In this document: one piece after another, positions 1-64,000 of the stretch
Position numbering within the stretch: position 1 is the stretch's first letter
Layout: each line of letters begins with the position of its first letter
Virus record (IMG/VR): IMGVR_UViG_3300031760_000026
Strand: one strand, 5' to 3'
Source of the DNA: a virus
Taxonomy: Duplodnaviria > Heunggongvirae > Uroviricota > Caudoviricetes
Length of the DNA: 64,000 bases
Notes under the pieces: model-generated
Database searches by the model: none
The model's input: only the letters and a program-made list of their open reading frames with translations
Told to the model about the DNA's origin: nothing
Translations under genes and position numbers: made by a program

Positions 1-4
1 ATGC

Positions 5-40
5 AGGAGGGGGGTGTATTTTTTAATGGCACCCTCCCCC
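5..40. other. GC-rich inverted repeat (GGAGGGGGGTG ... CACCCTCCCCC) at the window edge; possible terminator or structured element
   Basis: Near-perfect 11-bp G/C stem with a 13-nt AT loop seen directly in the sequence. It is the only GC-rich stretch in an AT-rich region. Confidence 0.3.
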
Positions 41-162
41 ATAAGCAGTATATCCCCCGAAAGATTCTATTTTTATATTATTTTAACCCGTTTTAATTAC
101 ATTTTTTATAAAAACTAATAAATTTCTTTGAATTAAGACAGGTATGGGCAATTACCTATTCA

Positions 163-396
163 TTATTTCTTAACTTTAATGTAATTACCATATAGATTGT
201 ACTTTAAAATCTCATCAATTGCTTGATTAACCACATAGTTCTCGTCTTCGGGGGACAGATCCGAAGAATCCTTTGCAATTCTAGCTATGTAGCCGCATGT
301 GTGATAGCCATGGCGTTCATCAAATGCAAACCATTCGTCGAATTGAGTAAAAGGATCATACGGATTGTCAGTGGTAGTCAACATGTAATGATCCAT
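163..396 (-). CDS. hypothetical protein
   Basis: 77-aa ORF with coherent, acidic/aromatic composition. No motif recognised. Confidence 0.35.
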   Translation of the reverse strand: MDHYMLTTTDNPYDPFTQFDEWFAFDERHGYHTCGYIARIAKDSSDLSPEDENYVVNQAIDEILKYNLYGNYIKVKK

Positions 397-659
397 ATTG
401 CATAGTCCTCGCGTTTTACACTATTCATAATTTCTCATTTAGGCATCGATTAAGTCATGCAATAAGCGATTTTAGAATTAATCCAAAAGCTATAGAAGCA
501 TTCCTGTTTTAAGGCATTCCTAAATATTTCATTGGCATTTAGTTAGAAAGCTTTCTTTTATTGGTCATCTCAAATAGATACTAAAAGGCATATAGAAACA
601 GATAAAAACTATTGCAAACCAAAATGGGTTATAAGAATTCCTAATAATAGGTGCCAATA

Positions 660-1312
660 AGTCAATTAAAAAATATCCATAAACCAACTTAGAGATCACT
701 CATAATAAGTGCAATAGCATAATGGTTATTAAAAGACTAGTTTAAAAATATCCATAAACTAGCTTAGAGAGTTCTTATAAAAGGTATTATGGACGCTAAA
801 AAGTCTATTTGAAAATATCCATAAACCAACTTAAAGAGCTCCCATAATAGATACTAAAAAGCCTGTTTAAAAATATCCATAAACTAACTTAAAGAACTCT
901 TATAATAGATACTAAAAAGTATGTTTGAAAATATCCATAAACCAACATAAAGAGTTTCTATAATAGATACTAAAAAGCCCGTTTGAAAATATCCATAAAC
1001 CAACTTAAAGGGTTCCTATAATAGATACTAAAAAGCCCATTTGAAAATATCCATAAACCAACTTGGAAAGCTCCTATAATAGATACTAAAAAGCCCGTTT
1101 GAAAATATCCATAAACCAACTTGGAAAGCTCCTATAATAGATACTAAAAAGCCTATTAAAATATCCATAAATGAACTTAAAAGATTCTAGTAGATGCAAT
1201 AAATGCCAAAAAAGGCCTAATTGAAAATATCCATAAGCCAACTTAAAGGATTCTAATAACTGTAATAGATACTAAAAGGCCAGATTGAAAATATCCATTA
1301 AGTTAATTATTC
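660..1312. repeat. tandem array of ~11 direct repeats with a ~59-60 bp period (unit approx AAAATATCCATAAACCAACTTAAAGAGCTCCTATAATAGATACTAAAAAGCCCGTTTGA); candidate iterons/origin or binding-site array
   Basis: The core AAATATCCATAA recurs at ~672, 757, 817, 877, 937, 997, 1051, 1110, 1167, 1227 and 1290. The units are contiguous with no spacers, diverge only mildly, and sit immediately 3' of the 915-aa RNAP-like gene. Confidence 0.85.
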
Positions 1313-4054
1313 ACTTAATTCTCTATTAAGAGTGGAAGTGGATACTCCAATCGCATCTGCAACTTCTGCATAAGTATAACCCTTATTAAGAAGAGTTCTA
1401 GCCCTCGATTTAGCAGCTGCAGACATTCCTTTATTAGCTCTAGGAGTCGCACGCTGTTTCAAATCATCGATATTAGTATACTTAAGAATTTCTGTCAGCA
1501 GATTGTCACTAATTGCTCCGGCTTGAATCGCTTTCCATTCTCTATCAGAAATGGTAATTGCAATGTTGTTTGGATTACTAGGATTTCTGCTTCTAGTGCC
1601 AACGGCTTTTCTGGCTCTTTCGATTTCCTGGGAACGAATCTTCTTTTTATCGTCTTTGTCCAAATTTGGATTTGCATTGATTCTCGCTGAACTTTTCACA
1701 CTAGCAATCATCTGAGCCTGGCGCTCCAAAGGAGAATTCTTTTTAGCAATATTAAGCTGGCTAATCAAAGAGGCTCTTTCAGAGGCATAAGCTTCTTTTG
1801 CAGAAGCATTTTGCTTAAGCCGGCCAGTATTAAGCATTTCTTTTCTAGCGCTATTAGCAAGACTTTTCAGCTTATTAGCATGATTAGCATAAATATCTTC
1901 AATGATCGTACCGGAGGACAGATCGTATGCGTTTCCACCTTTATTATAGATTTCAGTCATCTTGTCGCTCTTAATAGTTTTTGGCTGATAACTTCCATCT
2001 TTTTGTTGCTTCATCTTTCCGGTGGTTCTAAATATCTTATTGCCCTCAAGATAAGAAGCTTTCTCTTCATCGGTCATCTTGCTAAGAGACCTTACTTCTG
2101 TGCGATCAAGGACATACTCAGGAGACTTAGCTTTGGATATCAAAGTAGAAGATCCACCATTTGCTTTTCCTTGGTATTTCTTATTAAGCTCCTTGATACC
2201 ATTATCCTTTTCAGATGCGCGCCAATCCAGATTATGCTTTTCGGCATCGATGACAACCATTGAATGACGAACTGCCCTAGCAATTTCCTGATCTGTAGCA
2301 TTCCGAATTGTCATATCGGTTATAAGATTCGAAACTTTGCCCATCTGCATTTGCTTATGGAAACCAGTATCAGGACCGGTTTTAGGCATTCCTTCATATG
2401 CAGAATATCTTTCTTTAGGGTCAAAGTCTCTTAAGCCATAAAGTGGGGAAGATGGATTAACTTTCTCGCCAGCAATAATTTTAATTCCTTTGGTGGGAAT
2501 AACAGTTACAGTATCGCCGTCAAAATCTGCTCCGGACAATTGTTTTGCAACATTAGCGTTAATTCCAACTGCGGTTTTTGCATTGCCGAGAAGTTTTCTA
2601 CCTTCTTCATTATTGTTATTAACTCGAAGTCTCGGCATTTCAAAAGGACCAGCATGAGGATATCTTATTAAGACAACTTCTTCTCCGTTCTCATAATTAG
2701 GAGCATAGATTTCGGAGTCTTTAAGAGAACCAACTGGTAAAATAACGTGTGCGGCTTGTCTTGGGAGAGCAGCGGCTTTTAAATGCACCGCATTAGAATC
2801 GCAATCATCAGCGAATGATTCCAGAAGTTTACGCTTGATCGTTGGGTTAGTTAATGAACAAATCTCATCAAACTCCTGCTTCTTCTCTTTATAAGTAATA
2901 TCCAGCTGCTTCTTGGCCAACTGTGGAGGTTGCTTTGAAAGAAACTGAGAAGAAAGATTCTTAGACCACTTTTGCCAATCTTCATCTTCATTGACAATAT
3001 TTAAAGCTCCACGTTGATCTTTGATGGATGCTCCAAATGGGTTGCTTTCATCAACTTTACCAGTCGACTTATCCTTCTTCATTTCTTTAAGAACATCCAT
3101 TTTAGGAGTTCCTTCATGTTTATTGGTATTAAAGACAATATCCACGCCTTCAGGCATATTGTCCCCATACATCGCCATGCCCTTAAGATAGTGAGTGCCA
3201 TCGACAGCGATTCTCACCTGAGCATAGCGACTTTGGCCAATATCCAGATCCGGAACACCTTCACGAATCTCAATAACGCCATCTTTTTCAGAGCCGCCTT
3301 CTTCAGAATATCTTATTTGAACTCTATCAGAACTGATGCTTTGGGGCTTCTGAAAGGTCTTAACAACCTCGCCATAATCTTCAAACTTAATTCCTTCAGG
3401 AGAAGAAATCTGATCTCGATGTTGATACACTTCGGAGTACGGAACATCGTCTTTTGTAAGAACGATAACATTGGTTTTTTGAGTCGGATCACTTGCTTGA
3501 GGCACAGAGATTCGATGATAAGAATATCCATCCTGCTTAAGAAGCTCGACGGCCGCTTTCATCTGCTCTTTGGAAACATTAAGCTGAAGTTCAACACCTT
3601 CGCCAACATCCAAATATTTTCTTTCTTCAACTTGTTTTTTAAGCTCATCAGCAAGAAGTGTAGCTTTATCTCTACGAGCTTGGAAAGTAGGATCTAAATA
3701 ATGACGAACTGTAGATTCTGGAATTCCCAATTCTCTAGCAATCGCCATCTTGGAATTTCCAGCATCATATAAAGTCTGGACTCTGCGAATAGTATCTTTC
3801 TTCTGTTCATTCACAGCAATAGTGTGCATCGCTCGATACTGGCCAGTACTCATTCCAAAAGCTTCCGCAACTTGCTTATCTGTCAAACCTTGCTTCTTAA
3901 GATCGTTTGCTCTCTGAAGAAAGTTCTTATTTCGTTGAGGGTTTTTACCAGAGCCCCAAGGATATCTACCGGAATGCCTAGGGGTTCCATAATGTTCAGC
4001 ATCTTCTTCAACGTCTGGTAAATATCCATGATAGTTACTAAGCATCTTACTCAT
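1307..4054 (-). CDS. Large HTH-containing protein with an RNA-polymerase beta-prime-like double-psi beta-barrel catalytic motif (YonO/crAss-like non-canonical single-subunit RNAP or RNAP-like primase)
   Basis: The segment RYPHAGPFEMPRL...TAVGINANVAKQLSGADFDGDTVTVIP aligns with the beta-prime active-site region (R.P..H...NADFDGDQMAVH.P), with the DFDGD codons at about nt 2506-2532. There are sigma region-4-like HTHs near the N-terminus (LTDKQVAEAFGMSTGQY; MAIARELGIPESTVRHYL) and at the C-terminus (YTYAEVADAIGVSTSTLNREL). An AGGAG-type RBS lies upstream. Confidence 0.55.
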   Translation of the reverse strand: MSKMLSNYHGYLPDVEEDAEHYGTPRHSGRYPWGSGKNPQRNKNFLQRANDLKKQGLTDKQVAEAFGMSTGQYRAMHTIAVNEQKKDTIRRVQTLYDAGNSKMAIARELGIPESTVRHYLDPTFQARRDKATLLADELKKQVEERKYLDVGEGVELQLNVSKEQMKAAVELLKQDGYSYHRISVPQASDPTQKTNVIVLTKDDVPYSEVYQHRDQISSPEGIKFEDYGEVVKTFQKPQSISSDRVQIRYSEEGGSEKDGVIEIREGVPDLDIGQSRYAQVRIAVDGTHYLKGMAMYGDNMPEGVDIVFNTNKHEGTPKMDVLKEMKKDKSTGKVDESNPFGASIKDQRGALNIVNEDEDWQKWSKNLSSQFLSKQPPQLAKKQLDITYKEKKQEFDEICSLTNPTIKRKLLESFADDCDSNAVHLKAAALPRQAAHVILPVGSLKDSEIYAPNYENGEEVVLIRYPHAGPFEMPRLRVNNNNEEGRKLLGNAKTAVGINANVAKQLSGADFDGDTVTVIPTKGIKIIAGEKVNPSSPLYGLRDFDPKERYSAYEGMPKTGPDTGFHKQMQMGKVSNLITDMTIRNATDQEIARAVRHSMVVIDAEKHNLDWRASEKDNGIKELNKKYQGKANGGSSTLISKAKSPEYVLDRTEVRSLSKMTDEEKASYLEGNKIFRTTGKMKQQKDGSYQPKTIKSDKMTEIYNKGGNAYDLSSGTIIEDIYANHANKLKSLANSARKEMLNTGRLKQNASAKEAYASERASLISQLNIAKKNSPLERQAQMIASVKSSARINANPNLDKDDKKKIRSQEIERARKAVGTRSRNPSNPNNIAITISDREWKAIQAGAISDNLLTEILKYTNIDDLKQRATPRANKGMSAAAKSRARTLLNKGYTYAEVADAIGVSTSTLNRELSE

Positions 4055-4608
4055 TCTCCTTCATCCTGAATTTGAGACAATCTCTTATCAAAGAAAATAA
4101 TTTTATCCATAATCGTAAGAATGTCTTCCGGCTCAGGATTCAACACGGAAATTTCATCCGACTGGTAAATGCGGAGTTCCATTTCAATCTGATTTGGATC
4201 AACACTATACTCTAAACAAAAAAGAGCAGCATAAATCATAAGCTGCTCCATATGTGCCGGAGTTATTCCAGATTTCAGATCGTGTATCCGCAAAAAGTTG
4301 TTTCTAAAAGAAATAGAATCTGCAGTCCCAAAGCAATTATTTGAATAATATAAAGGCTGTTCGGGGGTCATCTTGAAACCAATTGCGTCATTAACATACA
4401 TATTCAATGTCTTTTTTGACTTCGGCAATTTGATTCCAAGCTCAATCGCTTTTCTAGCAAAATCATGAAGCTCGGTCCCTCTTTGGATAGCCAAATTACT
4501 CTGGTATGCAGATATCAATTTCTCTTCATCATAGTTTAGCCAATGATACTTAGATGCGCTTAGAAATGCATGTTTTCCTTCTAGGTTGAAGTGCTTGTTG
4601 AAGTTCAT
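4051..4608 (-). CDS. PD-(D/E)xK family nuclease (Cas4/RecB/YqaJ-like)
   Basis: Motifs GTELHDF ... GTADSISF ... LRIHDLKSG match the D...(D/E)xK signature. The start overlaps the upstream VRR-NUC ORF. Confidence 0.5.
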   Translation of the reverse strand: MNFNKHFNLEGKHAFLSASKYHWLNYDEEKLISAYQSNLAIQRGTELHDFARKAIELGIKLPKSKKTLNMYVNDAIGFKMTPEQPLYYSNNCFGTADSISFRNNFLRIHDLKSGITPAHMEQLMIYAALFCLEYSVDPNQIEMELRIYQSDEISVLNPEPEDILTIMDKIIFFDKRLSQIQDEGE

Positions 4609-4870
4609 TCAGTACCTCCGCCTCATTCTCTGGAAATATAAAGCGAGCAAATGACATTTGATTTGCTTGCTCTACATAGTAATCTTGATTGCTTTGATGA
4701 ATCTCATTTTTAGACTTTTTGCACTCAAGGAATGCCCATCGATCTTCATAAAGAATTGTAAGATCTGGAATCCCTTGAATATAGTTTGGATCATTTTTTA
4801 AAACTATGCATCCAGGAAATTCATCTTTAATTTTTTTAATCAAGTTACTTTGAAACTTGTTTTCTTTCAT
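4550..4870 (-). CDS. VRR-NUC-like PD-(D/E)xK nuclease
   Basis: GIPDLTILYEDRWAFLECKKS has a D..ExK arrangement typical of VRR-NUC. Small protein (106 aa). Confidence 0.45.
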   Translation of the reverse strand: MKENKFQSNLIKKIKDEFPGCIVLKNDPNYIQGIPDLTILYEDRWAFLECKKSKNEIHQSNQDYYVEQANQMSFARFIFPENEAEVLNELQQALQPRRKTCISKRI

Positions 4871-4944
4871 AGTCTTTTCCGCTCCGAAATATAAAAGGAG
4901 CTGCCATATCTCCTCTATTATAAGGAATGTATTTCTTGCGAATT

Positions 4945-6177
4945 TTAAGAATATACAAAACCACTTTCGTTGAAGTTTTTCTTCTGTTTAAGAGCTCTCG
5001 AGATAGCCAAGTCCAAAGGGCAACTGGATTTTAGCCGATAGTAATATAAATCTTTGTATGGAGTGTTCATCCGATCTATTCTTCCGGCCGACTGAACCAT
5101 AATTTTGTAAGAATAGTTCAATGAATAAAAAATTATCGTGTCGGTCTGTATGCAATTCCAGCCTTCTGCTCCGGCAGTATACTGCACCAAATATACCCAC
5201 TTTTCACCATTTGGAATGTACTCATGTTTATGCCCATTCCATTCGGCGACCTGAACACCGGGGCCATAATCAATAGATTTTAAAATATCCAATTCGTAAT
5301 CATAATTATAGAAGATTATTGTCCTAGGATGATTCTTCCTCAGTTCTAATATGGCTTCTACTCTACTTGGATCACTATTAATTACTCTCCTTGCTGTATA
5401 ACATAGTTCTGCAGCATTTACGATTGGGGAATCTGAAAATATATTCCATCTCTTTCCCATTACAAACTTATATGTTTCTTTGTCATAATCGACGGTAATT
5501 GTTTCATGATGTGTGACTGTTGGACGAGTATAGTCCATATTGATAAGGATCTTATTTCTTAGTTTAATCAATCGACCTTGGTCCAAATATCTATCAACTT
5601 GTGGAAACTTGGCAAACCTCTTGTATACAACATGCCTGGTTATGAACTCGCTTTTATTCTTGTAAAAACCATTTGCTACAAACACCGGCATGTAATCCAT
5701 CCATGTATCACCTGGAGTTGCGCTTAATAATATCCATCTATTCCTTTTGGCTATTTGCCAGAAAGATTTGGTCCACGCTCCAGATCCGACGACCCTTTGT
5801 TCATCAAATATAAAGAATGAGTCTTTCACATTAATGTACTTCTTAATGTTGTTCCAAGAATCAATCACCAATGACATCTGACCAAAATATAAAGAATCTT
5901 CATTATTTGAAATTAGAAATGGGGAGCATTCTTTTTCCCACTCTTTGGTATCTCTTTTTCTAGCAGTGGTAATAATATAAAGGTCTTTCGGGTTCTTCAT
6001 TGGATAATAGTCATCTTTTAAGCCCTTTGAAAACCCATCAAGTATGCCATTACACTCTTTTGTGAAAAAATATGCCAATGACGTTCTTGATTTGCCAGAC
6101 CCAACTCCTCCGCAAAGAATAGATCCATTACCCAATCGATCAACAGCATCCCATTGGTAATCATATAAAAAACTCAT
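4945..6177 (-). CDS. SF2 DEAD/DExH-box helicase
   Basis: Walker A is GGVGSGKS, motif II is FIFDEQRV (DExx) and motif III is LLSATPG. Helicase C-terminal-like region follows. Confidence 0.8.
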   Translation of the reverse strand: MSFLYDYQWDAVDRLGNGSILCGGVGSGKSRTSLAYFFTKECNGILDGFSKGLKDDYYPMKNPKDLYIITTARKRDTKEWEKECSPFLISNNEDSLYFGQMSLVIDSWNNIKKYINVKDSFFIFDEQRVVGSGAWTKSFWQIAKRNRWILLSATPGDTWMDYMPVFVANGFYKNKSEFITRHVVYKRFAKFPQVDRYLDQGRLIKLRNKILINMDYTRPTVTHHETITVDYDKETYKFVMGKRWNIFSDSPIVNAAELCYTARRVINSDPSRVEAILELRKNHPRTIIFYNYDYELDILKSIDYGPGVQVAEWNGHKHEYIPNGEKWVYLVQYTAGAEGWNCIQTDTIIFYSLNYSYKIMVQSAGRIDRMNTPYKDLYYYRLKSSCPLDLAISRALKQKKNFNESGFVYS

Positions 6178-6195
6178 TTTTAATTAGACCTTTCT

Positions 6196-6233
6196 GAAAA
6201 AAGAAAAAGGGCTGCTTAGTTTAGCAGCCCTTT
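6196..6233 (-). terminator. rho-independent terminator downstream of the SSB-like gene
   Basis: Hairpin GGGCTGC-TTAGTTTA-GCAGCCC followed on the minus strand by a T-rich run (TTTTTCTTTTTT). Confidence 0.6.
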
Positions 6234-6243
6234 AAAATATCTT

Positions 6244-6732
6244 TTAGAATGGAGTGTCCTCATCCAGGCCATCTTCTTCAAGATTCCTGTATTTCTTCTC
6301 GAATTCATTCTCGACAATCGTAACATACATGTTCTTGACATACGCCTTAATTCCGCCCTTTCCATTTACTTCCCAAGTATAAGGACGAACAATAATATCC
6401 ACATTCTCAATCTCAGCGTAATCCAGAACCGCGACTGTGTCCTCATTCAGCTCGGTTTTCTTTCCTCCAGAAACAAGCCAAATCTTAGGCGGGAAATTAT
6501 CAAAAGCTACGGCAACCTGAAGGTATGCCTGCGGCTCATCATCCGGATCTCGAGGATTAAGATACTTCACATTCCAGCCAATATCCTTAAGATCCTCAGC
6601 GACATCGTTATCAAGAACAAGGCAGAAATTGCGCTTGCCCTTTGCATTAAACTTGCTTTCCTTACCTGCAAAATTTCTGAAAATGATTCTTGCATTCTCC
6701 ACAGAAATATTAGAAACTCTCTGATTAGCCAT
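6244..6732 (-). CDS. ssb: single-stranded DNA-binding protein-like (acidic C-terminal tip LDEDTPF)
   Basis: The C-terminus EEDGLDEDTPF resembles the conserved SSB tail (DDDIPF). It lies in the replication module and has a strong RBS. Confidence 0.45.
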   Translation of the reverse strand: MANQRVSNISVENARIIFRNFAGKESKFNAKGKRNFCLVLDNDVAEDLKDIGWNVKYLNPRDPDDEPQAYLQVAVAFDNFPPKIWLVSGGKKTELNEDTVAVLDYAEIENVDIIVRPYTWEVNGKGGIKAYVKNMYVTIVENEFEKKYRNLEEDGLDEDTPF

Positions 6733-6766
6733 AATTAATAGCTCCTTTCAAAAATATAAATAATTA
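6733..6766 (-). promoter_or_regulatory. example of the recurrent upstream motif TTATATTTTTGAAAGGAG-N(7-10)-ATG (promoter-like element fused to the RBS)
   Basis: On the minus strand: TTATTTATATTTTTGAAAGGAGCTATTAATT ATG. The same motif precedes ~20 genes in the window (see findings). Confidence 0.5.
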
Positions 6767-9700
6767 AGAGGCAAATGCCTCGAAATCTCCATACTGAGAA
6801 ATCGAAGTAATTGCCTCATCTACCATTGCCGCATAATATCTTCGGTCGATGTCATCTTCTTTATGCAGAGTCTTTACCATTTCGGACTCCATCCAACGAT
6901 ATCCCTTCGTCCCCGTGGCTGCGCTATACTTACCATTCTTTTCTCTCAAAAGAATTCCGCCGCCACATCCTGGTTTAATTGGGCAGAAAGAACCGGCTTT
7001 ACCAACAAATTGGTAGTTATGACCAGAACAAATCCGAGAATATAAATCTACAGCTTCTTTTAATGCTGACTGATACTCTTCGTTCTGGTATGAAATATCC
7101 ATGTCTCCAGCAGCAAATGCTTTCGCAGTATTCTGAATGCCAATTAGATCAAATCCATGTTCCTTACAGATTTTATCAAGATGCTTCTCATACTCGCTAA
7201 CATCTGGAAGATTCTCATTCATGTCCAAATATAAGGCCGAGGTTACAGTTTTAGTTTCGCACATGTCTCGGAATCCGATTGCAGATTTACTAAACAATGT
7301 TTTGAATACATATGGAACCTGAAACTGTGTGCCTGTTGCAGTCCAAGCGGTTTTTACACTTTCGCCAGTAGGAAGCTCAAAGTCATGCTCGCCATCATCA
7401 TACTTAGCAATATAAACTGCATCATTAACTAAGCACATCTTGGCATATGTGGCCTCATGCTCAAAAGTATATCCATACTGCTTTCCATAATTCATAACAA
7501 ACTCAATGATCTCTGGAGTCGCATCAGGAATCTTGATTGAGTCTGTTTTAATATGCGCCACAGTATAGCCACGATCCTGAACCTCATGCTTCAAATTAAT
7601 CATGAATAAGGCTCCACGTTTAGCCACGATATTATCAATGTTGCGAGGATCTTTGAATGGATTCTCAAATGTTGCCGATGTCAAACCATATACACTATTA
7701 ATCGCAATCTTTAATGCATATGACAAAGCCTTTGCCTGCTTTCCATCAGTTAAATATTTAGAAAGTTTTCCACCAAACAGATTTCCTGCTGCCTCAAAGT
7801 CTTTATGCTTAATATAAATTCGAGCTTGCTTAATGTCACTGAAGTTCTTTGTATACGGACCAAACAGATTTAGGCACTCAATACTCGTCGGGTGCATAGA
7901 AGCGATGTCTAGCAGTGCCACATTGGAGTACATGCCAGGCTCAGAATATACATAGCCACCTTCACCAGTTTCCTCACCTCTATAAGTACTCTTTCCATGA
8001 TCATACTTATACCCAGGAAACATTTCTGAAAGATCAGTATACACAAACTGAGATTGGGGCTTCTTTTCTGATCCAAATATAATTCTAGTAGTATGCATGT
8101 TTGTCGTGGCATTCACATTCAAACCGGAAATATCCGCCAGAATCTCTCTTGCCACAAAATCCTCGTGACGTGCATTAAATACTGCTTCAGTAGCAATGAC
8201 ATCATTATCGCAATACTCAGCCACCTTCTCCCAAAGTTCTTCTGGAACAGGCTGATCCCACGGAAGACCGAGTTCCTGATGATGAATATCAAGTTCGATT
8301 TCCCACTTTTTCAAGCTCTGTTTCTTAGCACAGAAGTCATATACATCTGTGTAAGAAATATCATACGCTTCTCCAAAGAAGGCATTAGAACTTCCGCCAA
8401 TAATCCTTTGAGACAGCTCATAAATCTGAGATTCGGAATATCCAAGCATTCTGGCATAAAGAATGTGGTTATCGTAGCGTCGACAGTTAAAACCAACAAG
8501 TTTAAATCTAATCAGATCCTCAATCTCATTTGGAGACGGATTGATCATTCTATTTACCGGATTTCCTTCTCCTTCTTTCTTCCAGTTAACAAGAAGAAGA
8601 TTAGGGAAAACCTCGACATCATAGAATATCAAGAAGTCTTCCAAAGATTCCATTGCTTCTGATGGTTCATCTGACTTAAAGTGCATTTGATCAACCATCT
8701 TTAAACAATCAGATGCATGGTGACTACTCTTAGCCGCAAAAGTCATAATATAAGGTCTAAGATTTGTCACATCATAATGCATTCCACTTTCGTACGCGTC
8801 GTTTAAAACCTTCTTAATAAACTCACAGCTAGTAACTGTCGCATGTGGAGCATACTCTTTTGCCAGACTTCTCCGAATGATTGTTCTTAGGGCTTTCTCA
8901 TTTTTAATAGATTCAAAATTTACCACTTTGTCCTCCTTTCGAAGTGGTAAGCCAGAACTGATAGTTGCAAATATCAATGGCGCACACTTGGTAAGCTTAC
9001 GTCTCAATGAAGACTTACCACTAAACACCTTAACTTCGATTCCATCCTCATAGATTCTACTAAGCTTACTTACATCGCCATTGTAAATATAATGCAGATG
9101 GATTCCTTGCCCGCTCTTGCTAAGCTCAGCGTAAGTTTTAGGCCATTTAGAAGCTGCCTCGATGTTCCTTTCAAGAGACTTGTTGCCTTCGCGATCCTTT
9201 AAATCGAAATCGATTACGATATGATTCTCAGGCACTCTAACATAGTGGAGCTTGCTAGTGTCAAGATCTGATAGTCTTGTTGTAACTTCATCCCACTTTT
9301 TCCAAGGCCCCTCAGTGTCTGGGTTAGCATATTGAGCTAAAGCTGTAGCCATCTCCAAATCAAACGGAGACTTAGTCTCAACAAACTGAAGCCAAGTTCG
9401 ATCTTCAGAATTGCCTAGCTCTTCAGCCCCTGAAATATCTTGCTCATTAGATTGCTCCTCCTCGATGCCAAACTTACTAAGCTTTAAGCCGCTATAATAG
9501 TTTCTAACTTGATTGTCATCCTTATCTCTAGCTCTATCATCAAAATGTTCAAAATAGTTTTTAAGCTCTTCTTTAAATAGCCTCTTGCTATATGGATAAG
9601 GAACTTTAGCTTCTTCACAGTATTCCTTGTATCTAGTCCATGCTTGCTGAAGAGTAACTCCATCCGCCTGCCTAAAATCAAAGAAATTTTCCTCCATATA

Positions 9701-10759
9701 GTTAAAGAAGTCGTTAGTAGCTCCAAGCATTGACTTAGGAATATAATTTTCATATGCTTCTTTATCTTCTTCATATACTTTAAGGCAATGATATGCAATT
9801 GCCCCAAGTTCGAAGTCGATCTTTTTCATAAGTTGATTATATCTCTTATAAGGAATCTTCTTTTCAGTAGGGGAAACATCGATAAGCCTTCGAATAATAC
9901 CTGATTTACTATCTGTAATCCTGACTGGACTATTTGTTCCCATAAACAGCATTGCATGGAATCTCGTAGAATATAATTTAGAATACTTCTCATTCACGGT
10001 CATTTCTTCATGGGAAACCAAACTATTTAAACGAGTATTATCTTCAATTCTACTCAAATTACCATCATGCTGAATTCCAACTAATGGATTATTCTTGAAT
10101 GGTTCGAGAGCAAAAGCGTCCGTGCTACTTCCAAGTGCTTTGGCATCAAACGAAGCACAATATCCATTAAATAACTTTTGGATAATATTCAAGATAGTTG
10201 ACTTGCCAGTACCGGCGCTTCCATAAAAAACTAGAAACTTTTGAATTAACTTGCTATCACCATTCACAACAGATCCAATAGCCCATTCGATCTTATGTCG
10301 CTCTGGTGCAGAATATAAAGTTCCAACTAATTCATCCCAAGCTTCGATACTTCCTTCTTCCAATGCATAAGGCAATCTCATACTCGCATAGTCTTCTCTA
10401 TTTACCGGACTATTTGCAAATATCAATTTCTCATCAAGATTATGAAAGTTATCTCTCATTTGCTTCTGGCAATACTTGTGCCACTTGTCAATCATCCCAG
10501 TATCGCCATTCCACAAATATAAAACTTTTGCATCTGCCAAAGCAGGATTATTTTTCTTGTATTGATCTAACTCATGGTCGATTAAGTCTACTACATCATC
10601 CTGAGATTTAGACCATAAACCTTTATTCTCATCCCATATAGCATAAAAATCGCCGCCACGAATCATTAAATCTTTTGATGCCTTTGTGATAAATACTGGA
10701 TAGATTTCTGCAGGACCAGTCTTTTTCTGCTGTCGCCAAGTAACTTTTAGAAAATCCAC
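6764..10759 (-). CDS. Replicase fusion: SF3 (P4/D5-type) helicase, archaeo-eukaryotic primase (AEP), 3'-5' exonuclease and family B DNA polymerase
   Basis: SF3 motifs are Walker A FYGSAGTGKST and motif C FMGTNSP (aa ~180-280). AEP motifs are HIVIDFDLKD (DxD) and SGQGIHLHYIY (sxH) at aa ~520-560. Exo I is FYDVEVFPN and Exo II is YCDNDVIA. PolB motif A is DIASMHPTS, motif B is KIAINSVYG and motif C is HIKTDSIKI. Confidence 0.85.
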   Translation of the reverse strand: MDFLKVTWRQQKKTGPAEIYPVFITKASKDLMIRGGDFYAIWDENKGLWSKSQDDVVDLIDHELDQYKKNNPALADAKVLYLWNGDTGMIDKWHKYCQKQMRDNFHNLDEKLIFANSPVNREDYASMRLPYALEEGSIEAWDELVGTLYSAPERHKIEWAIGSVVNGDSKLIQKFLVFYGSAGTGKSTILNIIQKLFNGYCASFDAKALGSSTDAFALEPFKNNPLVGIQHDGNLSRIEDNTRLNSLVSHEEMTVNEKYSKLYSTRFHAMLFMGTNSPVRITDSKSGIIRRLIDVSPTEKKIPYKRYNQLMKKIDFELGAIAYHCLKVYEEDKEAYENYIPKSMLGATNDFFNYMEENFFDFRQADGVTLQQAWTRYKEYCEEAKVPYPYSKRLFKEELKNYFEHFDDRARDKDDNQVRNYYSGLKLSKFGIEEEQSNEQDISGAEELGNSEDRTWLQFVETKSPFDLEMATALAQYANPDTEGPWKKWDEVTTRLSDLDTSKLHYVRVPENHIVIDFDLKDREGNKSLERNIEAASKWPKTYAELSKSGQGIHLHYIYNGDVSKLSRIYEDGIEVKVFSGKSSLRRKLTKCAPLIFATISSGLPLRKEDKVVNFESIKNEKALRTIIRRSLAKEYAPHATVTSCEFIKKVLNDAYESGMHYDVTNLRPYIMTFAAKSSHHASDCLKMVDQMHFKSDEPSEAMESLEDFLIFYDVEVFPNLLLVNWKKEGEGNPVNRMINPSPNEIEDLIRFKLVGFNCRRYDNHILYARMLGYSESQIYELSQRIIGGSSNAFFGEAYDISYTDVYDFCAKKQSLKKWEIELDIHHQELGLPWDQPVPEELWEKVAEYCDNDVIATEAVFNARHEDFVAREILADISGLNVNATTNMHTTRIIFGSEKKPQSQFVYTDLSEMFPGYKYDHGKSTYRGEETGEGGYVYSEPGMYSNVALLDIASMHPTSIECLNLFGPYTKNFSDIKQARIYIKHKDFEAAGNLFGGKLSKYLTDGKQAKALSYALKIAINSVYGLTSATFENPFKDPRNIDNIVAKRGALFMINLKHEVQDRGYTVAHIKTDSIKIPDATPEIIEFVMNYGKQYGYTFEHEATYAKMCLVNDAVYIAKYDDGEHDFELPTGESVKTAWTATGTQFQVPYVFKTLFSKSAIGFRDMCETKTVTSALYLDMNENLPDVSEYEKHLDKICKEHGFDLIGIQNTAKAFAAGDMDISYQNEEYQSALKEAVDLYSRICSGHNYQFVGKAGSFCPIKPGCGGGILLREKNGKYSAATGTKGYRWMESEMVKTLHKEDDIDRRYYAAMVDEAITSISQYGDFEAFAS

Positions 10760-10789
10760 ATGTTATCCTCCTTTCCGGTCATCACGGAC

Positions 10790-11045
10790 CAAAAATCACT
10801 CATGTGACACTTTTTACACTTTTTCGCTTCTACTTTATATATAAATATTAATTTTTCCTCACGCAATGATAATAAAAAAGTGTCACAAGTGTCACAAAAC
10901 ACCCAAAAACTTTAATTTTACCCCATTTTTACCCTAAAATACCCCATTTTGAGGTCAAAATTGACCATTTTTGAGATATTTTTGTGACACTTTTTTCTGT
11001 CACAAAGTGCTCAAAAGTGTCATAAGTGTCACAAAACCTAATTTT
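10790..11045. promoter_or_regulatory. intergenic cluster of at least 7 copies of the palindrome GTGTCACA/TGTGACAC upstream of the replicase gene; candidate operator array and promoter
   Basis: Copies at ~10803, 10877, 10887, 10983, 10998, 11018 and 11027 (for example AAAAGTGTCACAAGTGTCACAAAAC) in an ORF-free 300-bp region. Confidence 0.6.
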
Positions 11046-11055
11046 TCTCAATTTT

Positions 11056-11568
11056 TCACCACATATACTTACTCTTCAAGTAGTAGTTCAGTTGATACCA
11101 CAACTCAATTTTTCGCATATCTCTTCGGAATCCTTCGACAAAGAATGGCCCGCCATATCCATCTCTATCATACTTTCTATCTAAAAATCGCTTCACAATT
11201 TCATCGAATCTGTCAATATCAAACGACCAATCATCGAGTGCATCTAGTCCTAAATTTTCAATCATATCCCAAAACCAAATGCTAGTTCTGTCACCTTCGT
11301 CAGGGTCGTACATAATATAATTTTCACACCCCATAGCAAGTGCCAGCATCATTTCGAATAGAGAACAAGGGCCCTCCTTTTCACAGAAGAGCCCAGTCTC
11401 ATCCTCATAGATTCCTCTTAATTGCTCGCCATCAACAGCTCGATTTCCGTCATTTGAAACCGACCAATAGAAGTCCTCAGAATATAATGCGAGTGTCATT
11501 TTCTGGTATAAAATACGCCGTTCGTAATCTGGGATAGCTACCTCACATAGCCACTCATAGTAGGTCAA
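11056..11568 (-). CDS. hypothetical protein
   Basis: 170-aa ORF, Trp/Tyr-rich. No motif recognised. Confidence 0.4.
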   Translation of the reverse strand: MTYYEWLCEVAIPDYERRILYQKMTLALYSEDFYWSVSNDGNRAVDGEQLRGIYEDETGLFCEKEGPCSLFEMMLALAMGCENYIMYDPDEGDRTSIWFWDMIENLGLDALDDWSFDIDRFDEIVKRFLDRKYDRDGYGGPFFVEGFRRDMRKIELWYQLNYYLKSKYMW

Positions 11569-12326
11569 TCATACTCCCCGGAGAGCATCGCAAAGTCTCG
11601 GTACTGTCGAATTACCTCGTAATCAGCACTTCTTTTTTCATTGCGAATATAAACCACATCGGGTTCAAACTCCCCAATTCTATCCAAGTTTTTCATTCCT
11701 ACAGTTCCATTTACATCCTCAATTATCTCTTCGGTTTCGGATGCAAGAACCCCATCATCATATAAGAACAGCGTAATTTTATCGAAATAAGGCTCTTCAT
11801 TCACAAATTTATCAGATGCTGTACTGTCCTTATCGTCCTCTAAAACGTAAGGTCCAGAGGCATCTTGTGATGGTGTAGTATCGAGAATATCAGGATCATC
11901 TTCGTCTTTCTCATTCTCATAAGTAATCTCAAGATCCTCATTTTCATCATACCCATTGTGAATATCTTTAGCCTTTGGCGGGTTAGAAAACAGGTTGTAC
12001 TCAGTTTTATGTGTATTTACATATACGCCATCATAACCGTTTTCTTTAGAAATATTACTATTTGTTATCATTGCCTCTTTTTCTCTCGCATTACGGATTG
12101 CCCGATCACGAGGAGATTCATTTTCATTTGCGACACTTTTTTCTGAATTCTTTTCGACGTTATTTTCAGAATTTCTGTCATTTCCGTCATATTTAGCGGC
12201 ATAAACCTGCTTTACACTGGCGATTTCAGCCTCAATTCGCTGTTCCATGCGTCTATTCATGACAACATAGGTGCCGATGCAGCCACCGATTACACCGCCT
12301 ACAAAATATAAAATTTTCGAGTCCAT
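11565..12326 (-). CDS. hypothetical membrane-anchored acidic protein
   Basis: N-terminal TM helix (ILYFVGGVIGGCIGTYVVM) followed by a long acidic, low-complexity region. Confidence 0.4.
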   Translation of the reverse strand: MDSKILYFVGGVIGGCIGTYVVMNRRMEQRIEAEIASVKQVYAAKYDGNDRNSENNVEKNSEKSVANENESPRDRAIRNAREKEAMITNSNISKENGYDGVYVNTHKTEYNLFSNPPKAKDIHNGYDENEDLEITYENEKDEDDPDILDTTPSQDASGPYVLEDDKDSTASDKFVNEEPYFDKITLFLYDDGVLASETEEIIEDVNGTVGMKNLDRIGEFEPDVVYIRNEKRSADYEVIRQYRDFAMLSGEYD

Positions 12327-12397
12327 ACTCCTTGCCTTTCTGTATTAAGTTGTGTTTTTATTACGTTTTGATAACAGGATGTAATCAAAATATCTAA

Positions 12398-13324
12398 TTA
12401 AATCATATCCCAAATCGGTCCATCTACATTGAAGTTTAGATGAATGTTCTGCTTGCACAAGTCACTATCTGTCCGATAATCACGAATGAAACCGTCCAAA
12501 TAACCGAAGTCAATGTAATCATCTCCAGCTCCCTTGATCCAACCACAAACCTGGCCAGCAGGAGTACGCTTCAGACCAAGATGATCCAAGACCTCATTAA
12601 GAAAGACATGGCCTCTTGCCTGGAGCAGATCATTAAAGTAATTCTGACTATTTCTAAGAAACATTTCGCTATAATCCGGATTAGCATTCCAAGTCAGAGG
12701 GGCAGTATGGCGATTAAAATCGAATTCATAAGGAGATTTACTGCCATTTCCGAACACCATATTATGGCCGTTCTTTGTAACAATTTCCCCATTTTCATCC
12801 TCAATTTGAATATCTTTTTCAACTTTTCCGTCAGCCATGAGAACTTTTTCCGCATCTTCGCCAATAAGCTCCTTAACACGCCCTCTATAGCCCGTAAAAG
12901 CCTCGTTAAGCGCTCCTAGGGCTGCCGTCGTATTGAGATACCTGTTATTTAAAATGCCGTGAGAAAGCAAAATAAGGGCAATAGAGGCCACTTCCAAACC
13001 GACCACAGGAGCCAGTGCACGAGCAACTCTCCATACCATTTTGTTATAGGCACGCCAAGTCATCTGCTTGACTTCCTTAACTTCTTCCTTCGTAGGATTC
13101 TCTTTTTTGTCCAGTTCATTACGCTTGGTCTGAATATCATCCAGATCCTTATGGGCATCGTCAATGGCCTCACGAATCTTCTTAGCTCTCATGACGCCAA
13201 CAACGACAGCGCCAATACCACAAGCAACACCACCAGCAAGAGCCAACTCAGGACTAATCTTGCGGAGTTTCATATATCCCTTAAACATTACAGTTTTCAC
13301 TGTGCCAAAATTAATAGCGTTCAT
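12398..13324 (-). CDS. hypothetical membrane protein
   Basis: Two predicted TM helices (GGVACGIGAVVVGV; LAPVVGLEVASIALILL) plus a soluble domain. Confidence 0.4.
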   Translation of the reverse strand: MNAINFGTVKTVMFKGYMKLRKISPELALAGGVACGIGAVVVGVMRAKKIREAIDDAHKDLDDIQTKRNELDKKENPTKEEVKEVKQMTWRAYNKMVWRVARALAPVVGLEVASIALILLSHGILNNRYLNTTAALGALNEAFTGYRGRVKELIGEDAEKVLMADGKVEKDIQIEDENGEIVTKNGHNMVFGNGSKSPYEFDFNRHTAPLTWNANPDYSEMFLRNSQNYFNDLLQARGHVFLNEVLDHLGLKRTPAGQVCGWIKGAGDDYIDFGYLDGFIRDYRTDSDLCKQNIHLNFNVDGPIWDMI

Positions 13325-13355
13325 AAATATAATTCCTTTCTACACAAATTCTTAA

Positions 13356-14006
13356 TTACTCAAGAGCCATGCAGCGTGGGAGATCCACAAAATATCCACG
13401 ACTCGCATTTCCAATCACACGAGCACCACGCAGATCTGTCCAACCCCACTTATTATCAGTAAACTCAGTTGTCACACCGGCAAGATCATAAAAGTCTGCA
13501 ACGGTGACCTGCTTGTAGTCACCAAGGATCTCAAGCATGTTATCAAGCACTAATTCAGCCTCTCCACGGCTCTCAAAGCGAATATCATCAAATTCATGAA
13601 CCCCTCTGGAACGAATGTCACGAGGCATACGCTCGCTTCTAGCGCCAGAGTTAAAATATCCACCATAGTTTACTTTGGAGCCCGTAGAGGAGCCTCCAGA
13701 GCGTCTAGGAGGCCTTCTAACAGCCTCTCCGAAGAATATCATGCCGACTGCCGAATTAATCAGATCAGCAATGTTCTCCTTGATAGCCGGGACCAGCACA
13801 TCATACAGCAAATATGATTTGACGTCCCCAACATTCTCATCTACAAACACGTCAAAGAATCTTCGCCCAATACTTTTCTTAGTCCTGGTCGCCGATCCCT
13901 GAACCACCTTCTCAACTTTCTTTGCCACGGCGCTTTCCTTAGCCTCTTGCTCCTCATGGTATTTACGAGAGTTTGGCTTGAAATCCTGGATATCAACTTC
14001 TGCCAT
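13356..14006 (-). CDS. hypothetical protein
   Basis: 216-aa ORF with coding-like composition. Basic/Gly-rich middle region. Confidence 0.4.
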   Translation of the reverse strand: MAEVDIQDFKPNSRKYHEEQEAKESAVAKKVEKVVQGSATRTKKSIGRRFFDVFVDENVGDVKSYLLYDVLVPAIKENIADLINSAVGMIFFGEAVRRPPRRSGGSSTGSKVNYGGYFNSGARSERMPRDIRSRGVHEFDDIRFESRGEAELVLDNMLEILGDYKQVTVADFYDLAGVTTEFTDNKWGWTDLRGARVIGNASRGYFVDLPRCMALE

Positions 14007-14110
14007 AATTACATTTCCTCCTTATAAGTTTTTGGCAAAAATTAAAGAGGCTGGGAATTCCCAACCCCTCTCATTATTAACTATGTATTTTTTGCGAATT
14101 ACATCGCGGT

Positions 14111-14929
14111 TTAGCACCTAAATGGCATTTCGTCTTTTGGCAATTCATTAGGATGAATCTCATAATCCATCTCAAAATATGTATTGCCATCAGGTTTTTC
14201 CACTTTTATGGGAACGAATGTGATCCAAGCTGCTCTGGAGGGACTATAGTCAATCGCCTCCAGGAACATCTCGTCATCCATGCTCCAACCAATAATTTCT
14301 CCTAGTTTCGTTTTCTTGCACCCATCGTATAAAGCTAAAATATCATTTAGTTTAACTTTGTAAGTCTGCTGCAGCATCTTATTGGCGGTCAGTTCGGCCC
14401 ACAGGATTTCTTGCTGAGACGCTCGAAACCACTGCTTTGTATATGGCTCATAGATAGTCATCTTAGTAGATTCCTTAGGCTCCCAAGGAGGACGCTCATC
14501 TTCCAATTTCTTTTCGGCAATATCTTTTTTGAGGTCCTCAAGAGCGTCTTCGCCATACTTTTCCTTGATAGCCTCTTTAAGTTCGCCTTCGGATGCTTTG
14601 TAAAATGCTACAGCCGCTGCCATGGCACCCTCTTTACTTAGATGCCAGTAGTTTACACCGACAACACAGGCAATAGTGCCGACTCCAACAACTGTCGGTA
14701 TAATATAATTCTTAAAATGCTTTTTAGTTACTTTTTTCTTAATTTCCTTAATTGGCGTTTCACTATTCTCTGGACGTTTGACTTCCGAGGCAATTTCCAT
14801 TGTGACTTTTTCAGTTGCCTTATGCGTCAAATATCCAGTAAGTACCACACCTACTGCTGCTATACCAGTGAGGATAGATGGCCCATGCTTTTCAAGAACA
14901 TTGCCAATCAATTTTAAATTAATTTTCAT
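14111..14929 (-). CDS. hypothetical membrane protein
   Basis: Two TM helices near the N-terminus, then a charged soluble domain. Confidence 0.4.
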   Translation of the reverse strand: MKINLKLIGNVLEKHGPSILTGIAAVGVVLTGYLTHKATEKVTMEIASEVKRPENSETPIKEIKKKVTKKHFKNYIIPTVVGVGTIACVVGVNYWHLSKEGAMAAAVAFYKASEGELKEAIKEKYGEDALEDLKKDIAEKKLEDERPPWEPKESTKMTIYEPYTKQWFRASQQEILWAELTANKMLQQTYKVKLNDILALYDGCKKTKLGEIIGWSMDDEMFLEAIDYSPSRAAWITFVPIKVEKPDGNTYFEMDYEIHPNELPKDEMPFRC

Positions 14930-14964
14930 ATATGCTCTCCTTTCTTATGGTCTTGCCAACTTAT

Positions 14965-15153
14965 TTACACTCTTCCTCGATAGTCATCCCGAATATCAAT
15001 AGTGACACTCGGAGAGTGCTGCATGATTTCATAGATGCAGTTACAGGCGATAATAAAGCTTTGGTCATCAGCTTTTACAGTTTTCAAGTTTTGAATTTCT
15101 TTCGCCATGTAATCCGCATCTACGTAAGTTTTCATCTTGGGCATGTCTGTCAT
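14965..15153 (-). CDS. hypothetical small protein
   Basis: 62-aa ORF abutting neighbouring genes. Confidence 0.3.
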   Translation of the reverse strand: MTDMPKMKTYVDADYMAKEIQNLKTVKADDQSFIIACNCIYEIMQHSPSVTIDIRDDYRGRV

Positions 15154-15428
15154 TTAAGTTCCTCCGGCGCCTTAAGCTCTTCCAAAAATATCATTACTTG
15201 CTTTTCGACTTGCCGCTTGATTATAAAGTCGCTAAGTGCCCCGCTTTCATAGTAAGGCCTAAGCGTGAATACCCGATGAAAGTCAGTAGGCTTGTAATCG
15301 AGTCTAACGTCGTATTCAATATAGGATAAGTCATGTGGATCTATTCGGCAGGAGAAGTCATTTGGGTCAAAACCGGCTTTCAAAGCCAGCTCACTCAAAA
15401 TTGCAAATATAATAGCCGAGATGCTCAT
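15150..15428 (-). CDS. hypothetical protein
   Basis: 92-aa ORF. Its start/stop overlaps the neighbours by 4 nt (operon-like coupling). Confidence 0.35.
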   Translation of the reverse strand: MSISAIIFAILSELALKAGFDPNDFSCRIDPHDLSYIEYDVRLDYKPTDFHRVFTLRPYYESGALSDFIIKRQVEKQVMIFLEELKAPEELK

Positions 15429-16279
15429 TCTTTTTCTTCTAACTCTTTCTTAGGAATATACTTTTTGAATTTGTTCTCATCACCAACGCCAAAGTCCTCG
15501 AAGCTCATACCATACTCTTTCATGCGCTCCAGAATAGCGTCAGCCAATTCCCGCTCGTACTTATGATCAACATAGTTAAAGAATCGAATAGCAGACTTCA
15601 CATGATCAGCATCCGGCAGAGGGAACTTTTTCTGCTCAGGCACACCAAATTTCTTGTCGTCTTCTTTTTCTTCCTTATCGGCATGCTCCACGACTTCGTC
15701 AGTATTTTTAGGTTCCTCGTCTTCTTCAATAAGAATCTTCTTCATTTCTTCAAGAATATAATTCACCGTCCGTCTAGTCCTCTTATGGAAACGAATCCAA
15801 TCCTTATGCTCATCCCACCACTTAAAAATAGTAGTCAGATCATCGGCCCTCCAGCTGAAAGACCACCAGTCACAGATCATCTCGAAAATATAACTGAGCG
15901 GCATCTCAATAATCTTCTCGCCATCACCCTTGCTATCATCCGTAAGAACCCAATACTGCCAATGATGCGGATTCCGATGCATATGGATAAGGAAGGCTTT
16001 ATTGAATTTGTCTACAACAAAGGAAGAACGATTGTCTTTTTTCAGATAAAAGTAGTCGTCATAAGGGAAATACTCTTCTGGGTCAGTCTTAGATGCATCA
16101 TGATACTGTACAAGTTCCCGAATCTCAAAAATATCAATCGGATCAAACTCTTCCTGATACTGCTCACGAATCCAGCTATCAAAACTCTCTCTATTTAGAA
16201 GATTTTCCTCCATCCATGCCCAGCCTTTCTGGACAGCTCCAATATGTTCTTTCAGGTATTCATCATACGCTAAACTCAT
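15425..16279 (-). CDS. hypothetical protein with a His-rich cluster (HMHRNPHHWQYW)
   Basis: 284 aa with a QYHDASKTDP ... HMHRNPHHW motif that may bind metal. Lys/Glu-rich C-terminus. Confidence 0.35.
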   Translation of the reverse strand: MSLAYDEYLKEHIGAVQKGWAWMEENLLNRESFDSWIREQYQEEFDPIDIFEIRELVQYHDASKTDPEEYFPYDDYFYLKKDNRSSFVVDKFNKAFLIHMHRNPHHWQYWVLTDDSKGDGEKIIEMPLSYIFEMICDWWSFSWRADDLTTIFKWWDEHKDWIRFHKRTRRTVNYILEEMKKILIEEDEEPKNTDEVVEHADKEEKEDDKKFGVPEQKKFPLPDADHVKSAIRFFNYVDHKYERELADAILERMKEYGMSFEDFGVGDENKFKKYIPKKELEEKE

Positions 16280-16323
16280 TTGTTTACCTCCAAAATATAA
16301 TTAGAAAAAGAAAGAGGGATGCA

Positions 16324-16647
16324 TTAAGCTCCCTCAGTCTTGTTAGCTTCAACAGTTACATCTTTTTCGTCTTTCTTAAGAATATCAATGTATTCCTTTG
16401 TCTGGTCAACAACAGCCTGGATCTGATCAAATTGCGTGTCGACAACATCGCTCACAGGTTTATCGATACACATCGCGACAACACAGCTTCCTACGTACGC
16501 AGCAACTTTATAGATAATGCTCACGTTTACAGGAACCACTGCAGCCACGATACCTCCGATCATCATCTGAGTGCTCGCCGTCCCAGCAAGTTTGATAAGA
16601 CCCTTCACTTTATCAATTTTTCTAGCCATATTATTTACTCCTTTCAA
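16324..16647 (-). CDS. small membrane protein
   Basis: 107 aa with two hydrophobic helices. Confidence 0.35.
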   Translation of the reverse strand: MKGVNNMARKIDKVKGLIKLAGTASTQMMIGGIVAAVVPVNVSIIYKVAAYVGSCVVAMCIDKPVSDVVDTQFDQIQAVVDQTKEYIDILKKDEKDVTVEANKTEGA

Positions 16648-16697
16648 GATTCAAATATAATTCCTGTCATTATAGACGGTGTAAAAGTTGCGGGTTA

Positions 16698-17237
16698 TTA
16701 GGATTTCTCCCAGCACCAAATAAAGTCGGAAATGGCCTTTGCTGTTTCCCAACAATAGACATTAGGAATTTGCATTTGGTAGAAATTTACTTTTGCCTCA
16801 AAGCATGGACTAAATGATCTAACATCATTACTTAATCGTTGACGTATTTTTTCAGGAGAATCTCCCCTTAATTCCATTCTCTTTTGGCATTCATCAAGAT
16901 CCACCAGAAGACGAATGGCAATTACTCCTTTATTTCCATGATACTTTTGCCTCAGATAATCAACTCCATATGGATCAATCACGTAAATATCATTTTGGTC
17001 AATTACTTCAGGAGTGACTCCATAGCGATGCCCATCGTATTCCGTATAGGCGCACATCTCACCAAGAGCATCAAACTCCTCATCAGACACAAAAATATGC
17101 CCTTCCTCATTTGGATAACGAGGAGGGCGTGTCGTGTAGGATTCAACAAGATTCAATCCATAATCACGCTCGAGGATTTTAGAAATAGTCGACTTGCCAG
17201 ATCCAGAAGGCCCGACAATACAGTAAATGTTTTTCAT
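16698..17237 (-). CDS. guanylate-kinase-like nucleoside monophosphate kinase
   Basis: GPSGSGKSTI (P-loop) ... SYTTRPPRYPNEEGHIFVSDEEF matches the Gmk signature S.TTR..R.GE.DG..Y.FV. Confidence 0.6.
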   Translation of the reverse strand: MKNIYCIVGPSGSGKSTISKILERDYGLNLVESYTTRPPRYPNEEGHIFVSDEEFDALGEMCAYTEYDGHRYGVTPEVIDQNDIYVIDPYGVDYLRQKYHGNKGVIAIRLLVDLDECQKRMELRGDSPEKIRQRLSNDVRSFSPCFEAKVNFYQMQIPNVYCWETAKAISDFIWCWEKS

Positions 17238-17584
17238 GATCCAAAATACACTCCAAAAATTACACTTAAATATAATGTCTCATAACTGACTCGACCTTTC
17301 TGAGCAGCGACTAACTTATTGATTGCATCAGCCTCATCACGAGAGCATCCTTTGGACATAGCCCATTTTCGAAAGGACTTCTTTGTATGCTTAGATTTCA
17401 ATTTGCATTTTGCAGTAAATTCGACGTCGTCTAAATATAATTGCTTATTAGACCATTTTTCTTCAAGTGGTTCATTTACAGTTTCAATATTTACAGTTTT
17501 CAGGCCTTTCCAAGTAACTGATTCGCCAGTATATGTTGACAAAATCAATCCTTCTTGTTCTGAGACTGACTCCCTAATTAGCAT
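17234..17584 (-). CDS. hypothetical protein
   Basis: 116-aa ORF, translationally coupled to neighbours. Confidence 0.35.
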   Translation of the reverse strand: MLIRESVSEQEGLILSTYTGESVTWKGLKTVNIETVNEPLEEKWSNKQLYLDDVEFTAKCKLKSKHTKKSFRKWAMSKGCSRDEADAINKLVAAQKGRVSYETLYLSVIFGVYFGS

Positions 17585-18189
17585 TACTTCAGTCCCTCCA
17601 AACTCTCTCGAAGCTCCTTAAGCCACTGATTCGTCACAGCAACGCTCATAGTTTGCCTAGTTGTCTGATCTCTCCAGTAAGAAATATCATTATTAAGTCG
17701 ATTAATTTGGTTTCTATACCAATCATCATCTGAAATGCTTTGGATCTTCTTAATTTCCTTTTCAATATCACAAGTATTTTCTCTAGATATTCCGAGCTGC
17801 TCAATAGCAAAATATCTAAGGTTATTGATGCTATCATGCTTAGGCTGCCAAGCTTCAAGCTTCTTAGTCATTTCAGTAAGCCTGGAGTTTTCAAGAGTTA
17901 GCTTTTCATGAAATTCCTTCTCAGATTTGATCTTATCCTGTCTCCATTTCTCAGCCTCTCTATGAATGTCATTCTCATCCATCACAAGAAGTTCGGACAA
18001 TTCCTTCTTGGCTTTTTCGTAAAGATTTTGATAGTAATCATCTTTTTGTCTGGTCTCTGGAATAGGAGTGTCCATCGGCTCATCTCGTATAAAGGCAAGA
18101 TAGTCAATTTCCCGAGCACATCTCAAAATATAATCCTTCGCCGAGGTCATCTTTCCATCCATAACAGGTTCTGTATACCAAGTGGGCAT
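17584..18189 (-). CDS. hypothetical coiled-coil protein
   Basis: 201 aa, rich in Glu/Lys/Arg heptad-like segments. Confidence 0.35.
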   Translation of the reverse strand: MPTWYTEPVMDGKMTSAKDYILRCAREIDYLAFIRDEPMDTPIPETRQKDDYYQNLYEKAKKELSELLVMDENDIHREAEKWRQDKIKSEKEFHEKLTLENSRLTEMTKKLEAWQPKHDSINNLRYFAIEQLGISRENTCDIEKEIKKIQSISDDDWYRNQINRLNNDISYWRDQTTRQTMSVAVTNQWLKELRESLEGLK

Positions 18190-18204
18190 ATGCTAAGTCC
18201 TCCT

Positions 18205-18732
18205 TTAGTCGAAAGATCTATATGCAGGAAGGGATAGCTCCCATGTTTCATCATCAAATGGAATAATATCTCTTGTAGGCCTTACTCCTACAATATCACT
18301 TTCTTTCCAGCCAATTTTATTAAATGTAAATTTATTAGGAACCATCGTGTCCGGCCTTAAATCGCATAAGTCTGCTATAGTGACAGTTCCATATGTTTTG
18401 GCGAGATCCTGAAGATCCGCAAGTATAATTTCTGCAGCACTACGGCTATCAAATGTAAGCAATTTATTTAGATCTTCTGGCGAAATGTGTCCATCATATT
18501 GAATTTTCGGCTTATACCGGTAAGTTGGTTTATGGCCGTTTCTTCTATTTGAATGCATTTCTCCACCATAAAACAAAATATCAAGTTTATTGATCACAAG
18601 TTCATGGAAGTAATCTGAATAACTAATTCTATTCGGATTATAAGGTTTATAGGTGTGCACTTTTGTAAGAGTGTACTTATTACTAAGAAAATATCCGACT
18701 CCTACCAGCCCAAGTCCTTTCAAGAGATTCAT
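18205..18732 (-). CDS. hypothetical protein
   Basis: 175-aa ORF directly downstream of the ATPase gene. Confidence 0.35.
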   Translation of the reverse strand: MNLLKGLGLVGVGYFLSNKYTLTKVHTYKPYNPNRISYSDYFHELVINKLDILFYGGEMHSNRRNGHKPTYRYKPKIQYDGHISPEDLNKLLTFDSRSAAEIILADLQDLAKTYGTVTIADLCDLRPDTMVPNKFTFNKIGWKESDIVGVRPTRDIIPFDDETWELSLPAYRSFD

Positions 18733-19370
18733 TATTTTGCTCCTTTCTTATACCTTCTGCCTTTAATTTCTCGTGTCCTCATAATCATGTTGCGATAGGT
18801 ATTATACGTTTTGAATCGTCTATGCTTGCCAGTGCATACGACGATACAATCTTCATCCGCAGCCAATTCATAGCTGTTAGCCGAGCAGATGATGTAAATA
18901 TCATTTTCCTTGTTCTCGAAGTCTTTGATGATTACTTTAAACAGACTTTCTTTAAGTTCAATAATGTTGTCGATCGAGAATCCAGAATCAACTCCATCGA
19001 GCAATACAAAAATATCCTTCCCGGGATTTTTTCTGATAAATTCACCAATTTGATAGGCAAGGCTCTCAAGCCTGACCATGATTTGCTCGCCTTCAGAACA
19101 GCTTACCCATGAAAAGAATTCCCTGGCATCAGCATCGCCTTGAATAAGCCTATTATCTCGTTCCAGTCTTTCACGATCGTATTGGAAAAATATAACAGGT
19201 TCCCCGACTCCATCTAGCTTCTTTCGGATCTGCTTTAAAAGGGTTGTTTTGCCAGATCCATTGCAGCCAATAAGCACAGTAAGCCCTGTCTCGAATACAA
19301 ACTTTCCAGTCTTATATAAGTAGACTCCGTGCTCATAAATATCACGGTCAACCCTCATTCTAATGCTCAT
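18732..19370 (-). CDS. P-loop ATPase (ABC/AAA_21-like)
   Basis: Walker A LIGCNGSGKTTLL and Walker-B-like IFVLLDGVDSG. Confidence 0.5.
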   Translation of the reverse strand: MSIRMRVDRDIYEHGVYLYKTGKFVFETGLTVLIGCNGSGKTTLLKQIRKKLDGVGEPVIFFQYDRERLERDNRLIQGDADAREFFSWVSCSEGEQIMVRLESLAYQIGEFIRKNPGKDIFVLLDGVDSGFSIDNIIELKESLFKVIIKDFENKENDIYIICSANSYELAADEDCIVVCTGKHRRFKTYNTYRNMIMRTREIKGRRYKKGAK

Positions 19371-19560
19371 ACGCCTTCACCGCCTCGAGAATATACTCTG
19401 CGATCTCCATCTGCCTTTTCTTTTTCTCCATAGTGATCTTTCCGCCATGCGAATTTTCATAGTTGAACTTCATCATCTTGAATCGGGTCTCTGCACTTTC
19501 AATTGCTCGCTCACGAATAGTCAGATTTTCATCAAGTTCGTTCATTCTTATCCTCCTCAA
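19360..19560 (-). CDS. hypothetical small protein
   Basis: 66-aa ORF. Confidence 0.3.
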   Translation of the reverse strand: MRRIRMNELDENLTIRERAIESAETRFKMMKFNYENSHGGKITMEKKKRQMEIAEYILEAVKAYEH

Positions 19561-19765
19561 TTACTTGGAAGTGGTCCACACCAAAAGGATACTTGTTTCT
19601 AAATATCACAACTGCTTCAGGCACTTGCTCAAGATGTTCGTCCATTCCATAGCCTCTAGTTTCGCTTTCTACTTTCACGAGTACATCGTATTCAGGTACA
19701 CCATAAGTTTCAGCAATGAGTTTCTGAATATCTTTTTCATTGAGAGTTACTACACAATGCATCAT
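19532..19765 (-). CDS. hypothetical small protein
   Basis: 77-aa ORF. Confidence 0.3.
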   Translation of the reverse strand: MMHCVVTLNEKDIQKLIAETYGVPEYDVLVKVESETRGYGMDEHLEQVPEAVVIFRNKYPFGVDHFQVIEEDKNERT

Positions 19766-20367
19766 TCACCCTCCTTCCGAGTAAACCATCCGCACTTAAA
19801 ATATTGGTATGTATTGACGTCAAAATTCTGGACGTCGTAATCAGGAATTACTTTTCTGCCACAATATAATCTGATAGAAAGCGGATCTTCGGTGATGGTG
19901 CGTTTAAGTTCAAAATACTCATCTTTTGGAAATCTATAACCCGTCATCTGCATCCAAGTCGATCCATATGGCATAATTCCTATAAACCTCTCAGGATGCT
20001 GATTCGTGGCTCCAAATATAATAGGGCCATCACCGTATTTGACTTCTTTACCGCCTTCTTTAAGATATGCGACATAGTCAAAATCATGAATAATATGGAT
20101 CTTACGTATTGTTTCATTATTCTTAGCGTTAAATGCAAATCTATCCGCAGAATAAATAATATCGCTTGGGATGATGAGCGCGATCAAATCTAATAAAGTA
20201 GACTTCCCAGTTCCTGGTCCGCCAGAAAATATCAAATTAGTTGGTATTTCTTCTAACTTTCCTACAGCTGCAAGTCCAATAATCTCTTCAAGTCTTTCTG
20301 CCTGAGGATACCAAAGAACACAATCTACTAAGCTGTTCCAAGCCAAAACAGAATCTGAGTAAGCCAT
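19762..20367 (-). CDS. P-loop NTPase with SF3-helicase-like core
   Basis: Walker A FSGGPGTGKST and motif-C-like IIFGATNQ. Confidence 0.45.
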   Translation of the reverse strand: MAYSDSVLAWNSLVDCVLWYPQAERLEEIIGLAAVGKLEEIPTNLIFSGGPGTGKSTLLDLIALIIPSDIIYSADRFAFNAKNNETIRKIHIIHDFDYVAYLKEGGKEVKYGDGPIIFGATNQHPERFIGIMPYGSTWMQMTGYRFPKDEYFELKRTITEDPLSIRLYCGRKVIPDYDVQNFDVNTYQYFKCGWFTRKEGE

Positions 20368-20430
20368 TTTTCTCCTTTCAAAAATAAAGAAGGGTGTAAA
20401 AAGTACTCCACACCCTTCTTTGCATTTGCC

Positions 20431-21864
20431 TTACCAGCAATACTCCTCGATCCTCTTCTCCAGGTTTCCTTCTCCCTGCTCAGCAAGAAGGATGAAGTCA
20501 AAGATCTTCTCAGACCAGCCGGCAATAATGTTGGTATGCTTGCCATGGAACTGCTGAGTGCCATAACCATGCAAATCAATGGCGTGGACCCAAATATCAT
20601 TGTCAGTCATCCGGCGATACTGATCAGCATAGGACTGAATTGTGGACTTTCCGCACCATCCGCCATTGCACTCATTATCTGAGAGAATGATGATGCGGTC
20701 GGCTTTGATCTTGCCATCGATCATAGCCTGAAACGGAAGCCTCATGTCAGTGCCGCCAGAAGGATGAGCATAGCGGATAGTGTTCTCAATGAGTCCACCA
20801 CGTCTGGAGATATCCATTCTCTTAATGGAATGATTGAACGTATACACGATGGAGTCATCGCAGATACGGTTGGCAATCAGACCAAGAAGAACGGAAATAT
20901 CGCAGCACTTAACATCGGACTTAGAGCTGATGCATGAGCTCATCGAGCCAGAAGTATCCATGGCAATGATAGTTCTACCTGGAATCTTCGGAAGATTCTC
21001 AACAGAAATATCAATGGCGTCCTCAAGAGTGTCGAAGACCTTGCTGCTGGCGATTCCATTAAGGCTTCTATAAGCATTGAGGAAACGGAAGGGGAGCTGC
21101 TTGGATTTCCGAACTGCCTCAGGATTCCGAATATAATTAAGCGCCTCATCCAGATTGTCCGGACCGGCATTAATAGTATTTCTCAGATTCCGAAGCATAG
21201 CCATGTAGCCAACTTTATGGCTGGCGATGAGTTCCTCCCAGACTTCCTTTGTATTGCCTTTAGTGGACAGCTCAGTTTCCCAGGTGTAAGGAGTCTCGAG
21301 AGTTCCTTCAAGGCAGTGCTTCCAAAGAGCTTCCTGCTCCTTATTTACTGGCTTAGGTCTGCAGAGGCAAAGCAGGTCTCTCATCTTTACTTCCTTACCA
21401 GAGCCCTTGTATTTGGCAAGAGAGTACTCGTCGAGAGTCTGCATGACTTCGCCAATGCCCTTCTTCAGAGAGTTCGGAATAGGCTTGCCAAACTCCGAAA
21501 TATAAAAAGCCATAATCTCAGTCAGGTCATCGCCTCTGAGACATACGCCTTTTACAGTGGAGCGGACAAAGGGCTTACCCTCAACCTCATGTGCCAAATA
21601 TCCCGTAAGGACATGAGACACAGAGCGCATGTTGAACTCTCGTCTTGCAAAGACTGCAAGATTGGAGACAAACTGCGGGTCCTCCTTAATGACCTTAGGA
21701 ATGAGCTCCTTCATTTCCTTGGAGTTGTCTCCATAGAACTTCTTCTCGTTGAAGAAGCTCGTGAGGACCTGAGTAACAAGCTTGGACTTATTACTCATCT
21801 TGTACGCTACATGGCCCTCGTGGTTAGTGGTCTTAATGCTCGGGGAAGAATTGAATTTTGCCAT
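20431..21864 (-). CDS. rsr: Ro60-like protein (TROVE domain + vWA/MIDAS), bacterial Rsr homolog
   Basis: The N-terminus is NHEGHVAYKMSNKSKLVTQVL...FYGD (TROVE-type start). A C-terminal vWA domain carries the MIDAS motif IIAMDTSGSMSS. The start is refined to ATG at 21864 (MAKFNSS) with a GGAGG RBS; the track's 55-aa N-terminal extension runs through an ncRNA. Confidence 0.75.
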   Translation of the reverse strand: MAKFNSSPSIKTTNHEGHVAYKMSNKSKLVTQVLTSFFNEKKFYGDNSKEMKELIPKVIKEDPQFVSNLAVFARREFNMRSVSHVLTGYLAHEVEGKPFVRSTVKGVCLRGDDLTEIMAFYISEFGKPIPNSLKKGIGEVMQTLDEYSLAKYKGSGKEVKMRDLLCLCRPKPVNKEQEALWKHCLEGTLETPYTWETELSTKGNTKEVWEELIASHKVGYMAMLRNLRNTINAGPDNLDEALNYIRNPEAVRKSKQLPFRFLNAYRSLNGIASSKVFDTLEDAIDISVENLPKIPGRTIIAMDTSGSMSSCISSKSDVKCCDISVLLGLIANRICDDSIVYTFNHSIKRMDISRRGGLIENTIRYAHPSGGTDMRLPFQAMIDGKIKADRIIILSDNECNGGWCGKSTIQSYADQYRRMTDNDIWVHAIDLHGYGTQQFHGKHTNIIAGWSEKIFDFILLAEQGEGNLEKRIEEYCW

Positions 21865-21914
21865 TTTCAAGCACCTCCGAAAATATAAATGTTTTAGTGA
21901 ATGCAGAGAAAATT

Positions 21915-22016
21915 GGTTACGGACTATAAAGCTCTTTGATCTACCAACTGATCTACTACTCACGTTGAGTAGATTGGATTTGAACCAATGACACAAAAGG
22001 TGAAGTAACCGTAACC
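21915..22016 (-). ncRNA. Y-RNA-like (YrlA-like) ncRNA A: tRNA-like module with permuted order (T-arm, loop-closed acceptor stem, D-arm) enclosed by a terminal stem
   Basis: The minus-strand RNA reads GGTTACGG...ATTGG-TTCAAAT-CCAAT, then CTACTCA-ACG-TGAGTAG, then TA-GATC-AGTTGGTA-GATC...CCGTAACC. The ends pair over 8 bp (GGTTACGG/CCGTAACC). It lies immediately upstream of rsr. Confidence 0.55.
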
Positions 22017-22235
22017 TACACTGCTGCATAAATATAATTGCCTAGCGTTTCAAGCCCTTTTTAGCGGTGTCTCTGTTTCCGCAATCACGCATTGTCCAAT
22101 AGGGCTATGGGCTATAGGACTCACTCTATGTCGCCGACAGCATTTCAGCTTCCGCACGCATAGAGGATGGTCGATATTTTTATTCCGCATCATCCACTCT
22201 GCGGTAAATATGAATTGCGAGAGCGGAGAAAAGAA

Positions 22236-22340
22236 TTCACAGCTTGTGTTTACCAACTCACAGACAGTCCAATGGACCGCTATAGGATTTGAACCTATGC
22301 ACTTTTTCATATCGAAGTAACTGTGAATATCACTTCCGCT
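22236..22340 (-). ncRNA. Y-RNA-like ncRNA B (permuted tRNA-like module plus GAAGU...ACUUC hairpin)
   Basis: Minus-strand RNA has hairpin GGAAGTG-ATATTCACAGTT-ACTTC, T-arm ATAGG-TTCAAAT-CCTAT, a 7-bp acceptor-like stem GCGGTCC/GGACTGT closed by the loop ATT, and D-arm TGTG-AGTTGGTAAA-CACA. TTCACAG/CTGTGAA is a candidate closing stem. Confidence 0.5.
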
Positions 22341-22347
22341 TGCTCTG

Positions 22348-22779
22348 CTAAAGATTCTGATTATTGTAGTCTAGAATATATCTATGAACTATTGATTTAA
22401 GTTCTTCAAACATTGCCTTATATTTATTTGGATCACAACCAATAAATGAAGTTCTCATGGCGATCCATGTTCCTTTATGGGCTTTAGAAATTTTTGGTTC
22501 ATAATTTCCAAGAGAAATATCACAAATGGTATACAAGGCATTAGTAACTTTCCAGTTTAATTCAGAAGCGATCTCTGGATAATGAGTAGGATCATCTTCT
22601 GACCATTCGTAATTACTTTTTGCGTAGCAGTCATCTTTGAATCTAGAAGCAAGAATAGTTGTTAAATTAGAATTAAGACTGCTTTTGTACAATGCTTCAT
22701 TTTCTTTTTTCTTTTTAATCTTTGCGATTTTCTTTTCAAGCTCTATAAGTTCTTTGTAACTCAAGTTTTCTAGATTCAT
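22348..22779 (-). CDS. hypothetical protein
   Basis: The start is refined to MNLENLS (ATG ~22779), preceded by CAATTATATTTTGAAAGGAGTCTT. The track's longer N-terminus overlaps ncRNA C. Confidence 0.4.
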   Translation of the reverse strand: MNLENLSYKELIELEKKIAKIKKKKENEALYKSSLNSNLTTILASRFKDDCYAKSNYEWSEDDPTHYPEIASELNWKVTNALYTICDISLGNYEPKISKAHKGTWIAMRTSFIGCDPNKYKAMFEELKSIVHRYILDYNNQNL

Positions 22780-22814
22780 AAAGACTCCTTTCAAAATATA
22801 ATTGCCGAGAAAAG

Positions 22815-22930
22815 CCATCACAGTATTTTTAGCGCTCTACCAGACTGAGCTACACCCTAATTCGGATGGCAGGATTCGAACCTACAACCTCTCGCTTAGC
22901 AGGCGAAGTAACTGCAATGTACACTTCGGC
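22815..22930 (-). ncRNA. Y-RNA-like ncRNA C (permuted tRNA-like module plus 5' hairpin)
   Basis: Minus-strand RNA has hairpin CGAAGT-GTACATTGCAGTT-ACTTCG, T-arm GTAGG-TTCGAAT-CCTGC, acceptor-like stem CATCC-GAATTA-GGGTG, and 8-9 TA with canonical D-arm GCTC-AGTCTGGTA-GAGC. No anticodon arm follows before the downstream CDS start. Confidence 0.55.
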
Positions 22931-23065
22931 ATAAAATATAAAACAAAGAGCAAGACCCTAAACATGATAAAGATTAAAACGGTTTGAGTAGGAGGTTAGA
23001 AAGGAGATCAAAAAATGGAAACCAATAATAGAAGGTCAATAAAAATCATTTTTGAAGTAACCGTC

Positions 23066-23095
23066 TTCTACAATGCATGCTTAGAGCCTTGCCAA
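23066..23095 (-). ncRNA. isolated copy of the GAAG-ACGGUUA-CUUC hairpin motif (no tRNA-like module)
   Basis: A sixth occurrence of the GAAGTAAC motif. It may belong to the 3' extension of ncRNA D or be a remnant. Confidence 0.25.
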
Positions 23096-23129
23096 ACGCG
23101 GAGAAATATCATTACGGGCAAATTCTTAT

Positions 23130-23261
23130 TACTGCTCTACCGACTGAGCTACTACTCTCGGCTTACTTACACTTTTCAGCTTCCACGAGTAGATCGGATT
23201 TGAACCGATGACAAATAATCCTATATGAAGTAACCGTAATGTGCACTTCCGCATAAATATC
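23130..23261 (-). ncRNA. Y-RNA-like ncRNA D (permuted tRNA-like module with a 25-nt insertion in the acceptor loop)
   Basis: Minus-strand RNA: CATTACGG ... ATCGG-TTCAAAT-CCGAT, CTACTCG, insert TGGAAGCTGAAAAGTGTAAGTAAGC, CGAGAGTAG, TA, D-arm GCTC-AGTCGGTA-GAGC ... CCGTAATG. The terminal 8-bp stem is CATTACGG/CCGTAATG. Confidence 0.55.
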
Positions 23262-23263
23262 AT

Positions 23264-23491
23264 TTAAGGCATACTAAAATGGAGACTACGAAGACCATTT
23301 TCATTATAGACAAAGTGCCCAGTCTCCATCCGACGCTTAGCCTCGACAGGATTCCAACCGCAATGCTTACAATTTACCTCACAGTCCACGGCAGGCCATT
23401 CCATGATCTCATTGCCACGACGATCCTGACTCTTAGTCCCACAAGGAGCATTCATGAGAGCTTTCGAACGATTATTATTGAGTTCAGACAT
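23264..23491 (-). CDS. small Cys-rich (zinc-ribbon-like) protein
   Basis: 75 aa with CGTK ... CEVNCKHCGW, consistent with a treble-clef or zinc-ribbon fold. Confidence 0.35.
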   Translation of the reverse strand: MSELNNNRSKALMNAPCGTKSQDRRGNEIMEWPAVDCEVNCKHCGWNPVEAKRRMETGHFVYNENGLRSLHFSMP

Positions 23492-23886
23492 TAATGCTTA
23501 CCTCCAGTCATGTACTTCTTTTTCAGCATTGGAATCCCAAGTTCAATTCTTGCTCGATCTTCATCGAGATGGAATCCAACATAGTCGACAAGTACCAGCA
23601 GGAACATCATGATTCTAACAAGTTCTTCCCGACTTGCACCTTTCATGGCCGCAAGTCTAAAAAGCTGCTCTGGGCCGTATGTATTAAATTTTCTAGTAAT
23701 ATCATACTTCTGATGCCATGCTTCATCAGTCATAGCATACCGAGTTCTATAATCCCAAGTCTTGAGTTCGGGCCAAATATCATTTCCTTCCTCAAGGAAA
23801 CTATGCATGAGATCTCTAGTAGCCTTCTCATGCAGCTTTCTCATTTCCTCGGGGGTAATAGTCTTAGCAGTCTTTTCGTTAGCCAT
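23491..23886 (-). CDS. hypothetical protein
   Basis: 131 aa. Start overlaps the upstream stop (ATGA coupling). Confidence 0.4.
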   Translation of the reverse strand: MANEKTAKTITPEEMRKLHEKATRDLMHSFLEEGNDIWPELKTWDYRTRYAMTDEAWHQKYDITRKFNTYGPEQLFRLAAMKGASREELVRIMMFLLVLVDYVGFHLDEDRARIELGIPMLKKKYMTGGKH

Positions 23887-23919
23887 TTGCCAATTTCTCC
23901 TTTTCTTATTTAAATATAA

Positions 23920-24375
23920 TCATGCCAAGCCGAGCCAGTCGACTACGGTGGCAGGATCTGCTTCAAGCCAGTCCCAGGTTTTAGTCTTTCTATCGAACAT
24001 CTCCCCATAGACTGCATGGTAACGATTGTCCGAATCAAAATATCCAACCTGGATCGCATGAATTGGTTTTGTCGCTTTATCAGAGGTTCTCCGATTTGCC
24101 CAAGGAGCATCAACGGAGAAACACTGAATATAATGAGGGTCTGGATTCTTTTTCAGATTAGAAAACCAGTTCCAATGGTCACTGAATCTGAAGGACTTAG
24201 CTGGCTTCCCAAAATAGCTGAGATCTTCAATACTGCCTTTGGGAATCAAATAGCTGGAAATATCAGCATTACAGGACGCAACCACCTCATAGTTTTTGGA
24301 AAGGACATCTTTTAAATTATCAAAGAATTCAATGCACTTCTTCACTTTTTCCTCGTTGGTCAAATGATTCATCAT
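23920..24375 (-). CDS. hypothetical protein
   Basis: The start is refined to MMNHLTNEEK (ATG 24375), preceded by TTTATTTTTGAAAGGAGATTTTATC. Confidence 0.4.
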   Translation of the reverse strand: MMNHLTNEEKVKKCIEFFDNLKDVLSKNYEVVASCNADISSYLIPKGSIEDLSYFGKPAKSFRFSDHWNWFSNLKKNPDPHYIQCFSVDAPWANRRTSDKATKPIHAIQVGYFDSDNRYHAVYGEMFDRKTKTWDWLEADPATVVDWLGLA

Positions 24376-24424
24376 GATAAAATCTCCTTTCAAAAATAAA
24401 AAGAGACCAGACGTAATAAATATC

Positions 24425-24590
24425 GAAATCAGCTCATCATGCCCAATACGAAGTATCTGATTTCTGCAATATACGTCTAGTCTCCTAAAAGTAAGAGGCG
24501 GAGAATATCGAAAATGGTCTAGTTTCTTTTAACAATTACAAGCAAGTTAATATCGAAGTAACCATCTTCTTCACTTCCGCCTCACTATAG
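24425..24590 (-). ncRNA. structured intergenic RNA candidate carrying the GAAGUAAC...ACUUCC hairpin (degenerate relative of ncRNAs A-D)
   Basis: Hairpin CGAAGTAACCATCTTCTTCACTTCCG, long-range complementarity GGCGGAG (24496) with CTTCCGCC (24574), and an 8-bp hairpin GAAATCAG...CTGATTTC at 24430-24468. No clear T-loop and no ORF. Confidence 0.3.
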
Positions 24591-24610
24591 GGGCTGTAAT
24601 TTTTGCGAAT

Positions 24611-25036
24611 TTATTTATCCTTTTTCTTAAACACATCCATCAACTTCAAGTCTGCCATGATCTGTTCTTCATTAAGCCAATTATTAGCTTGCATGAAAGC
24701 CACCATAGAATTAGGTTTGTTAGCTACTTCATGATCTTCGCACCAGTCTAAATATAATTCCTCGATCTGCATTCTTTGAGTAAAGAGAACCATACTCGGA
24801 CCAGAGTAAAATCCGACATCTTCTGGAAACTTACCATCATAGAGGCCGAAGACAATATGCTCTGCGAGTGCTAAAATATCAGACTTAGAGAAGCAGCAGT
24901 TATCGAGCTTCGTTTGATTAAGCGCCGAATCAAGAACCTCCTCCATATTGTCCTGCTGCTTCATGGCTCGGATTGTGTCATCCAAAAGTTCTTCGATAGA
25001 CTCATACTCGATATCAGTCATGCCTACTTCCCTCAC
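24611..25036 (-). CDS. hypothetical protein
   Basis: 141-aa acidic ORF. Confidence 0.4.
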   Translation of the reverse strand: MREVGMTDIEYESIEELLDDTIRAMKQQDNMEEVLDSALNQTKLDNCCFSKSDILALAEHIVFGLYDGKFPEDVGFYSGPSMVLFTQRMQIEELYLDWCEDHEVANKPNSMVAFMQANNWLNEEQIMADLKLMDVFKKKDK

Positions 25037-25421
25037 TCATCAAATATGAATAGCCTTTATACTCTTTTGGCCGTTCACCATTTCCTTCATATGCAGAAGT
25101 TATTTCATGTTTTACCTCAAGCCACCACGAACTCCTTTTATCTCTACTTGTGGCATTGGTGTAAGCCGTAAACAATCTAGTTAAGCATTCCGGAGAACAA
25201 ATATGATGTGTTTCACATGAGTCACAAGAATCATTTCCCCAATCGTTATGGCCGGTATATGCCTCATAAAATACGACAGATAAAGAATTTTTTGGAAGTT
25301 CGTCAGATTCTTCTAGCGATTTTTTATAAACTTGCCGTCCACAAATATCACAGGTACAGGTTTCTTTAGCGTCTCTTCGAGCCGTTATTTTAATGATGAG
25401 GCTCTCTATTTCTTTACTCAA
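25014..25421 (-). CDS. Cys-rich zinc-binding protein
   Basis: Contains CTCDICGRQ ... CDSCETHHICSPEC. Overlaps the downstream gene start (coupled). Confidence 0.4.
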   Translation of the reverse strand: MSKEIESLIIKITARRDAKETCTCDICGRQVYKKSLEESDELPKNSLSVVFYEAYTGHNDWGNDSCDSCETHHICSPECLTRLFTAYTNATSRDKRSSWWLEVKHEITSAYEGNGERPKEYKGYSYLMSEGSRHD

Positions 25422-25432
25422 AATATCACTCC

Positions 25433-26434
25433 TTACTTAAGTTCTTCGTCCGTAGAAGCTCCCCCAACGTCTCCAAGGTTAAGCATGTAGTTGCTATCCT
25501 GGCCAAGCACAGTCGTAGGAAGTTTGCCATCCCACTGTTTAATCCAATAGTAGTCAACCAGACCGCCGGTAAGAGACTCGGAGATGCGCTTATTCATCTC
25601 TGCTTCCTTCTCGCCAGCATACAGAGCTGCTTCGGCCTGAACTTTTACAACCTCAAGATCTGCATTAGCAGCAATAATAGCCTTATCTGCATCTGCCTGA
25701 GCTGCAATCACGGCTCGTTCGGCAGCCGCCTGTTCCTCCATAGTCTTTTGAGCCTGCTCTGTTTCGGCAGTAAGCTTATTCTGAGCTGCAACCTGCTTCG
25801 CCTCAACGGCATTGGTGAAAGCATCTGTGAAGTCAATATCCTCGACTGCGAAGCTTACAATTGTGATGCCATAGGAACCAAGGTCATTCCGAGTATTTTC
25901 CGCAATCTGCTCAGAAAGAAGTTCACGCTTAGCAATGAGGTTTTCGGCAGTATACTGGGAGAACACAGCCTTTACATTCTCCTGGATGCGAGGGAACATC
26001 ACGGTTTCATAATAGTTTTCGCCAACAGTTCGATAAAGAGTCTGAGCAGTAGACTGATCGATGCAATAGTTTACGGACATCTTCAGATCTACCTGCTGAA
26101 TATCACTAGAAAACGCAGAAGTAGCGATCTCAACCTTCTGCGTGCGATTGTCCATCTTAATGACTTTCTGCCAAGGAGCAATAAAGTTTGCACCGGCAGA
26201 GATTGTGCGATCCTCTACTCGTCCAAAGGTTGTCAGGATGCCTGTATAACCTGTAGGCACAATTGCTACACAACTTGCAACAAATATAATTACTGCAAGA
26301 ATGATGCAGATGAGCAGGGGAAGAGTATTAAACTTATAAGGCACGTCATGCTCGGACTCGTTGAACTTACCAAATACGATGCCGATAACAATGCCTGCAA
26401 TGATCAAAATAATAGGAATAATAATGCCAGCCAT
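25433..26434 (-). CDS. SPFH (band-7/prohibitin/HflKC-like) domain membrane protein
   Basis: N-terminal TM helices, then an SPFH-like core (VPTGYTGILTTFGRV ... ) and an Ala/Glu/Gln-rich coiled-coil tail typical of stomatin/HflC. Confidence 0.65.
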   Translation of the reverse strand: MAGIIIPIILIIAGIVIGIVFGKFNESEHDVPYKFNTLPLLICIILAVIIFVASCVAIVPTGYTGILTTFGRVEDRTISAGANFIAPWQKVIKMDNRTQKVEIATSAFSSDIQQVDLKMSVNYCIDQSTAQTLYRTVGENYYETVMFPRIQENVKAVFSQYTAENLIAKRELLSEQIAENTRNDLGSYGITIVSFAVEDIDFTDAFTNAVEAKQVAAQNKLTAETEQAQKTMEEQAAAERAVIAAQADADKAIIAANADLEVVKVQAEAALYAGEKEAEMNKRISESLTGGLVDYYWIKQWDGKLPTTVLGQDSNYMLNLGDVGGASTDEELK

Positions 26435-26452
26435 AATTTTTCTCCTTTCAAA

Positions 26453-26995
26453 TTATAAACACCTATAATTTCCGTTAAGCCATTTTTCTTTTATTTGGTT
26501 CACCATTCTGCTTATAATGGTCTGAGATTTCCCGATATGCATAGCTATTTCTTTTTGAGTATAGCCATACATCTTTTCAAATATGATTTGCTTTTCTTTT
26601 TTCGTTAAGCTTTCAAGAAATTCTTTCACTTCTATGCCAGTTGTATTTAGTTGATAAGTTCCAAAAATATCATTTATCCGTTCAATATAGTCTTTTCCAT
26701 CATCTTCATCATTAAGCGGGGTATTGTAGGAAAATATCAATTCTTCTGGAATTTGATTCCCACCGCTAAGATGCCTCCAGTATTGATAGCATTCATTACG
26801 CATAACAAAATAAGTGTATGTGCTGAATGCATACCCTCGATTTGGATCATATGTCTTTGCAGCTTTGCATAATCCAATGGCGAGCAAATCATAGTATTCA
26901 TTAATGTCAAGATTCATCTTATTGGCGTATGAATATATCAAGTTATGGTTGTCGCTCACCAAATCTTGCTGATCTTTTGAAAGTGCTTCATCCAT
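26453..26995 (-). CDS. sigma-70 family RNA polymerase sigma factor (regions 2 and 4 only)
   Basis: Region 2.x-like GYAFSTYTYFVMRNECYQYWR and region-4 HTH GYTQKEIAMHIGKSQTIISRMVNQIKEK. 180 aa. Confidence 0.65.
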   Translation of the reverse strand: MDEALSKDQQDLVSDNHNLIYSYANKMNLDINEYYDLLAIGLCKAAKTYDPNRGYAFSTYTYFVMRNECYQYWRHLSGGNQIPEELIFSYNTPLNDEDDGKDYIERINDIFGTYQLNTTGIEVKEFLESLTKKEKQIIFEKMYGYTQKEIAMHIGKSQTIISRMVNQIKEKWLNGNYRCL

Positions 26996-27043
26996 TATTC
27001 ATCTTTTCGAGTTCATCGATTTCCACTTGAGAAGTATGGAGCA

Positions 27044-27301
27044 TCACTCCTCAATCTTAGTCAAAAACGGATCTCGGATTTCATCCATAACGCACTCATA
27101 TGCCATCTTGTAGCAATCCAATTCATCAAATCCAAAGCTACAAACATGCAGGTTTTTAAATATAATTTCTACTGAGTAGCCACAGTCCTTACGTCTCCAA
27201 CCTGGTTCTGAAACAAAGTGAGGGTCCCGGATTTCACACCCGAGAGCCCTCAACTTCTTTTTGTATCGTTTAGCGATTTTACGCCTCACGAATACCACCA
27301 T
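27044..27301 (-). CDS. hypothetical small protein
   Basis: 85-aa ORF, basic N-terminus. Confidence 0.35.
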   Translation of the reverse strand: MVVFVRRKIAKRYKKKLRALGCEIRDPHFVSEPGWRRKDCGYSVEIIFKNLHVCSFGFDELDCYKMAYECVMDEIRDPFLTKIEE

Positions 27302-27358
27302 CCTTTCAAAAAAATATAAAAGGGACGTAATTATTTATTACATCCCTTTTACTTTGAG

Positions 27359-27658
27359 TCAGACAGTTTCTTCCGTCACAGGCTCAGTCGATTCTGTATG
27401 GTCAACGAAAGTCACGTCAGTTTCCGTCAGGTTATCACTCGAGCTGGTACTAGAGGCGGAAGTGGACGAATCTGCGCTCATGCCAATTGCTGCCAGGGTA
27501 AGTGCTGCTCCAACTGCGAACACCACAATACCACCGACAACTTTCAGGCCGGTGAACACCGCATTCTTCACTTTCTGACCTCTTTCTTCAGCTTTCTTGA
27601 TTTCCTCTTCGGTCTTTTCTTTCTTCTTAAAAATTGCCATTTTAATTCTCCTTTTCAA
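27359..27658 (-). CDS. small membrane protein
   Basis: 99 aa. Lys/Glu-rich N-terminus, one TM helix, Ser/Thr-rich tail. Confidence 0.35.
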   Translation of the reverse strand: MKRRIKMAIFKKKEKTEEEIKKAEERGQKVKNAVFTGLKVVGGIVVFAVGAALTLAAIGMSADSSTSASSTSSSDNLTETDVTFVDHTESTEPVTEETV

Positions 27659-27777
27659 GTTAGTAAGACTATCTGTCTCATTATAGTCATTGTAAATTTT
27701 GCGAAAATATCATCAGATATAGATGATTGCCACAATTGCAAGCATAAGAAGACCGAGCATTGCATATAGAAACTTCA

Positions 27778-28695
27778 TTAGATACCCCTCCACTTCATAT
27801 CAGTCTCATCATCATCTACGTCATAATCCAGTCTTTCAGCATCTTCTCCATTACTATCCTCTAGATTCAGATGCCATTTCGGAGATCCGGATCTGGTGAA
27901 GCCAATAATATGGCAAGGAGTATCATCGGGGAGCAGCATTACTGTAATCTTCAGTTCAATTGGCGTATTGTACCAACCAATATCCTTTCCGATATGGACA
28001 TAGGACAGTTCATGCTCAGAGTTTGGATTCTCATGAGATGCTGGCAGATCAAGATAATCTCGGAACGTGTCATAATTCATGGCGGATTTACGCATTCCCC
28101 AACGAGTATGAGTCATCTCCATATTCATCTTATCGACAGTCTTCCGAATATAATCCAGATCGCTCCAATAATAGTCATGAATAATCGGATCAAAGCATAG
28201 AGTATTGCCATGGCCGGTATTAATAACCGTTGAGTAATCTACCGGATGGGCCTTCACTTCATCTTGGGCCATCTCATCCTTCATCTTCTCATACTCTTTA
28301 TCACCATACTTCTCTATGAACTTCTTTTCCCACTTCTCGGCCTCTTCCGTCTTGCTTGCCAGAGCTGCTGTTGCGATAGCCGCTTGAGTATACTTAATCT
28401 TATATCCGCCAAATATCATCAGCATACCTAGAAGCATCATTACTGCCGGCCAACCAAGATGATAAGCAAGGATCATGGTCTTCTTTTTAAAATAGTCTCC
28501 ATGAGATAAACTCTCATCTTCTTTCAACTCGTCAAGTTTCTCCTTCATCTTAGGAGTCTCGATGCCAGTCTTAACAGTTGCACCAGCCATCAGTCCAGTT
28601 CCAACAATTACTCCAAGAGTTGGGGCAGCTTTAATAAGCCATTTGCCACTAATTTGTAGACCAGTTTTAATTGCCTGAGGTGTCAATTGAATCAT
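27778..28695 (-). CDS. hypothetical membrane protein
   Basis: The start is refined to ATG MIQLT (28695) with AAGGAGG 8 nt upstream; the track start is an upstream TTG. Several TM helices. Confidence 0.4.
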   Translation of the reverse strand: MIQLTPQAIKTGLQISGKWLIKAAPTLGVIVGTGLMAGATVKTGIETPKMKEKLDELKEDESLSHGDYFKKKTMILAYHLGWPAVMMLLGMLMIFGGYKIKYTQAAIATAALASKTEEAEKWEKKFIEKYGDKEYEKMKDEMAQDEVKAHPVDYSTVINTGHGNTLCFDPIIHDYYWSDLDYIRKTVDKMNMEMTHTRWGMRKSAMNYDTFRDYLDLPASHENPNSEHELSYVHIGKDIGWYNTPIELKITVMLLPDDTPCHIIGFTRSGSPKWHLNLEDSNGEDAERLDYDVDDDETDMKWRGI

Positions 28696-28700
28696 AAATA

Positions 28701-28832
28701 TCAATCCTCCTTAGTTTCAGTTTTGTCCTTAACGAACACACCATACCCAAGAACAACGCCAAGGAAACCACCAGCAAGGAACGATGCTGTGACCATAATT
28801 CCTCCAGTGGCCATTGCGATTACGTACTTCAT
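28701..28832 (-). CDS. 43-aa micro membrane protein (below the ORF-track cutoff)
   Basis: The ORF MKYVIAMATGGIMVTASFLAGGFLGVVLGYGVFVKDKTETKED has AGGAG 10 nt upstream of ATG. Its stop overlaps the RBS of the next gene. Confidence 0.35.
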   Translation of the reverse strand: MKYVIAMATGGIMVTASFLAGGFLGVVLGYGVFVKDKTETKED

Positions 28833-28918
28833 TGTTTTATACTCCTTTCAAAAAATATAAGAGGATGCAACCCACTCAAGCGCACCCTCTTCATTATTAG
28901 CATTGTATTTGTTGCGAA

Positions 28919-29944
28919 TCAGAGATGGCTAGCAACACTGAATACAAACTTCCCGTATCGATAAACGAGATAGCCTGTAGGAATAAGAGGAAGAGAACCT
29001 GCAAATATCACTCCACCCTTAGTCCAGCCATGAGATTTAAGCCACCATGCAAGACGCTCAGCCTGAGGGGTCTCAGTGGCGATTGCAGAAGCTCTAGCGC
29101 GATCATTTGTATCCTGTACACGCACAAACTCCTCATTATCCTGGGCCATTAAGACACAATCGGCTTCTTCTTCAGTGCGTTTTGCCTGAATATCAGTAGT
29201 GATCCTGCTTTTAGCGTCCTCAAGATCTTTCTCAAGGTCAGTTACTGCCTTAGAAGTCTTCTCGTCAATCCTCCGCTTCTCCTTGGCAATCTTTTCTTCC
29301 ATGCTGCGGATGGATTCACGCTTCTTTTTCTCAAATTTCTCCTTCTCAGAAGCCAGCTGTGCCTCAAGAGCATTCTTTTTCTCAGTTGCTTTCTTGATGG
29401 TCTCATTTTTAGCTTCTTCGGCCGCATGCTTGAGTTTCAGAGCAGTATCGGAGATATTATCGTCAGCAAGCGCGCAAAGCTTCTCCTGAGCTTCCCACTT
29501 CTCGGTTGCATCAGCGATCTCTTTATCAAGCCCCTCAACCACATCGTCATAATTAACAGAGGCCTTGAATGCAGAAATCGAGTCCTCCATATCTTGCTCA
29601 ATAGACAGAAGCTTATCTTCGTATCCGAGATTGGCTTTGAATTCCTGAAGAGCTTTCTCGCCCTCGGAATATAAACGGTTCTTCTTACTTGCAAAGCCAC
29701 TGGTCTGCTTGTAACTAGCAAGCGCTTCGGCGATGCCCTTCTTTTCACGAGACAGAACGGCCTTTTTTACCTCAATATCATGCTTGGCCTTTATATACTT
29801 TTCGATATCCTCGGAAGTATGCTCTGCCACGGCCATGTCGAGAGCCCTCTTAGATTCAAATCTAGAATCTGCATAGTCCCCAACGAGTTTGAATGTCGCG
29901 AAGAATCCGAGCATTGCCAATTCGGATACTAATTTCATGTTCAT
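28919..29944 (-). CDS. hypothetical coiled-coil protein with N-terminal signal/anchor
   Basis: 341 aa. Hydrophobic N-terminus, long Lys/Glu/Ala-rich heptad region, hydrophobic C-terminal segment. Confidence 0.4.
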   Translation of the reverse strand: MNMKLVSELAMLGFFATFKLVGDYADSRFESKRALDMAVAEHTSEDIEKYIKAKHDIEVKKAVLSREKKGIAEALASYKQTSGFASKKNRLYSEGEKALQEFKANLGYEDKLLSIEQDMEDSISAFKASVNYDDVVEGLDKEIADATEKWEAQEKLCALADDNISDTALKLKHAAEEAKNETIKKATEKKNALEAQLASEKEKFEKKKRESIRSMEEKIAKEKRRIDEKTSKAVTDLEKDLEDAKSRITTDIQAKRTEEEADCVLMAQDNEEFVRVQDTNDRARASAIATETPQAERLAWWLKSHGWTKGGVIFAGSLPLIPTGYLVYRYGKFVFSVASHL

Positions 29945-29976
29945 TATTTCGTATCTCCCTTCAAGATAAATATAAT

Positions 29977-30177
29977 TTATTCTTCTGAGTCAAACGCACT
30001 ATTATAGTCTTTTGGATAAATATGGATTGAAAGACCTTCGTCGGTGAAAGACGATGTACTGAGCGTGCCAAGAGTGTTCGATTTTTCGGAAGAAAGCTTT
30101 TTCTCCATGTGGATCTCGTGCCCATTTTCTAATGCTTCTCGCACGACGCTTCGCATGAACTCATAAATATCATTCAT
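29977..30177 (-). CDS. hypothetical small protein
   Basis: 66-aa ORF. Confidence 0.3.
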   Translation of the reverse strand: MNDIYEFMRSVVREALENGHEIHMEKKLSSEKSNTLGTLSTSSFTDEGLSIHIYPKDYNSAFDSEE

Positions 30178-30303
30178 TAAGCTGCATCCCTCTCAGTAAT
30201 TTCTTTTACTATTTCGCTATAGCTATCTGCAGAAAAAAGAAAAGCACCACGGTCATCGAAGACTTCGTAGTGCTCTCCATATTTGCATTTAATTTCGTAT
30301 TGC

Positions 30304-30828
30304 TCACCGTTGATGATTCGCTTCACGGATTCTCATCTCCTTCTCCCGAAGCATACAGGTGTAAATAGTCTCAGTGGACCGCATGTTTTTAAATTTTGCA
30401 ATCTGGTCAGGAGTAGTCCGGATCAGATCGTCGATTGTGTTAACACCATTCTCGGAAAGGAGAAAATATAAATTCTGAGTGATCTTCTCCTCGTTTCGAT
30501 TTTCAAACTGTACCTTAGCCTTGGCCATGTAATAATCTCGGCTAACGGTGCCCTCTACTTCAGGATAATGCCCGTGATTCGGATAAGGGTTCCTACTCCA
30601 GACCGTATCATGCAGGTACTGAATCTTACGTTCCAGATCGGTATAATGATGCACAAGATCGAAGCACCTATAATTGCGGACGTGAATAAACGCCGGATTG
30701 TTTTGCTGCTGAGTGAAAATATCATTTCCTTCGGCATTTACCACCTCAAGAATCAGGCCCCTGAGAGGACCACTATTCACTCGAACCAGATCACCATACT
30801 CAAGAGTCTCGTATTCTTTTTTAAGCAT
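30304..30828 (-). CDS. hypothetical protein
   Basis: 174-aa ORF. Confidence 0.4.
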   Translation of the reverse strand: MLKKEYETLEYGDLVRVNSGPLRGLILEVVNAEGNDIFTQQQNNPAFIHVRNYRCFDLVHHYTDLERKIQYLHDTVWSRNPYPNHGHYPEVEGTVSRDYYMAKAKVQFENRNEEKITQNLYFLLSENGVNTIDDLIRTTPDQIAKFKNMRSTETIYTCMLREKEMRIREANHQR

Positions 30829-30840
30829 TACTAGCTCCTT

Positions 30841-31245
30841 TCAAAGCATCTCACAAAATTCGTCGCAGAGAATTTCCCATTCGTCAAGAGGAATGGCTCC
30901 ACAATCAAATTTTTCCTCTAAATTATAATAATTTTGCCAAAAATACCTGTCTGTGTGCCAATACTTAAACAACTCATCAAATGGTACATCATCATAATAG
31001 TCATGTATCCACTTGCAGAATGAATTGGCGTCTACATTGTATCCTCGATCTACACATTCATCAAATACAAGCTTCGAATATGACTGAAAGTGAGACATTG
31101 GATACCTCATAATGTTGTTTACTAAAATATGATTTGGCGTTCCATTTACAGCAATATTCCTGGCGATGCAGCAGCATTCTCGCCATTGTCCCAGAAGCTG
31201 TTCCTTTGGCAAGTACTGTATTAACTGTTTATGCCATAGCCTCAA
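30841..31245 (-). CDS. hypothetical protein
   Basis: 134-aa ORF, Cys/Trp-rich. Confidence 0.35.
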   Translation of the reverse strand: MRLWHKQLIQYLPKEQLLGQWRECCCIARNIAVNGTPNHILVNNIMRYPMSHFQSYSKLVFDECVDRGYNVDANSFCKWIHDYYDDVPFDELFKYWHTDRYFWQNYYNLEEKFDCGAIPLDEWEILCDEFCEML

Positions 31246-31343
31246 AACTTATCATCGGCTTTCTGCATGTCGCACAAATATGCTTTTGCCATTTATTTAC
31301 CTCCTACTTCTTTGAATGCGTCACACTTTTGAATGTCTAGCAC

Positions 31344-31739
31344 TCAGCTCGTCGCCTCCGTAACATCAGAATCATCTATACCAAGCTCATGCTTTTTGAA
31401 AATATCTTCGGCTTTACAGCTGATCTCAATGAGCCTCTCTTTTGTAAAGTCAAAGAGTTCTTCTACGGATTTCTTATTAGGGTTCACAGAGATATATTGA
31501 ATAACCTGGTCAATTTCTTTTTCGAGATTCCTATAGGAGAACTTATAGAATCGTTCGCCATTGCCACGACGAATAGCCGGCATGGTCAGGTCGTAGATCA
31601 TGTTGTACTCTTCGTTTGTTAGCCCAAATTTCTCCTTGATGTCTGCAACTGTCACATTGTAATCCGTAAGATTTGCAAGATAGTCGCTAACCTCGATAAT
31701 CTTGTCTTGGTCAACTCCGCTCAGAATAGTCATAGCCAT
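31344..31739 (-). CDS. hypothetical protein
   Basis: The start is refined to MAMTILSG (ATG 31739), preceded by TTTTATATTTTTGAAAAGGAGAAA. Confidence 0.4.
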   Translation of the reverse strand: MAMTILSGVDQDKIIEVSDYLANLTDYNVTVADIKEKFGLTNEEYNMIYDLTMPAIRRGNGERFYKFSYRNLEKEIDQVIQYISVNPNKKSVEELFDFTKERLIEISCKAEDIFKKHELGIDDSDVTEATS

Positions 31740-31821
31740 TTTCTCCTTTTCAAAAATATAAAAGAGAAGCAATCATTTCTGAAAGCTCCTCTTTCATAAT
31801 AGGGTTTGCAATTTTTGCGAA

Positions 31822-32100
31822 TTAGACAAATATCCAACTCGGATCAGTTCGCTTTGGATTTCGGTTAGAGTCATCGAGCACGGCAATTCCCATAATTCGC
31901 TCAACATTGCCAATTCCATGGTTTTCATATTTAACACCGAAGAATTCGCCTTTGATCCATGTTACGATTTGAAAATCAGGAAGATCAAGGCCTTTTCTTA
32001 CCGTGTGACCGTTCAAATAGAATCGATCACCAACATGAATATCATAGGCCTCATCCAGATTCCTCGCCTTAGAGTTGTTCTTCTTTTTTGTACTTTTCAT
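31822..32100 (-). CDS. hypothetical protein
   Basis: The start is refined to MKSTKKK (ATG 32100) to avoid an out-of-frame overlap with the upstream gene. Confidence 0.35.
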   Translation of the reverse strand: MKSTKKKNNSKARNLDEAYDIHVGDRFYLNGHTVRKGLDLPDFQIVTWIKGEFFGVKYENHGIGNVERIMGIAVLDDSNRNPKRTDPSWIFV

Positions 32101-32305
32101 ACTCTTCGATCCTTTCAAAATAGTAAGTAGGAAGTTGCGCAAAGACCTCAGCTTCAAACCGATCCAAATGCTTTTGCGGATCATCGCAATGCTCAGTCAA
32201 AGCATAGGTTTCATTTGCTGTGTGCCTGCAATTTCCACCTTGCATATGGCATCCCGCAGAATTACAGCATAATGGATTCTTCCCAGTGCAAATATAAAAA
32301 GTCAT
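32069..32305 (-). CDS. small Cys-rich protein
   Basis: 78 aa with CTGKNPLCCNSAGCHMQGGNCRH. Confidence 0.35.
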   Translation of the reverse strand: MTFYICTGKNPLCCNSAGCHMQGGNCRHTANETYALTEHCDDPQKHLDRFEAEVFAQLPTYYFERIEEYEKYKKEEQL

Positions 32306-32538
32306 GATTCATCCTTCTTAATGTTCGTATTTTCATAGTATTTGTCCATCACTTTGCAATACTCAGTAAAGCAATTTGGGCATACATCGATCATTTCTCG
32401 ATACTCGTTATTCTTGCCAGGGACAGGAATCAGCCTCCAACCAGGAGCATCTTCTAGGAATATGCCTTTATCTCTAGCCTTCCGAAAATACTCCGTACCG
32501 CATCTATCGCATACAATAAGCTGTCCTGGGTAGTTCAT
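32302..32538 (-). CDS. small zinc-ribbon protein
   Basis: CDRCGTEY ... CPNCFTEYC (a CxxC pair twice). Confidence 0.4.
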   Translation of the reverse strand: MNYPGQLIVCDRCGTEYFRKARDKGIFLEDAPGWRLIPVPGKNNEYREMIDVCPNCFTEYCKVMDKYYENTNIKKDES

Positions 32539-32685
32539 TCCGCTTCCTCAAATTTAATAGGTTTATGAGTTCCTTCATTCCAAGGCTGCGAAAGACAGTC
32601 GTTGCAAGGATCGTGAGTTTCTTTTACGTCCTTATGCTTGCAATGGCTGCAATAATTATAAAAATATACTTCCTTATCACGAAGT

Positions 32686-32922
32686 TCATTCATGGTTAGC
32701 TATCTCCTTCACTCGGTTAATATATTGTTTTTCTCGTTCGTAGCAGTTCCTATCATTCACTGCCGGAACGTATACTCTGGTCCCGCAAATATCACAATTG
32801 GCGACCAGCTCCTCATAAGAAAAAGAGACCTCCCTGACGGAGACCTCCTTTTCTTCAGTATGCATATGATAGGGGACCGATTCATAACAGCAAGTACAGA
32901 AAGTCTTCGGTCGAAGCTCCAA
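32686..32922 (-). CDS. small zinc-ribbon protein
   Basis: CTCCYESVPY ... CDICGTRVY. Confidence 0.4.
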   Translation of the reverse strand: MELRPKTFCTCCYESVPYHMHTEEKEVSVREVSFSYEELVANCDICGTRVYVPAVNDRNCYEREKQYINRVKEIANHE

Positions 32923-33101
32923 TCAATTCACCCTCTTTAAAGTCCATCTGTTTCGACCTTCAACTTTGAAATTGAAAGTCGTGTTATTGTCCATGAAAAT
33001 ATCAATTCCACCGTCTTCATGGTTTGCCTGATACTTAACTGCGGCAGGCTCAAGATAAGGGAATAAGGTCTTGAATCTCTCATACATGGTTTTTGCGGTC
33101 A

Positions 33102-33353
33102 TTATCTCGCCTCCAGAATCACATTACTTGAGTGAGTCATGTACACAACTCCATCAATTTTGAGCTGGATCATATCACTTTCTTCAAAGTCCCTCCAACT
33201 GCTGACTTTGCCTTCGATGCTATTTCCATTTGGCAAGAATATAATTGCGTAGCTAAACTTATAGTCCAGGTCGATAATTTGACGATTATAGCCACATGCA
33301 GCAATGCTAAGACAAATCACCATCACAAGAATAATGCAAATGAGTTTCTTCAT
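33102..33353 (-). CDS. putative lipoprotein
   Basis: Signal peptide MKKLICIILVMVICLSIAACGY with a lipobox-like LSIAAC. Confidence 0.45.
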   Translation of the reverse strand: MKKLICIILVMVICLSIAACGYNRQIIDLDYKFSYAIIFLPNGNSIEGKVSSWRDFEESDMIQLKIDGVVYMTHSSNVILEAR

Positions 33354-33683
33354 TTAAATATCATCCCTTTCTGTTTTACGAGGTTCCGCATCCCAGCAAA
33401 ACCATTCATCTGCTGTAGTCCATTGATAATGAGCCCAGCATGTTCCTTCGGTTTTGCACTCATGTGGATGCCAATTTTCACAATCTCGGCAATAGCATTT
33501 GGCGATTGGTTTCCTGTTGAATCTAGTCTTCCTATGAACAAAATAAATAAGCCTCCGGATTAGTTCTTTGAAACCTTTCCAGAGGCTATCGAGTATCGCA
33601 AATATAAGTAGTCCAATGGCCACAAATCCAGTTGCCCAAATTATTAGTTGAATCCATTCGGGCCAAGAATAAAAAATCTCCAT
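33354..33683 (-). CDS. membrane protein with Cys-rich C-terminal domain
   Basis: N-terminal TM helix, then CYCRDCENWHPHECKTEGTCWAHY. Confidence 0.35.
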   Translation of the reverse strand: MEIFYSWPEWIQLIIWATGFVAIGLLIFAILDSLWKGFKELIRRLIYFVHRKTRFNRKPIAKCYCRDCENWHPHECKTEGTCWAHYQWTTADEWFCWDAEPRKTERDDI

Positions 33684-34075
33684 TAGCTCTCCCTATTTCT
33701 ATAAGCCCATTCAGCATCGCCAATCAAAATATCGAACTCAAGATTTGATAAAACTTCAAGAAATTCTTCTGGATTCTTATAGAAGATTTCTCCAACCACA
33801 TCTTCATCAACGCAGTAAATAAGACGGAGTCCTTCCAAATCAGCATAAACTTGCGCTGGAAGTTCTTCGTCCGTAACAGTGCTATACGCAATCGGTACTA
33901 AGGTTAAATCTGAGAAATCTGCATGACTGCCAAATTCCTTCATACAGAATTCATCGACTAATTGCCTTGCCTGATCAATATTGTATGCGCTCAAAATATC
34001 ACTCCTCCTTATCCATAGGCCTCTTATCTCTGAATTTGTGCTTACGATTTCTTTCGCACCATGGACAACTTCCAT
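33683..34075 (-). CDS. hypothetical protein
   Basis: 130-aa acidic ORF. Confidence 0.35.
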   Translation of the reverse strand: MEVVHGAKEIVSTNSEIRGLWIRRSDILSAYNIDQARQLVDEFCMKEFGSHADFSDLTLVPIAYSTVTDEELPAQVYADLEGLRLIYCVDEDVVGEIFYKNPEEFLEVLSNLEFDILIGDAEWAYRNRES

Positions 34076-34140
34076 GATTTCGGCATGATGGATCTATTGC
34101 CTTAGATCCTCTGTAAGGCTTTCTTTTTTCCTTACCATGC

Positions 34141-34401
34141 TCAATGGCTTTGTCTAAACTCATTAGCTCTCTCAAATATCATTCCGTCATGGCTTTCCGG
34201 GTTTGCCATCCAATTCTGAAAGCTATTATGGCATCTATCGCAAATCGGTTGCCGATCACCAAATTTGCCAAGATACTCAACAACCTGGATCATATATTTC
34301 TTTTCTTCAATAATATGCCCACAACGAGCGCAAATGATCATTTCCATAAATATCACTCCTCCAAAGTAATAATCTCCGAATACGGTAAGCTCTTGATCCA
34401 A
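34141..34401 (-). CDS. small zinc-finger protein
   Basis: CARCGHII ... CDRCHNSF. Confidence 0.4.
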   Translation of the reverse strand: MDQELTVFGDYYFGGVIFMEMIICARCGHIIEEKKYMIQVVEYLGKFGDRQPICDRCHNSFQNWMANPESHDGMIFERANEFRQSH

Positions 34402-35165
34402 TCACAGAAATCATGCCAACAATCGAGCTTGTGATCCTTACGCTTAGGATAGATGCCGGCCAAAACCTCATAATTCAGCATAACCGTCCGGCGCTGATTA
34501 TAAGAAGAGGGAAGGAGCTGGATCATCTGCCACCAATAGCGCTTATCTTTGGTTTCGAGGAACATTTGCCTTGATCGATTAAGCATAGCAATCGTGAGGT
34601 CCAAAATATCACTTGGCCAGAATCTTCTAAGTTCATTTTCAATTGTAGAAATACCTTCGCCAACGGCAATAATTGGGACTTCCTCAGGTGCTCCATACTC
34701 AATTAAATGTTCGTGGCTAAAGTCATCTCTTGTGAATTCCTTGGCATGAATCTTATGCATCGTACTGCAAGAGTTGGCAACAGTCCCGATTTTGTACGTG
34801 TCAAACTCCTTCCACCAGTATAACGGCGCGGTAATATCAACCGTCACCACTATCATCCGGCGATATTTGGCGTCAACAGAACCGGCCTTGGCAAGATTCA
34901 TCATGAGTTTATGGTCGTTTGGACCAAGCTGAAATGCCGTCTTTGCTAGTTCATAATCATTATTAAATTTTTTCCAGTCGAACCATTCAGGATAATCGCG
35001 GTCTCCGTCATCGTTATCATATGTATTCTTATTAATATCATGACCGATCTCTTCGAGCGGACAATAAAAAATACTATCCGACTTCTCCCAGCTGTTCATC
35101 GGATTTCGCATGCCTCTGATAGCAGCTTCCCAGCCAAGAACCTCAGTATTTTCAAGTTTAATCAT
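34353..35165 (-). CDS. ThyX-like (flavin-dependent thymidylate synthase fold) protein, divergent and lacking the RHR motif
   Basis: Blocks ITAPLYWWKEFDTYKIGTVANSCSTMH and LLPSSYNQRRTVMLNYEVLAGI resemble the ThyX regions [24 protein letters not shown] and [25 protein letters not shown]. Residue similarity only. Confidence 0.3.
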   Translation of the reverse strand: MIKLENTEVLGWEAAIRGMRNPMNSWEKSDSIFYCPLEEIGHDINKNTYDNDDGDRDYPEWFDWKKFNNDYELAKTAFQLGPNDHKLMMNLAKAGSVDAKYRRMIVVTVDITAPLYWWKEFDTYKIGTVANSCSTMHKIHAKEFTRDDFSHEHLIEYGAPEEVPIIAVGEGISTIENELRRFWPSDILDLTIAMLNRSRQMFLETKDKRYWWQMIQLLPSSYNQRRTVMLNYEVLAGIYPKRKDHKLDCWHDFCDWIKSLPYSEIITLEE

Positions 35166-35551
35166 TTGCCAATTCTCCTTTCGTCTTCTTCAACATATCT
35201 CCATCGTTTTCCGCCGGCCGTTACGCGTCTATACCTTGCACAATCCACAATAGCGCTAACATGAGCGCCAGTATCTATTGCGGCATCTGAGATGGATTCA
35301 TAGATTTTTCCAGTATCCAGGCATTTGACTTTTACTCCGTGAGCTCCTCTTCTCTTTTTGTATTGGCGACGCATGGAGTCGACATGCTCAGGAATATAAA
35401 CTCTACCACAAATTCTAATAGCCTCTGGGATTTTGCCTTGCGTGGAATATACTCTTACAGATCCAACATTTGCATGAATCTTCTCGGCAAATTGCTCAAG
35501 GGTTATATACCCAATAGGGGAACCGTCATCATTAAATGAGATAGTGAACAT
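35162..35551 (-). CDS. hypothetical protein with homing-endonuclease-associated DNA-binding-like motif
   Basis: The C-terminal VKCLDTGKIYESISDAAIDTGAHVSAIVDC resembles the NUMOD/I-TevI-type G.IF.S..eAar..g motif. Weak. Confidence 0.25.
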   Translation of the reverse strand: MFTISFNDDGSPIGYITLEQFAEKIHANVGSVRVYSTQGKIPEAIRICGRVYIPEHVDSMRRQYKKRRGAHGVKVKCLDTGKIYESISDAAIDTGAHVSAIVDCARYRRVTAGGKRWRYVEEDERRIGK

Positions 35552-35730
35552 TTATTTGCCGTTTCCCCCTTTCAATTCATCAACATCACAAGCCGGAGCA
35601 AATATCACTTCTTGGCCACTTTTAGTATTGCCGAATTTAAAACCGCAATTACAGCAATAATGAACGAATTCTACCCAATCTTTTTCAGAAGCTTTGGGAT
35701 GACGATTGAGCCAGTCTTCTTTTTCGATCA

Positions 35731-35913
35731 TTAAATTCTCCTTTCAATGCGCTCCATAGCATTGTTCAGAATCGAGCAAAGCCAACTCGCTTCGGCTTCA
35801 GATTTGCACTTCTGAAGAGGATGCAGGGTAATCCAGCTATTCTCAGAAATATCATACTCAAGGTTATTAATCTGGACTCTAACAACATCCCCAGTTCTGA
35901 CAAATTCAATCAT
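35731..35913 (-). CDS. hypothetical small protein
   Basis: 60-aa ORF. Confidence 0.3.
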   Translation of the reverse strand: MIEFVRTGDVVRVQINNLEYDISENSWITLHPLQKCKSEAEASWLCSILNNAMERIERRI

Positions 35914-36068
35914 TAAAAAGATCCTCCTTCTTCTCTTGCCCTAAACTCATATACTGAGATTGTGTCATCCTCTCCTTGCACTCTTCTGTCCGTAGCAGGT
36001 CTCCGCAAGCCCCATAGAACACGCAGCTTATGCAGGGTCTTTCTGTAAAGAGCTCTTCGAATCTTTGG

Positions 36069-36428
36069 TCACTCATGGCAAACAGCCTCCTTCAAATGCA
36101 TCATCGCAGAGTCCATCCAGGACATATAATCTCTAGTTTTTAGATCGTGCAGAAGCTCATCATCGGAATCATAAGAGACATCTACAAATATCCTGGAATT
36201 TTCATCCTCCGGCAAAATTGCAGAGTATCGCACAAAATCTTCATCCAGATCGACATCAACAGAAATATCATACGGTCCCATTTTAGATTCAAGAAGCCTT
36301 CTATAATTTCCTTCGCGATCTTCAAAGTAGGTTCTCAAATCCATATAGGACAACCCCGTATTATTATGTAAAAAAATCATAATCTGGTCTTGACACTGGT
36401 TAATCATTTCCAGATTCTTCATTTGCAT
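36069..36428 (-). CDS. hypothetical protein
   Basis: The start is refined to MQMKNLEM (ATG 36428) with GGAGG 3 nt upstream. The track's longer start overlaps the neighbouring small membrane gene. Confidence 0.35.
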   Translation of the reverse strand: MQMKNLEMINQCQDQIMIFLHNNTGLSYMDLRTYFEDREGNYRRLLESKMGPYDISVDVDLDEDFVRYSAILPEDENSRIFVDVSYDSDDELLHDLKTRDYMSWMDSAMMHLKEAVCHE

Positions 36429-36585
36429 TATCCTCCTTCTTATTTGTCTTTCCGATAAAATATAAACCATCGGCAATTGCGCAAAGCCCCATTCCAATAC
36501 ATGCTGCCAATACACTCATGTACTGCTTAGTAATGAGTCCTCCAACCAAAATGCCAACCATAATAAACCAACTAATGAAGTGCAT
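36400..36585 (-). CDS. small two-helix membrane protein
   Basis: MHFISWFIMVGILVGGLITKQYMSVLAACIGMGLCAIADGLYFIG, with GGAGG 9 nt upstream of ATG. Confidence 0.45.
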   Translation of the reverse strand: MHFISWFIMVGILVGGLITKQYMSVLAACIGMGLCAIADGLYFIGKTNKKEDNANEESGND

Positions 36586-36603
36586 AATGTTTTTAGTCCT
36601 CCT

Positions 36604-36816
36604 TTAATACCATTTTCCGTCCGTATAAGTGTCTAATAAATCAGATGGTGCAACGCCTACAACTTTACGCATAGCATTTTCAACTGCATTGTGGAGAAGA
36701 ATATCTCGCTCACGTTTACTCAATTTCTTTTCTTTCGGAGGTAGTTTTCCTTCTTTAGCCGCGATAGCCGTAGGATTGTATTTATGTTGTCCCATCAGAA
36801 ACCTCCTCTTTCTCAC
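36604..36816 (-). CDS. hypothetical small basic protein
   Basis: 70 aa, Lys/Arg-rich. Confidence 0.35.
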   Translation of the reverse strand: MRKRRFLMGQHKYNPTAIAAKEGKLPPKEKKLSKRERDILLHNAVENAMRKVVGVAPSDLLDTYTDGKWY

Positions 36817-37309
36817 AATATTTCTGTCTTGTCAGCAAAATATAACGTTTAAAGTCATATTCTGGTGTTTTAGGCCTAAGACAGGGAAGCGACGATTCTC
36901 CCAGACTAATGAGATCGTCGTCATAATAATGAAGAGCATGTTCATAAGCTCTTCTGTTTCTTTTAGAAGGATTGCTTATATACCGGTCTTTTAGTCTTCT
37001 GATCCATCGTCCTTTCATCCAGTTACGAGGGTAAAATATCACTATTCCACCAACTTGCTCTGGAAGACTGAGATTGAGATTCTCAAAATAATCGATTACA
37101 CCAGAATGAGTGCTGCACAGAACTGTGAATCCTTGCTTGGCTAAGTCCATCGCAACCGTGCAATATCTTGGAACCCAAGCATTTGAATCGAGCGAGTAGC
37201 CCATATCATCATGCGAAAAATGACTACTCTCAAGATCCACACAGTTTTTCCATCCGGCTACCGATGACTTACCGACTCCTGGATAGCCACAAATAATAAG
37301 GCCTTTCAT
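36782..37309 (-). CDS. P-loop nucleotide/nucleoside kinase-like protein
   Basis: Walker A ICGYPGVGKSS at the N-terminus. 175 aa, the size of dNMP/adenylate-type kinases. Confidence 0.45.
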   Translation of the reverse strand: MKGLIICGYPGVGKSSVAGWKNCVDLESSHFSHDDMGYSLDSNAWVPRYCTVAMDLAKQGFTVLCSTHSGVIDYFENLNLSLPEQVGGIVIFYPRNWMKGRWIRRLKDRYISNPSKRNRRAYEHALHYYDDDLISLGESSLPCLRPKTPEYDFKRYILLTRQKYCEKEEVSDGTT

Positions 37310-37319
37310 GAAATCCTCC

Positions 37320-37583
37320 TTATCTGCAATCCACGACTACTTCATCTTCCGGCAGCAGAACTTCTTCAAGCTTATCCATAATATTGCCTGCCACCTTGGC
37401 CATACGAATAGGATCAAAATCGTGATAATACTTGGCAAACGTATTGATCATATCGTTTTGACTATATGCTGCTTCCACCTGATCGAAAATATCCGCAACG
37501 GTCTGCTCGGTCAGCATATTACAAAGCTGCATGAGAAGATGCGCATCATTTTCCCTAAGTTTGATTGCAATGATTCTTTCCAT
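37320..37583 (-). CDS. hypothetical protein
   Basis: 87-aa ORF. Confidence 0.35.
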   Translation of the reverse strand: MERIIAIKLRENDAHLLMQLCNMLTEQTVADIFDQVEAAYSQNDMINTFAKYYHDFDPIRMAKVAGNIMDKLEEVLLPEDEVVVDCR

Positions 37584-37599
37584 TTTGAATTCTCCTCCT

Positions 37600-37827
37600 T
37601 TAAATAAGCCCTAAATTTTTCAGAGTTTCCAAGTCAATAAACCGCTTTAAATAGTCAGCGTATGGCATGAGCATTGCTTTGCAAATAATCTGGATTAGGC
37701 GAACTTCTTGGTCAATTTCAAGCCGACGTTGATAACTTGGTCCAGCTTTAAGCTCCTGGTTTAAAGAATCAAGTAAGTTTGCAGCATTCTGAGATAATTG
37801 GCCAATGCGATAAAAAGGGATTGCCAT
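37600..37827 (-). CDS. hypothetical small protein (paralog of 38539..38775)
   Basis: It ends ...DLETLKNLGLI, while the paralog ends ...EDVLRNLGLL. Similar length and helical pattern. Confidence 0.4.
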   Translation of the reverse strand: MAIPFYRIGQLSQNAANLLDSLNQELKAGPSYQRRLEIDQEVRLIQIICKAMLMPYADYLKRFIDLETLKNLGLI

Positions 37828-37917
37828 GCTTATTCTCCTTTCAAAAAATAAAAAGCCCTTAGCATTTCTGCCAAGAGCTTCTCCTCTGTTTCATTATTAG
37901 GGATGTATTTTTTGCGA

Positions 37918-38124
37918 TTAATCTGCATCATCTGAATAGACGCGGGATGTGTCAACTTCTCCGTAAATATCATCATAGTCATCATCCGCATACTCTGCTT
38001 CCATGACAATCTCGTCTCCATCCTTATAAACTTCGACAATCATGTCGCCGTCTTCGAAGCTCTCAAGAAATTCTCTAGGCATTCGGTCCACACTCCTTTC
38101 ATGGATGCCATCATTATAGCACAT
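37918..38124 (-). CDS. small highly acidic protein (possible DNA mimic)
   Basis: 68 aa with runs such as EAEYADDDYDDIYGEVD. It carries its own upstream terminator and TATAAT cassette. Confidence 0.35.
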   Translation of the reverse strand: MCYNDGIHERSVDRMPREFLESFEDGDMIVEVYKDGDEIVMEAEYADDDYDDIYGEVDTSRVYSDDAD

Positions 38125-38154
38125 ATGAAACGAAAGTGTAGGATTAATTGTAAA

Positions 38155-38484
38155 TTAAATATAATCTTCCCAGAATTCCTTTGGGATCGGTTTCATTCTA
38201 AGTGCCCACATAAGCTTTCTGACGGGGATGATAGGGTAATCCTTATCCGTAGCATGCTCCGAAAAGTATTGCGGGAATTTTGGATGTAGGTAAATATCAT
38301 TAGCAAGCCATGGATCGATCTTATCCCAATAGACATACTTAGCAGTGAATCTGCGCTGCACAACAATCAGCCCAAGCCCGTCTTGCTCAAATAGTGTGCC
38401 AATCTTATACACAGGATGCTCTAAAAATATCACTTCTCCGTAGAGTTGTGTAGTGAGTTCCGGCTTTTCGTAAAAATATTTCAT
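38155..38484 (-). CDS. hypothetical protein
   Basis: 109-aa ORF, aromatic-rich. Confidence 0.35.
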   Translation of the reverse strand: MKYFYEKPELTTQLYGEVIFLEHPVYKIGTLFEQDGLGLIVVQRRFTAKYVYWDKIDPWLANDIYLHPKFPQYFSEHATDKDYPIIPVRKLMWALRMKPIPKEFWEDYI

Positions 38485-38538
38485 GAGGTAAAAAATATAA
38501 GAAGTGTAAAAAAAAAGAGGACGCTTGTAAGGTCCTCT

Positions 38539-38775
38539 TTATAATAATCCTAGATTCCTTAAAACGTCCTCTCCAACGATAGGTTTGAGTACATCGACAT
38601 ACGGATAAACAGCCATGTTAACAATTTTATTAACCAATTTGGCATCGCGCTCGATCTCCTTAGCTCGCTTTGGGGTAACTCCCGAAGCTAGCTCCTCATG
38701 ATACTCCTGCAATACATTCATTGCGTTAACAAGAATTTCGCTTACTCTGTTAAGTGGTAATGCCATTTTATACAT
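38539..38775 (-). CDS. hypothetical small protein (paralog of 37600..37827)
   Basis: See the paralog. Own promoter cassette and terminator. Confidence 0.4.
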   Translation of the reverse strand: MYKMALPLNRVSEILVNAMNVLQEYHEELASGVTPKRAKEIERDAKLVNKIVNMAVYPYVDVLKPIVGEDVLRNLGLL

Positions 38776-38852
38776 CTCCTTTCATTACAAGGAATGCAAA
38801 ATATGCGAAAAAAGAAAGCCCATGTATAAAACACAGGCTTCCAAAAAAAATA

Positions 38853-39233
38853 TCACTTAATCCAGCAAGATGACCCATAAGACAAGATGATCTCAACTGG
38901 CAGGTCAGCATTTGCCTGAGTAGCCAGGTCATTAATCAGAAGATCTCCAAGTTTTCCGAGATCATAAGGATGACAGTTGAGAATCATGTTCTGGTAAAGC
39001 CCTTCGTTCCAATGCTCAAGAACCTCAATGCCATCCCAAGTAGGTTTCGGCAGGTCATTATTCATGGCCGTCTTAGCCACTGCAAATAGTTTAGGAATAT
39101 AATCTTTTGCGATGTCGGGAACTTTTCCTTTGAGCAACTTCCATGCCACGATTGATCCAGCAGCAACTGTGATGACTACTCCGCCAATGATGAGTTCTTT
39201 TTTGTGGTCCTTTGCAAACTTTTTAATATTCAT
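38853..39233 (-). CDS. membrane-anchored hypothetical protein
   Basis: N-terminal TM helix ELIIGGVVITVAAGSIVAW. Confidence 0.35.
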   Translation of the reverse strand: MNIKKFAKDHKKELIIGGVVITVAAGSIVAWKLLKGKVPDIAKDYIPKLFAVAKTAMNNDLPKPTWDGIEVLEHWNEGLYQNMILNCHPYDLGKLGDLLINDLATQANADLPVEIILSYGSSCWIK

Positions 39234-39248
39234 CTCATAATCCTCCTT

Positions 39249-39446
39249 TTAATTAATCACAAAGCCAATTTTGCCAACGGGCTTGTTTGAATCATCCTCG
39301 TTATTTTCAATCTCTCGACGTTCGCCTTTAGAGTCTTTAGTTTTCTTATCCAGTTGCCTCTTAAGACTTTTAGCTCCCTCAAGTAACACATTGTGAGTAA
39401 ACACACAAATAGAATATACGCCAATCCAATAAACTACTTTCTGCAT
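39249..39446 (-). CDS. small membrane protein
   Basis: 65 aa. N-terminal hydrophobic helix, Lys/Glu-rich tail. Confidence 0.3.
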   Translation of the reverse strand: MQKVVYWIGVYSICVFTHNVLLEGAKSLKRQLDKKTKDSKGERREIENNEDDSNKPVGKIGFVIN

Positions 39447-39560
39447 AATGTCCTCCTCAAAAAATATAAGAAGCGTAGTCTTTCTTAAAGCCGGCCTCCA
39501 TTCCGTCTATACGCTTCTACTATAGAGTCTGCAAAACTTGCGAAAAAGAAAGGCCGTGTA

Positions 39561-39833
39561 TTAAGCGGCCAATCCTTTTTCTTGAAGATACTTCGTGATT
39601 TTATCTTGCTCGAAATCAAATGACAAAATTACCACGACCGGTGCGGCATTACCAGGATCATACCATCCAGGCTCGTCCTTATAAATTATCCATCTGCGTT
39701 CTCCTCTTTTTCCTCCAGGACCGCGTCCAAATATTTTTGTAAGAACCTCGATAGTTTCCTGTAATTTACCAGACCGAATTCTAACAAATTTAGCAAAGAA
39801 ATCCATTTCAAACCTCCTAAAAGTATTCTTCAT
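39561..39833 (-). CDS. hypothetical small protein
   Basis: 90 aa with its own terminator-promoter cassette. Confidence 0.35.
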   Translation of the reverse strand: MKNTFRRFEMDFFAKFVRIRSGKLQETIEVLTKIFGRGPGGKRGERRWIIYKDEPGWYDPGNAAPVVVILSFDFEQDKITKYLQEKGLAA

Positions 39834-39904
39834 TATAAGAGGTGAAAAATATGCGAAAAAAAAGAAAGGAAGTTGCGTAAATTATCAACTTCCAAATCTT
39901 TTAT

Positions 39905-40213
39905 TTACCGTATAGAACCAGCTGCCGTTGCTTGGTATGCGCCATAGTCGGCATGAGCCTCTCGGTTTCTACGTTCTGCATGATCTAAATCCGCAAAATA
40001 TAATTTATTCCAGAACGCATTCGCATAAGCATACTCAACATACTTTTTGCCGAAAATATGCTTCTCATGAATGTATTCCTTTGAAACAATTACTTTATGT
40101 GGATTCTCGATTATGTCTCCGCAATACCAGACCTCATCTCCAACTTTAGCATGCACAGGCAATGACCCATCATTAAGTCTATACCGCCTTAAAAGATCTT
40201 CATAGTCAATCAT
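39905..40213 (-). CDS. hypothetical small protein
   Basis: 102 aa with its own cassette. Confidence 0.35.
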   Translation of the reverse strand: MIDYEDLLRRYRLNDGSLPVHAKVGDEVWYCGDIIENPHKVIVSKEYIHEKHIFGKKYVEYAYANAFWNKLYFADLDHAERRNREAHADYGAYQATAAGSIR

Positions 40214-40274
40214 TTAGATTGCCTCCTTTCTATTAAAGAAAGTGTTTATCTTGCGAAAAAAAGAAAGGCTCTGT

Positions 40275-40583
40275 TTAAGAGCCAATCTTTTTAATAATTA
40301 TCTCATATCCAAGGGATTTCAACTGTGCTCTAAGTTCAATCAGGTCTTTAGGCTCGATAATAGTTAATCTTTCAATAATTAGTTCATTTGAAAGAGTGCC
40401 AACCACCTCTTTATCGTCTGGAAACCATTTCAAAAAAGTCTTTTGTTTAGGGATATACTTCCCATTTTTTACTTTTGAAATAATTGCCGGATCTACAGAA
40501 ATAGCATTGGCCATCGCTCTCAATGAACCATATTTAGAAATTTCATCTTCTACTCGCTTAATAACATATGCATTATAGGTCAC
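40275..40583 (-). CDS. hypothetical small protein
   Basis: 102 aa with its own cassette. Confidence 0.35.
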   Translation of the reverse strand: MTYNAYVIKRVEDEISKYGSLRAMANAISVDPAIISKVKNGKYIPKQKTFLKWFPDDKEVVGTLSNELIIERLTIIEPKDLIELRAQLKSLGYEIIIKKIGS

Positions 40584-40652
40584 AATAAATCTCCTCCTTT
40601 CTATTAAAGGAGCTGTATTAATTGCGAAAAAGAATGAGCCCTGTAATAGAGC

Positions 40653-40967
40653 TCATGCTTCGTAGATAGTAAATATCACATCCACTGGGTATTTTTCTTC
40701 TTCACCTTTTACCTGATACGTAAAATGTCTGTGCTCTTCATAGTAGCTTTTGCCCGTAGTCGATCTAGTTCCGAATTCTCGCTTAAGGCTATGTAGATTC
40801 TCCGTGATAGTCATTTCGTACTTAGAAGCTATGACCTTTTCATAGTCATAGTCAGCCAAGAGCTCAAATGCTCTAAAAGAATCCTCTGCAACGCCAACGA
40901 GATCCGTGAAGATCGGATAATCGCCAAAGTTAAACAATGCCACAACAACAAACGCTCCAGTAATCAT
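40653..40967 (-). CDS. hypothetical small protein
   Basis: The start is refined to MITGAF (ATG 40967) with GGAGG upstream. The track's N-terminal extension reads through two terminator/promoter cassettes. Confidence 0.35.
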   Translation of the reverse strand: MITGAFVVVALFNFGDYPIFTDLVGVAEDSFRAFELLADYDYEKVIASKYEMTITENLHSLKREFGTRSTTGKSYYEEHRHFTYQVKGEEEKYPVDVIFTIYEA

Positions 40968-41315
40968 GCTTATAATCCTCCAGTTTTGTTTTAGTACTTC
41001 TCTACTAAAACACCTGTAAAATATGCGAAAAAAAATAAGGATTGTTAGCTTCGAACTAACGTCTCTCGACCTAAATATCATCGAGCGTTCTACCATTGAA
41101 CTATTACATGGTCTAGGGAATTTCACCCTTCGCCTGGCATAACCCAGCGATTCCATTCTCCTCATTATAAGGAGTGTAAAATATGCGAAAAAGAAAAAGA
41201 GATGTATGGCTTGAACATACAATACCACCTTGCCAAGTGGCGTTTTACCAATTATAACTAATCTCCTTCATTATAAGAACTGTTAAACTTGCGAAAAAGA
41301 AAAGCCACTGTTTTA

Positions 41316-41585
41316 TTAGTGGCCTTTCTTTCTGATTCTAATCAGTTTGAGAGCAGCATAAGCATACTCTTTCAGAGTCTTCTTAACGTCACGTCTGATC
41401 TGTTTCTTCCTGGCGCTGTCCACCATGCTCATCAGATCCAGGTAAGCCATCATGTCGTCGATAGTCTTGAATCTCTCCTCTTTCGTCATTCCTTCATTGG
41501 AGAGAGCCTCAGACATCTCGTCAACTTTAGCCCCCAGGATTTTCATGAATTCGGCAGCCCGCTCCTCGGTCCAAATATCATTCAT
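41316..41585 (-). CDS. hypothetical small helical protein
   Basis: 89 aa. Confidence 0.35.
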   Translation of the reverse strand: MNDIWTEERAAEFMKILGAKVDEMSEALSNEGMTKEERFKTIDDMMAYLDLMSMVDSARKKQIRRDVKKTLKEYAYAALKLIRIRKKGH

Positions 41586-41646
41586 TGTTTAGTCCTCCTT
41601 TAATAGATTTTATGTCTCTCTATTAAAGAGGGTGTTTTATTTGCGA

Positions 41647-42300
41647 TTACTTAGATGCTTTGGGTTTAGAGCTGTCTTTTTTCTTATGAGGAATTGCTGA
41701 AGAAACTGCAACTGTGATTAATGCTGCAGGAATAATGATAGGTGATAAAAGAATACCACCAACAATTATTGCTCCAGTTTGCACCTTATCCGTTTTATAA
41801 GTATCTCTCGCAGCTTCTTTGCCATATTTAGCAAGTATTTTTTGATCAGCATATTTCTGCCCCTCTTCATGGTACTTGCTAAAATTCTTTGCGTAATTAC
41901 TGCTAGCGGTTTCATATTCTTCAAGTTCTGCGGCTAGTTTTGAATCTTTATGACTCTTTTGTTCGAGCCTATCGAAGTAATCGCTTTGTGCATCCGCAGA
42001 TTCCATTTTGTCCAGGCCGTATTTTTTCTCAAAAGAATCGATTATCTGCATATACCCCTGCATCGTTTCATCTTTGCTAAGCAGCGCATTTGTTTTTCGG
42101 GTTGCGATTTTAAAACGTTCATCTGAAATCTGTTTGTGCGAGGGTCTATTATCTATCCCAAATTCTCCGTATCTCTTCTTTCCGGCATTTGTAAGAGTGC
42201 CATCAGGATTCTGATACCTTCTTACGCCCCATTTTTGGCCTAAAATACCATGATGAGAAAGATCTTTTTCTCTATGCATTTCATACCCGTATAATTCCAT
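41647..42300 (-). CDS. paralog 1 of the MELYGYE(I/M)HREKDLSHHGILGQKWG N-terminal family; C-terminal TM segment
   Basis: Shares the N-terminal ~25 aa and the SD-ATG region (AGGAGAATTCAAAATGGAATTATAC) with the other two paralogs. C-terminal hydrophobic helix, then a Lys-rich tail. Confidence 0.5.
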   Translation of the reverse strand: MELYGYEMHREKDLSHHGILGQKWGVRRYQNPDGTLTNAGKKRYGEFGIDNRPSHKQISDERFKIATRKTNALLSKDETMQGYMQIIDSFEKKYGLDKMESADAQSDYFDRLEQKSHKDSKLAAELEEYETASSNYAKNFSKYHEEGQKYADQKILAKYGKEAARDTYKTDKVQTGAIIVGGILLSPIIIPAALITVAVSSAIPHKKKDSSKPKASK

Positions 42301-42311
42301 TTTGAATTCTC

Positions 42312-43046
42312 CTAAATAAGATCTTCCTTGCTTAAAGTGTAAACAAGGTCATTTACATATATGCCATAATCACCATATGTAGAGTCGATTACTTTTTTAT
42401 CGCCATAAGTTTTGACTATCTCATCAGTGACCTTAGAGCAAACATTTACGTAATTTGACACCGCAGAATCTATCGCATCTAATTTCTTTTTAAAATCTGG
42501 ATACTTACTAGCCGCATCATAATATGCTAAATCCATGGCATCATCCCAGAAAACCTCTTTAGGTGTATCTCCATATTCCTCAAGGAATGCTTTTTCTCCT
42601 CCGACGGATTTAATGAATTCTTTTTTAGCCGAATCCAAATATTTATCTGGGTCAGCATCCAGCATGGAATAAGACTCGTCTTGTATTTTTCTTGCTAATT
42701 CTTTATCCTCGGCAGAAGACAACTGCGCCTTATTCAATTTTTCTTTAGCATCTAATACACTAGCAATTTGCTCTTTACTAAAATAATTCTTTTTAAAATC
42801 CTTTCGAATCTCATTTGCTATTTCAGTATGAGTTTTTCCAGGATTATTCTTTTTAGCTTTATCTATGCCTTTTCGGAATCGTTTTTCTTTTAAGCTTTGT
42901 CTCCACCCAGCCTTCTTTTCTGAAGCAGAATGGTCACTAGCATCTAAAGGATATGGAGGACCGTTTTGTTTACCCCATTTCATTCCTAAAATACCATGAT
43001 GAGAAAGGTCTTTTTCTCTATGTATTTCATATCCGTATAATTCCAT
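42312..43046 (-). CDS. paralog 2 of the MELYGYEIHREKDLSHHGILG... family; unrelated C-terminal domain
   Basis: The start is refined to the ATG of MELYGY (43046); the track start was an upstream TTG. The first ~50 aa are nearly identical to paralog 3, then diverge. Confidence 0.5.
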   Translation of the reverse strand: MELYGYEIHREKDLSHHGILGMKWGKQNGPPYPLDASDHSASEKKAGWRQSLKEKRFRKGIDKAKKNNPGKTHTEIANEIRKDFKKNYFSKEQIASVLDAKEKLNKAQLSSAEDKELARKIQDESYSMLDADPDKYLDSAKKEFIKSVGGEKAFLEEYGDTPKEVFWDDAMDLAYYDAASKYPDFKKKLDAIDSAVSNYVNVCSKVTDEIVKTYGDKKVIDSTYGDYGIYVNDLVYTLSKEDLI

Positions 43047-43095
43047 TTTAAATTTCTCCAAATAAATTTGTGATTGATTATTGAATTGCTAACTC

Positions 43096-43130
43096 AAAAA
43101 AAGAAAAGGCTCTGTTTTAGAGCCCTCTCT
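43096..43130 (-). terminator. rho-independent terminator; same sequence as the one at 45556
   Basis: GGCTCTGTTTTAGAGCC hairpin with a flanking T-run. AAAAAAGAAAAGGCTCTGTTTTAGAGCC is repeated verbatim at 45556-45585. Confidence 0.6.
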
Positions 43131-43135
43131 TTTGT

Positions 43136-43351
43136 TTAGACAAGATCCTTCAATAGCTTCGAAAGATCATCTTTGCTCAATGCCGCCGTTACACTCAACC
43201 GGACATTCGCATTTTCACCATCAAACTTCACAGAGATCGGCTCATTAAACGTGATGCCAAGATCGACACCAAGTTTCTTCGCCACGATCTTTCTCACAAG
43301 TTTCGTGATGATTCCCTGCACAAATCCAGTCTGAATTTTCACTTCGTCCAT
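43136..43351 (-). CDS. hypothetical small protein
   Basis: 71 aa. Confidence 0.35.
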   Translation of the reverse strand: MDEVKIQTGFVQGIITKLVRKIVAKKLGVDLGITFNEPISVKFDGENANVRLSVTAALSKDDLSKLLKDLV

Positions 43352-43444
43352 TTTAGACTCCTTTCTTATAATGAATTCTTGTCATTATAAGGAATGTAAA
43401 ACGTGCGAAAAAGAAGCGGAATTGATAAACCGCTTCTTAGTTAA

Positions 43445-43834
43445 TTAGTCTACTATGATTGCTTCCGGAAAATCTCTTCTGAAATCCTCCATTGTTATTC
43501 CATACGTGTCAATTATTTCACGCACTTTTGCAATGGAGATTTCTCTCTTATTCTTCGGTTTCTTCATAAACAGCTTATTAACTTTTTGTCTATCAATTTC
43601 CGCTTTCTTCTTTTGTTCGAAAGTAATAGTCCCTTTGAGTAAGTCCAGCATCAGTTCATTTGTTTTCTCGAAATCTAAATCTCTAAGTCTAGCAAGTTCT
43701 GCTTCGGCATATTTTTTATCGGCAAGACGCTTTTGCTCTTTAACGGCTTGCTTATAATCTACAACTCCAGCAATTAGGCTAGCACAAACAGACCCGATTC
43801 CGATTATCAGATTTGCTTTTGCTTGGTAATTCAT
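43445..43834 (-). CDS. membrane-anchored coiled-coil protein
   Basis: N-terminal TM helix, Lys/Glu-rich. Confidence 0.35.
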   Translation of the reverse strand: MNYQAKANLIIGIGSVCASLIAGVVDYKQAVKEQKRLADKKYAEAELARLRDLDFEKTNELMLDLLKGTITFEQKKKAEIDRQKVNKLFMKKPKNKREISIAKVREIIDTYGITMEDFRRDFPEAIIVD

Positions 43835-43919
43835 TATCTATTACATCCCCTTTCATTATAAGAGATGTAAAATATACGAAAAATAAAGAGTCCATGCATA
43901 AAGCACAGACTCTTTATCT

Positions 43920-44276
43920 TTATTTGAGTAATCTCATGCTGGAAAGAATTTTGCCCAAAGGTTCTCCATTTTTCTTTCGTCTCTCGATCTCCAGATACTC
44001 ATTCGTGGTCGGCTTCCGTTTAAGCTCGTAGTAGCATTTCAGCGACATATCATAGATGAACTTCTCTTTCAAGTTTCTTTCTTCTTTCAGTTGAGCATTT
44101 CTACTGACGGCTTTAAACACTTTTTCACCAGTAGCAAGCATCACTGGAACAAGAACAACTATGTATTCTTTATTTTCATCCCAAAATCGCTTAGCTTTTT
44201 CAGCTTGATCGGAAAGCCAATTCTGAACTTCCCATTTCTTAATCTTAAGCTTTTCTTTGATTTCTTCCTTTTTCAT
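43920..44276 (-). CDS. hypothetical protein
   Basis: 118 aa, Lys/Glu-rich with one hydrophobic helix. Confidence 0.35.
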   Translation of the reverse strand: MKKEEIKEKLKIKKWEVQNWLSDQAEKAKRFWDENKEYIVVLVPVMLATGEKVFKAVSRNAQLKEERNLKEKFIYDMSLKCYYELKRKPTTNEYLEIERRKKNGEPLGKILSSMRLLK

Positions 44277-44342
44277 TATTTATTCCTCCTTCTAAGAGAT
44301 TTATCTCTCTATAAAAAGAGGTGTAAATGTTGCGAAATATAA

Positions 44343-44627
44343 TTACTTAATATCGGTTTCAGGAATGTCAATAGCGTGAGTATTATTCAGAGCCTCGTCA
44401 AATTTTTTGTCGTCATTTAACAGCATTTCTTCCCAGAAATCATATAAATCATACTGGCCATCAGAATCTGAAATGCTAACAAAAAATGCTGATGGATCAT
44501 CTTTATAATAGTTCTTTCCATATGATACTGAGAAAATATACTTGTGATTATAGACAAAATATGTACGAACCAAATCGTTAGGATGTCTTTTTCGTACGAT
44601 TTTTAAAGCTTCTTCATATGTAATCAT
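44343..44627 (-). CDS. small protein downstream of and translationally coupled to paralog 3; candidate immunity or partner protein
   Basis: 94 aa. Its ATG overlaps the stop of 44624..45514 (ATGA coupling). Confidence 0.4.
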   Translation of the reverse strand: MITYEEALKIVRKRHPNDLVRTYFVYNHKYIFSVSYGKNYYKDDPSAFFVSISDSDGQYDLYDFWEEMLLNDDKKFDEALNNTHAIDIPETDIK

Positions 44628-45514
44628 TTATATCCTCCCACAACATATTGCAATGTCTTTTCTGCTTCAGCCTTTATCGATGCGTTTGAAAAATCAATAA
44701 CCCTAAGTGGCGAATAACGACCAGAACTAATATAGCGAGATATGTCAGTCACGGAGTTAATTTGCGGATCTATTATTGTAACCACGCCGTCCAATGTCTT
44801 TTCGTAATTAATATAGTGGCCGTTGGCCCCGGCACGAATATGAATTACTCCAGTTGATCCATTCTTAATAGTCTTAAACATATCATACATGCTTTCTTGT
44901 TTTCCGCATTCTCGTATATCTAAGTTATCAAAAATCGAATTAAATACTCTATAGTCTCTTCCATGACCGGCCATTCCGCTTATTTCATCTATCCCATTAA
45001 ATGGTAATGCTGTGGTATTCATACCAAACATAGAATTAAGAATATAGCTGGTAGTTGTATGAAAACAATTAGCTCTTCCGCCAGCAGTTCCTTTATTCTT
45101 TGCATTAATTCTTTTCACCATTTTTAGATCTATATCGTCGATAGATTTACCAATTTTGCCGCTTGCAAATGGATCTTTACCTCCAGTTTGAATATCTACA
45201 GCTGATTTACCATTCTTAACATAGTCGCCAATATTATTCAATGCTCCAGATTTATAAAGACCATACCCAATTAATCCAGCCGCAACAACGAAAGCACCGA
45301 TGACAATTGCTTTCTTTTGCCCTGATGTTAATTTAAGCCTTTTATTATCGCTTTTGTCAAGACTTTTTCTCCACCCAGCCTTCTTTTCAGAAGCAGAATG
45401 GTCTTTAGCATCTAGAGGATACGGAGGACCGTTTTGTTTGCCCCACTTTTGGCCTAAAATACCATGATGAGAAAGGTCTTTTTCTCTATGTATTTCATAC
45501 CCGTATAATTCCAT
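44624..45514 (-). CDS. paralog 3 of the MELYGYEIHREKDLSHHGILG... family; TM helix plus candidate papain-like Cys-His-Asp peptidase domain
   Basis: The shared N-terminal 50 aa are followed by a TM helix (AIVIGAFVVAAGLIGYGLY) and a domain carrying GGRANCFHTTTSY (Cys), GANGHYINY (His) and VVTIIDPQ (Asp). Confidence 0.45.
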   Translation of the reverse strand: MELYGYEIHREKDLSHHGILGQKWGKQNGPPYPLDAKDHSASEKKAGWRKSLDKSDNKRLKLTSGQKKAIVIGAFVVAAGLIGYGLYKSGALNNIGDYVKNGKSAVDIQTGGKDPFASGKIGKSIDDIDLKMVKRINAKNKGTAGGRANCFHTTTSYILNSMFGMNTTALPFNGIDEISGMAGHGRDYRVFNSIFDNLDIRECGKQESMYDMFKTIKNGSTGVIHIRAGANGHYINYEKTLDGVVTIIDPQINSVTDISRYISSGRYSPLRVIDFSNASIKAEAEKTLQYVVGGYK

Positions 45515-45555
45515 TTTGAATTCTCCTAAGGAAATAGTTTTGCATGCTATTAAAA

Positions 45556-45590
45556 AAGAAAAGGCTCTGTTTTAGAGCCTTTTCTTTCAG
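45556..45590 (-). terminator. rho-independent terminator (duplicate of the 43096 terminator)
   Basis: GGCTCTGTTTTAGAGCC hairpin plus T-run, immediately upstream of the paralog 3 RBS. Confidence 0.6.
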
Positions 45591-45597
45591 TAGTCCA

Positions 45598-46062
45598 TTA
45601 AATTACTCTCGGTTGTAAAGCCTTGATCCAGGCGAGACATTTGCTCGAGAGGATCGTAGTTTCTTCGAGTTTACCAGTCACCACAACCAACACTGCCGTG
45701 CCACCAATGGTCAAACCAATTTTCGCGAGCCCGATGATTGCATCCATCTTTGCAGCCTTCAGCTTGTCTTTTGCTTCTTTTTCAGCAAGCTCCTGGCGCT
45801 TCTGGTCCTGTTCAATCTTGGCAGCGGTTTCTTTTTCCCGCCGTTCAAGATCCGCTTCTTCCATCTTGCGCTTATGCCTGCTGTCCAAGTCCGCATTGCA
45901 AGCCGCAGACTCCTCGTGGAATGCTCTCAGTAGCTCATGGTAATTCTTATTTGCCACGGTGTACGCTTCAGTTGTCGGATCGAGGTTCTTAAGTACCTCC
46001 TGAATACGATCTAACTCTTTCAGCATATCTTCCTGATTCATGCCTATTCTATCCCCTTTCAT
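45598..46062 (-). CDS. coiled-coil protein with C-terminal TM helix
   Basis: 154 aa. Confidence 0.35.
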   Translation of the reverse strand: MKGDRIGMNQEDMLKELDRIQEVLKNLDPTTEAYTVANKNYHELLRAFHEESAACNADLDSRHKRKMEEADLERREKETAAKIEQDQKRQELAEKEAKDKLKAAKMDAIIGLAKIGLTIGGTAVLVVVTGKLEETTILSSKCLAWIKALQPRVI

Positions 46063-46179
46063 TTAATAGGTTTCTACTATAGAAGGTGTAAAAGTTGCGA
46101 CACATAAAAAGAGACCTACTTTCGTAAGCCTCTTAAATCATGCTATTAAAATATCACTTGCCATGGACCCCTACGTATG

Positions 46180-46608
46180 CTAAATGCCTTTTCGTTCACT
46201 TAGAATCCAGAAGAACCTGCGATAGGCATCATAATACATGTCTGGTCCACAGGGAATGGCGTATTCGGCTTGTAGCTGTACATAAGGAATGCCTTCAGTG
46301 ACTGCCTTAAAAATATAAGGTTGCAATACTAATTCGTCCGTAGCAGTTCTTATACATTCTTCAACAAGTTCCATAGCCCTCGACAATTCATATCTTTTAA
46401 TTGCCAGGTTTTCGCTAGATCTGGAAATATCACTTCCATGGATCTCAGATGGACCATATGCAACCAGCATAGTATTTAACTCGGATAATTTCTTTTTCCA
46501 CTCCGGATACTGCAGGCAATAGTGCTTGAGCTCATAATACCTATGCTTTGGAATCCAATACTTGCTCCTCTGGCTTAGTTCCGGCTTCAAATCAGGCATC
46601 CTGGCCAC
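46180..46608 (-). CDS. hypothetical protein
   Basis: 142 aa. Confidence 0.4.
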   Translation of the reverse strand: MARMPDLKPELSQRSKYWIPKHRYYELKHYCLQYPEWKKKLSELNTMLVAYGPSEIHGSDISRSSENLAIKRYELSRAMELVEECIRTATDELVLQPYIFKAVTEGIPYVQLQAEYAIPCGPDMYYDAYRRFFWILSERKGI

Positions 46609-46900
46609 CTCGCATTCCGCAAATATACTTGAGAGTGTCGCAATTGCATCCAGCCATAGATAAAATCTTGGTGATCACATTAAATGGCGCTTGCTCGAAA
46701 TACTCGACTTTATTTCTATAGCGCCATAAGCTTGATGTGTTGATTCCCAAAATATCACTTAACTCGGATGTAGTAAGCCTATTTGCTCTCATGTATTCTG
46801 TCACGACTGCATCGAACTTGTCCATACGCCGAAGAAGTCTATCGCGCTCTTTAGCCTCCGCCGTTAAATATACTTTTGGCATTTTTACACCCTTTTTCAA
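46592..46900 (-). CDS. HTH (XRE-like) transcriptional regulator, divergent from the integrase gene; candidate lysogeny repressor
   Basis: HTH-like segment LTTSELSDILGINTSSLWRY. Confidence 0.45.
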   Translation of the reverse strand: MKKGVKMPKVYLTAEAKERDRLLRRMDKFDAVVTEYMRANRLTTSELSDILGINTSSLWRYRNKVEYFEQAPFNVITKILSMAGCNCDTLKYICGMRGGQDA

Positions 46901-47046
46901 TATTTTCTTGTCGCGACGATTGGAGATTAACTCTGCTTACGCTAATTGTCAACTGTTCCCATCATATTTCTATTGCAATCTGGCAACAAATATGCTATGC
47001 TCGCAATGGTGGAGCAAAAATCTTTAACAAACTTTAGGAGGGATTT

Positions 47047-48135
47047 TTGTTGAAAATACCGGAACCAAAGCAGCTCCCATCCGGTAGTTGGCGAATCCAG
47101 ATTCAGGTTAACGGCCAAAAATATAGTATCACAGACAAAGACAAGAAAATTGTCAAACAAAGGGCGAAAGAGATCTATGCCGGCAAAAATGTAGATAAGC
47201 ATATCCCTATGACAGTAGAGAAGGCAATGGAGGAGTACATAAAACTCAAAACACCAGTTCTCTCACCGTCCACGATTCTAGGCTACACCAGATACAAGGA
47301 TAACTACCTGAGGCATATTGCAAATATAAATCTTTCGAAGCTCACTCAAGAAGATGTTCAAGCTGCAGTAAACAAAGATGTATTAGCAGGAAAGTCCCCG
47401 AAGACAATTCGGAATGCTCATGGTCTACTGAGCGCTGTGCTAGGCCAATTCAGACCAAATTTTCAACTCAGCACGACCCTCCCTCAAAAGCGTCCGTACC
47501 AGGTTCATATACCAGAAGAGGAAGAGATCAAAAAGATTTGGGAACTGTCAAAAGGTACAGTCTACGAGCTGCCGATTCTCCTAGGTGCTTGCTGCGGGAT
47601 GCGTATGTCTGAAATTCGAGGCCTTAAATTCTCAGATCTGGACGGTGACAGAATCCATGTACAGAGAGCATTAGTCAGGGGTACTAGCTCGGATGGAAAG
47701 AAGACAAAGTCAGTTGAGAAGCTCACAAAGAGTTATTCTGGAGATCGCTGGATAAAATTACCAGATTTTGTCGTGAAACTCATAGAGAAGCAGCCAAGGA
47801 AATCCGAGTACATTTGCCCATATTCTGAGAATGCTATCTACAAAAACTATGTGAAATTCTGTGAGGAGGCCGGGGTTCTTCCAACTAGGTTCCATGACCT
47901 GAGGCATTTCGAGGCATCCGAAGCTCACTCAATTGGCGTGCCTGATGAATACCAAATCAAGAGACTCGGGCATAAGACGGATAACATGCTCAAGTCCACA
48001 TACAGACACACATTGCGGAGTAAAGAGCTTCCATTTGAGGAGCAGATCAATACCCGAATGAGCGAGATTTTTTCAGAATCTTCACACGAAAGTTCACACG
48101 AAAAAGAAAAAGCCGTGAAAACATCACGAAAATAG
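47047..48135 (+). CDS. int: tyrosine recombinase / phage integrase
   Basis: It is the only large plus-strand gene. Catalytic motifs are ACCGMRMSEIRGLKFSDL (R box), HDLRHF (HxxR) and STYRHT (Tyr). It has a TTG start with AGGAGGG 7 nt upstream. Confidence 0.85.
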   Translation: MLKIPEPKQLPSGSWRIQIQVNGQKYSITDKDKKIVKQRAKEIYAGKNVDKHIPMTVEKAMEEYIKLKTPVLSPSTILGYTRYKDNYLRHIANINLSKLTQEDVQAAVNKDVLAGKSPKTIRNAHGLLSAVLGQFRPNFQLSTTLPQKRPYQVHIPEEEEIKKIWELSKGTVYELPILLGACCGMRMSEIRGLKFSDLDGDRIHVQRALVRGTSSDGKKTKSVEKLTKSYSGDRWIKLPDFVVKLIEKQPRKSEYICPYSENAIYKNYVKFCEEAGVLPTRFHDLRHFEASEAHSIGVPDEYQIKRLGHKTDNMLKSTYRHTLRSKELPFEEQINTRMSEIFSESSHESSHEKEKAVKTSRK

Positions 48136-48145
48136 AGCTTTTATT

Positions 48146-48177
48146 AAGGGGTTCGACTCCCATCATCCGCTCCACCA
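48146..48177 (+). other. tRNA 3'-end-like sequence (T-loop GTTCGACTC, acceptor 3' strand, CCA) immediately after int; candidate attP core
   Basis: AAGGGGTTCGACTCCCATCATCCGCTCCACCA looks like the 3' third of a tRNA. It has no D- or anticodon arm upstream, so it is not a full tRNA. Confidence 0.45.
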
Positions 48178-48188
48178 AGAAGAGGCCC

Positions 48189-48233
48189 GAGCCAATGCGG
48201 TTCAGGCCTCTTTTCCTTTGTTTTCAAGGCTTA
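48189..48233 (+). terminator. rho-independent terminator after int/att
   Basis: GAGGCCCGAGCC...GGTTCAGGCCTC hairpin followed by TTTTCCTTTGTTTTC. Confidence 0.55.
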
Positions 48234-48424
48234 GTGGGCTTTCTTGAGTGCAATAAGTTATGCTCATCTGAAAACTAAAATGCACTCAAAAAATCAAAAA
48301 GTTCACACGGAAATTCACACGTTTCCATTATCGTCTACGAAGGTAAAGAATAAACATGCTGCCAGCATAAAAATTACTTCCATTTTGAATTTCCTCCAGA
48401 ATGAAAAATGTAGTCTTGGACTGA

Positions 48425-48664
48425 TTAATATTCGATTGTCGCCACCATCGTCGTGCGATCTCTAGTTACTCTCTTAATCGGACGATAAAGAAAAGACTCA
48501 TCGAGCTTGAGTTTGATCATGAAGAGCTCTCCTTCAGCGAGAATCTGATCATTTTCCTTAACTACAAAATAGTAAGGATCAGTCTCATCAAAATCGGAAA
48601 GCTTGGCGGTCTTGGCACTACCAAGAGTCATGTCTTTTCGAAGCGCGGCGTACATAGATCCCAT
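48425..48664 (-). CDS. hypothetical small protein
   Basis: 79 aa. Confidence 0.35.
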   Translation of the reverse strand: MGSMYAALRKDMTLGSAKTAKLSDFDETDPYYFVVKENDQILAEGELFMIKLKLDESFLYRPIKRVTRDRTTMVATIEY

Positions 48665-49048
48665 TTAGGCGATGTCCTCCTTAACCCATTTATTACCTAC
48701 AAGCTTAATGCCATTTTCGGCAAGAATACCCTCAAGGCGATTGGCCCACTGAGTGAGGGAATCAATCGTGAGATTGGCATACTTAAGATCCTCCTCGAGC
48801 TGGGCTTTCTCGGCAAGAAGCTTATTGTTAGGCTCAATCTTGAGCTTGACCAACTTATCCACAGCTTCTGCCTGCTTTCTGTTGGCTTCTTTTAGCTTCT
48901 CAATCTCCTCTGTAGTGTTCATTTGATAGAGCCTGTAGTCAAAGGTAAGTTCCCTCATTCTACCTCTACCAAATGGGTCAAAGAATTCAAAGCCTCTATG
49001 GTAGTTTTTAAGCTCTTCTTGGGTAAGCATTGTAGTTTCTCCTTTCAA
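48665..49048 (-). CDS. hypothetical coiled-coil protein
   Basis: 127 aa, preceded by TTTTATATTTTTGAAAGGAGAAACTACA ATG. Confidence 0.4.
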   Translation of the reverse strand: MKGETTMLTQEELKNYHRGFEFFDPFGRGRMRELTFDYRLYQMNTTEEIEKLKEANRKQAEAVDKLVKLKIEPNNKLLAEKAQLEEDLKYANLTIDSLTQWANRLEGILAENGIKLVGNKWVKEDIA

Positions 49049-49062
49049 AAATATAAAATTGA

Positions 49063-49138
49063 TGGTGGACCTTCAGGGACTCGAACCCTGGGCCTAAGTA
49101 TTATGAGTACCTTGCTCTACCGACTGAGCTAAAGGTCC
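49063..49138 (-). tRNA. tRNA-Met (anticodon CAT; elongator Met or Ile-lysidine type), CCA encoded
   Basis: Folded by hand: acceptor GGACCTT/AAGGTCC, D-arm GCTC-AGTCGGTA-GAGC, anticodon stem AGGTA/TACTT with loop CTCATAA, T-arm CAGGG-TTCGAGT-CCCTG. Confidence 0.85.
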
Positions 49139-49141
49139 ATA

Positions 49142-49216
49142 TGGCTGGGACACGAGGATTTGAACCTACGAATAACGGAGTCAAAGTCCGTTGTGTTACC
49201 ATTACACCATGCCCCA
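49142..49216 (-). tRNA. tRNA-Gln (anticodon TTG), CCA encoded
   Basis: Acceptor TGGGGCA/TGTCCCA (one G:T), D-arm GTGT-AATGGTA-ACAC, anticodon stem ACGGA/TCCGT with loop CTTTGAC. The T-stem is imperfect (CG(T)AGG/CCTCG with a bulge). Confidence 0.65.
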
Positions 49217-49258
49217 AAATATAAGGACCTATCATATAGACAGGCCCTTAGCTTGTGA

Positions 49259-49603
49259 TTAGTCGTTGAAATCGGCGACAACGTCGATAACGACCTTGGC
49301 AGCCTTGCGACTGATGCCCTTGATCTTGAGCAGGAATGCGACACTCACCATCTCAAAGTCCTGAACAACAAGCTCATCCTTGTCGAACCACTTCTTCAGA
49401 ACATTGTAGACACGAGTGCCTTCGCTCTTGGTAGCGGCATATTTCTGAAACCGCTCCAGCATGGTCAGTTCTTTCTTTTCAGTCATGATTGTTTTCCTTT
49501 CTTTCATTTTGAATTTTTTGGCACAAATCTTAGTTGGTGAATCACGGTTCAACCAATTAACTAAGACTTTGGTGAGGGAGTGCCTTAAGAGGTATTTGTG
49601 CAC
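49259..49603 (-). CDS. hypothetical protein
   Basis: 114 aa, between tRNA genes. Confidence 0.4.
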   Translation of the reverse strand: MHKYLLRHSLTKVLVNWLNRDSPTKICAKKFKMKERKTIMTEKKELTMLERFQKYAATKSEGTRVYNVLKKWFDKDELVVQDFEMVSVAFLLKIKGISRKAAKVVIDVVADFND

Positions 49604-49665
49604 AGCTTTTTTCTCCAGAATGCCGTAGTGCGCAATACTAACATTCTAGATTCCCTCTCTCCCTC

Positions 49666-49743
49666 TGGAGTCGGAAACGGGATTCGAACCCGCGCTATCT
49701 GCTTGGAAGGCAGATGTGCTAGACCGCTGGACACTATTCCGAC
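49666..49743 (-). tRNA. tRNA-Gly (anticodon TCC), CCA encoded
   Basis: Acceptor GTCGGAA/TTCCGAC, D-arm GTGT...GCAC, anticodon stem TCTGC/GCAGA with loop CTTCCAA, T-arm GCGGG-TTCGAAT-CCCGT. Confidence 0.85.
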
Positions 49744-49904
49744 ATAAGTTCTATGGTCATGTTGGTCACAAACCAAGCGCCATTCTTTTTAAATTGCTCT
49801 TCTGCAAAAATGCGAGCCTTTCTTTCCGTATTTGCCTTAACAATTACTGTTTCATAGTGGGAGGCATTCATGTTAAGTTCCGCAGTAACTTTCCATCGCT
49901 TCAT
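49734..49904 (-). CDS. hypothetical small protein
   Basis: The start is refined to MKRWKV (ATG 49904), preceded by TTTATTTTTACGAAAGGAGACAACTA. The 3' end overlaps the tRNA-Gly 5' end by ~10 nt. Confidence 0.3.
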   Translation of the reverse strand: MKRWKVTAELNMNASHYETVIVKANTERKARIFAEEQFKKNGAWFVTNMTIELMSE

Positions 49905-49973
49905 TAGTTGTCTCCTTTCGTAAAAATAAACCAAGATGAATGACTGGATTGCTCCGCGTTCCTCCAAATACAT

Positions 49974-50302
49974 CTAATTCACTTCGAAGATGAATCAAAT
50001 GCCTAATGGATGCCAGTCTCGTTTAAGGAAGCATCTCATCTTGGCGCTAAGGGTACTTTGGATGCCTTATTTCCTCAGCATCCATGTCTCGAACACCGAA
50101 ACGTCGAGATTTGAGAGCTTGCATTGGCTAACGGTTGCTCATCTATAGCCGTACTTAGCCTGGTTCCGGACCCAGCTCCTAAGTAAAGAGTTTTGGTAAG
50201 CAAAGGCCACCCTTGGACCGTCCAATACTTACCGATCGCATGGCGTTAACGACAAACACCATGCCTAGTTTTAAGTGACCACAGTCGTTATTGCAGCCAC
50301 TT
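49974..50302. other. 330-bp ORF-free gap inside the tRNA cluster; candidate structured ncRNA or degenerate tRNA-derived element
   Basis: No ORF of 60 aa or more on either strand, flanked by tRNA genes, and GC content locally higher than its surroundings. I could not fold a canonical tRNA from it. Confidence 0.3.
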
Positions 50303-50388
50303 CTGGTACCGCTGACGGGACTTGAACCCGTACGTCCGAAGACTGCAGATTTTAAGTCTGCTGTGTCTGCCGATTCCACCACAGCGGC
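50303..50388 (-). tRNA. tRNA-Leu (anticodon TAA), type II with long variable arm, CCA encoded
   Basis: Acceptor GCCGCTG/CAGCGGT, anticodon stem GCAGA/TCTGC with loop CTTAAAA, variable-arm hairpin GTC-TTCG-GAC, T-arm ACGGG-TTCAAGT-CCCGT. Confidence 0.85.
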
Positions 50389-50393
50389 AAATA

Positions 50394-50469
50394 TGGTCTG
50401 AGTGGGGAGACTCGAACTCCCGGCATCGTGATCCCAAATCACGCATTCTGCCAACTGAATTACACCCAG
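50394..50469 (-). tRNA. tRNA-Pro (anticodon TGG), CCA encoded
   Basis: Acceptor CTGGGTG/CACTCAG, D-arm ATTC-AGTTGGCA-GAAT, anticodon stem CGTGA/TCACG with loop TTTGGGA, T-arm GGGAG-TTCGAGT-CTCCC. Confidence 0.8.
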
Positions 50470-50487
50470 ATCAAATAAAGGACTCAG

Positions 50488-51168
50488 TTAAGAGTCCTTA
50501 TCGACAGTGATGGTGATGTGGTAGTCTCCGCCAGCGAATCTCATTCTAAGAAAGTCAAGAATATCACTATCCCAGTCATTCATCTCGATTCGCATAGAGC
50601 GGAAATTAGCGAAGACACGAGGCTCTACCGGTTCATCGACTACAGGTTCAGGAGTAATGATCTCGGAAATTGGCTCAGGTGCAGCAAACTTTTCAATCAC
50701 AGGCTCAGGCACAACTTCTTCTTTTGGCTTATTGGCATCCTCAATGGCGATTATAAGCCTCGCTCGTCCTTCGATAGCAATACTAGATTTACTATTGGGG
50801 GCTTTATTAAGATATTGCGTAAGTTCTTTCTTCCTCAGATGCTTAAATAAACCAGTGGGCGTGATATGAAATACTTCCTCGGCAATCGCACTGACCGTGA
50901 CATTATAGCGATTAATCAAACTGTTAATGTACTTCAGCTGAATATCATCTGGGAATGTCTTGAACTCCTCATAGGTATAGAACTTCTTCATGTCATAACT
51001 TACACATTCACCATTCATAGCCATTTTCTCCTTTTTTGTTAAATAATCAGACGGGAACTTGCATCTCTTAGATTTGCTGCCATTTTTCTTGTGAAAAGCG
51101 CCCCTGCCAGCGGACTTCTTTTCTTTGATGTCTTGCCTGTAAACATATTCCTCATCGCTGAGCCACAT
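50488..51168 (-). CDS. hypothetical protein with Pro/Glu-rich repeat linker (PEPV...)
   Basis: 226 aa with repeats EEVVPEPVIEKFAAPEPISEIITPEPVVDEPVEP. Confidence 0.4.
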   Translation of the reverse strand: MWLSDEEYVYRQDIKEKKSAGRGAFHKKNGSKSKRCKFPSDYLTKKEKMAMNGECVSYDMKKFYTYEEFKTFPDDIQLKYINSLINRYNVTVSAIAEEVFHITPTGLFKHLRKKELTQYLNKAPNSKSSIAIEGRARLIIAIEDANKPKEEVVPEPVIEKFAAPEPISEIITPEPVVDEPVEPRVFANFRSMRIEMNDWDSDILDFLRMRFAGGDYHITITVDKDS

Positions 51169-51192
51169 GTTGCTAAGTCCTCCTTATAAATA

Positions 51193-51414
51193 TCAGTCCA
51201 TTGCTATACCAATAAGCAGCCCAATTGCCACCATCATTACCGTCCATAAGAAAAGGAACATAACTTTGATTGGTATTACCGACTCAAAGAGGATAAAATA
51301 GACCATCATGACTAGAGCTGCGATGTAGCACAAAACTAGAAAGACCGTCCATATCTTGTCGTACCACTTTGCCTCCATAAACTCTCCTTTTGCAAATTCC
51401 AGGAATTCTTTCAT
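51193..51414 (-). CDS. small membrane protein
   Basis: 73 aa with two TM helices. Confidence 0.4.
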   Translation of the reverse strand: MKEFLEFAKGEFMEAKWYDKIWTVFLVLCYIAALVMMVYFILFESVIPIKVMFLFLWTVMMVAIGLLIGIAMD

Positions 51415-51669
51415 CTTGCCAAGCCCTCCTTAAAAAAATAAAGAGCCTATGACTTTCATAGACTCTTTATCTGCCCGTTTAAAACTGAGTATACTCGATA
51501 GAAGAATTGAAACCGATCACCATTAACCTGATAAACTCGATGATCTTTTCTTTCATCTTTCGTATCAACTCCTTTCTTATCCTTCTATTTTACAAAATGT
51601 ATTTTTTGCGAATTGGATAAGAAAGAAAAATAGAAAGCCCATGTTTTCATAGACTTTCTATTTAGAAGG

Positions 51670-51924
51670 TCAATAAGCCTTAGAGACGATAATACCGTCT
51701 GCCGACTTATCAACTCGATACATCGACCCCTTCCCAAGCCGCTTCAGTGCAGCCTGGCAGGAGCTCTTCATCGATGCGACCGACGCATGGCCGGTTTCGC
51801 GGAGACTAATCTCCACGGTCCGCCGACCTTCATCGAACATCTTTGAGAGAGCCCTCTCCCACTTGCATGGGCTGAAACTCATCTTAGTCAAGGGTACTCC
51901 GTAGCTGTCAATAATGTTTGCCAT
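51670..51924 (-). CDS. hypothetical small protein
   Basis: 84 aa. Confidence 0.35.
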   Translation of the reverse strand: MANIIDSYGVPLTKMSFSPCKWERALSKMFDEGRRTVEISLRETGHASVASMKSSCQAALKRLGKGSMYRVDKSADGIIVSKAY

Positions 51925-52141
51925 TTTATAATACCTCCTAAAAGTTTTTATTATCCTTCTACTATAGGAGGTGTATATTTTGCGATTTAAAGCGAAAAAG
52001 AAAAGGCTGTGTATTTTTAACAGCCTTTTACTTCCATTTTGAATTTTTTAGTGCTTATCATTATCATCGTCCGAAGCAACTATGCAAGCATAATCAACGA
52101 CTAGAATAATAATGATAAGCACTATTAAAGCAGCTTTCATG

Positions 52142-53023
52142 TTAAGGAATCCTTAAAACTTGGCCAGGTCTAATGAGATCTGAAGTCAAATTATTCACTT
52201 TCTTAATTTCTATCCATCTGGAACCGCTGCCAAGTTCTTTTTGGGCAATTCCCCAGAGAGTATCTCCAGATTTTACAGTATAGCTCTTTTTGGAGTTTTC
52301 GGTTTCTAAAGAATCCTTAGGATTGCTCTTAGTTTCTGGCTTTTTTGCTCCTGGAAGAGTAAGTACTTGACCGGGTCTAATAACATAAGGAGACTGAATA
52401 TTGTTTGCTTTAGCAATCTCAAGATAGTTTACACCAAGCCGTTGCCCAATCATCCAAAGATTGTCGCCGGATTTAACAGTATAAGTGCCATCCTCATTAA
52501 GAGTATTCTCTTTCGGAGTAGATTGAGCTGGTGTAACTGGGGTTTGGGTTGGAATGCTAGCAGACGTAGAATCAGAATAAACAGGCCGATAAGCACCCAT
52601 AATTTTGGAAAATGGCTGAGAATTAAGTCTTACTGCATCACTGGAATTGCCTTCAATAGACTTAGCATATCCACCAGCGACACCAGCGCACCAACCAATA
52701 TGATCAGCTACGCCATCACCATTCCAGTCATATAAAAGAATATCGCCGAGCTGATAGCCCGACGTTACCCATCTATTATGAGTCCTTGCCCAATTCACTA
52801 CAAATGGGCAATAGGCTGTTTTATTACCAGCACAGAAAGTCATGGCGAGTCCGCATTTACGAAATACCCACCAAATGAAAGCACAGCACCATGCATAGTT
52901 ATCACCAGATACTTCATGGCCGTAATAATCTGTGTTATACTTAACATTATTACTGCCCATTGGGTTTTCTCTGGTGCCAATTTCGGCATGGAATGCGGCA
53001 TTAAGTTTAGAAATGTCACTCAT
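52142..53023 (-). CDS. endolysin: CHAP/NlpC-P60-like cysteine peptidase/amidase domain plus two C-terminal LysM repeats
   Basis: The N-terminal domain carries Cys (YAWCCAFIWWVF) and His (ADHIGWCAG). There are two LysM motifs (YTVKSGDNLWMIGQRLGVNYLEIAKANN; YTVKSGDTLWGIAQKELGSGSRWIEIKKVNN). Confidence 0.8.
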   Translation of the reverse strand: MSDISKLNAAFHAEIGTRENPMGSNNVKYNTDYYGHEVSGDNYAWCCAFIWWVFRKCGLAMTFCAGNKTAYCPFVVNWARTHNRWVTSGYQLGDILLYDWNGDGVADHIGWCAGVAGGYAKSIEGNSSDAVRLNSQPFSKIMGAYRPVYSDSTSASIPTQTPVTPAQSTPKENTLNEDGTYTVKSGDNLWMIGQRLGVNYLEIAKANNIQSPYVIRPGQVLTLPGAKKPETKSNPKDSLETENSKKSYTVKSGDTLWGIAQKELGSGSRWIEIKKVNNLTSDLIRPGQVLRIP

Positions 53024-53132
53024 AATACATCACCAAACTTCCATTTTGTAGCGCATATAGCAACTCCGGCGGGTGCCATTCCTAATTTGAGGCATTGGGA
53101 GTAGATTTCTATTTCTGTCATGTTAGCCTCCG

Positions 53133-54182
53133 TTAATAGGAATAGCCCATTGTGCTTGTTCTACAAGCGCCAATTCGTCTCGTTAAAACTTGCCGCAGCG
53201 TTTTGTTTATTGAAATAACGGTAACCGCTTGTTCTGAAACTGTCCCAGCTACACGATCTGTGACGGATATTCCTGAGTAGTAGTTGTCGTTCTCAAACTT
53301 GTCGCATTGGAATGTGGTGTGTTGAAAAGCGCCTATCTTCTCGCAATAGTCAATGTGCTGATGACCGCAGAAATAACCTATGATAGTACCGTTGCAATTG
53401 TTTATGGCAGAGATAATGGAAGAGCCGTTTGACTCGTTGGAGTATGTGACATTTGCCATTTTTGTTAAGGTTACATGACCAAAAACGCACAAACTCCACG
53501 TGGAGTCGGGCAATGTCACGTTCTGCGTAATCCACGATATCTGGGTACTTGACATCACATATGCACTGCCAGTGTCAGATGTGTTGATAAACATATACCG
53601 TGTCTTTTTTGCGGCATCATCAAAATAGTAGTAGTTCTCTGTTGGTGCTCCAACTATATTTGATTTGGATTCCAAAAAGTCATTGTATATGCTTTGCTTC
53701 GCTTCTGCCGTGCCGCTCCCGTATGTTTCGTGGTTTCCCATGCAAGCGTAGATTCTGTCAATAGCATCACTTTCTACAAAAGGCTTCACATACTTATCAT
53801 ACTGTGTTTTGCTCCAATTGCTTACGGAATAATCGCCGCCAAGGACAAGCATTTTACAGTTTGTGTTATGGAGCAGATACAATGCAATTGCTTGGGAGTG
53901 TTGTTTGTTACCAGAACCATGTGGGTCTGTTATAAATATGATATTCTCCCAATCGTTTGACTGGTTGGCGAGGTCTTGAGCAACGGTAAGCGTAGGCTCT
54001 CTAAAATATGAAACGATGTCTTCAATATCAGGGTCTATTTGTTTGCTAAAAACAGCATTGCCGCTCAAATCATAAGCACTCTCAAGGTCATCACCGCGAA
54101 AGGAATAAGGAGCGTAAAACTCCATTCCAGAAATGTCATATATCCCCATTTTTGCTGCCTCATGCGTGTGGAACAACACCAT
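53133..54182 (-). CDS. calcineurin-like metallophosphoesterase
   Basis: Motifs ITDPHG (DxH), VLGGDY (GDxxY), CMGNHE (GNHE) and CGHQHID (GHxH). Confidence 0.65.
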   Translation of the reverse strand: MVLFHTHEAAKMGIYDISGMEFYAPYSFRGDDLESAYDLSGNAVFSKQIDPDIEDIVSYFREPTLTVAQDLANQSNDWENIIFITDPHGSGNKQHSQAIALYLLHNTNCKMLVLGGDYSVSNWSKTQYDKYVKPFVESDAIDRIYACMGNHETYGSGTAEAKQSIYNDFLESKSNIVGAPTENYYYFDDAAKKTRYMFINTSDTGSAYVMSSTQISWITQNVTLPDSTWSLCVFGHVTLTKMANVTYSNESNGSSIISAINNCNGTIIGYFCGHQHIDYCEKIGAFQHTTFQCDKFENDNYYSGISVTDRVAGTVSEQAVTVISINKTLRQVLTRRIGACRTSTMGYSY

Positions 54183-55197
54183 TGTTTAAGCAAGATATAA
54201 GTGCATCCGTATTAGATGACAAAATAAAGTAATAAGCATCTGCTGGGACAGTTCTTGTATTGCTTGCAGTTCGGGATAACTCTGGAATAGCAGATAGCGG
54301 TGTCTTATCTTGTCTAAAAAACCAGTTGCTCTTAACGCCAGCGGTGCCTTCTTGCGGCATTGGTGGAATAACAATCGTACTGGCTCCATTGCAAGGCACA
54401 TAACCAGTTCTGTCCCATCCGTTATAATTGGCCAACTTACCAGAGTTTGCTATGCAATATTGATTCTCGACGATTGTAATATTCGTATACGCAACGCCAT
54501 CAGTCCAACCATTCATATCCGATGTCGGTTCATGTTCAGTCACAGTCACATTAAATGTATCCATCTTCCCGCCGTAGGCTACGGTGATGGTGCTTGCCCC
54601 CACAGTCAGCGTACCAGATAGCGTGTAATCCGTCACAGTTTCCGTTGTACTGTCAGCATATGTAGCAGTGACCGTCAAGTATTGACGTAAAGTGTTGATG
54701 CTACTATTTTCATAAATAACCGCTTGCCCTTGCGTAAACACGGCAGAAATTGAGACGATTGCCGAAGTTGCCGTGACAGTAATAACCAAATTGCCTGTCA
54801 CATTTGGAATGCTGATAGTGCCGTTATTATAAAACCCTGTCACACTTTGACCTCCCATTGTTGCAGTTGCGGTAGCGCCCTCAAGCGTATAGCCCGAAGA
54901 AGCTGTGATAGTTGCCGTATAAGTGCTGCCCTCGGCGATAGATGCAGAATAATTAGATGTAGTGCATCCCGTAAGGTTGTTTGTGATACTGTACATAGTT
55001 GCGGGAGTCAGTGCCGTTTCAAGAGCATCATAATATGTCTGCCCATTAGCATTGACCCATGCAACATTCCGAAAGCAAGCTAACAAAGCCTGTTTTGCCT
55101 GTGCCGACAATCCACCACTGTCTTGCGGCAGATTCTCCAAGGCATTATAGTCGTATCTTTGGACTTGCCCGTTAATGTTGAATCCTTTTATGCTCAT
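54160..55197 (-). CDS. tail fibre / receptor-binding-like protein (Thr/Ser-rich)
   Basis: The N-terminal GFNINGQVQRYDYNALENLPQ motif is shared with ORF 61720..61905. The body is Thr/Ser/Gly-rich and beta-rich. Confidence 0.5.
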   Translation of the reverse strand: MSIKGFNINGQVQRYDYNALENLPQDSGGLSAQAKQALLACFRNVAWVNANGQTYYDALETALTPATMYSITNNLTGCTTSNYSASIAEGSTYTATITASSGYTLEGATATATMGGQSVTGFYNNGTISIPNVTGNLVITVTATSAIVSISAVFTQGQAVIYENSSINTLRQYLTVTATYADSTTETVTDYTLSGTLTVGASTITVAYGGKMDTFNVTVTEHEPTSDMNGWTDGVAYTNITIVENQYCIANSGKLANYNGWDRTGYVPCNGASTIVIPPMPQEGTAGVKSNWFFRQDKTPLSAIPELSRTASNTRTVPADAYYFILSSNTDALISCLNNGVVPHA

Positions 55198-55207
55198 ATA
55201 ATGCTCC

Positions 55208-56242
55208 TTATGATGACATTCCGTAGATTGACAAAGATGCGCTCGTTATTTTCACAGAACTCGTATACGGGAATATCCTCAAATAGTCAAAAGATGTTTT
55301 TGAAGTTGATGTGATTCTGTTTGTGCCAACGGGCTGTGCAAGCGTATAACCGTTGATAGCTTTACTTGCAACAGTCACTTTCGGATAACCAACTATTCTG
55401 TACGCCAGATTAAAAGTTGTCCCTTTTGCTGTATACGATGCGGTGTTTGTAGCCAAAGTATCAAATTGGGTATAAAGCCAATCCGAAGCGGATACCGTCA
55501 CCGTCCCGACAACATACAAAATTGGGTTTGATTTCAGATTCGTTGGTAGAGTCCATCTAATGTCTGATACTTGAGAACTGACAGAAATTGTGTCTAACAA
55601 CGTAAGCGTTGGTGTCCCTGACTGAACATTTACAACCGCAGAAGCATAGTTTGTTACATCGAATGTACCATTCTCGGTAATTGTTAGGCTTCCTGTCGGC
55701 GTAGAACCGCCACTCACATTAACGGTCAGAGAATTGATGAGCGTGGTATCAACTGTTCCATTCTGTGTAACCGTGTCGCTTGTCTGTGCCACAAGAGCGC
55801 CGCTTGAAACAACCTTGCCCTCATCCGCAGAAGTGTATCTGTTCGGCACGTTCACCGTCACTTCGGAAAAGCCGCTCATGCCCTCAGTCGAAGCGGTATA
55901 CGTTCCGTTTGAGACAATCGTGCGTTCGCCAACACCAGGCGTGAACACCTGACTTGTGATGTCCACGCCGCCCATCGTCACGGTAATGTTGCGAATCGCG
56001 TTACCAGCCGTTGGGGTCAAGTCCATGAAAAATGAGTTTCCTGCAAGAACCTGTGTATCATCAACGGTGGTAGTAACATTGGTGAGCGTCTTTGTGATGG
56101 AGTAGGTGGGGGTTACTGGTTTTGTGTATACTACGGTTATATCATCTTCGCAGTATTTACCCTTGGTATTTACTTTTTTCGTCAAGCTCGATGAGAACTC
56201 AGAAATAGCAGAGCCTTTATAACGGATACTTACATCTGCCAT
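55208..56242 (-). CDS. tail fibre-like Thr/Ser/Val-rich protein
   Basis: 344 aa of T/S/V/G-rich beta-type sequence in the tail module. Confidence 0.45.
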   Translation of the reverse strand: MADVSIRYKGSAISEFSSSLTKKVNTKGKYCEDDITVVYTKPVTPTYSITKTLTNVTTTVDDTQVLAGNSFFMDLTPTAGNAIRNITVTMGGVDITSQVFTPGVGERTIVSNGTYTASTEGMSGFSEVTVNVPNRYTSADEGKVVSSGALVAQTSDTVTQNGTVDTTLINSLTVNVSGGSTPTGSLTITENGTFDVTNYASAVVNVQSGTPTLTLLDTISVSSQVSDIRWTLPTNLKSNPILYVVGTVTVSASDWLYTQFDTLATNTASYTAKGTTFNLAYRIVGYPKVTVASKAINGYTLAQPVGTNRITSTSKTSFDYLRIFPYTSSVKITSASLSIYGMSS

Positions 56243-57504
56243 TATGTCACACTCCCGTCATATATCGGTAACTGCAAGGTAAACAAAGAAGCCCCAGAAG
56301 CATTCTTATAGGTAATCAGACCAGCACTATTGATTGACGCTTGCGTTGGGGCGTTTGTCGCAGTTGTAGCAGTAGTAGCGGTAGTGGCGGTGGTAGCAGA
56401 GGTAGCATTTCCAGATAGTGAACCTACAAAATTTGTGGCATATACATTAGCCCACTTCAAAGAAGAAGAGCCTATGTTTACACTATTATTGGAATATGGG
56501 TAAAAGCTTGCTCCATTAAGCAACGATAAGTTATAGCTCCCATCCCAACTATACGGATGCTCAAATTCGCTTCCCTTACCTTGATCGCCCCAACGATGAG
56601 TTAAAAACCTAACAGAGCATAATCCCAAGGAAGCATTACTTGCACTGTTACTATTCCATGTTAAGGTTAAACGCACACTATCTTGGCAAGTCGCTGTATT
56701 TCTTATCCAGATGGGCGTTTGAGTATAATACAGATTTTGAGCGCTCATCATGCTCGTCCAAGTAGAGCCACCGTCACTACTTGTTTCTAATAGAATATCA
56801 AAATGAGCAGATGGGTTTTTATAAGTGACACCCAAAACGACCCAAGAAGCCATAGAAGCATAAAACCCGCCCCTAAGCCAAGTCCATCTGGAACCCTTAA
56901 TTGTAGAAGAAAGCACAGTAGACTCGCCCCACGCTTCTTTATGAGCGAAAAGGTTTTTTTCCAATGTACCCTCTGTCCATGTAGAGCCATCGGTAGATGT
57001 ATAATATTTTGGCGTAGTTGCTCTGCAAAAAGCCCAAATATCATGCCACAGAAACTTAGGGATGGGGGATTGGATAATTGTTTGCGAATTAGCGGGAACT
57101 ACCGTACCGCTTGAAGCTGGATAAGTTGAGCCTACGGATAGAGAAGTTGTTCCAGAAAAGGTTTTATTACCAGCAATTGTTTCATTTCCGCTTGTTGCAA
57201 CTGCACCTACATTGGCGGCGGTAATATTTACATTTCCAGTACGATATGAGCTTTCGGAGTTTCCTTTTACTCCAGTTACACTATTTGCATCCGCACCCCA
57301 TACGACATCATAATCAGTATTACTATTTTTCTTGAGAACTTGGCCTGTTGTTCCTCCAGACGGCAAGCCAGGAATAACAGCAATCAATCCCGCAAGATCA
57401 TCTGAGTTCGCCCCTTGTGGCACAGTAACTCCTTTTGCAGCAACGGCATCAAACGAGTCTGACACATTACCAGAGATGCGATTAATTTCGCTTTGAATGC
57501 TCAT
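56242..57504 (-). CDS. tail fibre-like protein
   Basis: 420 aa, Gly/Ser/Thr/Asn-rich, ending in an Ala/Thr repeat (TTATTATTATTATNAPT). Confidence 0.45.
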   Translation of the reverse strand: MSIQSEINRISGNVSDSFDAVAAKGVTVPQGANSDDLAGLIAVIPGLPSGGTTGQVLKKNSNTDYDVVWGADANSVTGVKGNSESSYRTGNVNITAANVGAVATSGNETIAGNKTFSGTTSLSVGSTYPASSGTVVPANSQTIIQSPIPKFLWHDIWAFCRATTPKYYTSTDGSTWTEGTLEKNLFAHKEAWGESTVLSSTIKGSRWTWLRGGFYASMASWVVLGVTYKNPSAHFDILLETSSDGGSTWTSMMSAQNLYYTQTPIWIRNTATCQDSVRLTLTWNSNSASNASLGLCSVRFLTHRWGDQGKGSEFEHPYSWDGSYNLSLLNGASFYPYSNNSVNIGSSSLKWANVYATNFVGSLSGNATSATTATTATTATTATNAPTQASINSAGLITYKNASGASLFTLQLPIYDGSVT

Positions 57505-57516
57505 TATAGCACCCCC

Positions 57517-59340
57517 TTAAATAGCCGCAAGCGCTTCCTCAATATCTCCCGTAAGACTCACAGTACCGCCAGAAGTATACCCACCAGGAACAGTGTAGGA
57601 AGTGGTGGTAAGGCCGTCAATGCTTCCGCTAATTGCTCCGTTATTGGTCATAGTACCCGTGATCTGCTTGGCAGTACCATTCACAATGGTATGCGCTTTG
57701 ACCCCTGCGAGGATGTTTGCCGCCACAGCGGTATCGCCCGTTGTGTCACCGAATTTTGCGGGAATAGCGGCAACAGTTACAGATGACAGGACTTTACCTG
57801 TAGATGGGGAAATAGTCTGCGAAGAGGTAGTCGGAGTAGCGCTCTTAGTTTCAGTCGTGATTGACACAGTACCGCTGCCGTTGTGGTAACCAGCGGGGAT
57901 GGTGTAGCTCTTGGTGGTGGTGTTAAGCGTCTGGGTAACCGCACCACGGTTGACCATAGTGCCTTCGACCTCAGTGCCATCTGCTGCGACAATAGTTTTA
58001 CCCGCAAGTACATCACCGGCTGCGGCATCGACATTCGTAACATCCTGATATGCCGCAGGAATCGCATTAACAGTTACCTTGCTGAGAACTTTGCCAGCAG
58101 TCGGGGTAATGTTTTGAGCAGATTTAGTCGGGGTTGCAGTCTTAGTTTCAAGCGTGATCTGTACTTTGCCAGATCCGTTATGATAACCGGCGGGGACGGT
58201 ATAAATCTGATTGTTGGTCGAGGCGTCAAGCGTTTTTGACACAGCCCCATTGTTTGGCATTGTGCCGGTTACAGCAACAGCTTTGCTGGAAGTCTCATTA
58301 TAGCTATGAGCAGTCACACCATCAAGAATATTGGCGGCAATAGCTGTATCGCCAGTAGTATCAGCAAAATTTGTAGGAATAGCCGCTACAGTAACCTTAC
58401 TAAGTACTTTACCACTTGTAGGAACGATATCTTGACTTGCAGTAGAAGGTGTTGCAGTCTTAGTTTCAAGCGTGATCTGTACTTTGCCAGATCCGTTATG
58501 ATAACCAGCGGGGACGGTATAACTCTGGTTTCCAGTAGTAGTATCAAGTGTTTTTGATACTGCCCCATTGTTCGGCATCGTACCAGTTACAGCAACAGCC
58601 TTATCAGAAGTCTTGTTGTAGCTGTGAGCAGTTTCGCCAATAAGAATGTGGGCAGCAGTCGCAGTATCATCTGTGGTGTCTGCATACACATCATCAATTG
58701 CGGAAACGGTGACCTTACTGAACACCTTGCCCGCCGTTGGCGTAAGAACTTGTTCATCTTCGCTTGGAAACACTACTCTTTCTTCAAGTGCAATCTGGAC
58801 TTTACCAGAACCACTATGGAATCCCTTAGGAACCGTATAACTCTGATTCCCAGTAGTCGCATCAAGCGTTTTGTTAACTGCCCCAACGTTGGTCATAGTG
58901 CCAGTCACCGAAGCTCCAGTAGCATCGACAATAACTTTGCCAGCAAGCACATCACCTCCAGTAGCAGTAACGGCAGAGACATTCTGATAAGCTTCTGGAA
59001 TTGGGTTCACAGTCACATCGGATAAGCCATAATAACCTGCGTCAGGAGTAACACTCTGCTGATTTTTGGTAGGTGTTGCAGTCTTACTCTGTAAAGAATA
59101 ATTGCCGCCACCAGCTACGCCACTTACGGTGCCACTGCCATTGTGATATCCAGCGGGAATGGTGTATGTGTCACCCTCTCGTACAGTCGCGGATACAGAG
59201 CCACGATTGGTAATTCCATCGACAGCAGTAGCAAGCACGTCGAGCTTACTTGTACTTGTGGCCAAGCCTAGCTCGATCATCTTGTCTCGTATAGTATTTC
59301 TCGCATCTGTTAAACGCGAAATTTCAGTTGCAGTACTCAT
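57517..59340 (-). CDS. tail fibre protein with ~5 tandem ~85-aa repeats
   Basis: The module ...GTMPNNGAVSKTLD.TTGNQSYTVPAGYHNGSGKVQITLETKTATP...KVLSKVTVAAIP recurs about five times. The DNA copies are near-identical (for example ~90 bp at 58141 vs 58461). Confidence 0.55.
   Translation of the reverse strand: MSTATEISRLTDARNTIRDKMIELGLATSTSKLDVLATAVDGITNRGSVSATVREGDTYTIPAGYHNGSGTVSGVAGGGNYSLQSKTATPTKNQQSVTPDAGYYGLSDVTVNPIPEAYQNVSAVTATGGDVLAGKVIVDATGASVTGTMTNVGAVNKTLDATTGNQSYTVPKGFHSGSGKVQIALEERVVFPSEDEQVLTPTAGKVFSKVTVSAIDDVYADTTDDTATAAHILIGETAHSYNKTSDKAVAVTGTMPNNGAVSKTLDTTTGNQSYTVPAGYHNGSGKVQITLETKTATPSTASQDIVPTSGKVLSKVTVAAIPTNFADTTGDTAIAANILDGVTAHSYNETSSKAVAVTGTMPNNGAVSKTLDASTNNQIYTVPAGYHNGSGKVQITLETKTATPTKSAQNITPTAGKVLSKVTVNAIPAAYQDVTNVDAAAGDVLAGKTIVAADGTEVEGTMVNRGAVTQTLNTTTKSYTIPAGYHNGSGTVSITTETKSATPTTSSQTISPSTGKVLSSVTVAAIPAKFGDTTGDTAVAANILAGVKAHTIVNGTAKQITGTMTNNGAISGSIDGLTTTSYTVPGGYTSGGTVSLTGDIEEALAAI
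57700..59100. repeat. intragenic tandem DNA repeats (~255-bp period) within the tail fibre gene
   Basis: GTCTTAGTTTCAAGCGTGATCTGTACTTTGCCAGATCCGTTATGATAACC(A/G)GCGGGGACGGTATA appears at both 58141 and 58461. Related copies occur at ~57820 and ~58780. Confidence 0.6.
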
Positions 59341-59352
59341 TAACTTGTCTCC

Positions 59353-60237
59353 TTAAATTGTAGCTAATAACGCGTTGATATTACCAATTTCAGTATATAC
59401 AGCAGCAGCAGTAATTGGCCTAGTATTATCTTTCTCTGCGGAATTAGCAGGAGGAATCCATGCGACATTATAATCACCATTTGAGGTTTTCATAAGTATA
59501 TCGCCTTCATTTCCTCCAGTAGGCAATGCCTCTGCAGATGAGGCAAGATCTAATTCGGAAGATGTAAGATCACCAACAAGTTCCACACCATTAATGCTTG
59601 GCAAATTATTCAATTTGCTGTAATCATTTGTAAGCTCACAAGTTTGTTCATTTGCCCAGCCTAAAGATGTACATTCAATATATTTTACGGAGATTTTATC
59701 TTCAGAAGATATGCTCTTCGTAAGAGCAAAAAATCTAAAACTGTTTTCAGAATAGCTATAAAGCTCAAAAATATCACCAAGTTGATTTTGAGCAATAATG
59801 TATTTATTATCCTGAAATGCTCTCTGTAATTCAGAATATTCGGTTATAGAAATAGTAGCCCAAAAAACCGAATTAGAAGAGATTGGCTGAATACTATCTT
59901 CCCAACCTGATTCGGTACATAGCAAACTAATAATGGAAAATGAATCCAGACCGTCTTCTTTACAAATAGATTGGAATATGAATTTATCGTTTTCTCTTAT
60001 TGTTAATGCACAAATATAGTCAAGATATCGAACGAGAATCTGTTTTCCACTAGTATATTCAGTCTCTATTCTTTCATATGCAGTTGAGTCATATATTGCC
60101 CAAAATAACTCAGAATCTTTTCCAGGAGCCATACTAATGTTTCCCGTTACAGATCCTATAGACGATAACCGACCAGCAACAATCTTCGGCCTTTCAATCG
60201 AGCTTTGAATAGTAGAGGATTTAATTAACTCAGCCAA
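59353..60237 (-). CDS. tail fibre / tail-associated protein
   Basis: 294 aa. The C-terminal region is Gly/Asn-rich (TGGNEGDILMKTSNGDYNVAWIPPANS). Confidence 0.4.
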   Translation of the reverse strand: MAELIKSSTIQSSIERPKIVAGRLSSIGSVTGNISMAPGKDSELFWAIYDSTAYERIETEYTSGKQILVRYLDYICALTIRENDKFIFQSICKEDGLDSFSIISLLCTESGWEDSIQPISSNSVFWATISITEYSELQRAFQDNKYIIAQNQLGDIFELYSYSENSFRFFALTKSISSEDKISVKYIECTSLGWANEQTCELTNDYSKLNNLPSINGVELVGDLTSSELDLASSAEALPTGGNEGDILMKTSNGDYNVAWIPPANSAEKDNTRPITAAAVYTEIGNINALLATI

Positions 60238-60238
60238 G

Positions 60239-60574
60239 TTAATCGACCTCCTCCGTTAATTTAAATTTCGCTTTCGATATAAATGTATCAACATCACCAT
60301 TTGCATACGTGAGCTGAATATCATATACATAACTAGATGGTTGGGGAAGGTTTTTAGTATCTTCTGGCTCAATATGCAAGAGGAGAGTGTCCGTTGGAAT
60401 ATCTTTAATAAAAATGGGGACCTCATCGTTATAGTCATGTTTAATTGCGAATCTCACGGAGTCCCCTTCTTGAGGAACATATGGAGTACCATCATCGTAT
60501 TCCATCGGAACGTGCACTTTAATAGTATCTCCTCTAGTAGCCACAATTGTGGTACCTGAAACTTTTACGGACAT
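60239..60574 (-). CDS. hypothetical small beta-rich protein (tail module)
   Basis: 111 aa. Confidence 0.35.
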   Translation of the reverse strand: MSVKVSGTTIVATRGDTIKVHVPMEYDDGTPYVPQEGDSVRFAIKHDYNDEVPIFIKDIPTDTLLLHIEPEDTKNLPQPSSYVYDIQLTYANGDVDTFISKAKFKLTEEVD

Positions 60575-60633
60575 TAGCGGCTACCTCGCTTCTATTTTGA
60601 ATTTTCTAAATGAATCTATGATTCGTTGAGGAA

Positions 60634-60987
60634 TTATTCAGCAGTCTCCTCAGCACCAGAAAGATTGGCATTAGGATCAATAGTAAGTCTAATACTCTTC
60701 TTTGAAGTAATATTGTCAATTACAGTATCGCTAACATTAAAGAGCCACTTTTGCTTTTCGCCCTGGCTGTCCACCATAAGAACGCCATCACTCTCAGCTT
60801 CCGGAACACCAAAGACAATGCAAGAAAGAATCGTGTAAACACCAGCAACTGCCGCGACAGACAGAATCTGAAGCCAGTCGAAATCCGTCAGACCCTTTCC
60901 GATAGTCAGCATGCCAAGCGCCACCTCAGCTGCGGTCTTAATTGCACGAACGAGGGTCGCAAGAATCCATTCCTTAGTGAGTTTCAT
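60634..60987 (-). CDS. holin-like small membrane protein
   Basis: 117 aa with two TM helices (AAEVALGMLTIGKGL; LQILSVAAVAGVYTILSCIVFGV) and a charged tail. Confidence 0.4.
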   Translation of the reverse strand: MKLTKEWILATLVRAIKTAAEVALGMLTIGKGLTDFDWLQILSVAAVAGVYTILSCIVFGVPEAESDGVLMVDSQGEKQKWLFNVSDTVIDNITSKKSIRLTIDPNANLSGAEETAE

Positions 60988-61469
60988 AAGTCTTCTCCTT
61001 CTTTTAAGAAATCATTCTGTTGAATATGCTTATCATAACGACGACGAATCTCTTTAATTGCCGATGTGATTTCACCATTCTTAATTTTATTAGATTCCAC
61101 ATAGAGCTCGTATTCATCACATTTCTTGATGACAAACCGATATTGCTCTTGCGTATGCCGTTGACCGTTCATACTGGAACTACAAAAATCGAGAATATCT
61201 CTTCTAGTATCTTTGAGATCTTTTACTTTTGATTCCGTGATATGGTTATCAAGTTTCTTCTCGACCTCTTTAATACTTTCTTTTAATTCGTCAACTTCTT
61301 TTTTTACTCCAGCATTAAGCTTTTTACCCAACCAAGTAAAAATAGTATCCCATGGATTACATTTGATCGGGGTGATCTGGATCAATGTAAGTAGAACAAT
61401 TAAGAGGAAGCCCCCAATGGAGACTCCCTCTTTTAAGTCTACTAGAGATATAAGATTGTTAAGAGACAT
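60984..61469 (-). CDS. membrane-anchored hypothetical protein
   Basis: N-terminal TM helix (VSIGGFLLIVLLTLIQI), then a Lys/Glu-rich helical domain. Confidence 0.35.
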   Translation of the reverse strand: MSLNNLISLVDLKEGVSIGGFLLIVLLTLIQITPIKCNPWDTIFTWLGKKLNAGVKKEVDELKESIKEVEKKLDNHITESKVKDLKDTRRDILDFCSSSMNGQRHTQEQYRFVIKKCDEYELYVESNKIKNGEITSAIKEIRRRYDKHIQQNDFLKEGEDL

Positions 61470-61710
61470 GATCGTTTTCTTCCTTTATTCTCTCTAAATC
61501 GGTCAAATATTCTTTCCTATCTCTGGCATGTTCTTTGGCAGTCTTGATCCATCCGCATACTCCGCATTCTCCGAAGAGAACTCCGTAAAAGCAAGTGCAG
61601 AGAGTATCTGGAATCATGCCATAACGCCAGAATGTAATCAGCATTATCGTCGTGAAGGAAATAAAAAGGAGTGCGAGGATAATGAGCACAAAGTCAAGTG
61701 TTTTCATCAC
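61459..61710 (-). CDS. small membrane protein (two TM helices)
   Basis: 83 aa: FVLIILALLFISFTTIMLITFW ... CFYGVLFGECGVCGWI. Confidence 0.4.
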   Translation of the reverse strand: MMKTLDFVLIILALLFISFTTIMLITFWRYGMIPDTLCTCFYGVLFGECGVCGWIKTAKEHARDRKEYLTDLERIKEENDHVS

Positions 61711-61719
61711 AGCATATAA

Positions 61720-61905
61720 TTAATCGCCAATAATAAAGATACTGACAATTTTATCTCCAACCGCTTTTGCATCCGCAGCCTGACCTTGTTGGGTCAAAGT
61801 GGCATCAACAAATATTTCAGGTGGAATAGTTGGTTTATTTTCGAGACTATTATAATCATACTTCTGGACTGCGCCATTCTGATCTACAAATCCATGAATA
61901 GCCAT
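61720..61905 (-). CDS. small protein with tail-fibre N-terminal motif
   Basis: GFVDQNGAVQKYDYNSLENKP parallels the N-terminus of 54160..55197. Confidence 0.35.
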   Translation of the reverse strand: MAIHGFVDQNGAVQKYDYNSLENKPTIPPEIFVDATLTQQGQAADAKAVGDKIVSIFIIGD

Positions 61906-61908
61906 ACA

Positions 61909-62112
61909 TTATTCTCCCTTATAAGTAAAATATAAAAGCCCATTCTCGTCGACATAGAACCCGGTTCTGGCATTTAGATCCAACGTTCCGGTTATAGCCT
62001 CGCCATTAGCTGCATGGGCGGTCTCTCCAGACATTAATTTTCCCTTTTTTACGGTGTCGTTTGAAATGTCCATTAAAGTCTGGCCATTAAAAGTGATCTT
62101 ACTTATTTCCAT
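61909..62112 (-). CDS. hypothetical small protein
   Basis: 67 aa. Confidence 0.3.
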   Translation of the reverse strand: MEISKITFNGQTLMDISNDTVKKGKLMSGETAHAANGEAITGTLDLNARTGFYVDENGLLYFTYKGE

Positions 62113-63734
62113 TTTGAATTTTCCTCTAGCCCCTTAACATGGTCAGTTAATGTGGTCATCAAATTTCCGCACTTATAAAAGTATCGCCCATCATTTCGAG
62201 TAAGTGTACGAGAAGTGATGATCGTTTCCAAAATCTCTCCACGTAATCTAAGAATCATGGGCTGATAATATTCAAATTGTTTATCACTATAAAACTCGAT
62301 CTTATGATTATCGCTATTGCCAGAAAAAGCACCAGTAGCGACCATTAAAGGAGATTCGTTGATATTTGCCTGATAGACATTCCAAGCTCCCTGCGGCCGA
62401 ACCTCTGGAGGCTCTATGACAATCTGCTTATCGGTTGTAAGATAGTAATCAAGGACTCGATAATAAGTGCCATGTTCTTCGGAATACTCTTCTTGCAAAG
62501 GGCCCTCTTTTATTACAGAGCTCTTAATTAAATCCGGTAATTCCAGAGTAATATATTTATTGTCTCCATCTTGCTGATAAGCTCCATCAACACGAATGAC
62601 GGAATAAAGATTGCACGAATCCGTATCATCAATATCCGAAAGATCATACCATTCAGTAAAATGGTTGCCTGCTTCAGGAGTTCTGTCCCATTCTGGTTCA
62701 GCTCTTAAAAGAACCTTAGTATCATCCCATGTACTACCAAGCACTAAGTCAAATCGGTTATTAGTATATTTCACAGATTCTGTTGCTTGCGTTTCTGGCC
62801 ATTCAATATAGACTCTGGCTTGTAATCTAATTTTGCCTGTGAGTTTCGTATTATGAATATCCTCACGGACCTGGATTAGAAACTTAATGTTATCTCTAGC
62901 AGCATCAGTAAGTTCACTCTGAGCTAAAACATTGGACTGGTCATTAAATTCCTGAAGCACAGTAGCCTTTGCACAATAGCTTGCATCATAGGATTCTGAT
63001 TGAATGATTGAATGCCCATCGCCGAATACAACATAACCAGATTCATAATCGGCGGTCAGGACATCAACTTCCATCGTATTATTTGGTGTATTCTTAAAAT
63101 TGATAATAACCCCGTCTTTTCGAGCTGTTTCGAAAATATCACTTGGAATAATGTATCCAAACTGATCTGGCTCAATAGTGCACTCAGTTTCATCAGTTGC
63201 TGTCACAGTCATATAAGACATTGTGTATTCGGAATCAGGGCAATTGACGCCAAAGTCATTATCAAGAATGTTCTTTATCAAAGTTCCATATGTTTTTGAG
63301 CCATCATATAAGACTGCTCTGCTGAATGCATAAATTGGATGCTGAATTGTCAAATCAAGACTATCATCCGATGGGCTGCATTCAGAAATATAATAGACAT
63401 ATTGATTATTTTCTATAGTCCGAGCGTTAATATTAAACTCAAGACCACCGGTAGCCAATGGATTCTCATAAACATTCAACCCACTACCTGAAATATTTAA
63501 TATGACGCCGCCCTCTTCATCAACTTCAGTAGTAAAAGAGTAGGGGTTATTCTTGTAGCTCGATTTACCATCTCCGATGATCAACCAGCAGCCTACATAC
63601 TTAGTCATAAGCTGAACTGGATCTTTTTCATAGATAGTAATATGGCCATCTTCTCCATCAGTTAATGAATAGCTGACGGCGTCATACTTAGCGATGGTCT
63701 TAAAATCCTTAAAGCTTTTAATGTAACAGATCAT
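62103..63734 (-). CDS. large tail/baseplate-associated structural protein
   Basis: 543 aa in the structural module with GGAGG 6 nt upstream of ATG. No catalytic motif recognised. Confidence 0.4.
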   Translation of the reverse strand: MICYIKSFKDFKTIAKYDAVSYSLTDGEDGHITIYEKDPVQLMTKYVGCWLIIGDGKSSYKNNPYSFTTEVDEEGGVILNISGSGLNVYENPLATGGLEFNINARTIENNQYVYYISECSPSDDSLDLTIQHPIYAFSRAVLYDGSKTYGTLIKNILDNDFGVNCPDSEYTMSYMTVTATDETECTIEPDQFGYIIPSDIFETARKDGVIINFKNTPNNTMEVDVLTADYESGYVVFGDGHSIIQSESYDASYCAKATVLQEFNDQSNVLAQSELTDAARDNIKFLIQVREDIHNTKLTGKIRLQARVYIEWPETQATESVKYTNNRFDLVLGSTWDDTKVLLRAEPEWDRTPEAGNHFTEWYDLSDIDDTDSCNLYSVIRVDGAYQQDGDNKYITLELPDLIKSSVIKEGPLQEEYSEEHGTYYRVLDYYLTTDKQIVIEPPEVRPQGAWNVYQANINESPLMVATGAFSGNSDNHKIEFYSDKQFEYYQPMILRLRGEILETIITSRTLTRNDGRYFYKCGNLMTTLTDHVKGLEENSKWK

Positions 63735-63767
63735 AAGAACCTCCGCTCACAAATATAAGTTTTAAGA

Positions 63768-64000
63768 GTATTGCTGCCAGGAGCCAGCTTTTCGGATGTT
63801 AGCTTGATGCTGCACCCAAGCTCCGCCTCTCCTGACATAAATAGAATAAAGATGCCAAGCGCCTGCCTTCATCATATGAATTGTGGCCATGGCTTTTGCT
63901 GCGATGCTAATTATAAGATTCTTTCCACTAACTGTGCTTGTTCCGCTTGCTGGATCAAGTTTATGCCCAGCTTTAGCGATAGCTGTCCAAGTAACTTTGT
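63768..64000 (-). CDS. 3' end of a further minus-strand structural gene (partial; runs off the window)
   Basis: A minus-strand frame stays open from the window edge to a stop near 63768, with coding-like composition. Not in the ORF track because no start lies inside the window. Confidence 0.25.

Follow-up and report, generated by a model that had tools for sequence, protein, structure and literature searches.

A predicted single-chain two-barrel polymerase with terminal HTH units and a promoter-like cassette conserved in its phage lineage

All cellular transcription is done by two-barrel RNA polymerases, and the single-chain relatives of these enzymes are taken to show what the ancestral enzyme may have been like. 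To our knowledge, few of the single-chain relatives have been characterised (YonO, crAss-like gp66, the P23-45 enzymes and QDE-1). The 64,000-nt stretch of Caudoviricetes DNA analysed here (IMG/VR record IMGVR_UViG_3300031760_000026, hereafter the window) encodes a 915-aa protein with a DFDGD segment of the kind that forms the metal-binding loop of such polymerases, and raises the question whether this protein is a polymerase of that type and, if so, to which DNA it would be brought.

Family membership and prior description

The open reading frame was found at 1307..4054 on the minus strand, where the original prediction had placed it, with an ATG start codon. The ORF list, PHROG 4291 and an AF2 model together lay the gene product out as an HTH pair, a predicted two-barrel (RdRP-like) core, a helical region and a second HTH pair. 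PHROG 4291 aligned with aa 16-914 over profile positions 9-906 of 909 (1153 bits), tblastn gave full-length matches to the protein in 249 of 250 GenBank phage records, and ORF75 of the Lactococcus phage 1706 is 36% identical over aa 8-910 (BLASTP). In metagenomes, all 8000 of the 8000 scored candidate clusters passed, with HTH Pfam domains on the matches listed. With 250 GenBank phage records and thousands of metagenomic clusters, the family is abundant; it has DNA-binding domains fused to its core and would still be a widespread putative phage polymerase if the cassette described below were not read by the enzyme.

Judged by sequence, the protein is a member of a phage family already described, which includes 1706 ORF75, PHROG 4291, the protein recorded as 'putative RNA polymerase' in Faecalibacterium phage FP_oengus and the large 'HTH DNA-binding domain protein' encoded at the right genome end in the actinophage supercluster (Arthrobacter AM/AU/AW, Gordonia DJ, Streptomyces BI, Rhodococcus CC and Microbacterium EL phages). 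The suggestion that a fusion with HTH domains at both termini was undescribed has to be withdrawn, as Koert et al. 2021 (bioRxiv 10.1101/842583) explicitly describe exactly that, HTH domains flanking the RdRP-like core on both sides, in the same family; the claim of an undescribed class also fails on PHROG 4291, on the GenBank labels and on the cataloguing of the phage 1706 member among YonO-like proteins (Ruprich-Robert & Thuriaux 2010). What is new in the present analysis is a conserved, oddly spaced promoter-like cassette.

With the rest of the family the present protein shares an N-terminal peptide, HTH units at both ends, a predicted two-barrel core with DxDGD, and a position after the exonuclease gene and before a small ORF and the genome terminus. 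It is at most 50% identical to any GenBank phage, and a search of GenBank phages for near-identical DNA found none; relatives of its own gut/oral-type clade lie on larger contigs (~80-97 kb). NCBIfam holds no model for the PHROG 4291 family, and our literature search found no biochemical test of any of its members.

Predicted two-barrel core

From AF2 strands and conservation, a first double-psi beta-barrel (beta-subunit-like) is predicted at aa 240-355 (2990..3337, minus strand), with model strands at 245-248, 260-264, 277-284, 288-297, 306-309, 346-348 and 351-355 and with D258, R281 and K291 in the segment KDGVIEIR...YAQVRIAVDGTHYLKGMAMY. The predicted second barrel (beta-prime-like) covers aa 434-521 (2492..2755, minus strand) and contains R464-x-P466-H467 and the metal loop D510-F-D512-G-D514 (DFDGD, aa 510-514, window 2513-2527), both within the segment LIRYPHAGPFEMPRL...TAVGINANVAKQLSGADFDGDTVTVIP (aa 462-520). 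No substitution of R464, P466, H467, D510, D512, G513 or D514 occurs among 36 homologs that are 58-93% identical, and Arthrobacter, Lactococcus and oral-phage homologs with 39-49% identity keep the same seven residues as well, the loop reading DNDGD in one member. Since the loop residues are invariant in the 36 homologs and also kept in distant ones, the DFDGD segment is not a chance motif.

Eight residues universal to two-barrel RNA polymerases have been set out, with the R-x-P of known enzymes (QDE-1 R962/P964, Rpb1 R446/P448) and the beta-like barrel invariants of QDE-1, acidic D709 and basic R738 and K743 (PMC2919709). Candidates for all eight are present in the 915-aa protein (D258, R281, K291, R464, P466, D510, D512 and D514) and are kept in phages of different host phyla at QDE-1-like spacing, the equivalence in the beta-like barrel having been assigned by motif and spacing. 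The R-x-P is represented by R464/P466, 46 residues before D510. The search for a Lys/Arg motif in the other barrel, proposed along with the original prediction, yielded R281 and K291 as conserved candidates, which together with D258 are kept in 10 of 10 diverse sequences (KDGVIEIR...YAQVRIAV.GTHYLKG) and lie on predicted strands. The conservation of all eight candidates argues for an active polymerase.

The same conservation makes a non-catalytic core hard to explain. It was weighed against the possibility that the protein acts chiefly through its HTH units as a transcription factor, for instance as an activator of late genes in the position of lambda Q, whose core would have a structural or regulatory part. 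The majority of GenBank records do name the family 'HTH DNA-binding' protein, and the gene stands last at the genome end, with lysis and structural genes on the other side of that end in Circum, RosaAsantewaa and 1706. This layout resembles the lambda order of Q, PR', lysis genes and cos; but both barrels keep their basic residues, and the metal loop all its aspartates, from phages of Actinobacteria to those of Firmicutes, and we hold this explanation to be extremely improbable.

Fold comparison was needed because PDB sequence searches, whether run with the protein alone or with a profile of 36 sequences, matched HTH regions only and nothing in the core. In the AF2 model of the whole protein (pLDDT 77.8, pTM 0.55) the DFDGD loop lies within the predicted double-psi beta-barrel, and neither the model nor the fold comparison assigned the region to an unrelated fold. 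The closest solved folds in Foldseek were the cellular-type RdRPs QDE-1 and RDR2, while multisubunit RNAP targets were not significant (E ~0.1 or worse); a BFVD fold search added nothing beyond other phage proteins labelled 'RdRP'. On the model, we predict that the 915-aa protein is homologous to two-barrel (multisubunit-type) RNA polymerases and has both barrels on a single chain, in the order beta-like then beta-prime-like, as in cellular RdRPs like QDE-1. The loop had initially been ascribed to multisubunit RNAP beta-prime; the two-barrel kinship is retained as a prediction, but the nearest structures are QDE-1 and RDR2 and not beta-prime. The domain arrangement is uncertain, because the global TM-score to QDE-1 is low (0.26) and the pTM is 0.55. 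In its predicted fold the protein resembles eukaryotic-type RdRPs, and it is not a member by Pfam's criterion: PF05183 scored 16.0 bits, below the gathering cutoff of 23.8, with weak matches in 29 of the 36 members (best E = 1.3e-5), and identity to QDE-1 and plant RDR2 is 11-12%.

These likenesses bear on whether the protein could be a true RNA-dependent RNA polymerase that copies or amplifies phage or host RNAs, for example in regulation or counter-defence. Cellular RdRPs are both its closest solved structures and the only Pfam match of its core, and PHROG 4291 and many GenBank records carry the label 'RNA-dependent RNA polymerase', although the source of these labels is homology, not experiment. 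We nevertheless consider such an activity very unlikely as the main function: the presence of four conserved HTH domains suggests that the protein binds double-stranded DNA in a sequence-specific way, YonO, with the same distant kinship, is DNA-dependent (PMC5467207), QDE-1 also uses DNA templates (PMC9508822), and an Rfam scan of 1-5200, repeat array included, detected no known RNA family beside the gene.

Among known systems, YonO of the Bacillus prophage SPbeta is likewise a phage-encoded single-chain two-barrel polymerase of ~100 kDa. It transcribes late genes as a processive, DNA-dependent RNAP, and its authors left open its promoter, its cofactors and the way promoters are recognised (PMC5467207). 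The present protein probably belongs to a separate sequence family, judged by PHROG (only 4291 among the polymerase PHROGs) and by literature placement, the 1706 family having been set apart as a distantly related 'YonO-like' family (Ruprich-Robert & Thuriaux 2010). The Thermus phages P23-45 and P74-26 also have single-chain two-barrel RNAPs, gp96 (the virion RNAP) and gp62; of these, gp96 forms a fusion with the tape-measure protein and is carried in the virion, whereas the present protein is free-standing and has HTH domains. Multisubunit RNAP beta-prime/beta, including the non-virion RNAPs of the jumbo phages AR9 and phiKZ, differ from it in that both of its predicted barrels are on one 915-aa chain. 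QDE-1 and RDR2 act on RNA or single-stranded DNA in silencing, and no sign of terminal HTH modules was seen in them.

Terminal HTH units, genome end and repeat array

Pfam matches and model helices placed two HTH units at the N-terminus (aa 43-65 and aa 86-120; 3695..3928, minus strand; helices 43-54, 59-65, 102-109 and 113-120) and two at the C-terminus (aa 837-869 and aa 879-914; 1313..1546, minus strand; helices 837-844, 850-858, 862-869, 879-890, 895-902 and 906-914). HTH_23 (50.4 bits) and HTH_7 (42.9 bits) matched aa 86-120, HTH_38 (37.6 bits) and HTH_3 (30.9 bits) matched aa 883-914, and the model added the helical HTH-like units at aa 43-65 and aa 837-869. All four units are conserved in every family member. 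HTH domains at both termini had been proposed as sigma-like; their presence was confirmed, but not the sigma specificity, as generic HTH families score best. The description 'region-4-like' was not borne out, Sigma70_r4_2 being marginal (28.3 bits against a cutoff of 25.7) and outranked by HTH_23, HTH_7 and HTH_38, Sigma70_r4 staying under its cutoff (22.6 against 24.1 bits) and the NCBIfam sigma70-ECF model far below (19.2 against 42.9).

The most conserved stretch of the protein is the N-terminal peptide at aa 21-39, HYGTPRHSGRYPWGSGKNP (3938..3994, minus strand), which is predicted to be disordered (aa 1-40 pLDDT <50 in the AF2 model). Y22-G36 is invariant in the 36 homologs and the peptide is kept in actinophage, Lactococcus and oral-phage homologs; it might be an initiation finger or a partner-docking motif. 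The same peptide was picked as a search pattern in the related-locus search.

From the core and its flanking units we infer polymerase activity, DNA as the template and HTH-bound sites. That the protein is a phage DNA-dependent RNAP brought to DNA by its own HTH domains has, in our judgement, about an even chance of being right. The HTH units flanking the core would recruit the polymerase to specific double-stranded DNA sites, and no separate sigma-like factor would be needed, because its own HTH domains would target it. YonO, as a distant single-chain relative that transcribes late phage genes from DNA (PMC5467207), is in keeping with this, while it counts against it that the closest solved folds are those of enzymes copying RNA or single-stranded DNA.

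The gene is the last large one of the replication module in the direction of transcription, and not at its head as first thought, ~1.3 kb from the right cos end. Downstream lie only the repeat array, a 77-aa ORF (163..396, minus strand; ORF list, PHROG 4303 match) and the right genome end, whose cos-proximal sequence (1..40, minus strand; reverse complement ...GGGGGAGGGTGCCATTAAAAAATACACCCCCCTCCTGCAT) is conserved: a G-run/C-run...CTGCAT is shared with Circum, RosaAsantewaa and 1706, just before the last 9-12 nt of each. In the relatives examined, the family gene comes after the endonuclease and exonuclease genes and is followed, at the same position, by the small ORF and the right genome end; in phages 1706 and P118 the exonuclease gene is separated from the family gene by lysis genes. 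Most of 80 viral contigs with relatives end 0.3-0.9 kb past the gene.

The array consists of 11-12 direct repeats (645..1309, minus strand) with a 58-nt period in its centre and ATGGATATTTTC in each unit, and adjoins the 3' end of the 915-aa gene. Its core TTTATGGATATTTTC occurs in 11 copies at 669-1301 against 0.61 expected, which confirms the 11-copy array originally noted and corrects its period from 59 to 58 nt. An array between the gene and the small ORF distinguishes the present phage from its family relatives. It was rejected as a conserved companion of the gene, since the gene has no tandem array after it in Circum, P118, D_HF5_2C or the related loci L005, L008, L009 and L010; loose dispersed repeats are found near the gene in L009 (AATAAGATATTTG, four times) and L005 (CTAAAGATATT, six times), and AAACTTCGGGAAAA repeats lie upstream of 1706 orf75. 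The array was also rejected as a dispersed phage promoter, because the 15-mer core is confined to it, and as a string of the cassettes described below (best matrix score 4.6 bits). RGATATT was dropped both as an array-specific binding word, being over-represented along the whole gene strand, and, in its oriented form, as a family-wide trait, being absent from 1706 and Circum.

The setting invites a replication role, an idea of Aravind and colleagues for phage RdRP-like enzymes (PMC3417536): an origin-specific RNA polymerase or primase whose HTH domains would bind iterated sites such as the 11-copy array and whose core would make priming or activating RNA. The gene always ends the replication/recombination module (polymerase-primase, ssDNA-binding protein, helicase, endonuclease, exonuclease), iterated short repeats accompany it in three lineages (the window, L009 and L005) as well as upstream of 1706 orf75, and QDE-1-like enzymes use single-stranded templates. 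However, the tandem array is not conserved among the relatives examined, its core word is spread over the whole gene strand, and actinophages have only ~300 bp from the gene to the genome end. Moreover, the phage encodes a 1331-aa polymerase fusion protein in which aa ~117-438 match 'DNA primase' PHROG families, so that priming is probably covered elsewhere. We regard the replication role as unlikely.

A strand-specific promoter-like cassette

For the favoured DNA-dependent polymerase, the candidate target is a cassette upstream of genes, TTCGCA-N8-ACA-N5-TATAAT followed by GA, which the window carries 22 times on the gene strand and 0 times on the opposite one; the alternative target would be a late promoter close to the genome end, as for YonO. 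A weight matrix was built from 9 window sites and compared with the maximum of 30 shuffles, which was exceeded by the sites in the window, 1706 (9/0 on the gene/opposite strand), Circum (4/0) and RosaAsantewaa (3/0). The cassette recurs in Lactococcus, Arthrobacter and Streptomyces phages of the family, and the control phages sk1 and phiC31 scanned with the matrix had 0 sites. In the 80 viral contigs with relatives there are 48 gene-strand cassettes, 2 on the opposite strand and 0 in shuffles, clustering ~0.9-1.2 kb upstream of the family gene. The cassette is specific to the phage lineage, strand-specific and placed upstream of genes.

The cassette at 4913..4942 (minus strand, TTCGCAAGAAATACATTCCTTATAATAGAG, matrix score 31.8) directly follows the stop codon of the helicase gene and stands at the head of the operon of the endonuclease (4870-4550), the exonuclease (4608-4051) and the polymerase-like gene, with a syntenic match in L005, L008, L009 and L010. 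The matrix scan placed 16 of the 22 in the region 37889..51986 (minus strand, each site 30 nt and read downward), with first bases at 51986, 51612, 46101, 44336, 43880, 43409, 41647, 41295, 41189, 41029, 40628, 40257, 39857, 39544, 38809 and 37918, and five more in 16665..31821 (minus strand; first bases 31821, 28918, 27705, 24609 and 16694). A late-promoter cassette at the genome ends was rejected, as nothing there scored above the matrix threshold, though the late operon begins there.

Counted upstream from TATAAT, TTCGCA is 14 nt away and TTTACA only 5 nt, and the cassette does not fit sigma-70, because its boxes stand at these distances from TATAAT and not at ~17 nt. The host RNAP, perhaps with another factor, may still read it, because it has a perfect sigma-A-type -10 box. 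That the protein is a self-sufficient single-chain RNAP whose attached HTH domains read this compressed promoter, which phages of Actinobacteria and Firmicutes would have retained together with the enzyme, is possible and, in our estimate, rather doubtful; the cassette supplies a concrete template and a prediction for the function of the family. Should the enzyme need no help to read it, it would count as a promoter-specific RNAP that is compact and portable and has a fold unlike that of T7, a minimal two-barrel RNAP with built-in promoter recognition among the nearest prokaryotic relatives of eukaryotic RdRPs, with a bearing on how sigma-like or TFIIB-like promoter recognition relates to the catalytic core. 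As the polymerase gene lies behind a cassette and is transcribed last, a polymerase-dependent cassette would need a seed, which could be virion-carried protein or basal host transcription; the phage 1706 record labels several ORFs as structural, ORF75 not among them. At several cassettes a Shine-Dalgarno sequence starts 4-5 nt past the TATAAT box.

Family membership and predicted fold of the polymerase-like protein

The polymerase-like gene was found exactly where the original prediction had placed it, at 1307..4054 on the minus strand (the gene strand), and encodes 915 aa; the segment quoted there as similar to the RNA polymerase (RNAP) beta-prime subunit corresponds to aa 462-520, with the DFDGD loop at aa 510-514 (window 2513-2527). 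Pfam searches detected helix-turn-helix (HTH) domains at the N-terminus (aa 86-120; HTH_23, 50.4 bits, and HTH_7, 42.9 bits) and at the C-terminus (aa 883-914; HTH_38, 37.6 bits, and HTH_3, 30.9 bits). Their earlier designation as sigma-like was too specific: generic HTH families outrank the sigma region 4 models, and NCBIfam sigma70-ECF falls far under its cutoff. Residues 501-579 gave a weak Pfam match (16.0 bits, under the 23.8 cutoff) to the eukaryotic cellular RNA-dependent RNA polymerase (RdRP) family PF05183, which was matched independently by 29 of the 36 family members.

Since PDB sequence searches matched the HTH domains alone and not the polymerase core, the protein was compared by fold. 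The AlphaFold2 model, for which a 36-sequence alignment (A1) served as input, has a mean pLDDT of 77.8 and a pTM of 0.55, with pLDDT 80-91 over aa 240-520. Foldseek yielded four significant matches in the PDB, to QDE-1 (1.2e-8, 2.7e-8 and 1.1e-6) and to Arabidopsis RDR2 (1.4e-4), and RNAP largest subunits ranked behind these (E ~0.1 or worse). The structural interpretation as a polymerase of the beta-prime kind is supported in substance, but according to Foldseek on the model the protein is nearer to the cellular-type RdRPs than to beta-prime. Eight residues are invariant in all two-barrel RNAPs (D709, R738, K743, R962, P964, D1007, D1009 and D1011 in QDE-1 numbering; Ruprich-Robert and Thuriaux, PMC2919709), and their candidate counterparts in the 915-aa protein are D258, R281, K291 (in KDGVIEIR...YAQVRIAVDGTHYLKGMAMY), R464, P466, D510, D512 and D514. 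In the model these sit on predicted strands and loops of both barrels. Their overall spacing resembles that of QDE-1, in which the R-to-DxDGD distance is 45 residues vs 46 here, and they are kept in homologs from phages of Arthrobacter and Lactococcus and from oral and gut phages. That the whole catalytic set is conserved argues for an active enzyme. A non-catalytic HTH regulator is very unlikely.

The protein matched PHROG 4291, which carries the label "RNA-dependent RNA polymerase", over aa 16-914 at 1153 bits, and tblastn found it in 250 GenBank phage records (full-length in 249, 39-50% identity). The hosts are Arthrobacter (95), Gordonia (55), Streptomyces (54) and Lactococcus (13), as well as Curtobacterium, Microbacterium, Rhodococcus and Faecalibacterium, and homologs also occur in human oral siphoviruses; annotations are divided between "helix-turn-helix DNA-binding domain protein" and "RNA-dependent RNA polymerase". 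All 8000 candidates scored in a large protein collection were relatives, with HTH domains in the matches listed. ORF75 of Lactococcus phage 1706 shares 36% identity over aa 8-910. The fusion had been taken to be undescribed, which is wrong: in Koert et al. (bioRxiv 10.1101/842583) the same protein is a signature of a group made up of an actinophage supercluster together with phages of Lactococcus and Faecalibacterium, for which the gene is called a potential signature element, and phage 1706 was listed in 2010 as one of five "YonO-like" families (PMC2919709). No biochemical study of the family was found in the literature searched. The 915-aa protein is a moderately divergent new member of a known family; its membership, its predicted fold and the conservation of its catalytic residues and HTH modules are shown here.

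The reading we favour, at about even odds, is a DNA-dependent RNAP of the phage that is targeted by its own HTH units, whichever promoters it may read. The protein would then be an active polymerase and its HTH units would supply site recognition; the four HTH units point to DNA as the probable template, as does YonO, which transcribes late phage genes from DNA and for which the published work leaves promoter recognition open (PMC5467207). A true RdRP, in keeping with the PHROG label and the Foldseek ranking, is very unlikely. No part of the protein is more strongly conserved than the N-terminal peptide HYGTPRHSGRYPWGSGKNP (aa 21-39, window 3938-3994), which is invariant from actinophages to Firmicutes phages although the model predicts it to be disordered (pLDDT ~30). 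Docking, a role as initiation finger or a packaging signal are possible functions of this peptide.

Genome position and the adjoining repeat array

All genes of the window lie on the minus strand. The polymerase-like gene was thought to stand at the head of the replication module and is in fact its last large gene: upstream of it are the genes for a 1331-aa polymerase fusion protein, an ssDNA-binding/annealing protein, a helicase, an endonuclease and an exonuclease, an order found in relatives of every host group. An origin or primer role for the 915-aa protein would suit these neighbours, and we consider it unlikely. A variant of the DNA-dependent RNAP reading is a YonO-like late-gene RNAP that would start near the genome end; on the circularised genome the gene stands just before the lysis and structural genes. 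The fusion protein itself (6764-10759, minus strand) is matched by several "DNA primase" PHROG families at aa ~117-438, by a DNA polymerase PHROG at aa ~694-904 and over its full length by PHROG 4210; it adjoins the module of the polymerase-like gene in relatives too.

The reverse complement of window 1-40 (...GGGGGAGGGTGCC...CACCCCCCTCCTGCAT), composed of a G-run, a spacer, a C-run and CTGCAT, matches a terminal sequence shared by Arthrobacter phage Circum, Streptomyces phage RosaAsantewaa and phage 1706, whose genomes continue for only 9-12 nt after it. Contigs of two relatives (L008 and L009) end ~170-200 bp past the small ORF that follows the gene, and most of 80 viral contigs with relatives stop 0.3-0.9 kb beyond the polymerase-like gene. 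Because of the shared terminal sequence and these contig ends, window position 1 lies at the right physical (cos-proximal) end of the phage genome, which makes the terminal position of the gene firm; the packaging-end sequence itself appears to be conserved across host phyla. Elsewhere in the window, five tRNA genes (Met, Gln, Gly, Leu, Pro; 49063-50469, minus strand) lie between structural-like genes and the small-gene region, and a tandem duplication (58133-58719; 318-nt period, 1.8 copies, 78% match) lies inside a 607-aa ORF (57517-59340), in a part of the window where the genes are large and probably structural.

The reported array was confirmed. It separates the polymerase-like gene from the small ORF, at 645-1309, and is made up of 11-12 direct repeats whose period is 58 nt in the centre; the core TTTATGGATATTTTC occurs in 11 copies at 669-1301 vs 0.61 expected. 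It has no match in Rfam and does not score as a cassette with the matrix described below. As a conserved companion of the gene the array was rejected, since it is not kept in relatives; near the gene, the relatives L005 and L009 and phage 1706 have loose dispersed repeats only. In a non-coding stretch of phage 1706 (L007 7630-8040), AAACTTCGGGAAAA and CTATCACGAAAAAAC are iterated in three or more copies each; these repeats occupy the 450-nt gap directly upstream of orf75 and differ from the window array in sequence and side. In a second metagenomic copy with an identical protein (L004), the gap from gene to small ORF is 852 vs 910 nt; because the difference of 58 nt is one repeat unit, the copy number may be variable, or one assembly may have collapsed a unit.

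A promoter-like cassette as candidate target

Prompted by the idea that the phage has its own RNAP, we searched for recurring intergenic words. On the gene strand, the resulting cassette consists of a hairpin and T-run, then TTCGCA(A/T)-n-TTT(T/A)ACA-N5-TATAAT (or TATAGT or TTTAAT)-(G/A)A, followed downstream by a ribosome-binding site and a start codon. In an unbiased 8-mer scan of phage 1706, the top oriented words include TATAGTAG (10 copies, none on the opposite strand), ATAGTAGA (11 vs none) and GTTTTACA (11 vs 2), all part of the cassette tttttCGCAtgTTTTACAtacacTATAGTAGAaag, intergenic and in the early region. The Circum cassette is tCGCGTAAATTACAcGGGCTATAATGA, and RosaAsantewaa (59% GC) has six copies of TCGCAAG-n-TTTACA-N5-T(A/T)AAAT-GAGACCCC. 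With a weight matrix made from nine window sites only, and the maximum of 30 shuffles per genome as threshold, sites on the gene and opposite strands numbered 22/0 in the window, 9/0 in phage 1706, 4/0 in Circum and 3/0 in RosaAsantewaa; none were found in the two controls, Lactococcus phage sk1 and Streptomyces phage phiC31, which come from the same host genera and are without the gene. Annotated sigma-A-type early promoters are present in sk1.

The 80 viral contigs (883 kb) gave 48 gene-strand, 2 opposite-strand and 0 shuffled-sequence matches, most of them 0.9-1.2 kb upstream of the polymerase-like gene. This position corresponds to window 4942-4913 (minus strand), where a cassette begins directly past the stop codon of the helicase gene, at the head of an operon of endonuclease, exonuclease and polymerase-like gene; a syntenic match is also present in four relatives (L005, L008, L009 and L010). 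Within the window, 16 of the 22 cassettes lie at 37.9-52.0 kb, in the small-gene region; the structural region and the vicinity of the genome ends are free of them. That the cassette is lineage-specific, strand-specific and upstream of genes is shown here.

Because TTCGCA lies 14 nt and TTTACA 5 nt from the TATAAT box, the geometry of the cassette, as read from sequence, does not fit sigma-70 spacing. At several sites the Shine-Dalgarno starts 4-5 nt past the box, which would sit badly with a transcription start ~7 nt downstream. Kept with this non-sigma-70 spacing across host phyla alongside the gene, the cassette is the best candidate target of the 915-aa protein. Three points weaken this putative pairing. 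The -10 box is perfect and could be used by host RNAP. The polymerase-like gene itself is behind a cassette and transcribed last, so that a seed, either virion-carried protein or basal host transcription, would be needed. The phage 1706 record does not label ORF75 as structural. The cassette is not mentioned in the part of the literature that was searched. A concrete conserved candidate promoter makes the function of the family testable. Immediately past the TATAAT of the 4942 cassette (4880-4912, minus strand) there is a short hairpin, AGGAG-loop-CTCCT, and then a T-rich run, which could be a 5' RNA structure or attenuator; a stem AGAGG...CCTCT looks possible at the same place in L005.

An oriented word along the gene strand

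The core word of the array was rejected as array-specific, since it is over-represented along the whole gene strand. GATATT occurs 162 times in the window vs 63.7 +/- 7.9 expected, and 149 of these are on the gene strand, 13 on the opposite one. Inside genes its 120 occurrences compare with 63.5 +/- 5.7 after synonymous-codon shuffling (~2-fold), a control in which ATATTT (z = 11.7) and GATATT (z = 8.8) are the top two outliers among 4096 hexamers. The two forms of the longer word T(G/T)ATATTT, TGATATTT (56 on the gene strand, 1 on the other) and TTATATTT (50 and 1), are each expected ~4-5 times under a 2nd-order Markov model. The orientation bias is common to close relatives and absent from phage 1706 and Circum. 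Word density is 2-4 times higher at 0-40 kb than at 40-64 kb. Lagging-strand priming sites, a transcription-elongation signal or oriented protein-binding sites are possible explanations of the word.

What the first reader, a model, noticed from the sequence alone, without database searches (positions are those of the whole stretch)
660..1312. Eleven contiguous ~59-bp direct repeats 3' of the RNAP-like gene: iteron/origin-like array
Seen directly: units recur every 59-60 bp (one unit has an 85-bp spacing), with the conserved core AAATATCCATAAACCAACTT and ATAGATACTAAAAAG. The copies are graded rather than identical, as expected for protein-binding iterons and not for recent slippage. There are no unique spacers, so it is not CRISPR. 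Its position at the start of the replication/RNAP module suggests an origin of replication or a clustered binding-site array for the adjacent HTH/RNAP-like protein.
Basis: seen in the sequence. Interest (0 to 1): 0.7.

Follow-up and report, generated by a model that had tools for sequence, protein, structure and literature searches.

The report
Amplified cluster of a polar phage signal
The eleven repeats are real, but they are probably not a replication origin: they are a local pile-up of a short one-directional DNA signal (core GATATTT) that this gut prophage and many relatives carry about 150 times on the sense strand of their early genes, placed between an unusual phage RNA polymerase gene and the end of the genome.

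Summary
Eleven head-to-tail units (58 bp in the middle, 56-75 at the edges) lie at window 624-1316. Their only invariant block is ATGGATATTTT on the gene (-) strand.

Context: window base 1 is the right cohesive end of a temperate 1706/FP_oengus-like phage. The array fills the gap between the last early gene (an HTH-flanked RdRP-like two-barrel RNA polymerase) and a conserved 77-aa gene, 0.66-1.3 kb from the end.

Relatives share only the ~10-nt core. They carry 0-11 copies, before or after the small gene, and a second tandem array arose independently. A near-identical phage has 10 units.

The core belongs to a genome-wide signal, K-ATATT(T):
- Early region: 129 sense copies against 1 antisense.
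- Codon-aware nulls expect about 26-37 sense and 8-11 antisense.
- The same bias appears in FP_oengus and many Clostridial prophages, but not in virulent relatives.

An iteron origin is poorly supported; a better origin candidate lies at 10.76-11.06 kb.

My best guess (about 0.35) is a battery of promoter-like start or loading sites for the adjacent polymerase, firing toward cos and the late genes. Rivals are a stoperator-like barrier, cos accessory sites, and priming or nuclease signals. The reader of the signal is unknown.

The parts
624..1316 (-). Tandem array of 11 units (u1 1253-1316, u2 1187-1252, u3 1131-1186, u4 1073-1130, u5 1015-1072, u6 957-1014, u7 899-956, u8 841-898, u9 774-840, u10 699-773, u11 624-698). 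The invariant cores ATGGATATTTT lie on the - strand at 1298-1288, 1234-1224, 1168-1158, 1112-1102, 1054-1044, 996-986, 938-928, 880-870, 822-812, 755-745 and 680-670.
573..603 (-). Relic part-unit (AATAGATACTAAAAGG... on the + strand) beyond the last full unit.
   Evidence: family D4
1307..4054 (-). 915-aa HTH-flanked RdRP-like two-barrel RNA polymerase. It has two N-terminal HTH units, a C-terminal HTH and a DFDGD catalytic loop. It is the last gene of the early/replication block.
   Evidence: published analysis of the family in 10.1101/842583
163..396 (-). Conserved 77-aa gene (phrog_4303). In all relatives it lies between the polymerase gene and cos.
1..45 (.). Right cohesive end. This is a G/C-rich inverted repeat ending ...CCCCCCTCCTGCAT (reverse complement of window 1-14). 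Independent assemblies stop at this same base.
4000..40000 (-). Early/replication region carrying the same signal family genome-wide. T[GT]ATATT occurs 129 times on the sense strand and once on the antisense strand, at 12-17 copies per 4 kb.
47047..48135 (+). Tyrosine integrase, the only large gene on the opposite strand. It shows the phage is temperate and marks the upstream limit of the early region.

Best explanation
The array is a recently amplified battery of one short, orientation-specific cis-signal (core GATATTT; here ATGGATATTTT). Nothing else in the 58-bp unit is conserved between lineages.

Shown:
- The same signal family, K-ATATT(T), is strongly enriched on the sense strand of the early region.
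- It is purged from the antisense strand.
- It is clustered in the non-coding DNA at the early-region/cos boundary in several lineages, twice as independent tandem arrays.

Inferred:
- The signal is a promoter-like start or loading site for a strand-specific machine. The most likely reader is the phage's own HTH-flanked two-barrel RNA polymerase, encoded immediately upstream.
- The eleven copies would launch transcription toward the 77-aa gene and, on circular or concatemeric DNA, across cos into the late operon.
- Copy number would be tuned by unequal exchange.

Which protein reads the signal, and whether reading starts RNA synthesis, is not shown.
For: - All 11 cores, and all copies in relatives, point the same way as the genes.
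- In the early region the sense count is 129, against 26 (codon-order permutation) or 37 (synonymous shuffle) expected. The antisense count is 1 against 11 or 8.4 expected, and was never <=1 in 300 shuffles. Wrong-way copies therefore appear harmful, as expected for a self-sufficient start signal.
- Canonical TATAAT shows no such bias (17:43), so this is not the host sigma-A -10 element.
- The signal stands alone: there is no information from -45 to +30 around it.
- It is enriched 2.6-2.9x at 0-10 and 20-40 nt upstream of start codons.
- The first copy lies 0-23 nt after the polymerase stop codon in every array-bearing lineage. It is also present as the single copy in L009 and L148.
- Array flank variants match the genome-wide variants of the same lineage: AAG in L005, TGG in L144, TG in FP_oengus.
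- Independent tandem amplifications exist: window 58 bp, L174 51-63 bp. Copy number is polymorphic, 10 versus 11.
- The polymerase carries DFDGD and matches phrog_4291 over its full length.
- Precedents from papers: the related single-chain polymerase YonO starts the SPbeta late operon from one site upstream of yonK (PMC5467207; that this site lies a short way downstream of the yonO gene is my own recollection of the SPbeta gene order). Two-barrel phage polymerases use short AT-rich single-element promoters in about 40-120 copies, some internal, for example AR9 AAATATATATTAT-(6N)-G and AACA-(6N)-TA/G (PMC5312081). P23-45 is a further example (PMC10770324).
Against: - About 72% of genome-wide copies lie inside genes at about 1 per 280 bp. 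That is far denser than any known promoter set, and there is no +1 signature.
- The late region and the polymerase gene are 3-4x poorer in the signal.
- Virulent relatives with the same polymerase (P092, Kardesai) lack the signal.
- Several prophages also lack it.
- The HTH recognition helices are invariant across lineages with different flank variants, and in lineages without arrays.
- Many close relatives have no copy between the polymerase gene and cos.
- No transcription data exist.
Confidence: 0.35

Rival explanations
1. Stoperator-like barrier. K-ATATT(T) would be an asymmetric site for a phage DNA-binding protein (a repressor or similar) that blocks elongating RNA polymerase in one orientation and so silences the early region. 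The array would then be a strong insulator that stops read-through from the early block across cos into late and lysis genes.
For: - The phage is temperate (integrase), as is FP_oengus.
- Virulent relatives lack the signal.
- There are many same-orientation copies, concentrated in the early lytic genes.
- The array sits exactly at the early/late junction.
- Lineage-specific flank variants resemble immunity specificities.
- From my own knowledge: mycobacteriophage L5 and Bxb1 stoperators are about 30 asymmetric 13-bp sites, all oriented with transcription.
Against: - A barrier site in the reverse orientation should be neutral, yet antisense copies are purged about 10-fold.
- The 8-nt site is short, and most copies are intragenic.
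- The sigma-A-like early promoter next to the integrase carries no copy.
- Integrated prophages without the signal exist, for example L205, L211 and L215.
Confidence: 0.2
2. Single-strand-level polar signal. The sites would either be lagging-strand priming sites for the phage primase-helicase-polymerase, or Chi-like sites that attenuate a helicase-nuclease entering at the right end. The array would be a high-probability cluster near that end.
For: - The signal lies on the strand whose 3' end is at the right cohesive end. This is the correct orientation for a Chi-like site met by a nuclease entering there, and it is the lagging-strand template if replication runs with transcription.
- The dense, dose-like distribution inside genes fits a per-site probability event.
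- The array lies within 1.3 kb of the end.
- A Cas4-like exonuclease, a helicase and an annealing protein are encoded next door.
Against: - Neither model predicts the purge of antisense copies or the 3-4x lower density in late genes.
- A host Chi is unlikely. An all-A/T 8-mer would be rare in a host genome as GC-rich as F. prausnitzii (host GC content is my recollection). Unrelated F. prausnitzii phages Mushu and Epona carry none.
- P092 and Kardesai share the replication and recombination genes but not the signal.
Confidence: 0.12
3. Packaging accessory sites. The repeats would bind the small terminase subunit or another cos-binding protein upstream of the cleavage site, helping to recognise or terminate at the downstream cos.
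For: - The arrays always lie within about 1.3 kb upstream of cos.
- A [GT]ATATTTT arm flanks the conserved CCGG dyad 25-30 nt inside the left end in 25 of 43 loci.
- From my own knowledge: T7 couples polymerase pausing at the concatemer junction to packaging.
Against: - A gene separates the array from cos in the window.
- Arrays are absent from many relatives with the same cos.
- This model does not explain the about 150 genome-wide copies.
- Presence of K-ATATT next to the cos dyad is not associated with genome-wide density (Mann-Whitney p=0.67).
- Unit-to-left-end similarity is only marginal (p about 0.03).
- P092 has the dyad without ATATT.
Confidence: 0.12
4. Iteron-type origin, or origin-linked fork barrier. 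An initiator would bind the eleven repeats and open nearby AT-rich DNA.
For: - There are eleven co-oriented direct repeats in 24-33% GC non-coding DNA.
- They lie next to the replication/recombination gene block.
Against: - The core is not confined to one locus.
- The array is absent, or on the other side of the small gene, in close relatives.
- Copy number is polymorphic.
- There are no DnaA boxes.
- The skew is uninformative.
- A better candidate exists: all five exact TGTGACAC copies in the 64-kb window (seven sites counting two one-mismatch copies) fall within 230 bp, in both orientations, together with AAAATGGGGTA repeats and an AT-rich stretch, directly upstream of the polymerase-helicase gene.
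Confidence: 0.08
5. No dedicated function. Under this reading, a unit that happened to contain one copy of the genome-wide signal expanded by slippage in dispensable terminal non-coding DNA and is neutral.
For: - The central units are nearly identical, and copy number varies between isolates.
- Arrays are dispensable in relatives.
Against: - Between lineages only the core is conserved while the spacers turn over. L144, for example, has 9 cores with unique spacers at 63-66 bp.
- Two independent tandem arrays and several dispersed clusters all keep the same strand and place.
- Across 60 loci, the 1.5 kb after the polymerase gene carries 2.27 sense against 0.38 antisense copies per kb.
Confidence: 0.08

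Closest known systems
Single-element promoters of non-canonical two-barrel phage RNA polymerases (AR9 early AAATATATATTAT-(6N)-G and late AACA-(6N)-TA/G; phiKZ; P23-45), and the single YonO late promoter of SPbeta
   Same: - They are short, AT-rich, stand-alone motifs co-oriented with genes, present in tens to more than 100 copies, some inside genes.
- The polymerase gene belongs to the same broad two-barrel class.
- The YonO late promoter drives a long late operon; from my own recollection of the SPbeta gene order it lies a short way downstream of yonO.
- Sources: PMC5312081, PMC10770324, PMC5467207.
   Different: - Here the density is about 8-fold higher and most copies are intragenic.
- There is no conserved start nucleotide.
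- No transcript ends have been mapped.
- Tandem amplification of a unit is not described for those systems.
Stoperators of Cluster A mycobacteriophages (L5, Bxb1)
   Same: Both are asymmetric sites in many copies, in one orientation relative to transcription. Both occur in temperate phages and have lineage-specific variants.
   Different: - Stoperators are 13-14 bp, number about 30, and are mostly intergenic. The same site also overlaps the early promoter.
- Here the site is 8 nt, numbers about 150, and is mostly intragenic. It is absent from the early promoter, and antisense copies are purged.
Iteron origins and tandem site arrays of plasmids and viruses (lambda ori, P4 ori/crr, F sopC 12 x 43 bp, EBV FR)
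   Same: They are tandem direct repeats, each carrying one protein-sized site, in non-coding DNA near replication genes.
   Different: - Those sites are locus-restricted and conserved with their binding protein.
- Here the core is genome-wide and polar, and the array is dispensable among relatives.
Polar over-represented chromosome signals (Chi, KOPS/SRS)
   Same: They are stand-alone 5-8-mers with strong strand polarity. For KOPS, enrichment in one orientation is combined with avoidance of the other.
   Different: - Those signals are host-encoded, G-rich and chromosome-wide.
- This one is specific to a phage clade and to one region, and no candidate translocase is apparent.
T7 class II pause/termination signal at the concatemer junction
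   Same: It is a short sequence-specific signal followed by a T-run, read by a phage polymerase close to the genome end.
   Different: - The T7 signal is a single site and belongs to an unrelated polymerase family.
- A signal enriched in the sense orientation inside genes cannot be an efficient terminator.

Membership tests
Iteron-type replication origin | Several direct repeats, each a site for an initiator protein | tested here: inconclusive
   There are eleven direct repeats with an invariant 11-nt core. No initiator protein has been identified.
Iteron-type replication origin | Sites restricted to the origin (or a few control loci) | tested here: not met
   GATATTT occurs 81 times on the sense strand outside the array. 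T[GT]ATATT occurs 153 times sense against 5 antisense in the window.
Iteron-type replication origin | Conserved in relatives that share the replication module | tested here: not met
   L004, L146, L147, L149 and L160 have no copies between the polymerase gene and cos; L009 has a single copy. In L005, L153 and L174 the cluster lies after the small gene.
Iteron-type replication origin | Adjacent unwinding element and host initiator (DnaA) boxes | tested here: not met
   No DnaA box with up to 1 mismatch occurs at 400-1400, and window-wide counts are at chance. The whole 100-1300 stretch is 21-41% GC with no distinct element.
CRISPR array | Repeats of 24-48 nt separated by unique spacers, with cas genes nearby | tested here: not met
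   In the window the units are contiguous with no spacers. In L144 the conserved part is only about 10 nt. No cas genes appear among the neighbours.
Terminal repeat / cos or pac site | Lies at the physical end, or contains the cleavage site | tested here: not met
   The end is at window base 1, where independent contigs L162, L163, L164, L143 and L146 stop at the same base. The array begins 624 nt inside, with a gene in between.
Terminal repeat / cos or pac site | The same sequence is present at both genome ends | not testable with these tools
   The left end of this genome lies outside the 64-kb window. Related left ends (L157, L004, L005) carry no such array.
Promoter set of a phage-encoded RNA polymerase | The genome encodes its own polymerase | tested here: met
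   The protein matches phrog_4291 over its full length (E=0), has a weak Pfam RdRP hit, and carries a DFDGD loop. See also 10.1101/842583.
Promoter set of a phage-encoded RNA polymerase | Motif co-oriented with genes, with antisense copies counter-selected | tested here: met
   The early region has 129 sense copies and 1 antisense copy. Both depart from codon-aware nulls.
Promoter set of a phage-encoded RNA polymerase | Motif placed upstream of transcription units, with a defined start site | tested here: inconclusive
   There is 2.6-2.9x enrichment just upstream of start codons, but 72% of copies are intragenic and there is no +1 signature.
Promoter set of a phage-encoded RNA polymerase | Primary transcript 5' ends at the motif; polymerase-dependent initiation in vitro | not testable with these tools
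   No transcriptome or biochemistry is available.
Stoperators (Cluster A mycobacteriophage type) | Many asymmetric sites in one orientation relative to transcription, in a temperate phage | tested here: met
Stoperators (Cluster A mycobacteriophage type) | The same site overlaps the early lytic promoter (true operator) | tested here: not met
   The TTGACA-17-TAATCT candidate promoter between the integrase and the first early gene has no K-ATATT copy.
Stoperators (Cluster A mycobacteriophage type) | Sites of 13-14 bp, mostly intergenic | tested here: not met
   The information content is confined to 8 positions, and 72% of copies lie inside genes.
Host Chi-like sites | Motif set by the host recombination nuclease, and hence shared by other phages and DNA of the same host | tested here: not met
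   F. prausnitzii phages Mushu and Epona have GATATTT at 1:0 and 1:1, against 41:1 in FP_oengus over the same kind of span. Host chromosomal DNA itself was not available.

The most novel reading that the evidence does not exclude
K-ATATT(T) would be the complete, single-element recognition signal of the uncharacterised HTH-flanked RdRP-like two-barrel polymerase family. It would form a 'polar code' written about 150 times into the early region of hundreds of Clostridial prophages. The terminal arrays would be promoter batteries or polymerase landing pads on the DNA end next to cos, presumably the last to be packaged and the first to be ejected. If the enzyme is virion-borne, as one GenBank note on ReqiPepy6 hints (unverified), the array could even tether polymerases to the leading end of the injected DNA.
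Probability: 0.3. Interest if true: 0.8.

Novelty: new variant of a known kind. Interest (0 to 1): 0.62.

Why it matters
The polymerase next to the array is the signature gene of a very large phage supercluster. This includes actinophages, Lactococcus 1706-like phages, Faecalibacterium FP_oengus, and at least 323 relatives in GTDB species genomes. Nobody knows what the polymerase transcribes or what it recognises.

A stand-alone 8-mer that is enriched 3.5-5-fold on one strand, purged from the other, and locally amplified next to the polymerase gene is a concrete, testable candidate for its recognition signal. If the signal is read by something else, it is evidence for a new kind of polar control element.

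FP_oengus is cultured, so 5'-end RNA sequencing could settle the matter quickly.

In practical terms, these arrays break metagenome assemblies: contigs L001 and L002 end at the start of the array. They also mark the right genome end.

Tried and rejected
- Megablast and blastn of the region against 50,697 phage records found no match.
- An exact 15-mer scan of IMG/VR gave only single chance hits and no second array.
- An exact-sequence look-up of the polymerase found nothing on record.
- The first single-protein scan of GTDB genomes found nothing. The alignment-based scan worked.
- Rfam found nothing at 1-1500 even at E<=1.
- RNA folding of the whole array and of single units in six lineages gave z-scores near 0. 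The weak AUGGAUAUU/AGUAUCUAU hairpin is specific to the window.
- Sigma-70-type promoter scan: TTCAAA-16-TATTAT occurs in several units, but the hexamers are not conserved between lineages.
- There is no -35-like or any other signal within -45 to +30 of the genome-wide copies, so a two-element promoter for the phage sigma factor is not supported.
- The DnaA-box resemblance (ATATCCATA against TTATCCACA) was rejected.
- A CsrA-type GGA sponge was rejected because most lineages lack GGA.
- The motif does not co-vary with the C-terminal or N-terminal HTH recognition helices.
- There is no association between K-ATATT next to the cos dyad and genome-wide density (p=0.67).
- The array unit's similarity to the left-end leader is only marginal.
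- P092's top skewed word, TAAAGAT, is evenly spread across the genome and looks codon-driven (Lys-Asp); it is not a polar signal.
- The maximal-order Markov expectation is uninformative because the sub-words are themselves enriched.
- The ReqiPepy6 paper that might confirm virion association is not held in the library.

Full report
**1. The observation**

The array is real.
- Tandem Repeats Finder reports one array at 796-1298 with period 58, 8.5 copies and 83% matches.
- The gapless family search finds 11 copies at 645-1309, with start-to-start spacing 75, 67, 58, 58, 58, 58, 58, 56, 66, 64.
- The 17-mer TTTATGGATATTTTCAA with up to 3 mismatches occurs 11 times in the 64-kb window. All hits are in the array and all on the - strand, against 0.91 expected.
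- Aligning the units shows one invariant block, ATGGATATTTT, with graded flanks.
- Units 4 and 5 differ at one base.
- The largest spacing is 75 bp, not 85.

**2. Where it sits**

Essentially all genes of the window are on the - strand, and the GC skew is uniformly negative.

The array begins 8 nt after the stop codon of the 915-aa gene at 1307-4054. This protein:
- matches phrog_4291 ('RNA-dependent RNA polymerase') end to end;
- has HTH units at both ends;
- gives a weak Pfam RdRP hit;
- carries the DFDGD metal-binding loop of two-barrel polymerases.

A preprint reached the same conclusion for the FP_oengus homologue, using HHpred and motif analysis (10.1101/842583).

Upstream lie a Cas4-like exonuclease, a helicase, an annealing protein and a 1331-aa helicase-primase-polymerase. 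Downstream lies a conserved 77-aa gene (phrog_4303) at 163-396.

In about 250 cultured phages the polymerase homologue is the last large gene, 300-500 bp from the right genome end. These include Arthrobacter, Gordonia, Streptomyces and Rhodococcus phages and Lactococcus P092/P078. A 3' cos overhang is annotated for ReqiPepy6.

**3. The physical end**

Window base 1 (ATGCAGGAGGGGGG...) is the reverse complement of ...CCCCCCTCCTGCAT. Three independent assemblies that encode the identical 77-aa protein (L162, L163, L164) stop at exactly this base, and so do L143 and L146.

In circularly permuted or prophage copies the sequence continues. It runs through a 10-nt CGCnnnnnnn stretch, then an A-run, a TCYCCGGRGG dyad, a T-rich arm and the small-terminase leader. 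This architecture is conserved in 43 loci and, in simpler form, in P092.

The array is therefore 0.66-1.3 kb inside the right cohesive end. It is neither a terminal repeat nor cos itself.

The phage is temperate. It encodes a tyrosine integrase on the opposite strand at 47047-48135, with an endolysin beyond it. The gene layout is that of FP_oengus.

**4. What relatives show**

Only about 10 nt is shared between lineages, always on the gene strand:

| Lineage | Core | Copies | Notes |
|---|---|---|---|
| Window | ATGGATATTTT | 11 | 58-bp tandem units |
| L003 / L144 | CTGGATATTY | 9 | every 63-69 bp; spacers unique in L144 |
| L143 | TAAGATATTT | 5 | |
| L157 | TAAGATATTT | 3 | |
| L005 / L151 | AAAGATATTTG | 8 / 6 | placed after the small gene |
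| L153 | ATTGATATTT | 7 | |
| L173 | ATGGATATTT + TATTGATATTG | 3-4 + 3 | |
| L174 | TTAAAGATATTTC | ~10 | independent tandem array, 51-63-bp units |

- The first copy lies 0-23 nt from the polymerase stop codon wherever a cluster exists.
- L009 and L148 keep just that one copy.
- L004, L146, L147, L149 and L160 have none before cos.
- L162, the same phage from another sample, has 10 units.
- Contigs L001 and L002 break at the start of the array.

The 58-bp unit is thus a recent and unstable amplification. What is selected is the core, its strand and its place.

**5. The core is part of a genome-wide polar signal**

- Outside the array, GATATTT is the most strand-asymmetric 7-mer of the window: 81 on the sense strand against 4 on the other.
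- The family T[GT]ATATT occurs 153:5 over the window. It is found at 12-17 copies per 4 kb between 4 and 40 kb (early/replication genes), 1-6 per 4 kb in the late region, and none in the polymerase gene, where GGATATT occurs instead.
- In the early region the count is 129:1.
- Codon-order permutation expects 26 sense and 11 antisense. A synonymous-codon shuffle that keeps the proteins expects 37 and 8.4. None of 300 shuffles reached <=1 antisense copy.
- The signal stands alone, with no information from -45 to +30.
- 72% of copies are inside genes, preferentially as GAT-ATT or TAT-ATT. There is modest enrichment just upstream of start codons.
- Canonical TATAAT is 17:43, so this is not avoidance of host promoters.

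FP_oengus (49% GC) shows the same pattern: TGATATTT is 33:0 and GATATTT is 42:1, mostly in its early half.

Across 60 prophage or MAG loci of Lachnospiraceae, Ruminococcus, Oscillospiraceae and others, the counts per kb are as follows:

| Region | Sense/kb | Antisense/kb |
|---|---|---|
| 10 kb upstream of the polymerase gene | 3.62 | 0.69 |
| Polymerase gene | 1.13 | 0.48 |
| Next 1.5 kb | 2.27 | 0.38 |
| Late genes | 1.04 | 0.54 |

- Flank variants of a lineage's array match its genome-wide copies.
- The virulent relatives P092 and Kardesai lack the signal.
- So do the unrelated F. prausnitzii phages Mushu and Epona.
- I found no mention of the motif in the searchable literature.

**6. Interpretation**

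Any model must explain four things: a stand-alone 8-mer, positive selection for sense copies, negative selection against antisense copies, and clustering at the early-region/cos junction.

A promoter-like start or loading signal does this most simply. Wrong-way copies would make antisense RNA, right-way copies are useful or harmless, and a battery next to the polymerase gene would drive the small gene and, across cos, the late operon.

There are precedents:
- YonO starts the SPbeta late operon at one site upstream of yonK, which by my own recollection of the SPbeta gene order lies just downstream of yonO (PMC5467207).
- The AR9, phiKZ and P23-45 two-barrel polymerases use short AT-rich single-element promoters in large numbers, some internal (PMC5312081; PMC10770324).

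Against this model:
- The density is extreme and mostly intragenic.
- Late genes are relatively poor in the signal.
- Relatives with the same polymerase lack it.
- The three HTH recognition helices do not co-vary with it.

I therefore give this model about 0.35.

**7. Rivals**

- **Stoperator-like barrier (about 0.2).** It fits the temperate life style, the early-region bias and the junction position. It does not fit the antisense purge, the short intragenic sites, or the motif-free early promoter.
- **Priming or Chi-like signals (about 0.12).** These fit the strand relative to the right end and the dose-like density. They do not fit the purge or the early/late contrast. A host Chi is unlikely on composition and on the evidence from Mushu and Epona.
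- **Cos accessory sites (about 0.12).** These are suggested by proximity to cos and by the [GT]ATATTTT arm of the left-end dyad in 25 of 43 loci. But that arm is not associated with genome-wide density (p=0.67). Arrays are dispensable, and unit-to-leader similarity is marginal.
- **Iteron origin (about 0.08).** This fails on locus restriction, conservation and accessory elements. The 10.76-11.06-kb intergenic region has a far more origin-like repeat architecture.
- **Neutral slippage (about 0.08).** This is contradicted by conservation of core, strand and place across lineages whose spacers have turned over.

**8. Verdict**

The origin reading is not supported. The 'clustered sites for the neighbouring polymerase' reading is still open.

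The array itself is a lineage-specific, unstable amplification. The more interesting result is the polar K-ATATT(T) signal it belongs to, which appears to be undescribed and is directly testable in a cultured phage.

Noticed in passing
window 10760-11056 (intergenic, upstream of the 1331-aa helicase-primase-polymerase gene): This is a dense repeat region. All five exact copies of TGTGACAC in the 64-kb window, plus two one-mismatch copies, lie within 230 bp, in both orientations. It also has three AAAATGGGGTA-like repeats and an AT-rich stretch. It is a more conventional candidate for an origin or operator region than the array.
   Followed up: partly
window 1-45, and loci L004, L005, L009, L157, L173-L252, L016/L166: The cos architecture is conserved from Clostridial prophages to Lactococcus P092. 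It comprises a G/C-rich inverted repeat ending ...CCCCCTCCnnnCAT, a 10-nt CGCnnnnnnn stretch, an A-run, a TCYCCGGRGG dyad and a T-rich arm. Five independent contigs end at the same base as window position 1.
   Followed up: yes
window 26453-26995 (-): The phage encodes a sigma-70-family factor (Sigma70_r2 at 1e-11, weak r4; phrog_351). The phage thus carries both a sigma factor and its own polymerase. No homologue was detected in FP_oengus by tblastn.
   Followed up: partly
window 20431-22029 (-), and 41044-41103 and 41196-41267 (-): There is a Ro60/TROVE-domain RNA-binding protein. Two weak tRNA-like Rfam hits were not called by ARAGORN and lie about 19 kb from the TROVE gene. They could be tRNA-like (Y-RNA-type) partners, but this was not examined.
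   Followed up: no
window 49063-50469 (-): There is a cluster of five tRNA genes (Met, Gln, Gly, Leu, Pro) between the lysis genes and the integrase.
   Followed up: no
window 47047-48135 (+) and 46592-46900 (-): A tyrosine integrase lies on the opposite strand. It faces a TTGACA-17-TAATCT candidate early promoter and a first early gene with a Cro/C1-type HTH. No divergently transcribed repressor gene is evident.
   Followed up: partly
window 58133-58719 (-), inside the 607-aa ORF 57517-59340: There is a 318-bp tandem duplication (1.8 copies, 78% identity) within a structural, probably tail, gene.
   Followed up: no
window 12398-13324, 14111-14929, 27778-28704 (-); 13356-14006 and 18205-18732 (-): There are paralogous early genes of unknown function: phrog_2152 three times and phrog_4079 twice.
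   Followed up: no
locus L021 (ReqiPepy6, NC_023735.1), feature CL92_gp048: The GenBank note on the polymerase homologue reads 'similar to Lactococcus phage 1706_gp75, structural protein'. This hints that the enzyme may be virion-associated. The source paper could not be read.
   Followed up: partly
loci L173-L252: The polymerase family has 323 relatives in GTDB species genomes. Many are integrated prophages in isolates, including Hungatella hathewayi, [Ruminococcus] torques ATCC 27756, Blautia faecis, Cuneatibacter caecimuris (two copies), Enterocloster lavalensis and Lachnospira hominis. The closest to the window is a Blautia MAG from sheep abomasum (63% identity).
   Followed up: partly

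Follow-up and report, generated by a model that had tools for sequence, protein, structure and literature searches.

Known helicase-primase and single-chain replicases of phages

When a primase and a helicase are fused, the primase lies N-terminal to the helicase in 94% of cases (PMC4889955). Poxvirus D5/E5, ASFV PrimPol, P4 alpha and the SaPI5 primase-helicase all have this order, with an AEP or DnaG-type primase preceding the helicase, and none of them carries a polymerase. The NrS-1 primase-polymerase/helicase (NrSPol; PDB 6A9W for N300, 6K9C/6LRB for the C-terminal region) is also canonical, the AEP preceding the helicase. Its single AEP active site serves both priming and DNA synthesis, and it has neither PolB nor exonuclease; the replicase described here has a separate PolB, and an alpha-helical domain (aHD) where NrS-1 has a helix-bundle domain (HBD).

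Kazlauskas et al. (2016; PMC4889955) found only two cases in which helicase, primase and polymerase share one chain. One of these, gp55 of Lactococcus phage 1706, was first noted there as an SF3 helicase-AEP-PolB fusion, and its reversed helicase-primase order was already recorded. The other, Pas55 of Actinoplanes phage phiAsp2, joins an SF3 helicase to a primase of the bacterial DnaG type and to PolA, a family A polymerase, and is therefore analogous rather than homologous to the replicase studied here. Subsequently, an EpsilonN-like clade, HelPrimPolB, was described with an N-terminal SF3 helicase plus PrimPol, a divergent motif C, and prevalence in metagenomes (Kazlauskas et al. 2020, NAR 48:10142, PMC7544198).

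GP55 is the only protein in which all four activities, helicase, RNA primase, exonuclease and polymerase, have been demonstrated (Zhang et al. 2025, NAR 53:gkaf542, PMC12205980). The full-length protein was purified and active, and was a proficient polymerase at 1.25 nM. Its helicase uses UTP/dTTP, and its primers begin with GTP at sites that are loosely defined, 5'-CCAAC-3' being one example. Helicase activity is abolished by K189A and polymerase activity by D949A, D712A/E714A lose exonuclease activity, and RNA primer synthesis depends on D509 and needs the aHD (PMC12205980).

A GP55-type replicase in an uncultivated phage

The DNA analyzed here, a stretch of 64,000 nucleotides referred to as the window, contains a single uninterrupted reading frame of 1331 codons that begins with GTG at 10757-10759:

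6764..10759, minus strand: replicase ORF, 1331 aa plus stop, predicted GP55-type "four-in-one" replicase (HelPrimPolB)
10767..10774, minus strand: Shine-Dalgarno sequence AAAGGAGG, read directly in the sequence, with a 7-nt spacer to the GTG start

The GTG at 10759 is supported as the start by AAAGGAGG, its 7-nt spacer, and an N-terminus, MDFL, that is common to the replicase and its homologues; the same Shine-Dalgarno-spacer-GTG layout is found in two metagenomic relatives, L008 and L009. In a PHROG profile search, phrog_4210 matched residues 1-1330 (E=0), a similarity that by this measure lies far above chance level. BLASTP aligned the protein collinearly with GP55 at 39% identity over 1339 columns (residues 19-1325 versus 22-1298; E=0). 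Along the chain, the modules are ordered SF3 helicase, PriS-like AEP, aHD, 3'-5' exonuclease and PolB. The replicase very probably is orthologous to GP55 and belongs to the HelPrimPolB group, with all three features of the latter (the fusion, the divergent motif C and the metagenomic prevalence) and no difference found. It is an ordinary new member, because the four-in-one architecture is already published, abundant and biochemically characterized. The original prediction, made without database searches, had given no strand and had called a complete four-module chain unusual. As a discovery, the replicase carries little weight: the architecture, reversed order and divergent motif C were published in 2016 and 2020, and GP55 was characterized in 2025. 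What it adds is a divergent orthologue, 39% identical to GP55; the nearest deposited phage, Faecalibacterium phage FP_oengus, which is also its closest annotated relative, stands at 56%.

Motif conservation was scored in an alignment of 15 sequences (identities 41-89%). The four motif sets that had been read from the single ORF are all present and invariant in this alignment, which spans phages of Faecalibacterium, Lactococcus, Gordonia, Rhodococcus, Arthrobacter and Streptomyces. Such invariance of the catalytic motifs across homologues, in phages of two bacterial phyla, excludes a frameshift artefact. Moreover, all functionally tested GP55 residues persist at 39% identity: K189 corresponds to K186, D509 to D519, D712/E714 to D714/E716, D949 to D951, and Y655/F667 to Y662/F674, with K186, D519, D714/E716 and D951 invariant in 15/15 sequences. 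The GP55 deletion constructs 1-439, 1-688 and 689-1317 match replicase boundaries at ~436 and 695/696. The two proteins also share their domain order and their placement in a phage replication module. They differ in the acidic linker, which is longer in the replicase, in inserts of the thumb region (~1120-1135 and 1185-1245), and in host, here probably a gut Firmicute.

The N-terminal helicase module

The first 431 residues and the linker that follows them divide as below:

10265..10759, minus strand: putative collar (D5_N-like) domain, beta-rich and helical, residues 1-165
9860..10264, minus strand: SF3 (P4/D5-type) AAA+ NTPase core, residues 166-300
9467..9859, minus strand: helical and winged-helix C-terminal domain (Pox_D5-like), residues 301-431
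9395..9466, minus strand: acidic, low-complexity, indel-rich interdomain linker, residues 432-455, EEEQSNEQDISGAEELGNSED

The AAA+ core is the most readily recognized part. Pfam DUF5906 matches residues 178-291 (4.3e-13), PHROG primase/helicase families match at 1e-23 to 1e-27, and P4 alpha is matched by tblastn with the replicase. All four SF3 motifs are invariant in 15/15 sequences: Walker A GSAGTGKST (K186), Walker B D232, sensor-1 N276, and the Arg finger R290/R291. Foldseek searches with an AF2 model of residues 1-450 retrieved the SaPI5 primase-helicase as the top structural match, together with vaccinia D5/mpox E5, ASFV PrimPol and the NrS-1 C-terminal region (E ~1e-9), and collar, AAA+ core and C-terminal domain all align. 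A PDB sequence search gave no match for residues 1-165. Alignments of the model to D5 323-785, to mpox E5, to the SaPI5 primase-helicase and to NrS-1 305-718 extend over 400-460 columns and take in the collars of these proteins, a length that suggests that residues 1-165 correspond to a D5_N-like collar. In the C-terminal domain, AF2 predicts helices followed by a beta hairpin (403-425); the region is covered by the D5/E5/SaPI5 structural alignments, and Pfam Pox_D5 gives a below-threshold match to residues 350-412 (E 0.005). The canonical D5/P4-type set, an AAA+ core with all four SF3 motifs, a collar, and a C-terminal DNA-binding domain, is thus present. As predicted, its position reverses the canonical order, with the helicase (residues 1-431) preceding the AEP (residues 456-612).

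Low complexity had been proposed for residues ~300-500. This proved true only of the linker at ~432-455, which is variable and gapped at alignment columns ~440-500 and has pLDDT <50 at residues 435-450; residues 300-430 form a conserved helical/winged-helix region with pLDDT 80-97.

The primase module

The linker leads into a primase made of two parts:

8924..9394, minus strand: PriS-like AEP primase catalytic domain, residues 456-612, with D517/D519, H554 and E575
8675..8923, minus strand: four-helix aHD, residues 613-695, with Y662 and F674 conserved

By sequence, the AEP is weakly supported: the Pfam Prim-Pol match to this region has an E value of 0.018-0.16, and sequence search of the region returned no PDB match. 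We therefore base the AEP assignment on the predicted fold, on motif conservation, and on the GP55 D509A result. Structural comparison confirmed the AEP fold. The domain combines the catalytic fold with a motif I DxD (D517xD519), a motif II sGxGxH (SKSGxGxH554) and an acidic motif III residue (E575), all invariant in 15/15 sequences. Neither an HBD nor a PriL-type accessory module was found in the replicase. The AEP subtype itself occurs almost exclusively in proteins of 1250-1430 aa, at residues ~450-700.

Exonuclease and family B polymerase

The C-terminal half carries two further modules:

8060..8647, minus strand: 3'-5' proofreading exonuclease subdomain, residues 705-900, from phrog_1252 and Exo motifs
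6767..8059, minus strand: family B polymerase palm, fingers and thumb, residues 901-1331, from PDB matches and motifs

phrog_1252, a "DNA polymerase" family, matches residues 694-904 (1.8e-43), and ExoI (D714/E716), ExoII (N758/Y762/D763) and ExoIII (Y849/D853) are invariant in 15/15 sequences. For the polymerase, E. coli Pol II was matched in the PDB at 2.5e-4 with the single sequence and 2.1e-8 with a profile; archaeal PolB and Pol alpha were also matched, and profile E values against solved PolBs ranged from 2e-8 to 1e-4. Domain by domain, then, the check that had been suggested supports the SF3 and AEP folds structurally and PolB by profile. Motif A reads LDIASMHPTS (D951, H956), motif B KIAINSVYG (K1017xxxN1021SxYG), and motif C HIKTDS (K1071, D1073); a variable insert lies at ~residues 1185-1245. 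The motif B residues are invariant in the 15-sequence alignment, as are D951 and D1073, the metal-ligand aspartates. Compared with the canonical DxxSLYPS and YGDTDS, His956 takes the place of the steric-gate Tyr, and Lys1071 that of the first Asp of DTD. The unusual motif C noted at the outset is thus real and family-wide: Lys1071 is present in 15/15 sequences, with HIKTDS otherwise invariant save for one I-to-V change, and His956 is likewise invariant.

Inactivated PolB modules occur elsewhere, for example in Pol epsilon C and archaeal PolB2 (PMC7544198). Such precedents, together with the deviant motifs (HIKTDS versus YGDTDS, SMHPT versus SLYPS) and an AEP that is barely detectable by sequence, would fit a protein in which at least one module is an inactive relic, a dead polymerase or an AEP spacer, so that only helicase or only polymerase function is left. 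We regard this as highly improbable. The substituted His and Lys are invariant among the aligned members and present in GP55 (motif A LLDVESLHPHS, motif C VHVKTDS), which is a proficient polymerase and makes RNA primers in a D509-dependent manner (PMC12205980). Moreover, the alignment shows no variation at D951, D1073, the motif B and ExoI-III residues, or D517/D519/H554 of the AEP. Since GP55 is active with the same His and Lys, the replicase PolB is, by analogy, judged to be divergent but bona fide.

Distribution and genomic context

The full-length collinear fusion was found by tblastn in at least 252 deposited phage genomes, with hosts from two phyla. Among 8000 metagenomic clusters scored at E<=1e-10, the best 120 were all full length, with >=62% identity. 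This uncultivated, temperate and probably gut-associated phage falls in a supercluster in which Faecalibacterium and Lactococcus phages are linked to actinophages. Directly downstream of the replicase lies a second replication gene:

6244..6732, minus strand: phage ssDNA-binding protein gene (PF24083 Phage_ssDNA_bind, 5e-60)

This gene keeps its position in the relatives L008, L009 and L012, and its product is a likely replisome partner. The replicase neighbors also include an SF2 helicase, a Cas4/RecB-like exonuclease and an HTH-RdRP-like protein. The neighborhood is syntenic in metagenomic relatives, FP_oengus and phage 1706, and matches the supercluster module of bioRxiv 10.1101/842583.

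The structural match to SaPI5 and the similarity to P4 alpha, along with an integrase gene in the window at 47047-48135, raise the question of whether the gene comes from a satellite, plasmid or integrative element (SaPI/P4-like) within the phage region rather than being the phage's own replicase. This is slightly less probable still than an inactive module. The gene sits in a conserved replication module with the same neighbors in FP_oengus, phage 1706 and metagenomic relatives; FP_oengus, a complete phage genome, likewise has an integrase; and a scan of the window's 20 larger ORFs against PHROGs found no second DNA polymerase gene.

The rarity of such fusions as an architecture type and the low-complexity linker at residues 432-455 might suggest that the long ORF arose by an error of assembly or sequencing, or that separate primase-helicase and PolB genes were recently fused by accident, but this has almost no chance of being correct. 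In line with the original prediction, the protein is collinear and free of frame breaks in the independently sequenced phage genomes and fused in all of the best 120 metagenomic clusters listed. The AEP-aHD-exonuclease junctions are conserved beyond the domains themselves, and purified full-length GP55 is active. ENA and JGI data, assembled independently, both contain an identical protein of 1331 aa, which makes a stop or frameshift in 6764-10759 very unlikely.

A model for the replicase

As a GP55 orthologue, the replicase would serve a temperate tailed phage as its replicative enzyme and, by homology, would work as a self-contained mini-replisome. The N-terminal SF3 module, with its collar, AAA+ core and winged helix, would unwind duplex DNA by NTP hydrolysis. 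The PriS-like AEP, with the four-helix aHD, would then make short RNA primers on the exposed template, and the C-terminal PolB would extend them with 3'-5' proofreading, strand displacement being conferred by the helicase. These activities are presumed for the replicase from GP55, as are a nucleotide preference, a primer site, a dimeric state, and the ability of primase and polymerase to cooperate in trans. SF3 helicases normally act as hexamers. GP55, in contrast, behaved as a dimer in SEC-MALS (PMC12205980), which may differ from its working assembly. With only 39% identity between the two proteins, the replicase may depart from GP55 in quantitative properties such as NTP preference, the site at which primers are recognized, and oligomeric state.

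The polymerase substitutions and the upstream repeats

The text of the GP55 paper does not mention the motif A His or the motif C Lys (PMC12205980), and Kazlauskas et al. state only that motif C of HelPrimPolB differs (PMC7544198). His956 and Lys1071 may define a distinct PolB chemistry, an idea we advance tentatively and think rather unlikely. Such chemistry could consist of altered ribo/deoxyribonucleotide discrimination or an altered use of metals, adapted to accepting the short RNA primers that the AEP supplies in cis.

A second, separate and equally tentative idea concerns the 296 bp of intergenic DNA that lie upstream of the replicase gene:

10798..11037, strand not assigned: iteron-like repeat cluster

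The cluster contains the repeat families D1, D2 and I1-I10 and is a candidate operator/promoter or origin. If it is an origin, the helicase module could recognize it through its winged-helix domain. Both residues and the cluster could be tested inexpensively with the GP55 system already available. Relatives retain the cluster architecture with different half-site sequences.

TGTGACAC/GTGTCACA octamers occur as 9-bp-spaced pairs, in both orientations, flanking an AT-rich core. All five exact octamer copies in the window fall within the cluster (0.9 expected; at least five in 0/100 shuffles).

Domain organization of the replicase

The window replicase is encoded by an uninterrupted 1331-aa open reading frame on the minus strand (6764..10759), as the original prediction had it in coordinates and length, with the strand left unnamed. 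It starts with a GTG codon at 10759, preceded after a 7-nt spacer by AAAGGAGG at 10767-10774, and its N-terminus, MDFL, is common to homologues with an ATG start. This ORF had been read as a fused four-domain chain with the helicase first, and domain searches, fold comparison and a 15-sequence alignment all bear this out. Residues 178-291 match Pfam DUF5906, a P4/D5-type SF3 P-loop family (4e-13), residues 350-412 match Pox_D5 below threshold, and residues 117-438 match several PHROG primase/helicase families (1e-23 to 1e-27). Residues 1-450 were modelled with AF2 (pLDDT 75); compared using Foldseek, the model aligns over 400-460 columns (E about 1e-9) with the SaPI5 primase-helicase, vaccinia D5 (residues 323-785), mpox E5, ASFV PrimPol and the C-terminal region of NrS-1. 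Model alignments of this length to D5-type helicases predict an entire helicase module, comprising the collar, the AAA+ core and the C-terminal domain. The low complexity claimed for residues 300-500 was drawn too broadly, since the stretch 300-430 is a conserved domain whose fold is predicted with confidence. Poor conservation is limited to an acidic linker at 432-455 and to inserts in the thumb region.

The middle of the chain carries the AEP primase and aHD, the four-helix domain that follows it. A Pfam search of the AEP region gave Prim-Pol matches below threshold only. Sequence-profile searches of PDB sequences with the AEP+aHD region or the N-terminal 165 residues returned only chance-level matches (E>0.1), among them a lactococcin immunity protein and L20, so that fold comparison was needed for both regions. 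For the last four helices (residues 621-690), the fold matches are generic helical repeats only. Residues 694-904 match phrog_1252 (2e-43), and the family profile finds E. coli Pol II (2e-8), archaeal PolBs (about 1e-5) and Pol alpha (about 1e-4).

Distribution of the fused protein

By tblastn, the replicase is found in 364 deposited phage genomes, at least 252 of them with coverage of at least 80%. The homologues are annotated as "DNA primase/polymerase," "helicase/polymerase" or "DNA polymerase," and the ReqiPepy6 record carries a remark on a fusion of COG3378 and COG0417. In a collection of 5.8 billion proteins, all 8000 scored candidates pass 1e-10, and each of the best 120 spans the full length with identity of at least 62%. 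The AEP+aHD region alone gave 435 matches among 1.84 billion cluster representatives. Since the best 150 of these are nearly all proteins of 1240-1520 aa, matched in mid-chain at about residues 440-720, this AEP subtype occurs essentially only inside the fused protein. Moreover, a protein identical to the window replicase is present in independent ENA and JGI assemblies. This identity and the broad full-length distribution exclude a frameshift or assembly artefact, in agreement with the original prediction, whose observation and interpretation of the replicase were correct. Readings of the replicase as having inactive domains, and of its gene as belonging to a satellite element, were also rejected. 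A near-identical DNA search of deposited phages with window positions 5-25 kb gave no match; the phage itself is thus absent from that collection.

Conservation and unusual active-site residues

We aligned 15 sequences with 41-89% identity to the window replicase, from phages of Faecalibacterium, Lactococcus, Gordonia, Rhodococcus, Arthrobacter and Streptomyces, an oral caudovirus and seven metagenomic proteins. The 15 align collinearly, with no change at any catalytic residue.

Catalytic residues invariant in the 15-sequence alignment (window numbering)
Helicase: K186, D232, N276, R290/R291
AEP: D517/D519, H554, E575
Exonuclease: D714/E716, D763, Y849/D853
Polymerase: D951, K1017/N1021/Y1024, D1073

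Domain identity, domain order and residue conservation are direct observations on the window replicase. Two further residues depart from the PolB pattern: His956 occupies the position of the steric-gate Tyr (SMHPT versus SLYPS), and Lys1071 replaces the first Asp of the DTD motif (HIKTDS). Both are invariant across the 15 sequences and occur in GP55, the replicase of Lactococcus phage 1706 (LLDVESLHPHS and VHVKTDS), which rules out a peculiarity of the window. Because GP55 itself carries them, the His and Lys variants are compatible with proficient DNA synthesis.

Enterococcus phage phiSHEF2 (MF678788) encodes a standalone 763-aa PolB-like protein at 1018-3306, annotated as "hypothetical protein," which is a distant relative of the exonuclease/polymerase half of the replicase. 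Its motif A still has the Tyr (GSLYPNT), and its motif C, SNTDA, lacks the first Asp; loss of this aspartate is therefore not confined to the fused family.

Relation to GP55 and proposed mechanism

The helicase-before-primase order is atypical, since 94% of fusions carry the primase on the N-terminal side (Kazlauskas et al. 2016, PMC4889955). The polymerase group was named HelPrimPolB and placed in the EpsilonN-like clade, with "profound" differences in motif C and KxY (Kazlauskas et al. 2020, PMC7544198). GP55 was purified by Zhang, Lu, Zhu and Huang (2025, PMC12205980), who described DNA polymerase and 3'-5' exonuclease activities, a UTP/dTTP-dependent helicase with strand displacement, and an RNA primase with a strong site at 5'-CCAAC-3' that starts with GTP. 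The same study reported the new four-helix aHD as essential, de novo replication of ssM13, a dimeric state and more than 1000 homologues, chiefly in human-associated phages. The fused architecture, the domain order and the odd motif C have thus all been published already, and a model enzyme has been characterized biochemically. The window replicase is a new, divergent member of this known family: it shares 39% identity with GP55 (NC_010576 orf55) over 1339 columns (residues 19-1325 versus 22-1298, E=0).

Correspondence of GP55 and window residues, mapped via the CHPC971 orthologue, which is numbered as GP55
K189: K186
D509: D519
D712/E714: D714/E716
D949: D951
Y655/F667: Y662/F674

By analogy, the window protein most likely works as a self-sufficient replicase. 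The SF3 module would unwind DNA, the AEP and aHD would lay down short RNA primers, and PolB would extend them while proofreading, the helicase aiding strand displacement. The adjoining ssDNA-binding protein is a likely partner. The activities of the window protein, its nucleotide preference, its primer site and its oligomeric state are all inferred from GP55, with which it shares 39% identity.

Repeats upstream of the replicase

Just upstream of the replicase, an iteron-like cluster (10798-11037) lies within a 296-bp intergenic region (10760-11055). The 64-kb window has five exact TGTGACAC/GTGTCACA octamers, and all of them fall in this cluster (0.9 expected; none of 100 shuffles reaches five). 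Together with one-mismatch variants they are arranged as pairs spaced by 9 bp, in both orientations, flanking an AT-rich core, and the cluster also holds a 21-nt tandem at 10919-10960. No exact TGTGACAC octamer was found upstream of the replicase in relatives with 78% and 70% protein identity. The repeat layout is kept in these relatives with other half-sites, e.g., TTGTGATGTTTGTGATAG ... TTATCACAACATCACA, as it is in the metagenomic relatives L008 and L009, and a conserved AAAAATTAATATTTATATATA-like core is retained. The cluster is a candidate regulated operator/promoter or origin; the relatives conserve only the repeat architecture, not the octamer.

Gene neighborhood

Four genes lie downstream of the replicase:

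6244-6732, minus strand: ssDNA-binding protein (PF24083, 5e-60)
4945-6177, minus strand: SF2 helicase
4051-4608, minus strand: Cas4/RecB-like exonuclease
1307-4054, minus strand: 915-aa RdRP-like protein with HTH domains at both ends (full-length phrog_4291 "RNA-dependent RNA polymerase," E=0)

The last of these, conserved in L008 and L009, is a YonO/crAss-like single-subunit putative RNA polymerase, which has been proposed as a signature gene of a supercluster of Streptomyces BI, Arthrobacter, Gordonia, Rhodococcus, Lactococcus 1706-like and Faecalibacterium FP_oengus phages (bioRxiv 10.1101/842583). With the replicase, the four genes constitute the replication module of that supercluster, which is syntenic in metagenomic relatives.

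Other genes of the window are as follows:

47047-48135, plus strand: tyrosine-type integrase (phrog_1, 1e-48)
12398-13324 and 14111-14929, both minus strand: DUF6353/phrog_2152 paralogue pair (308 and 272 aa), upstream of the replicase
20431-22029, minus strand: 532-aa protein (phrog_850 "RNA-binding protein," 5e-51)
15425-16279, minus strand: 284-aa protein of the early/replication region (DUF5662, 7e-32; DUF6582, 3e-6)

The integrase, the only plus-strand ORF of at least 150 aa identified as a gene, suggests a temperate phage or prophage, as in FP_oengus. From about 46 kb on, GC content rises to 0.42-0.45 and GC skew approaches zero, which may mark the boundary of a module or element near the integrase. 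The DUF6353/phrog_2152 protein is present in one copy at the matching position in L008 and L009.
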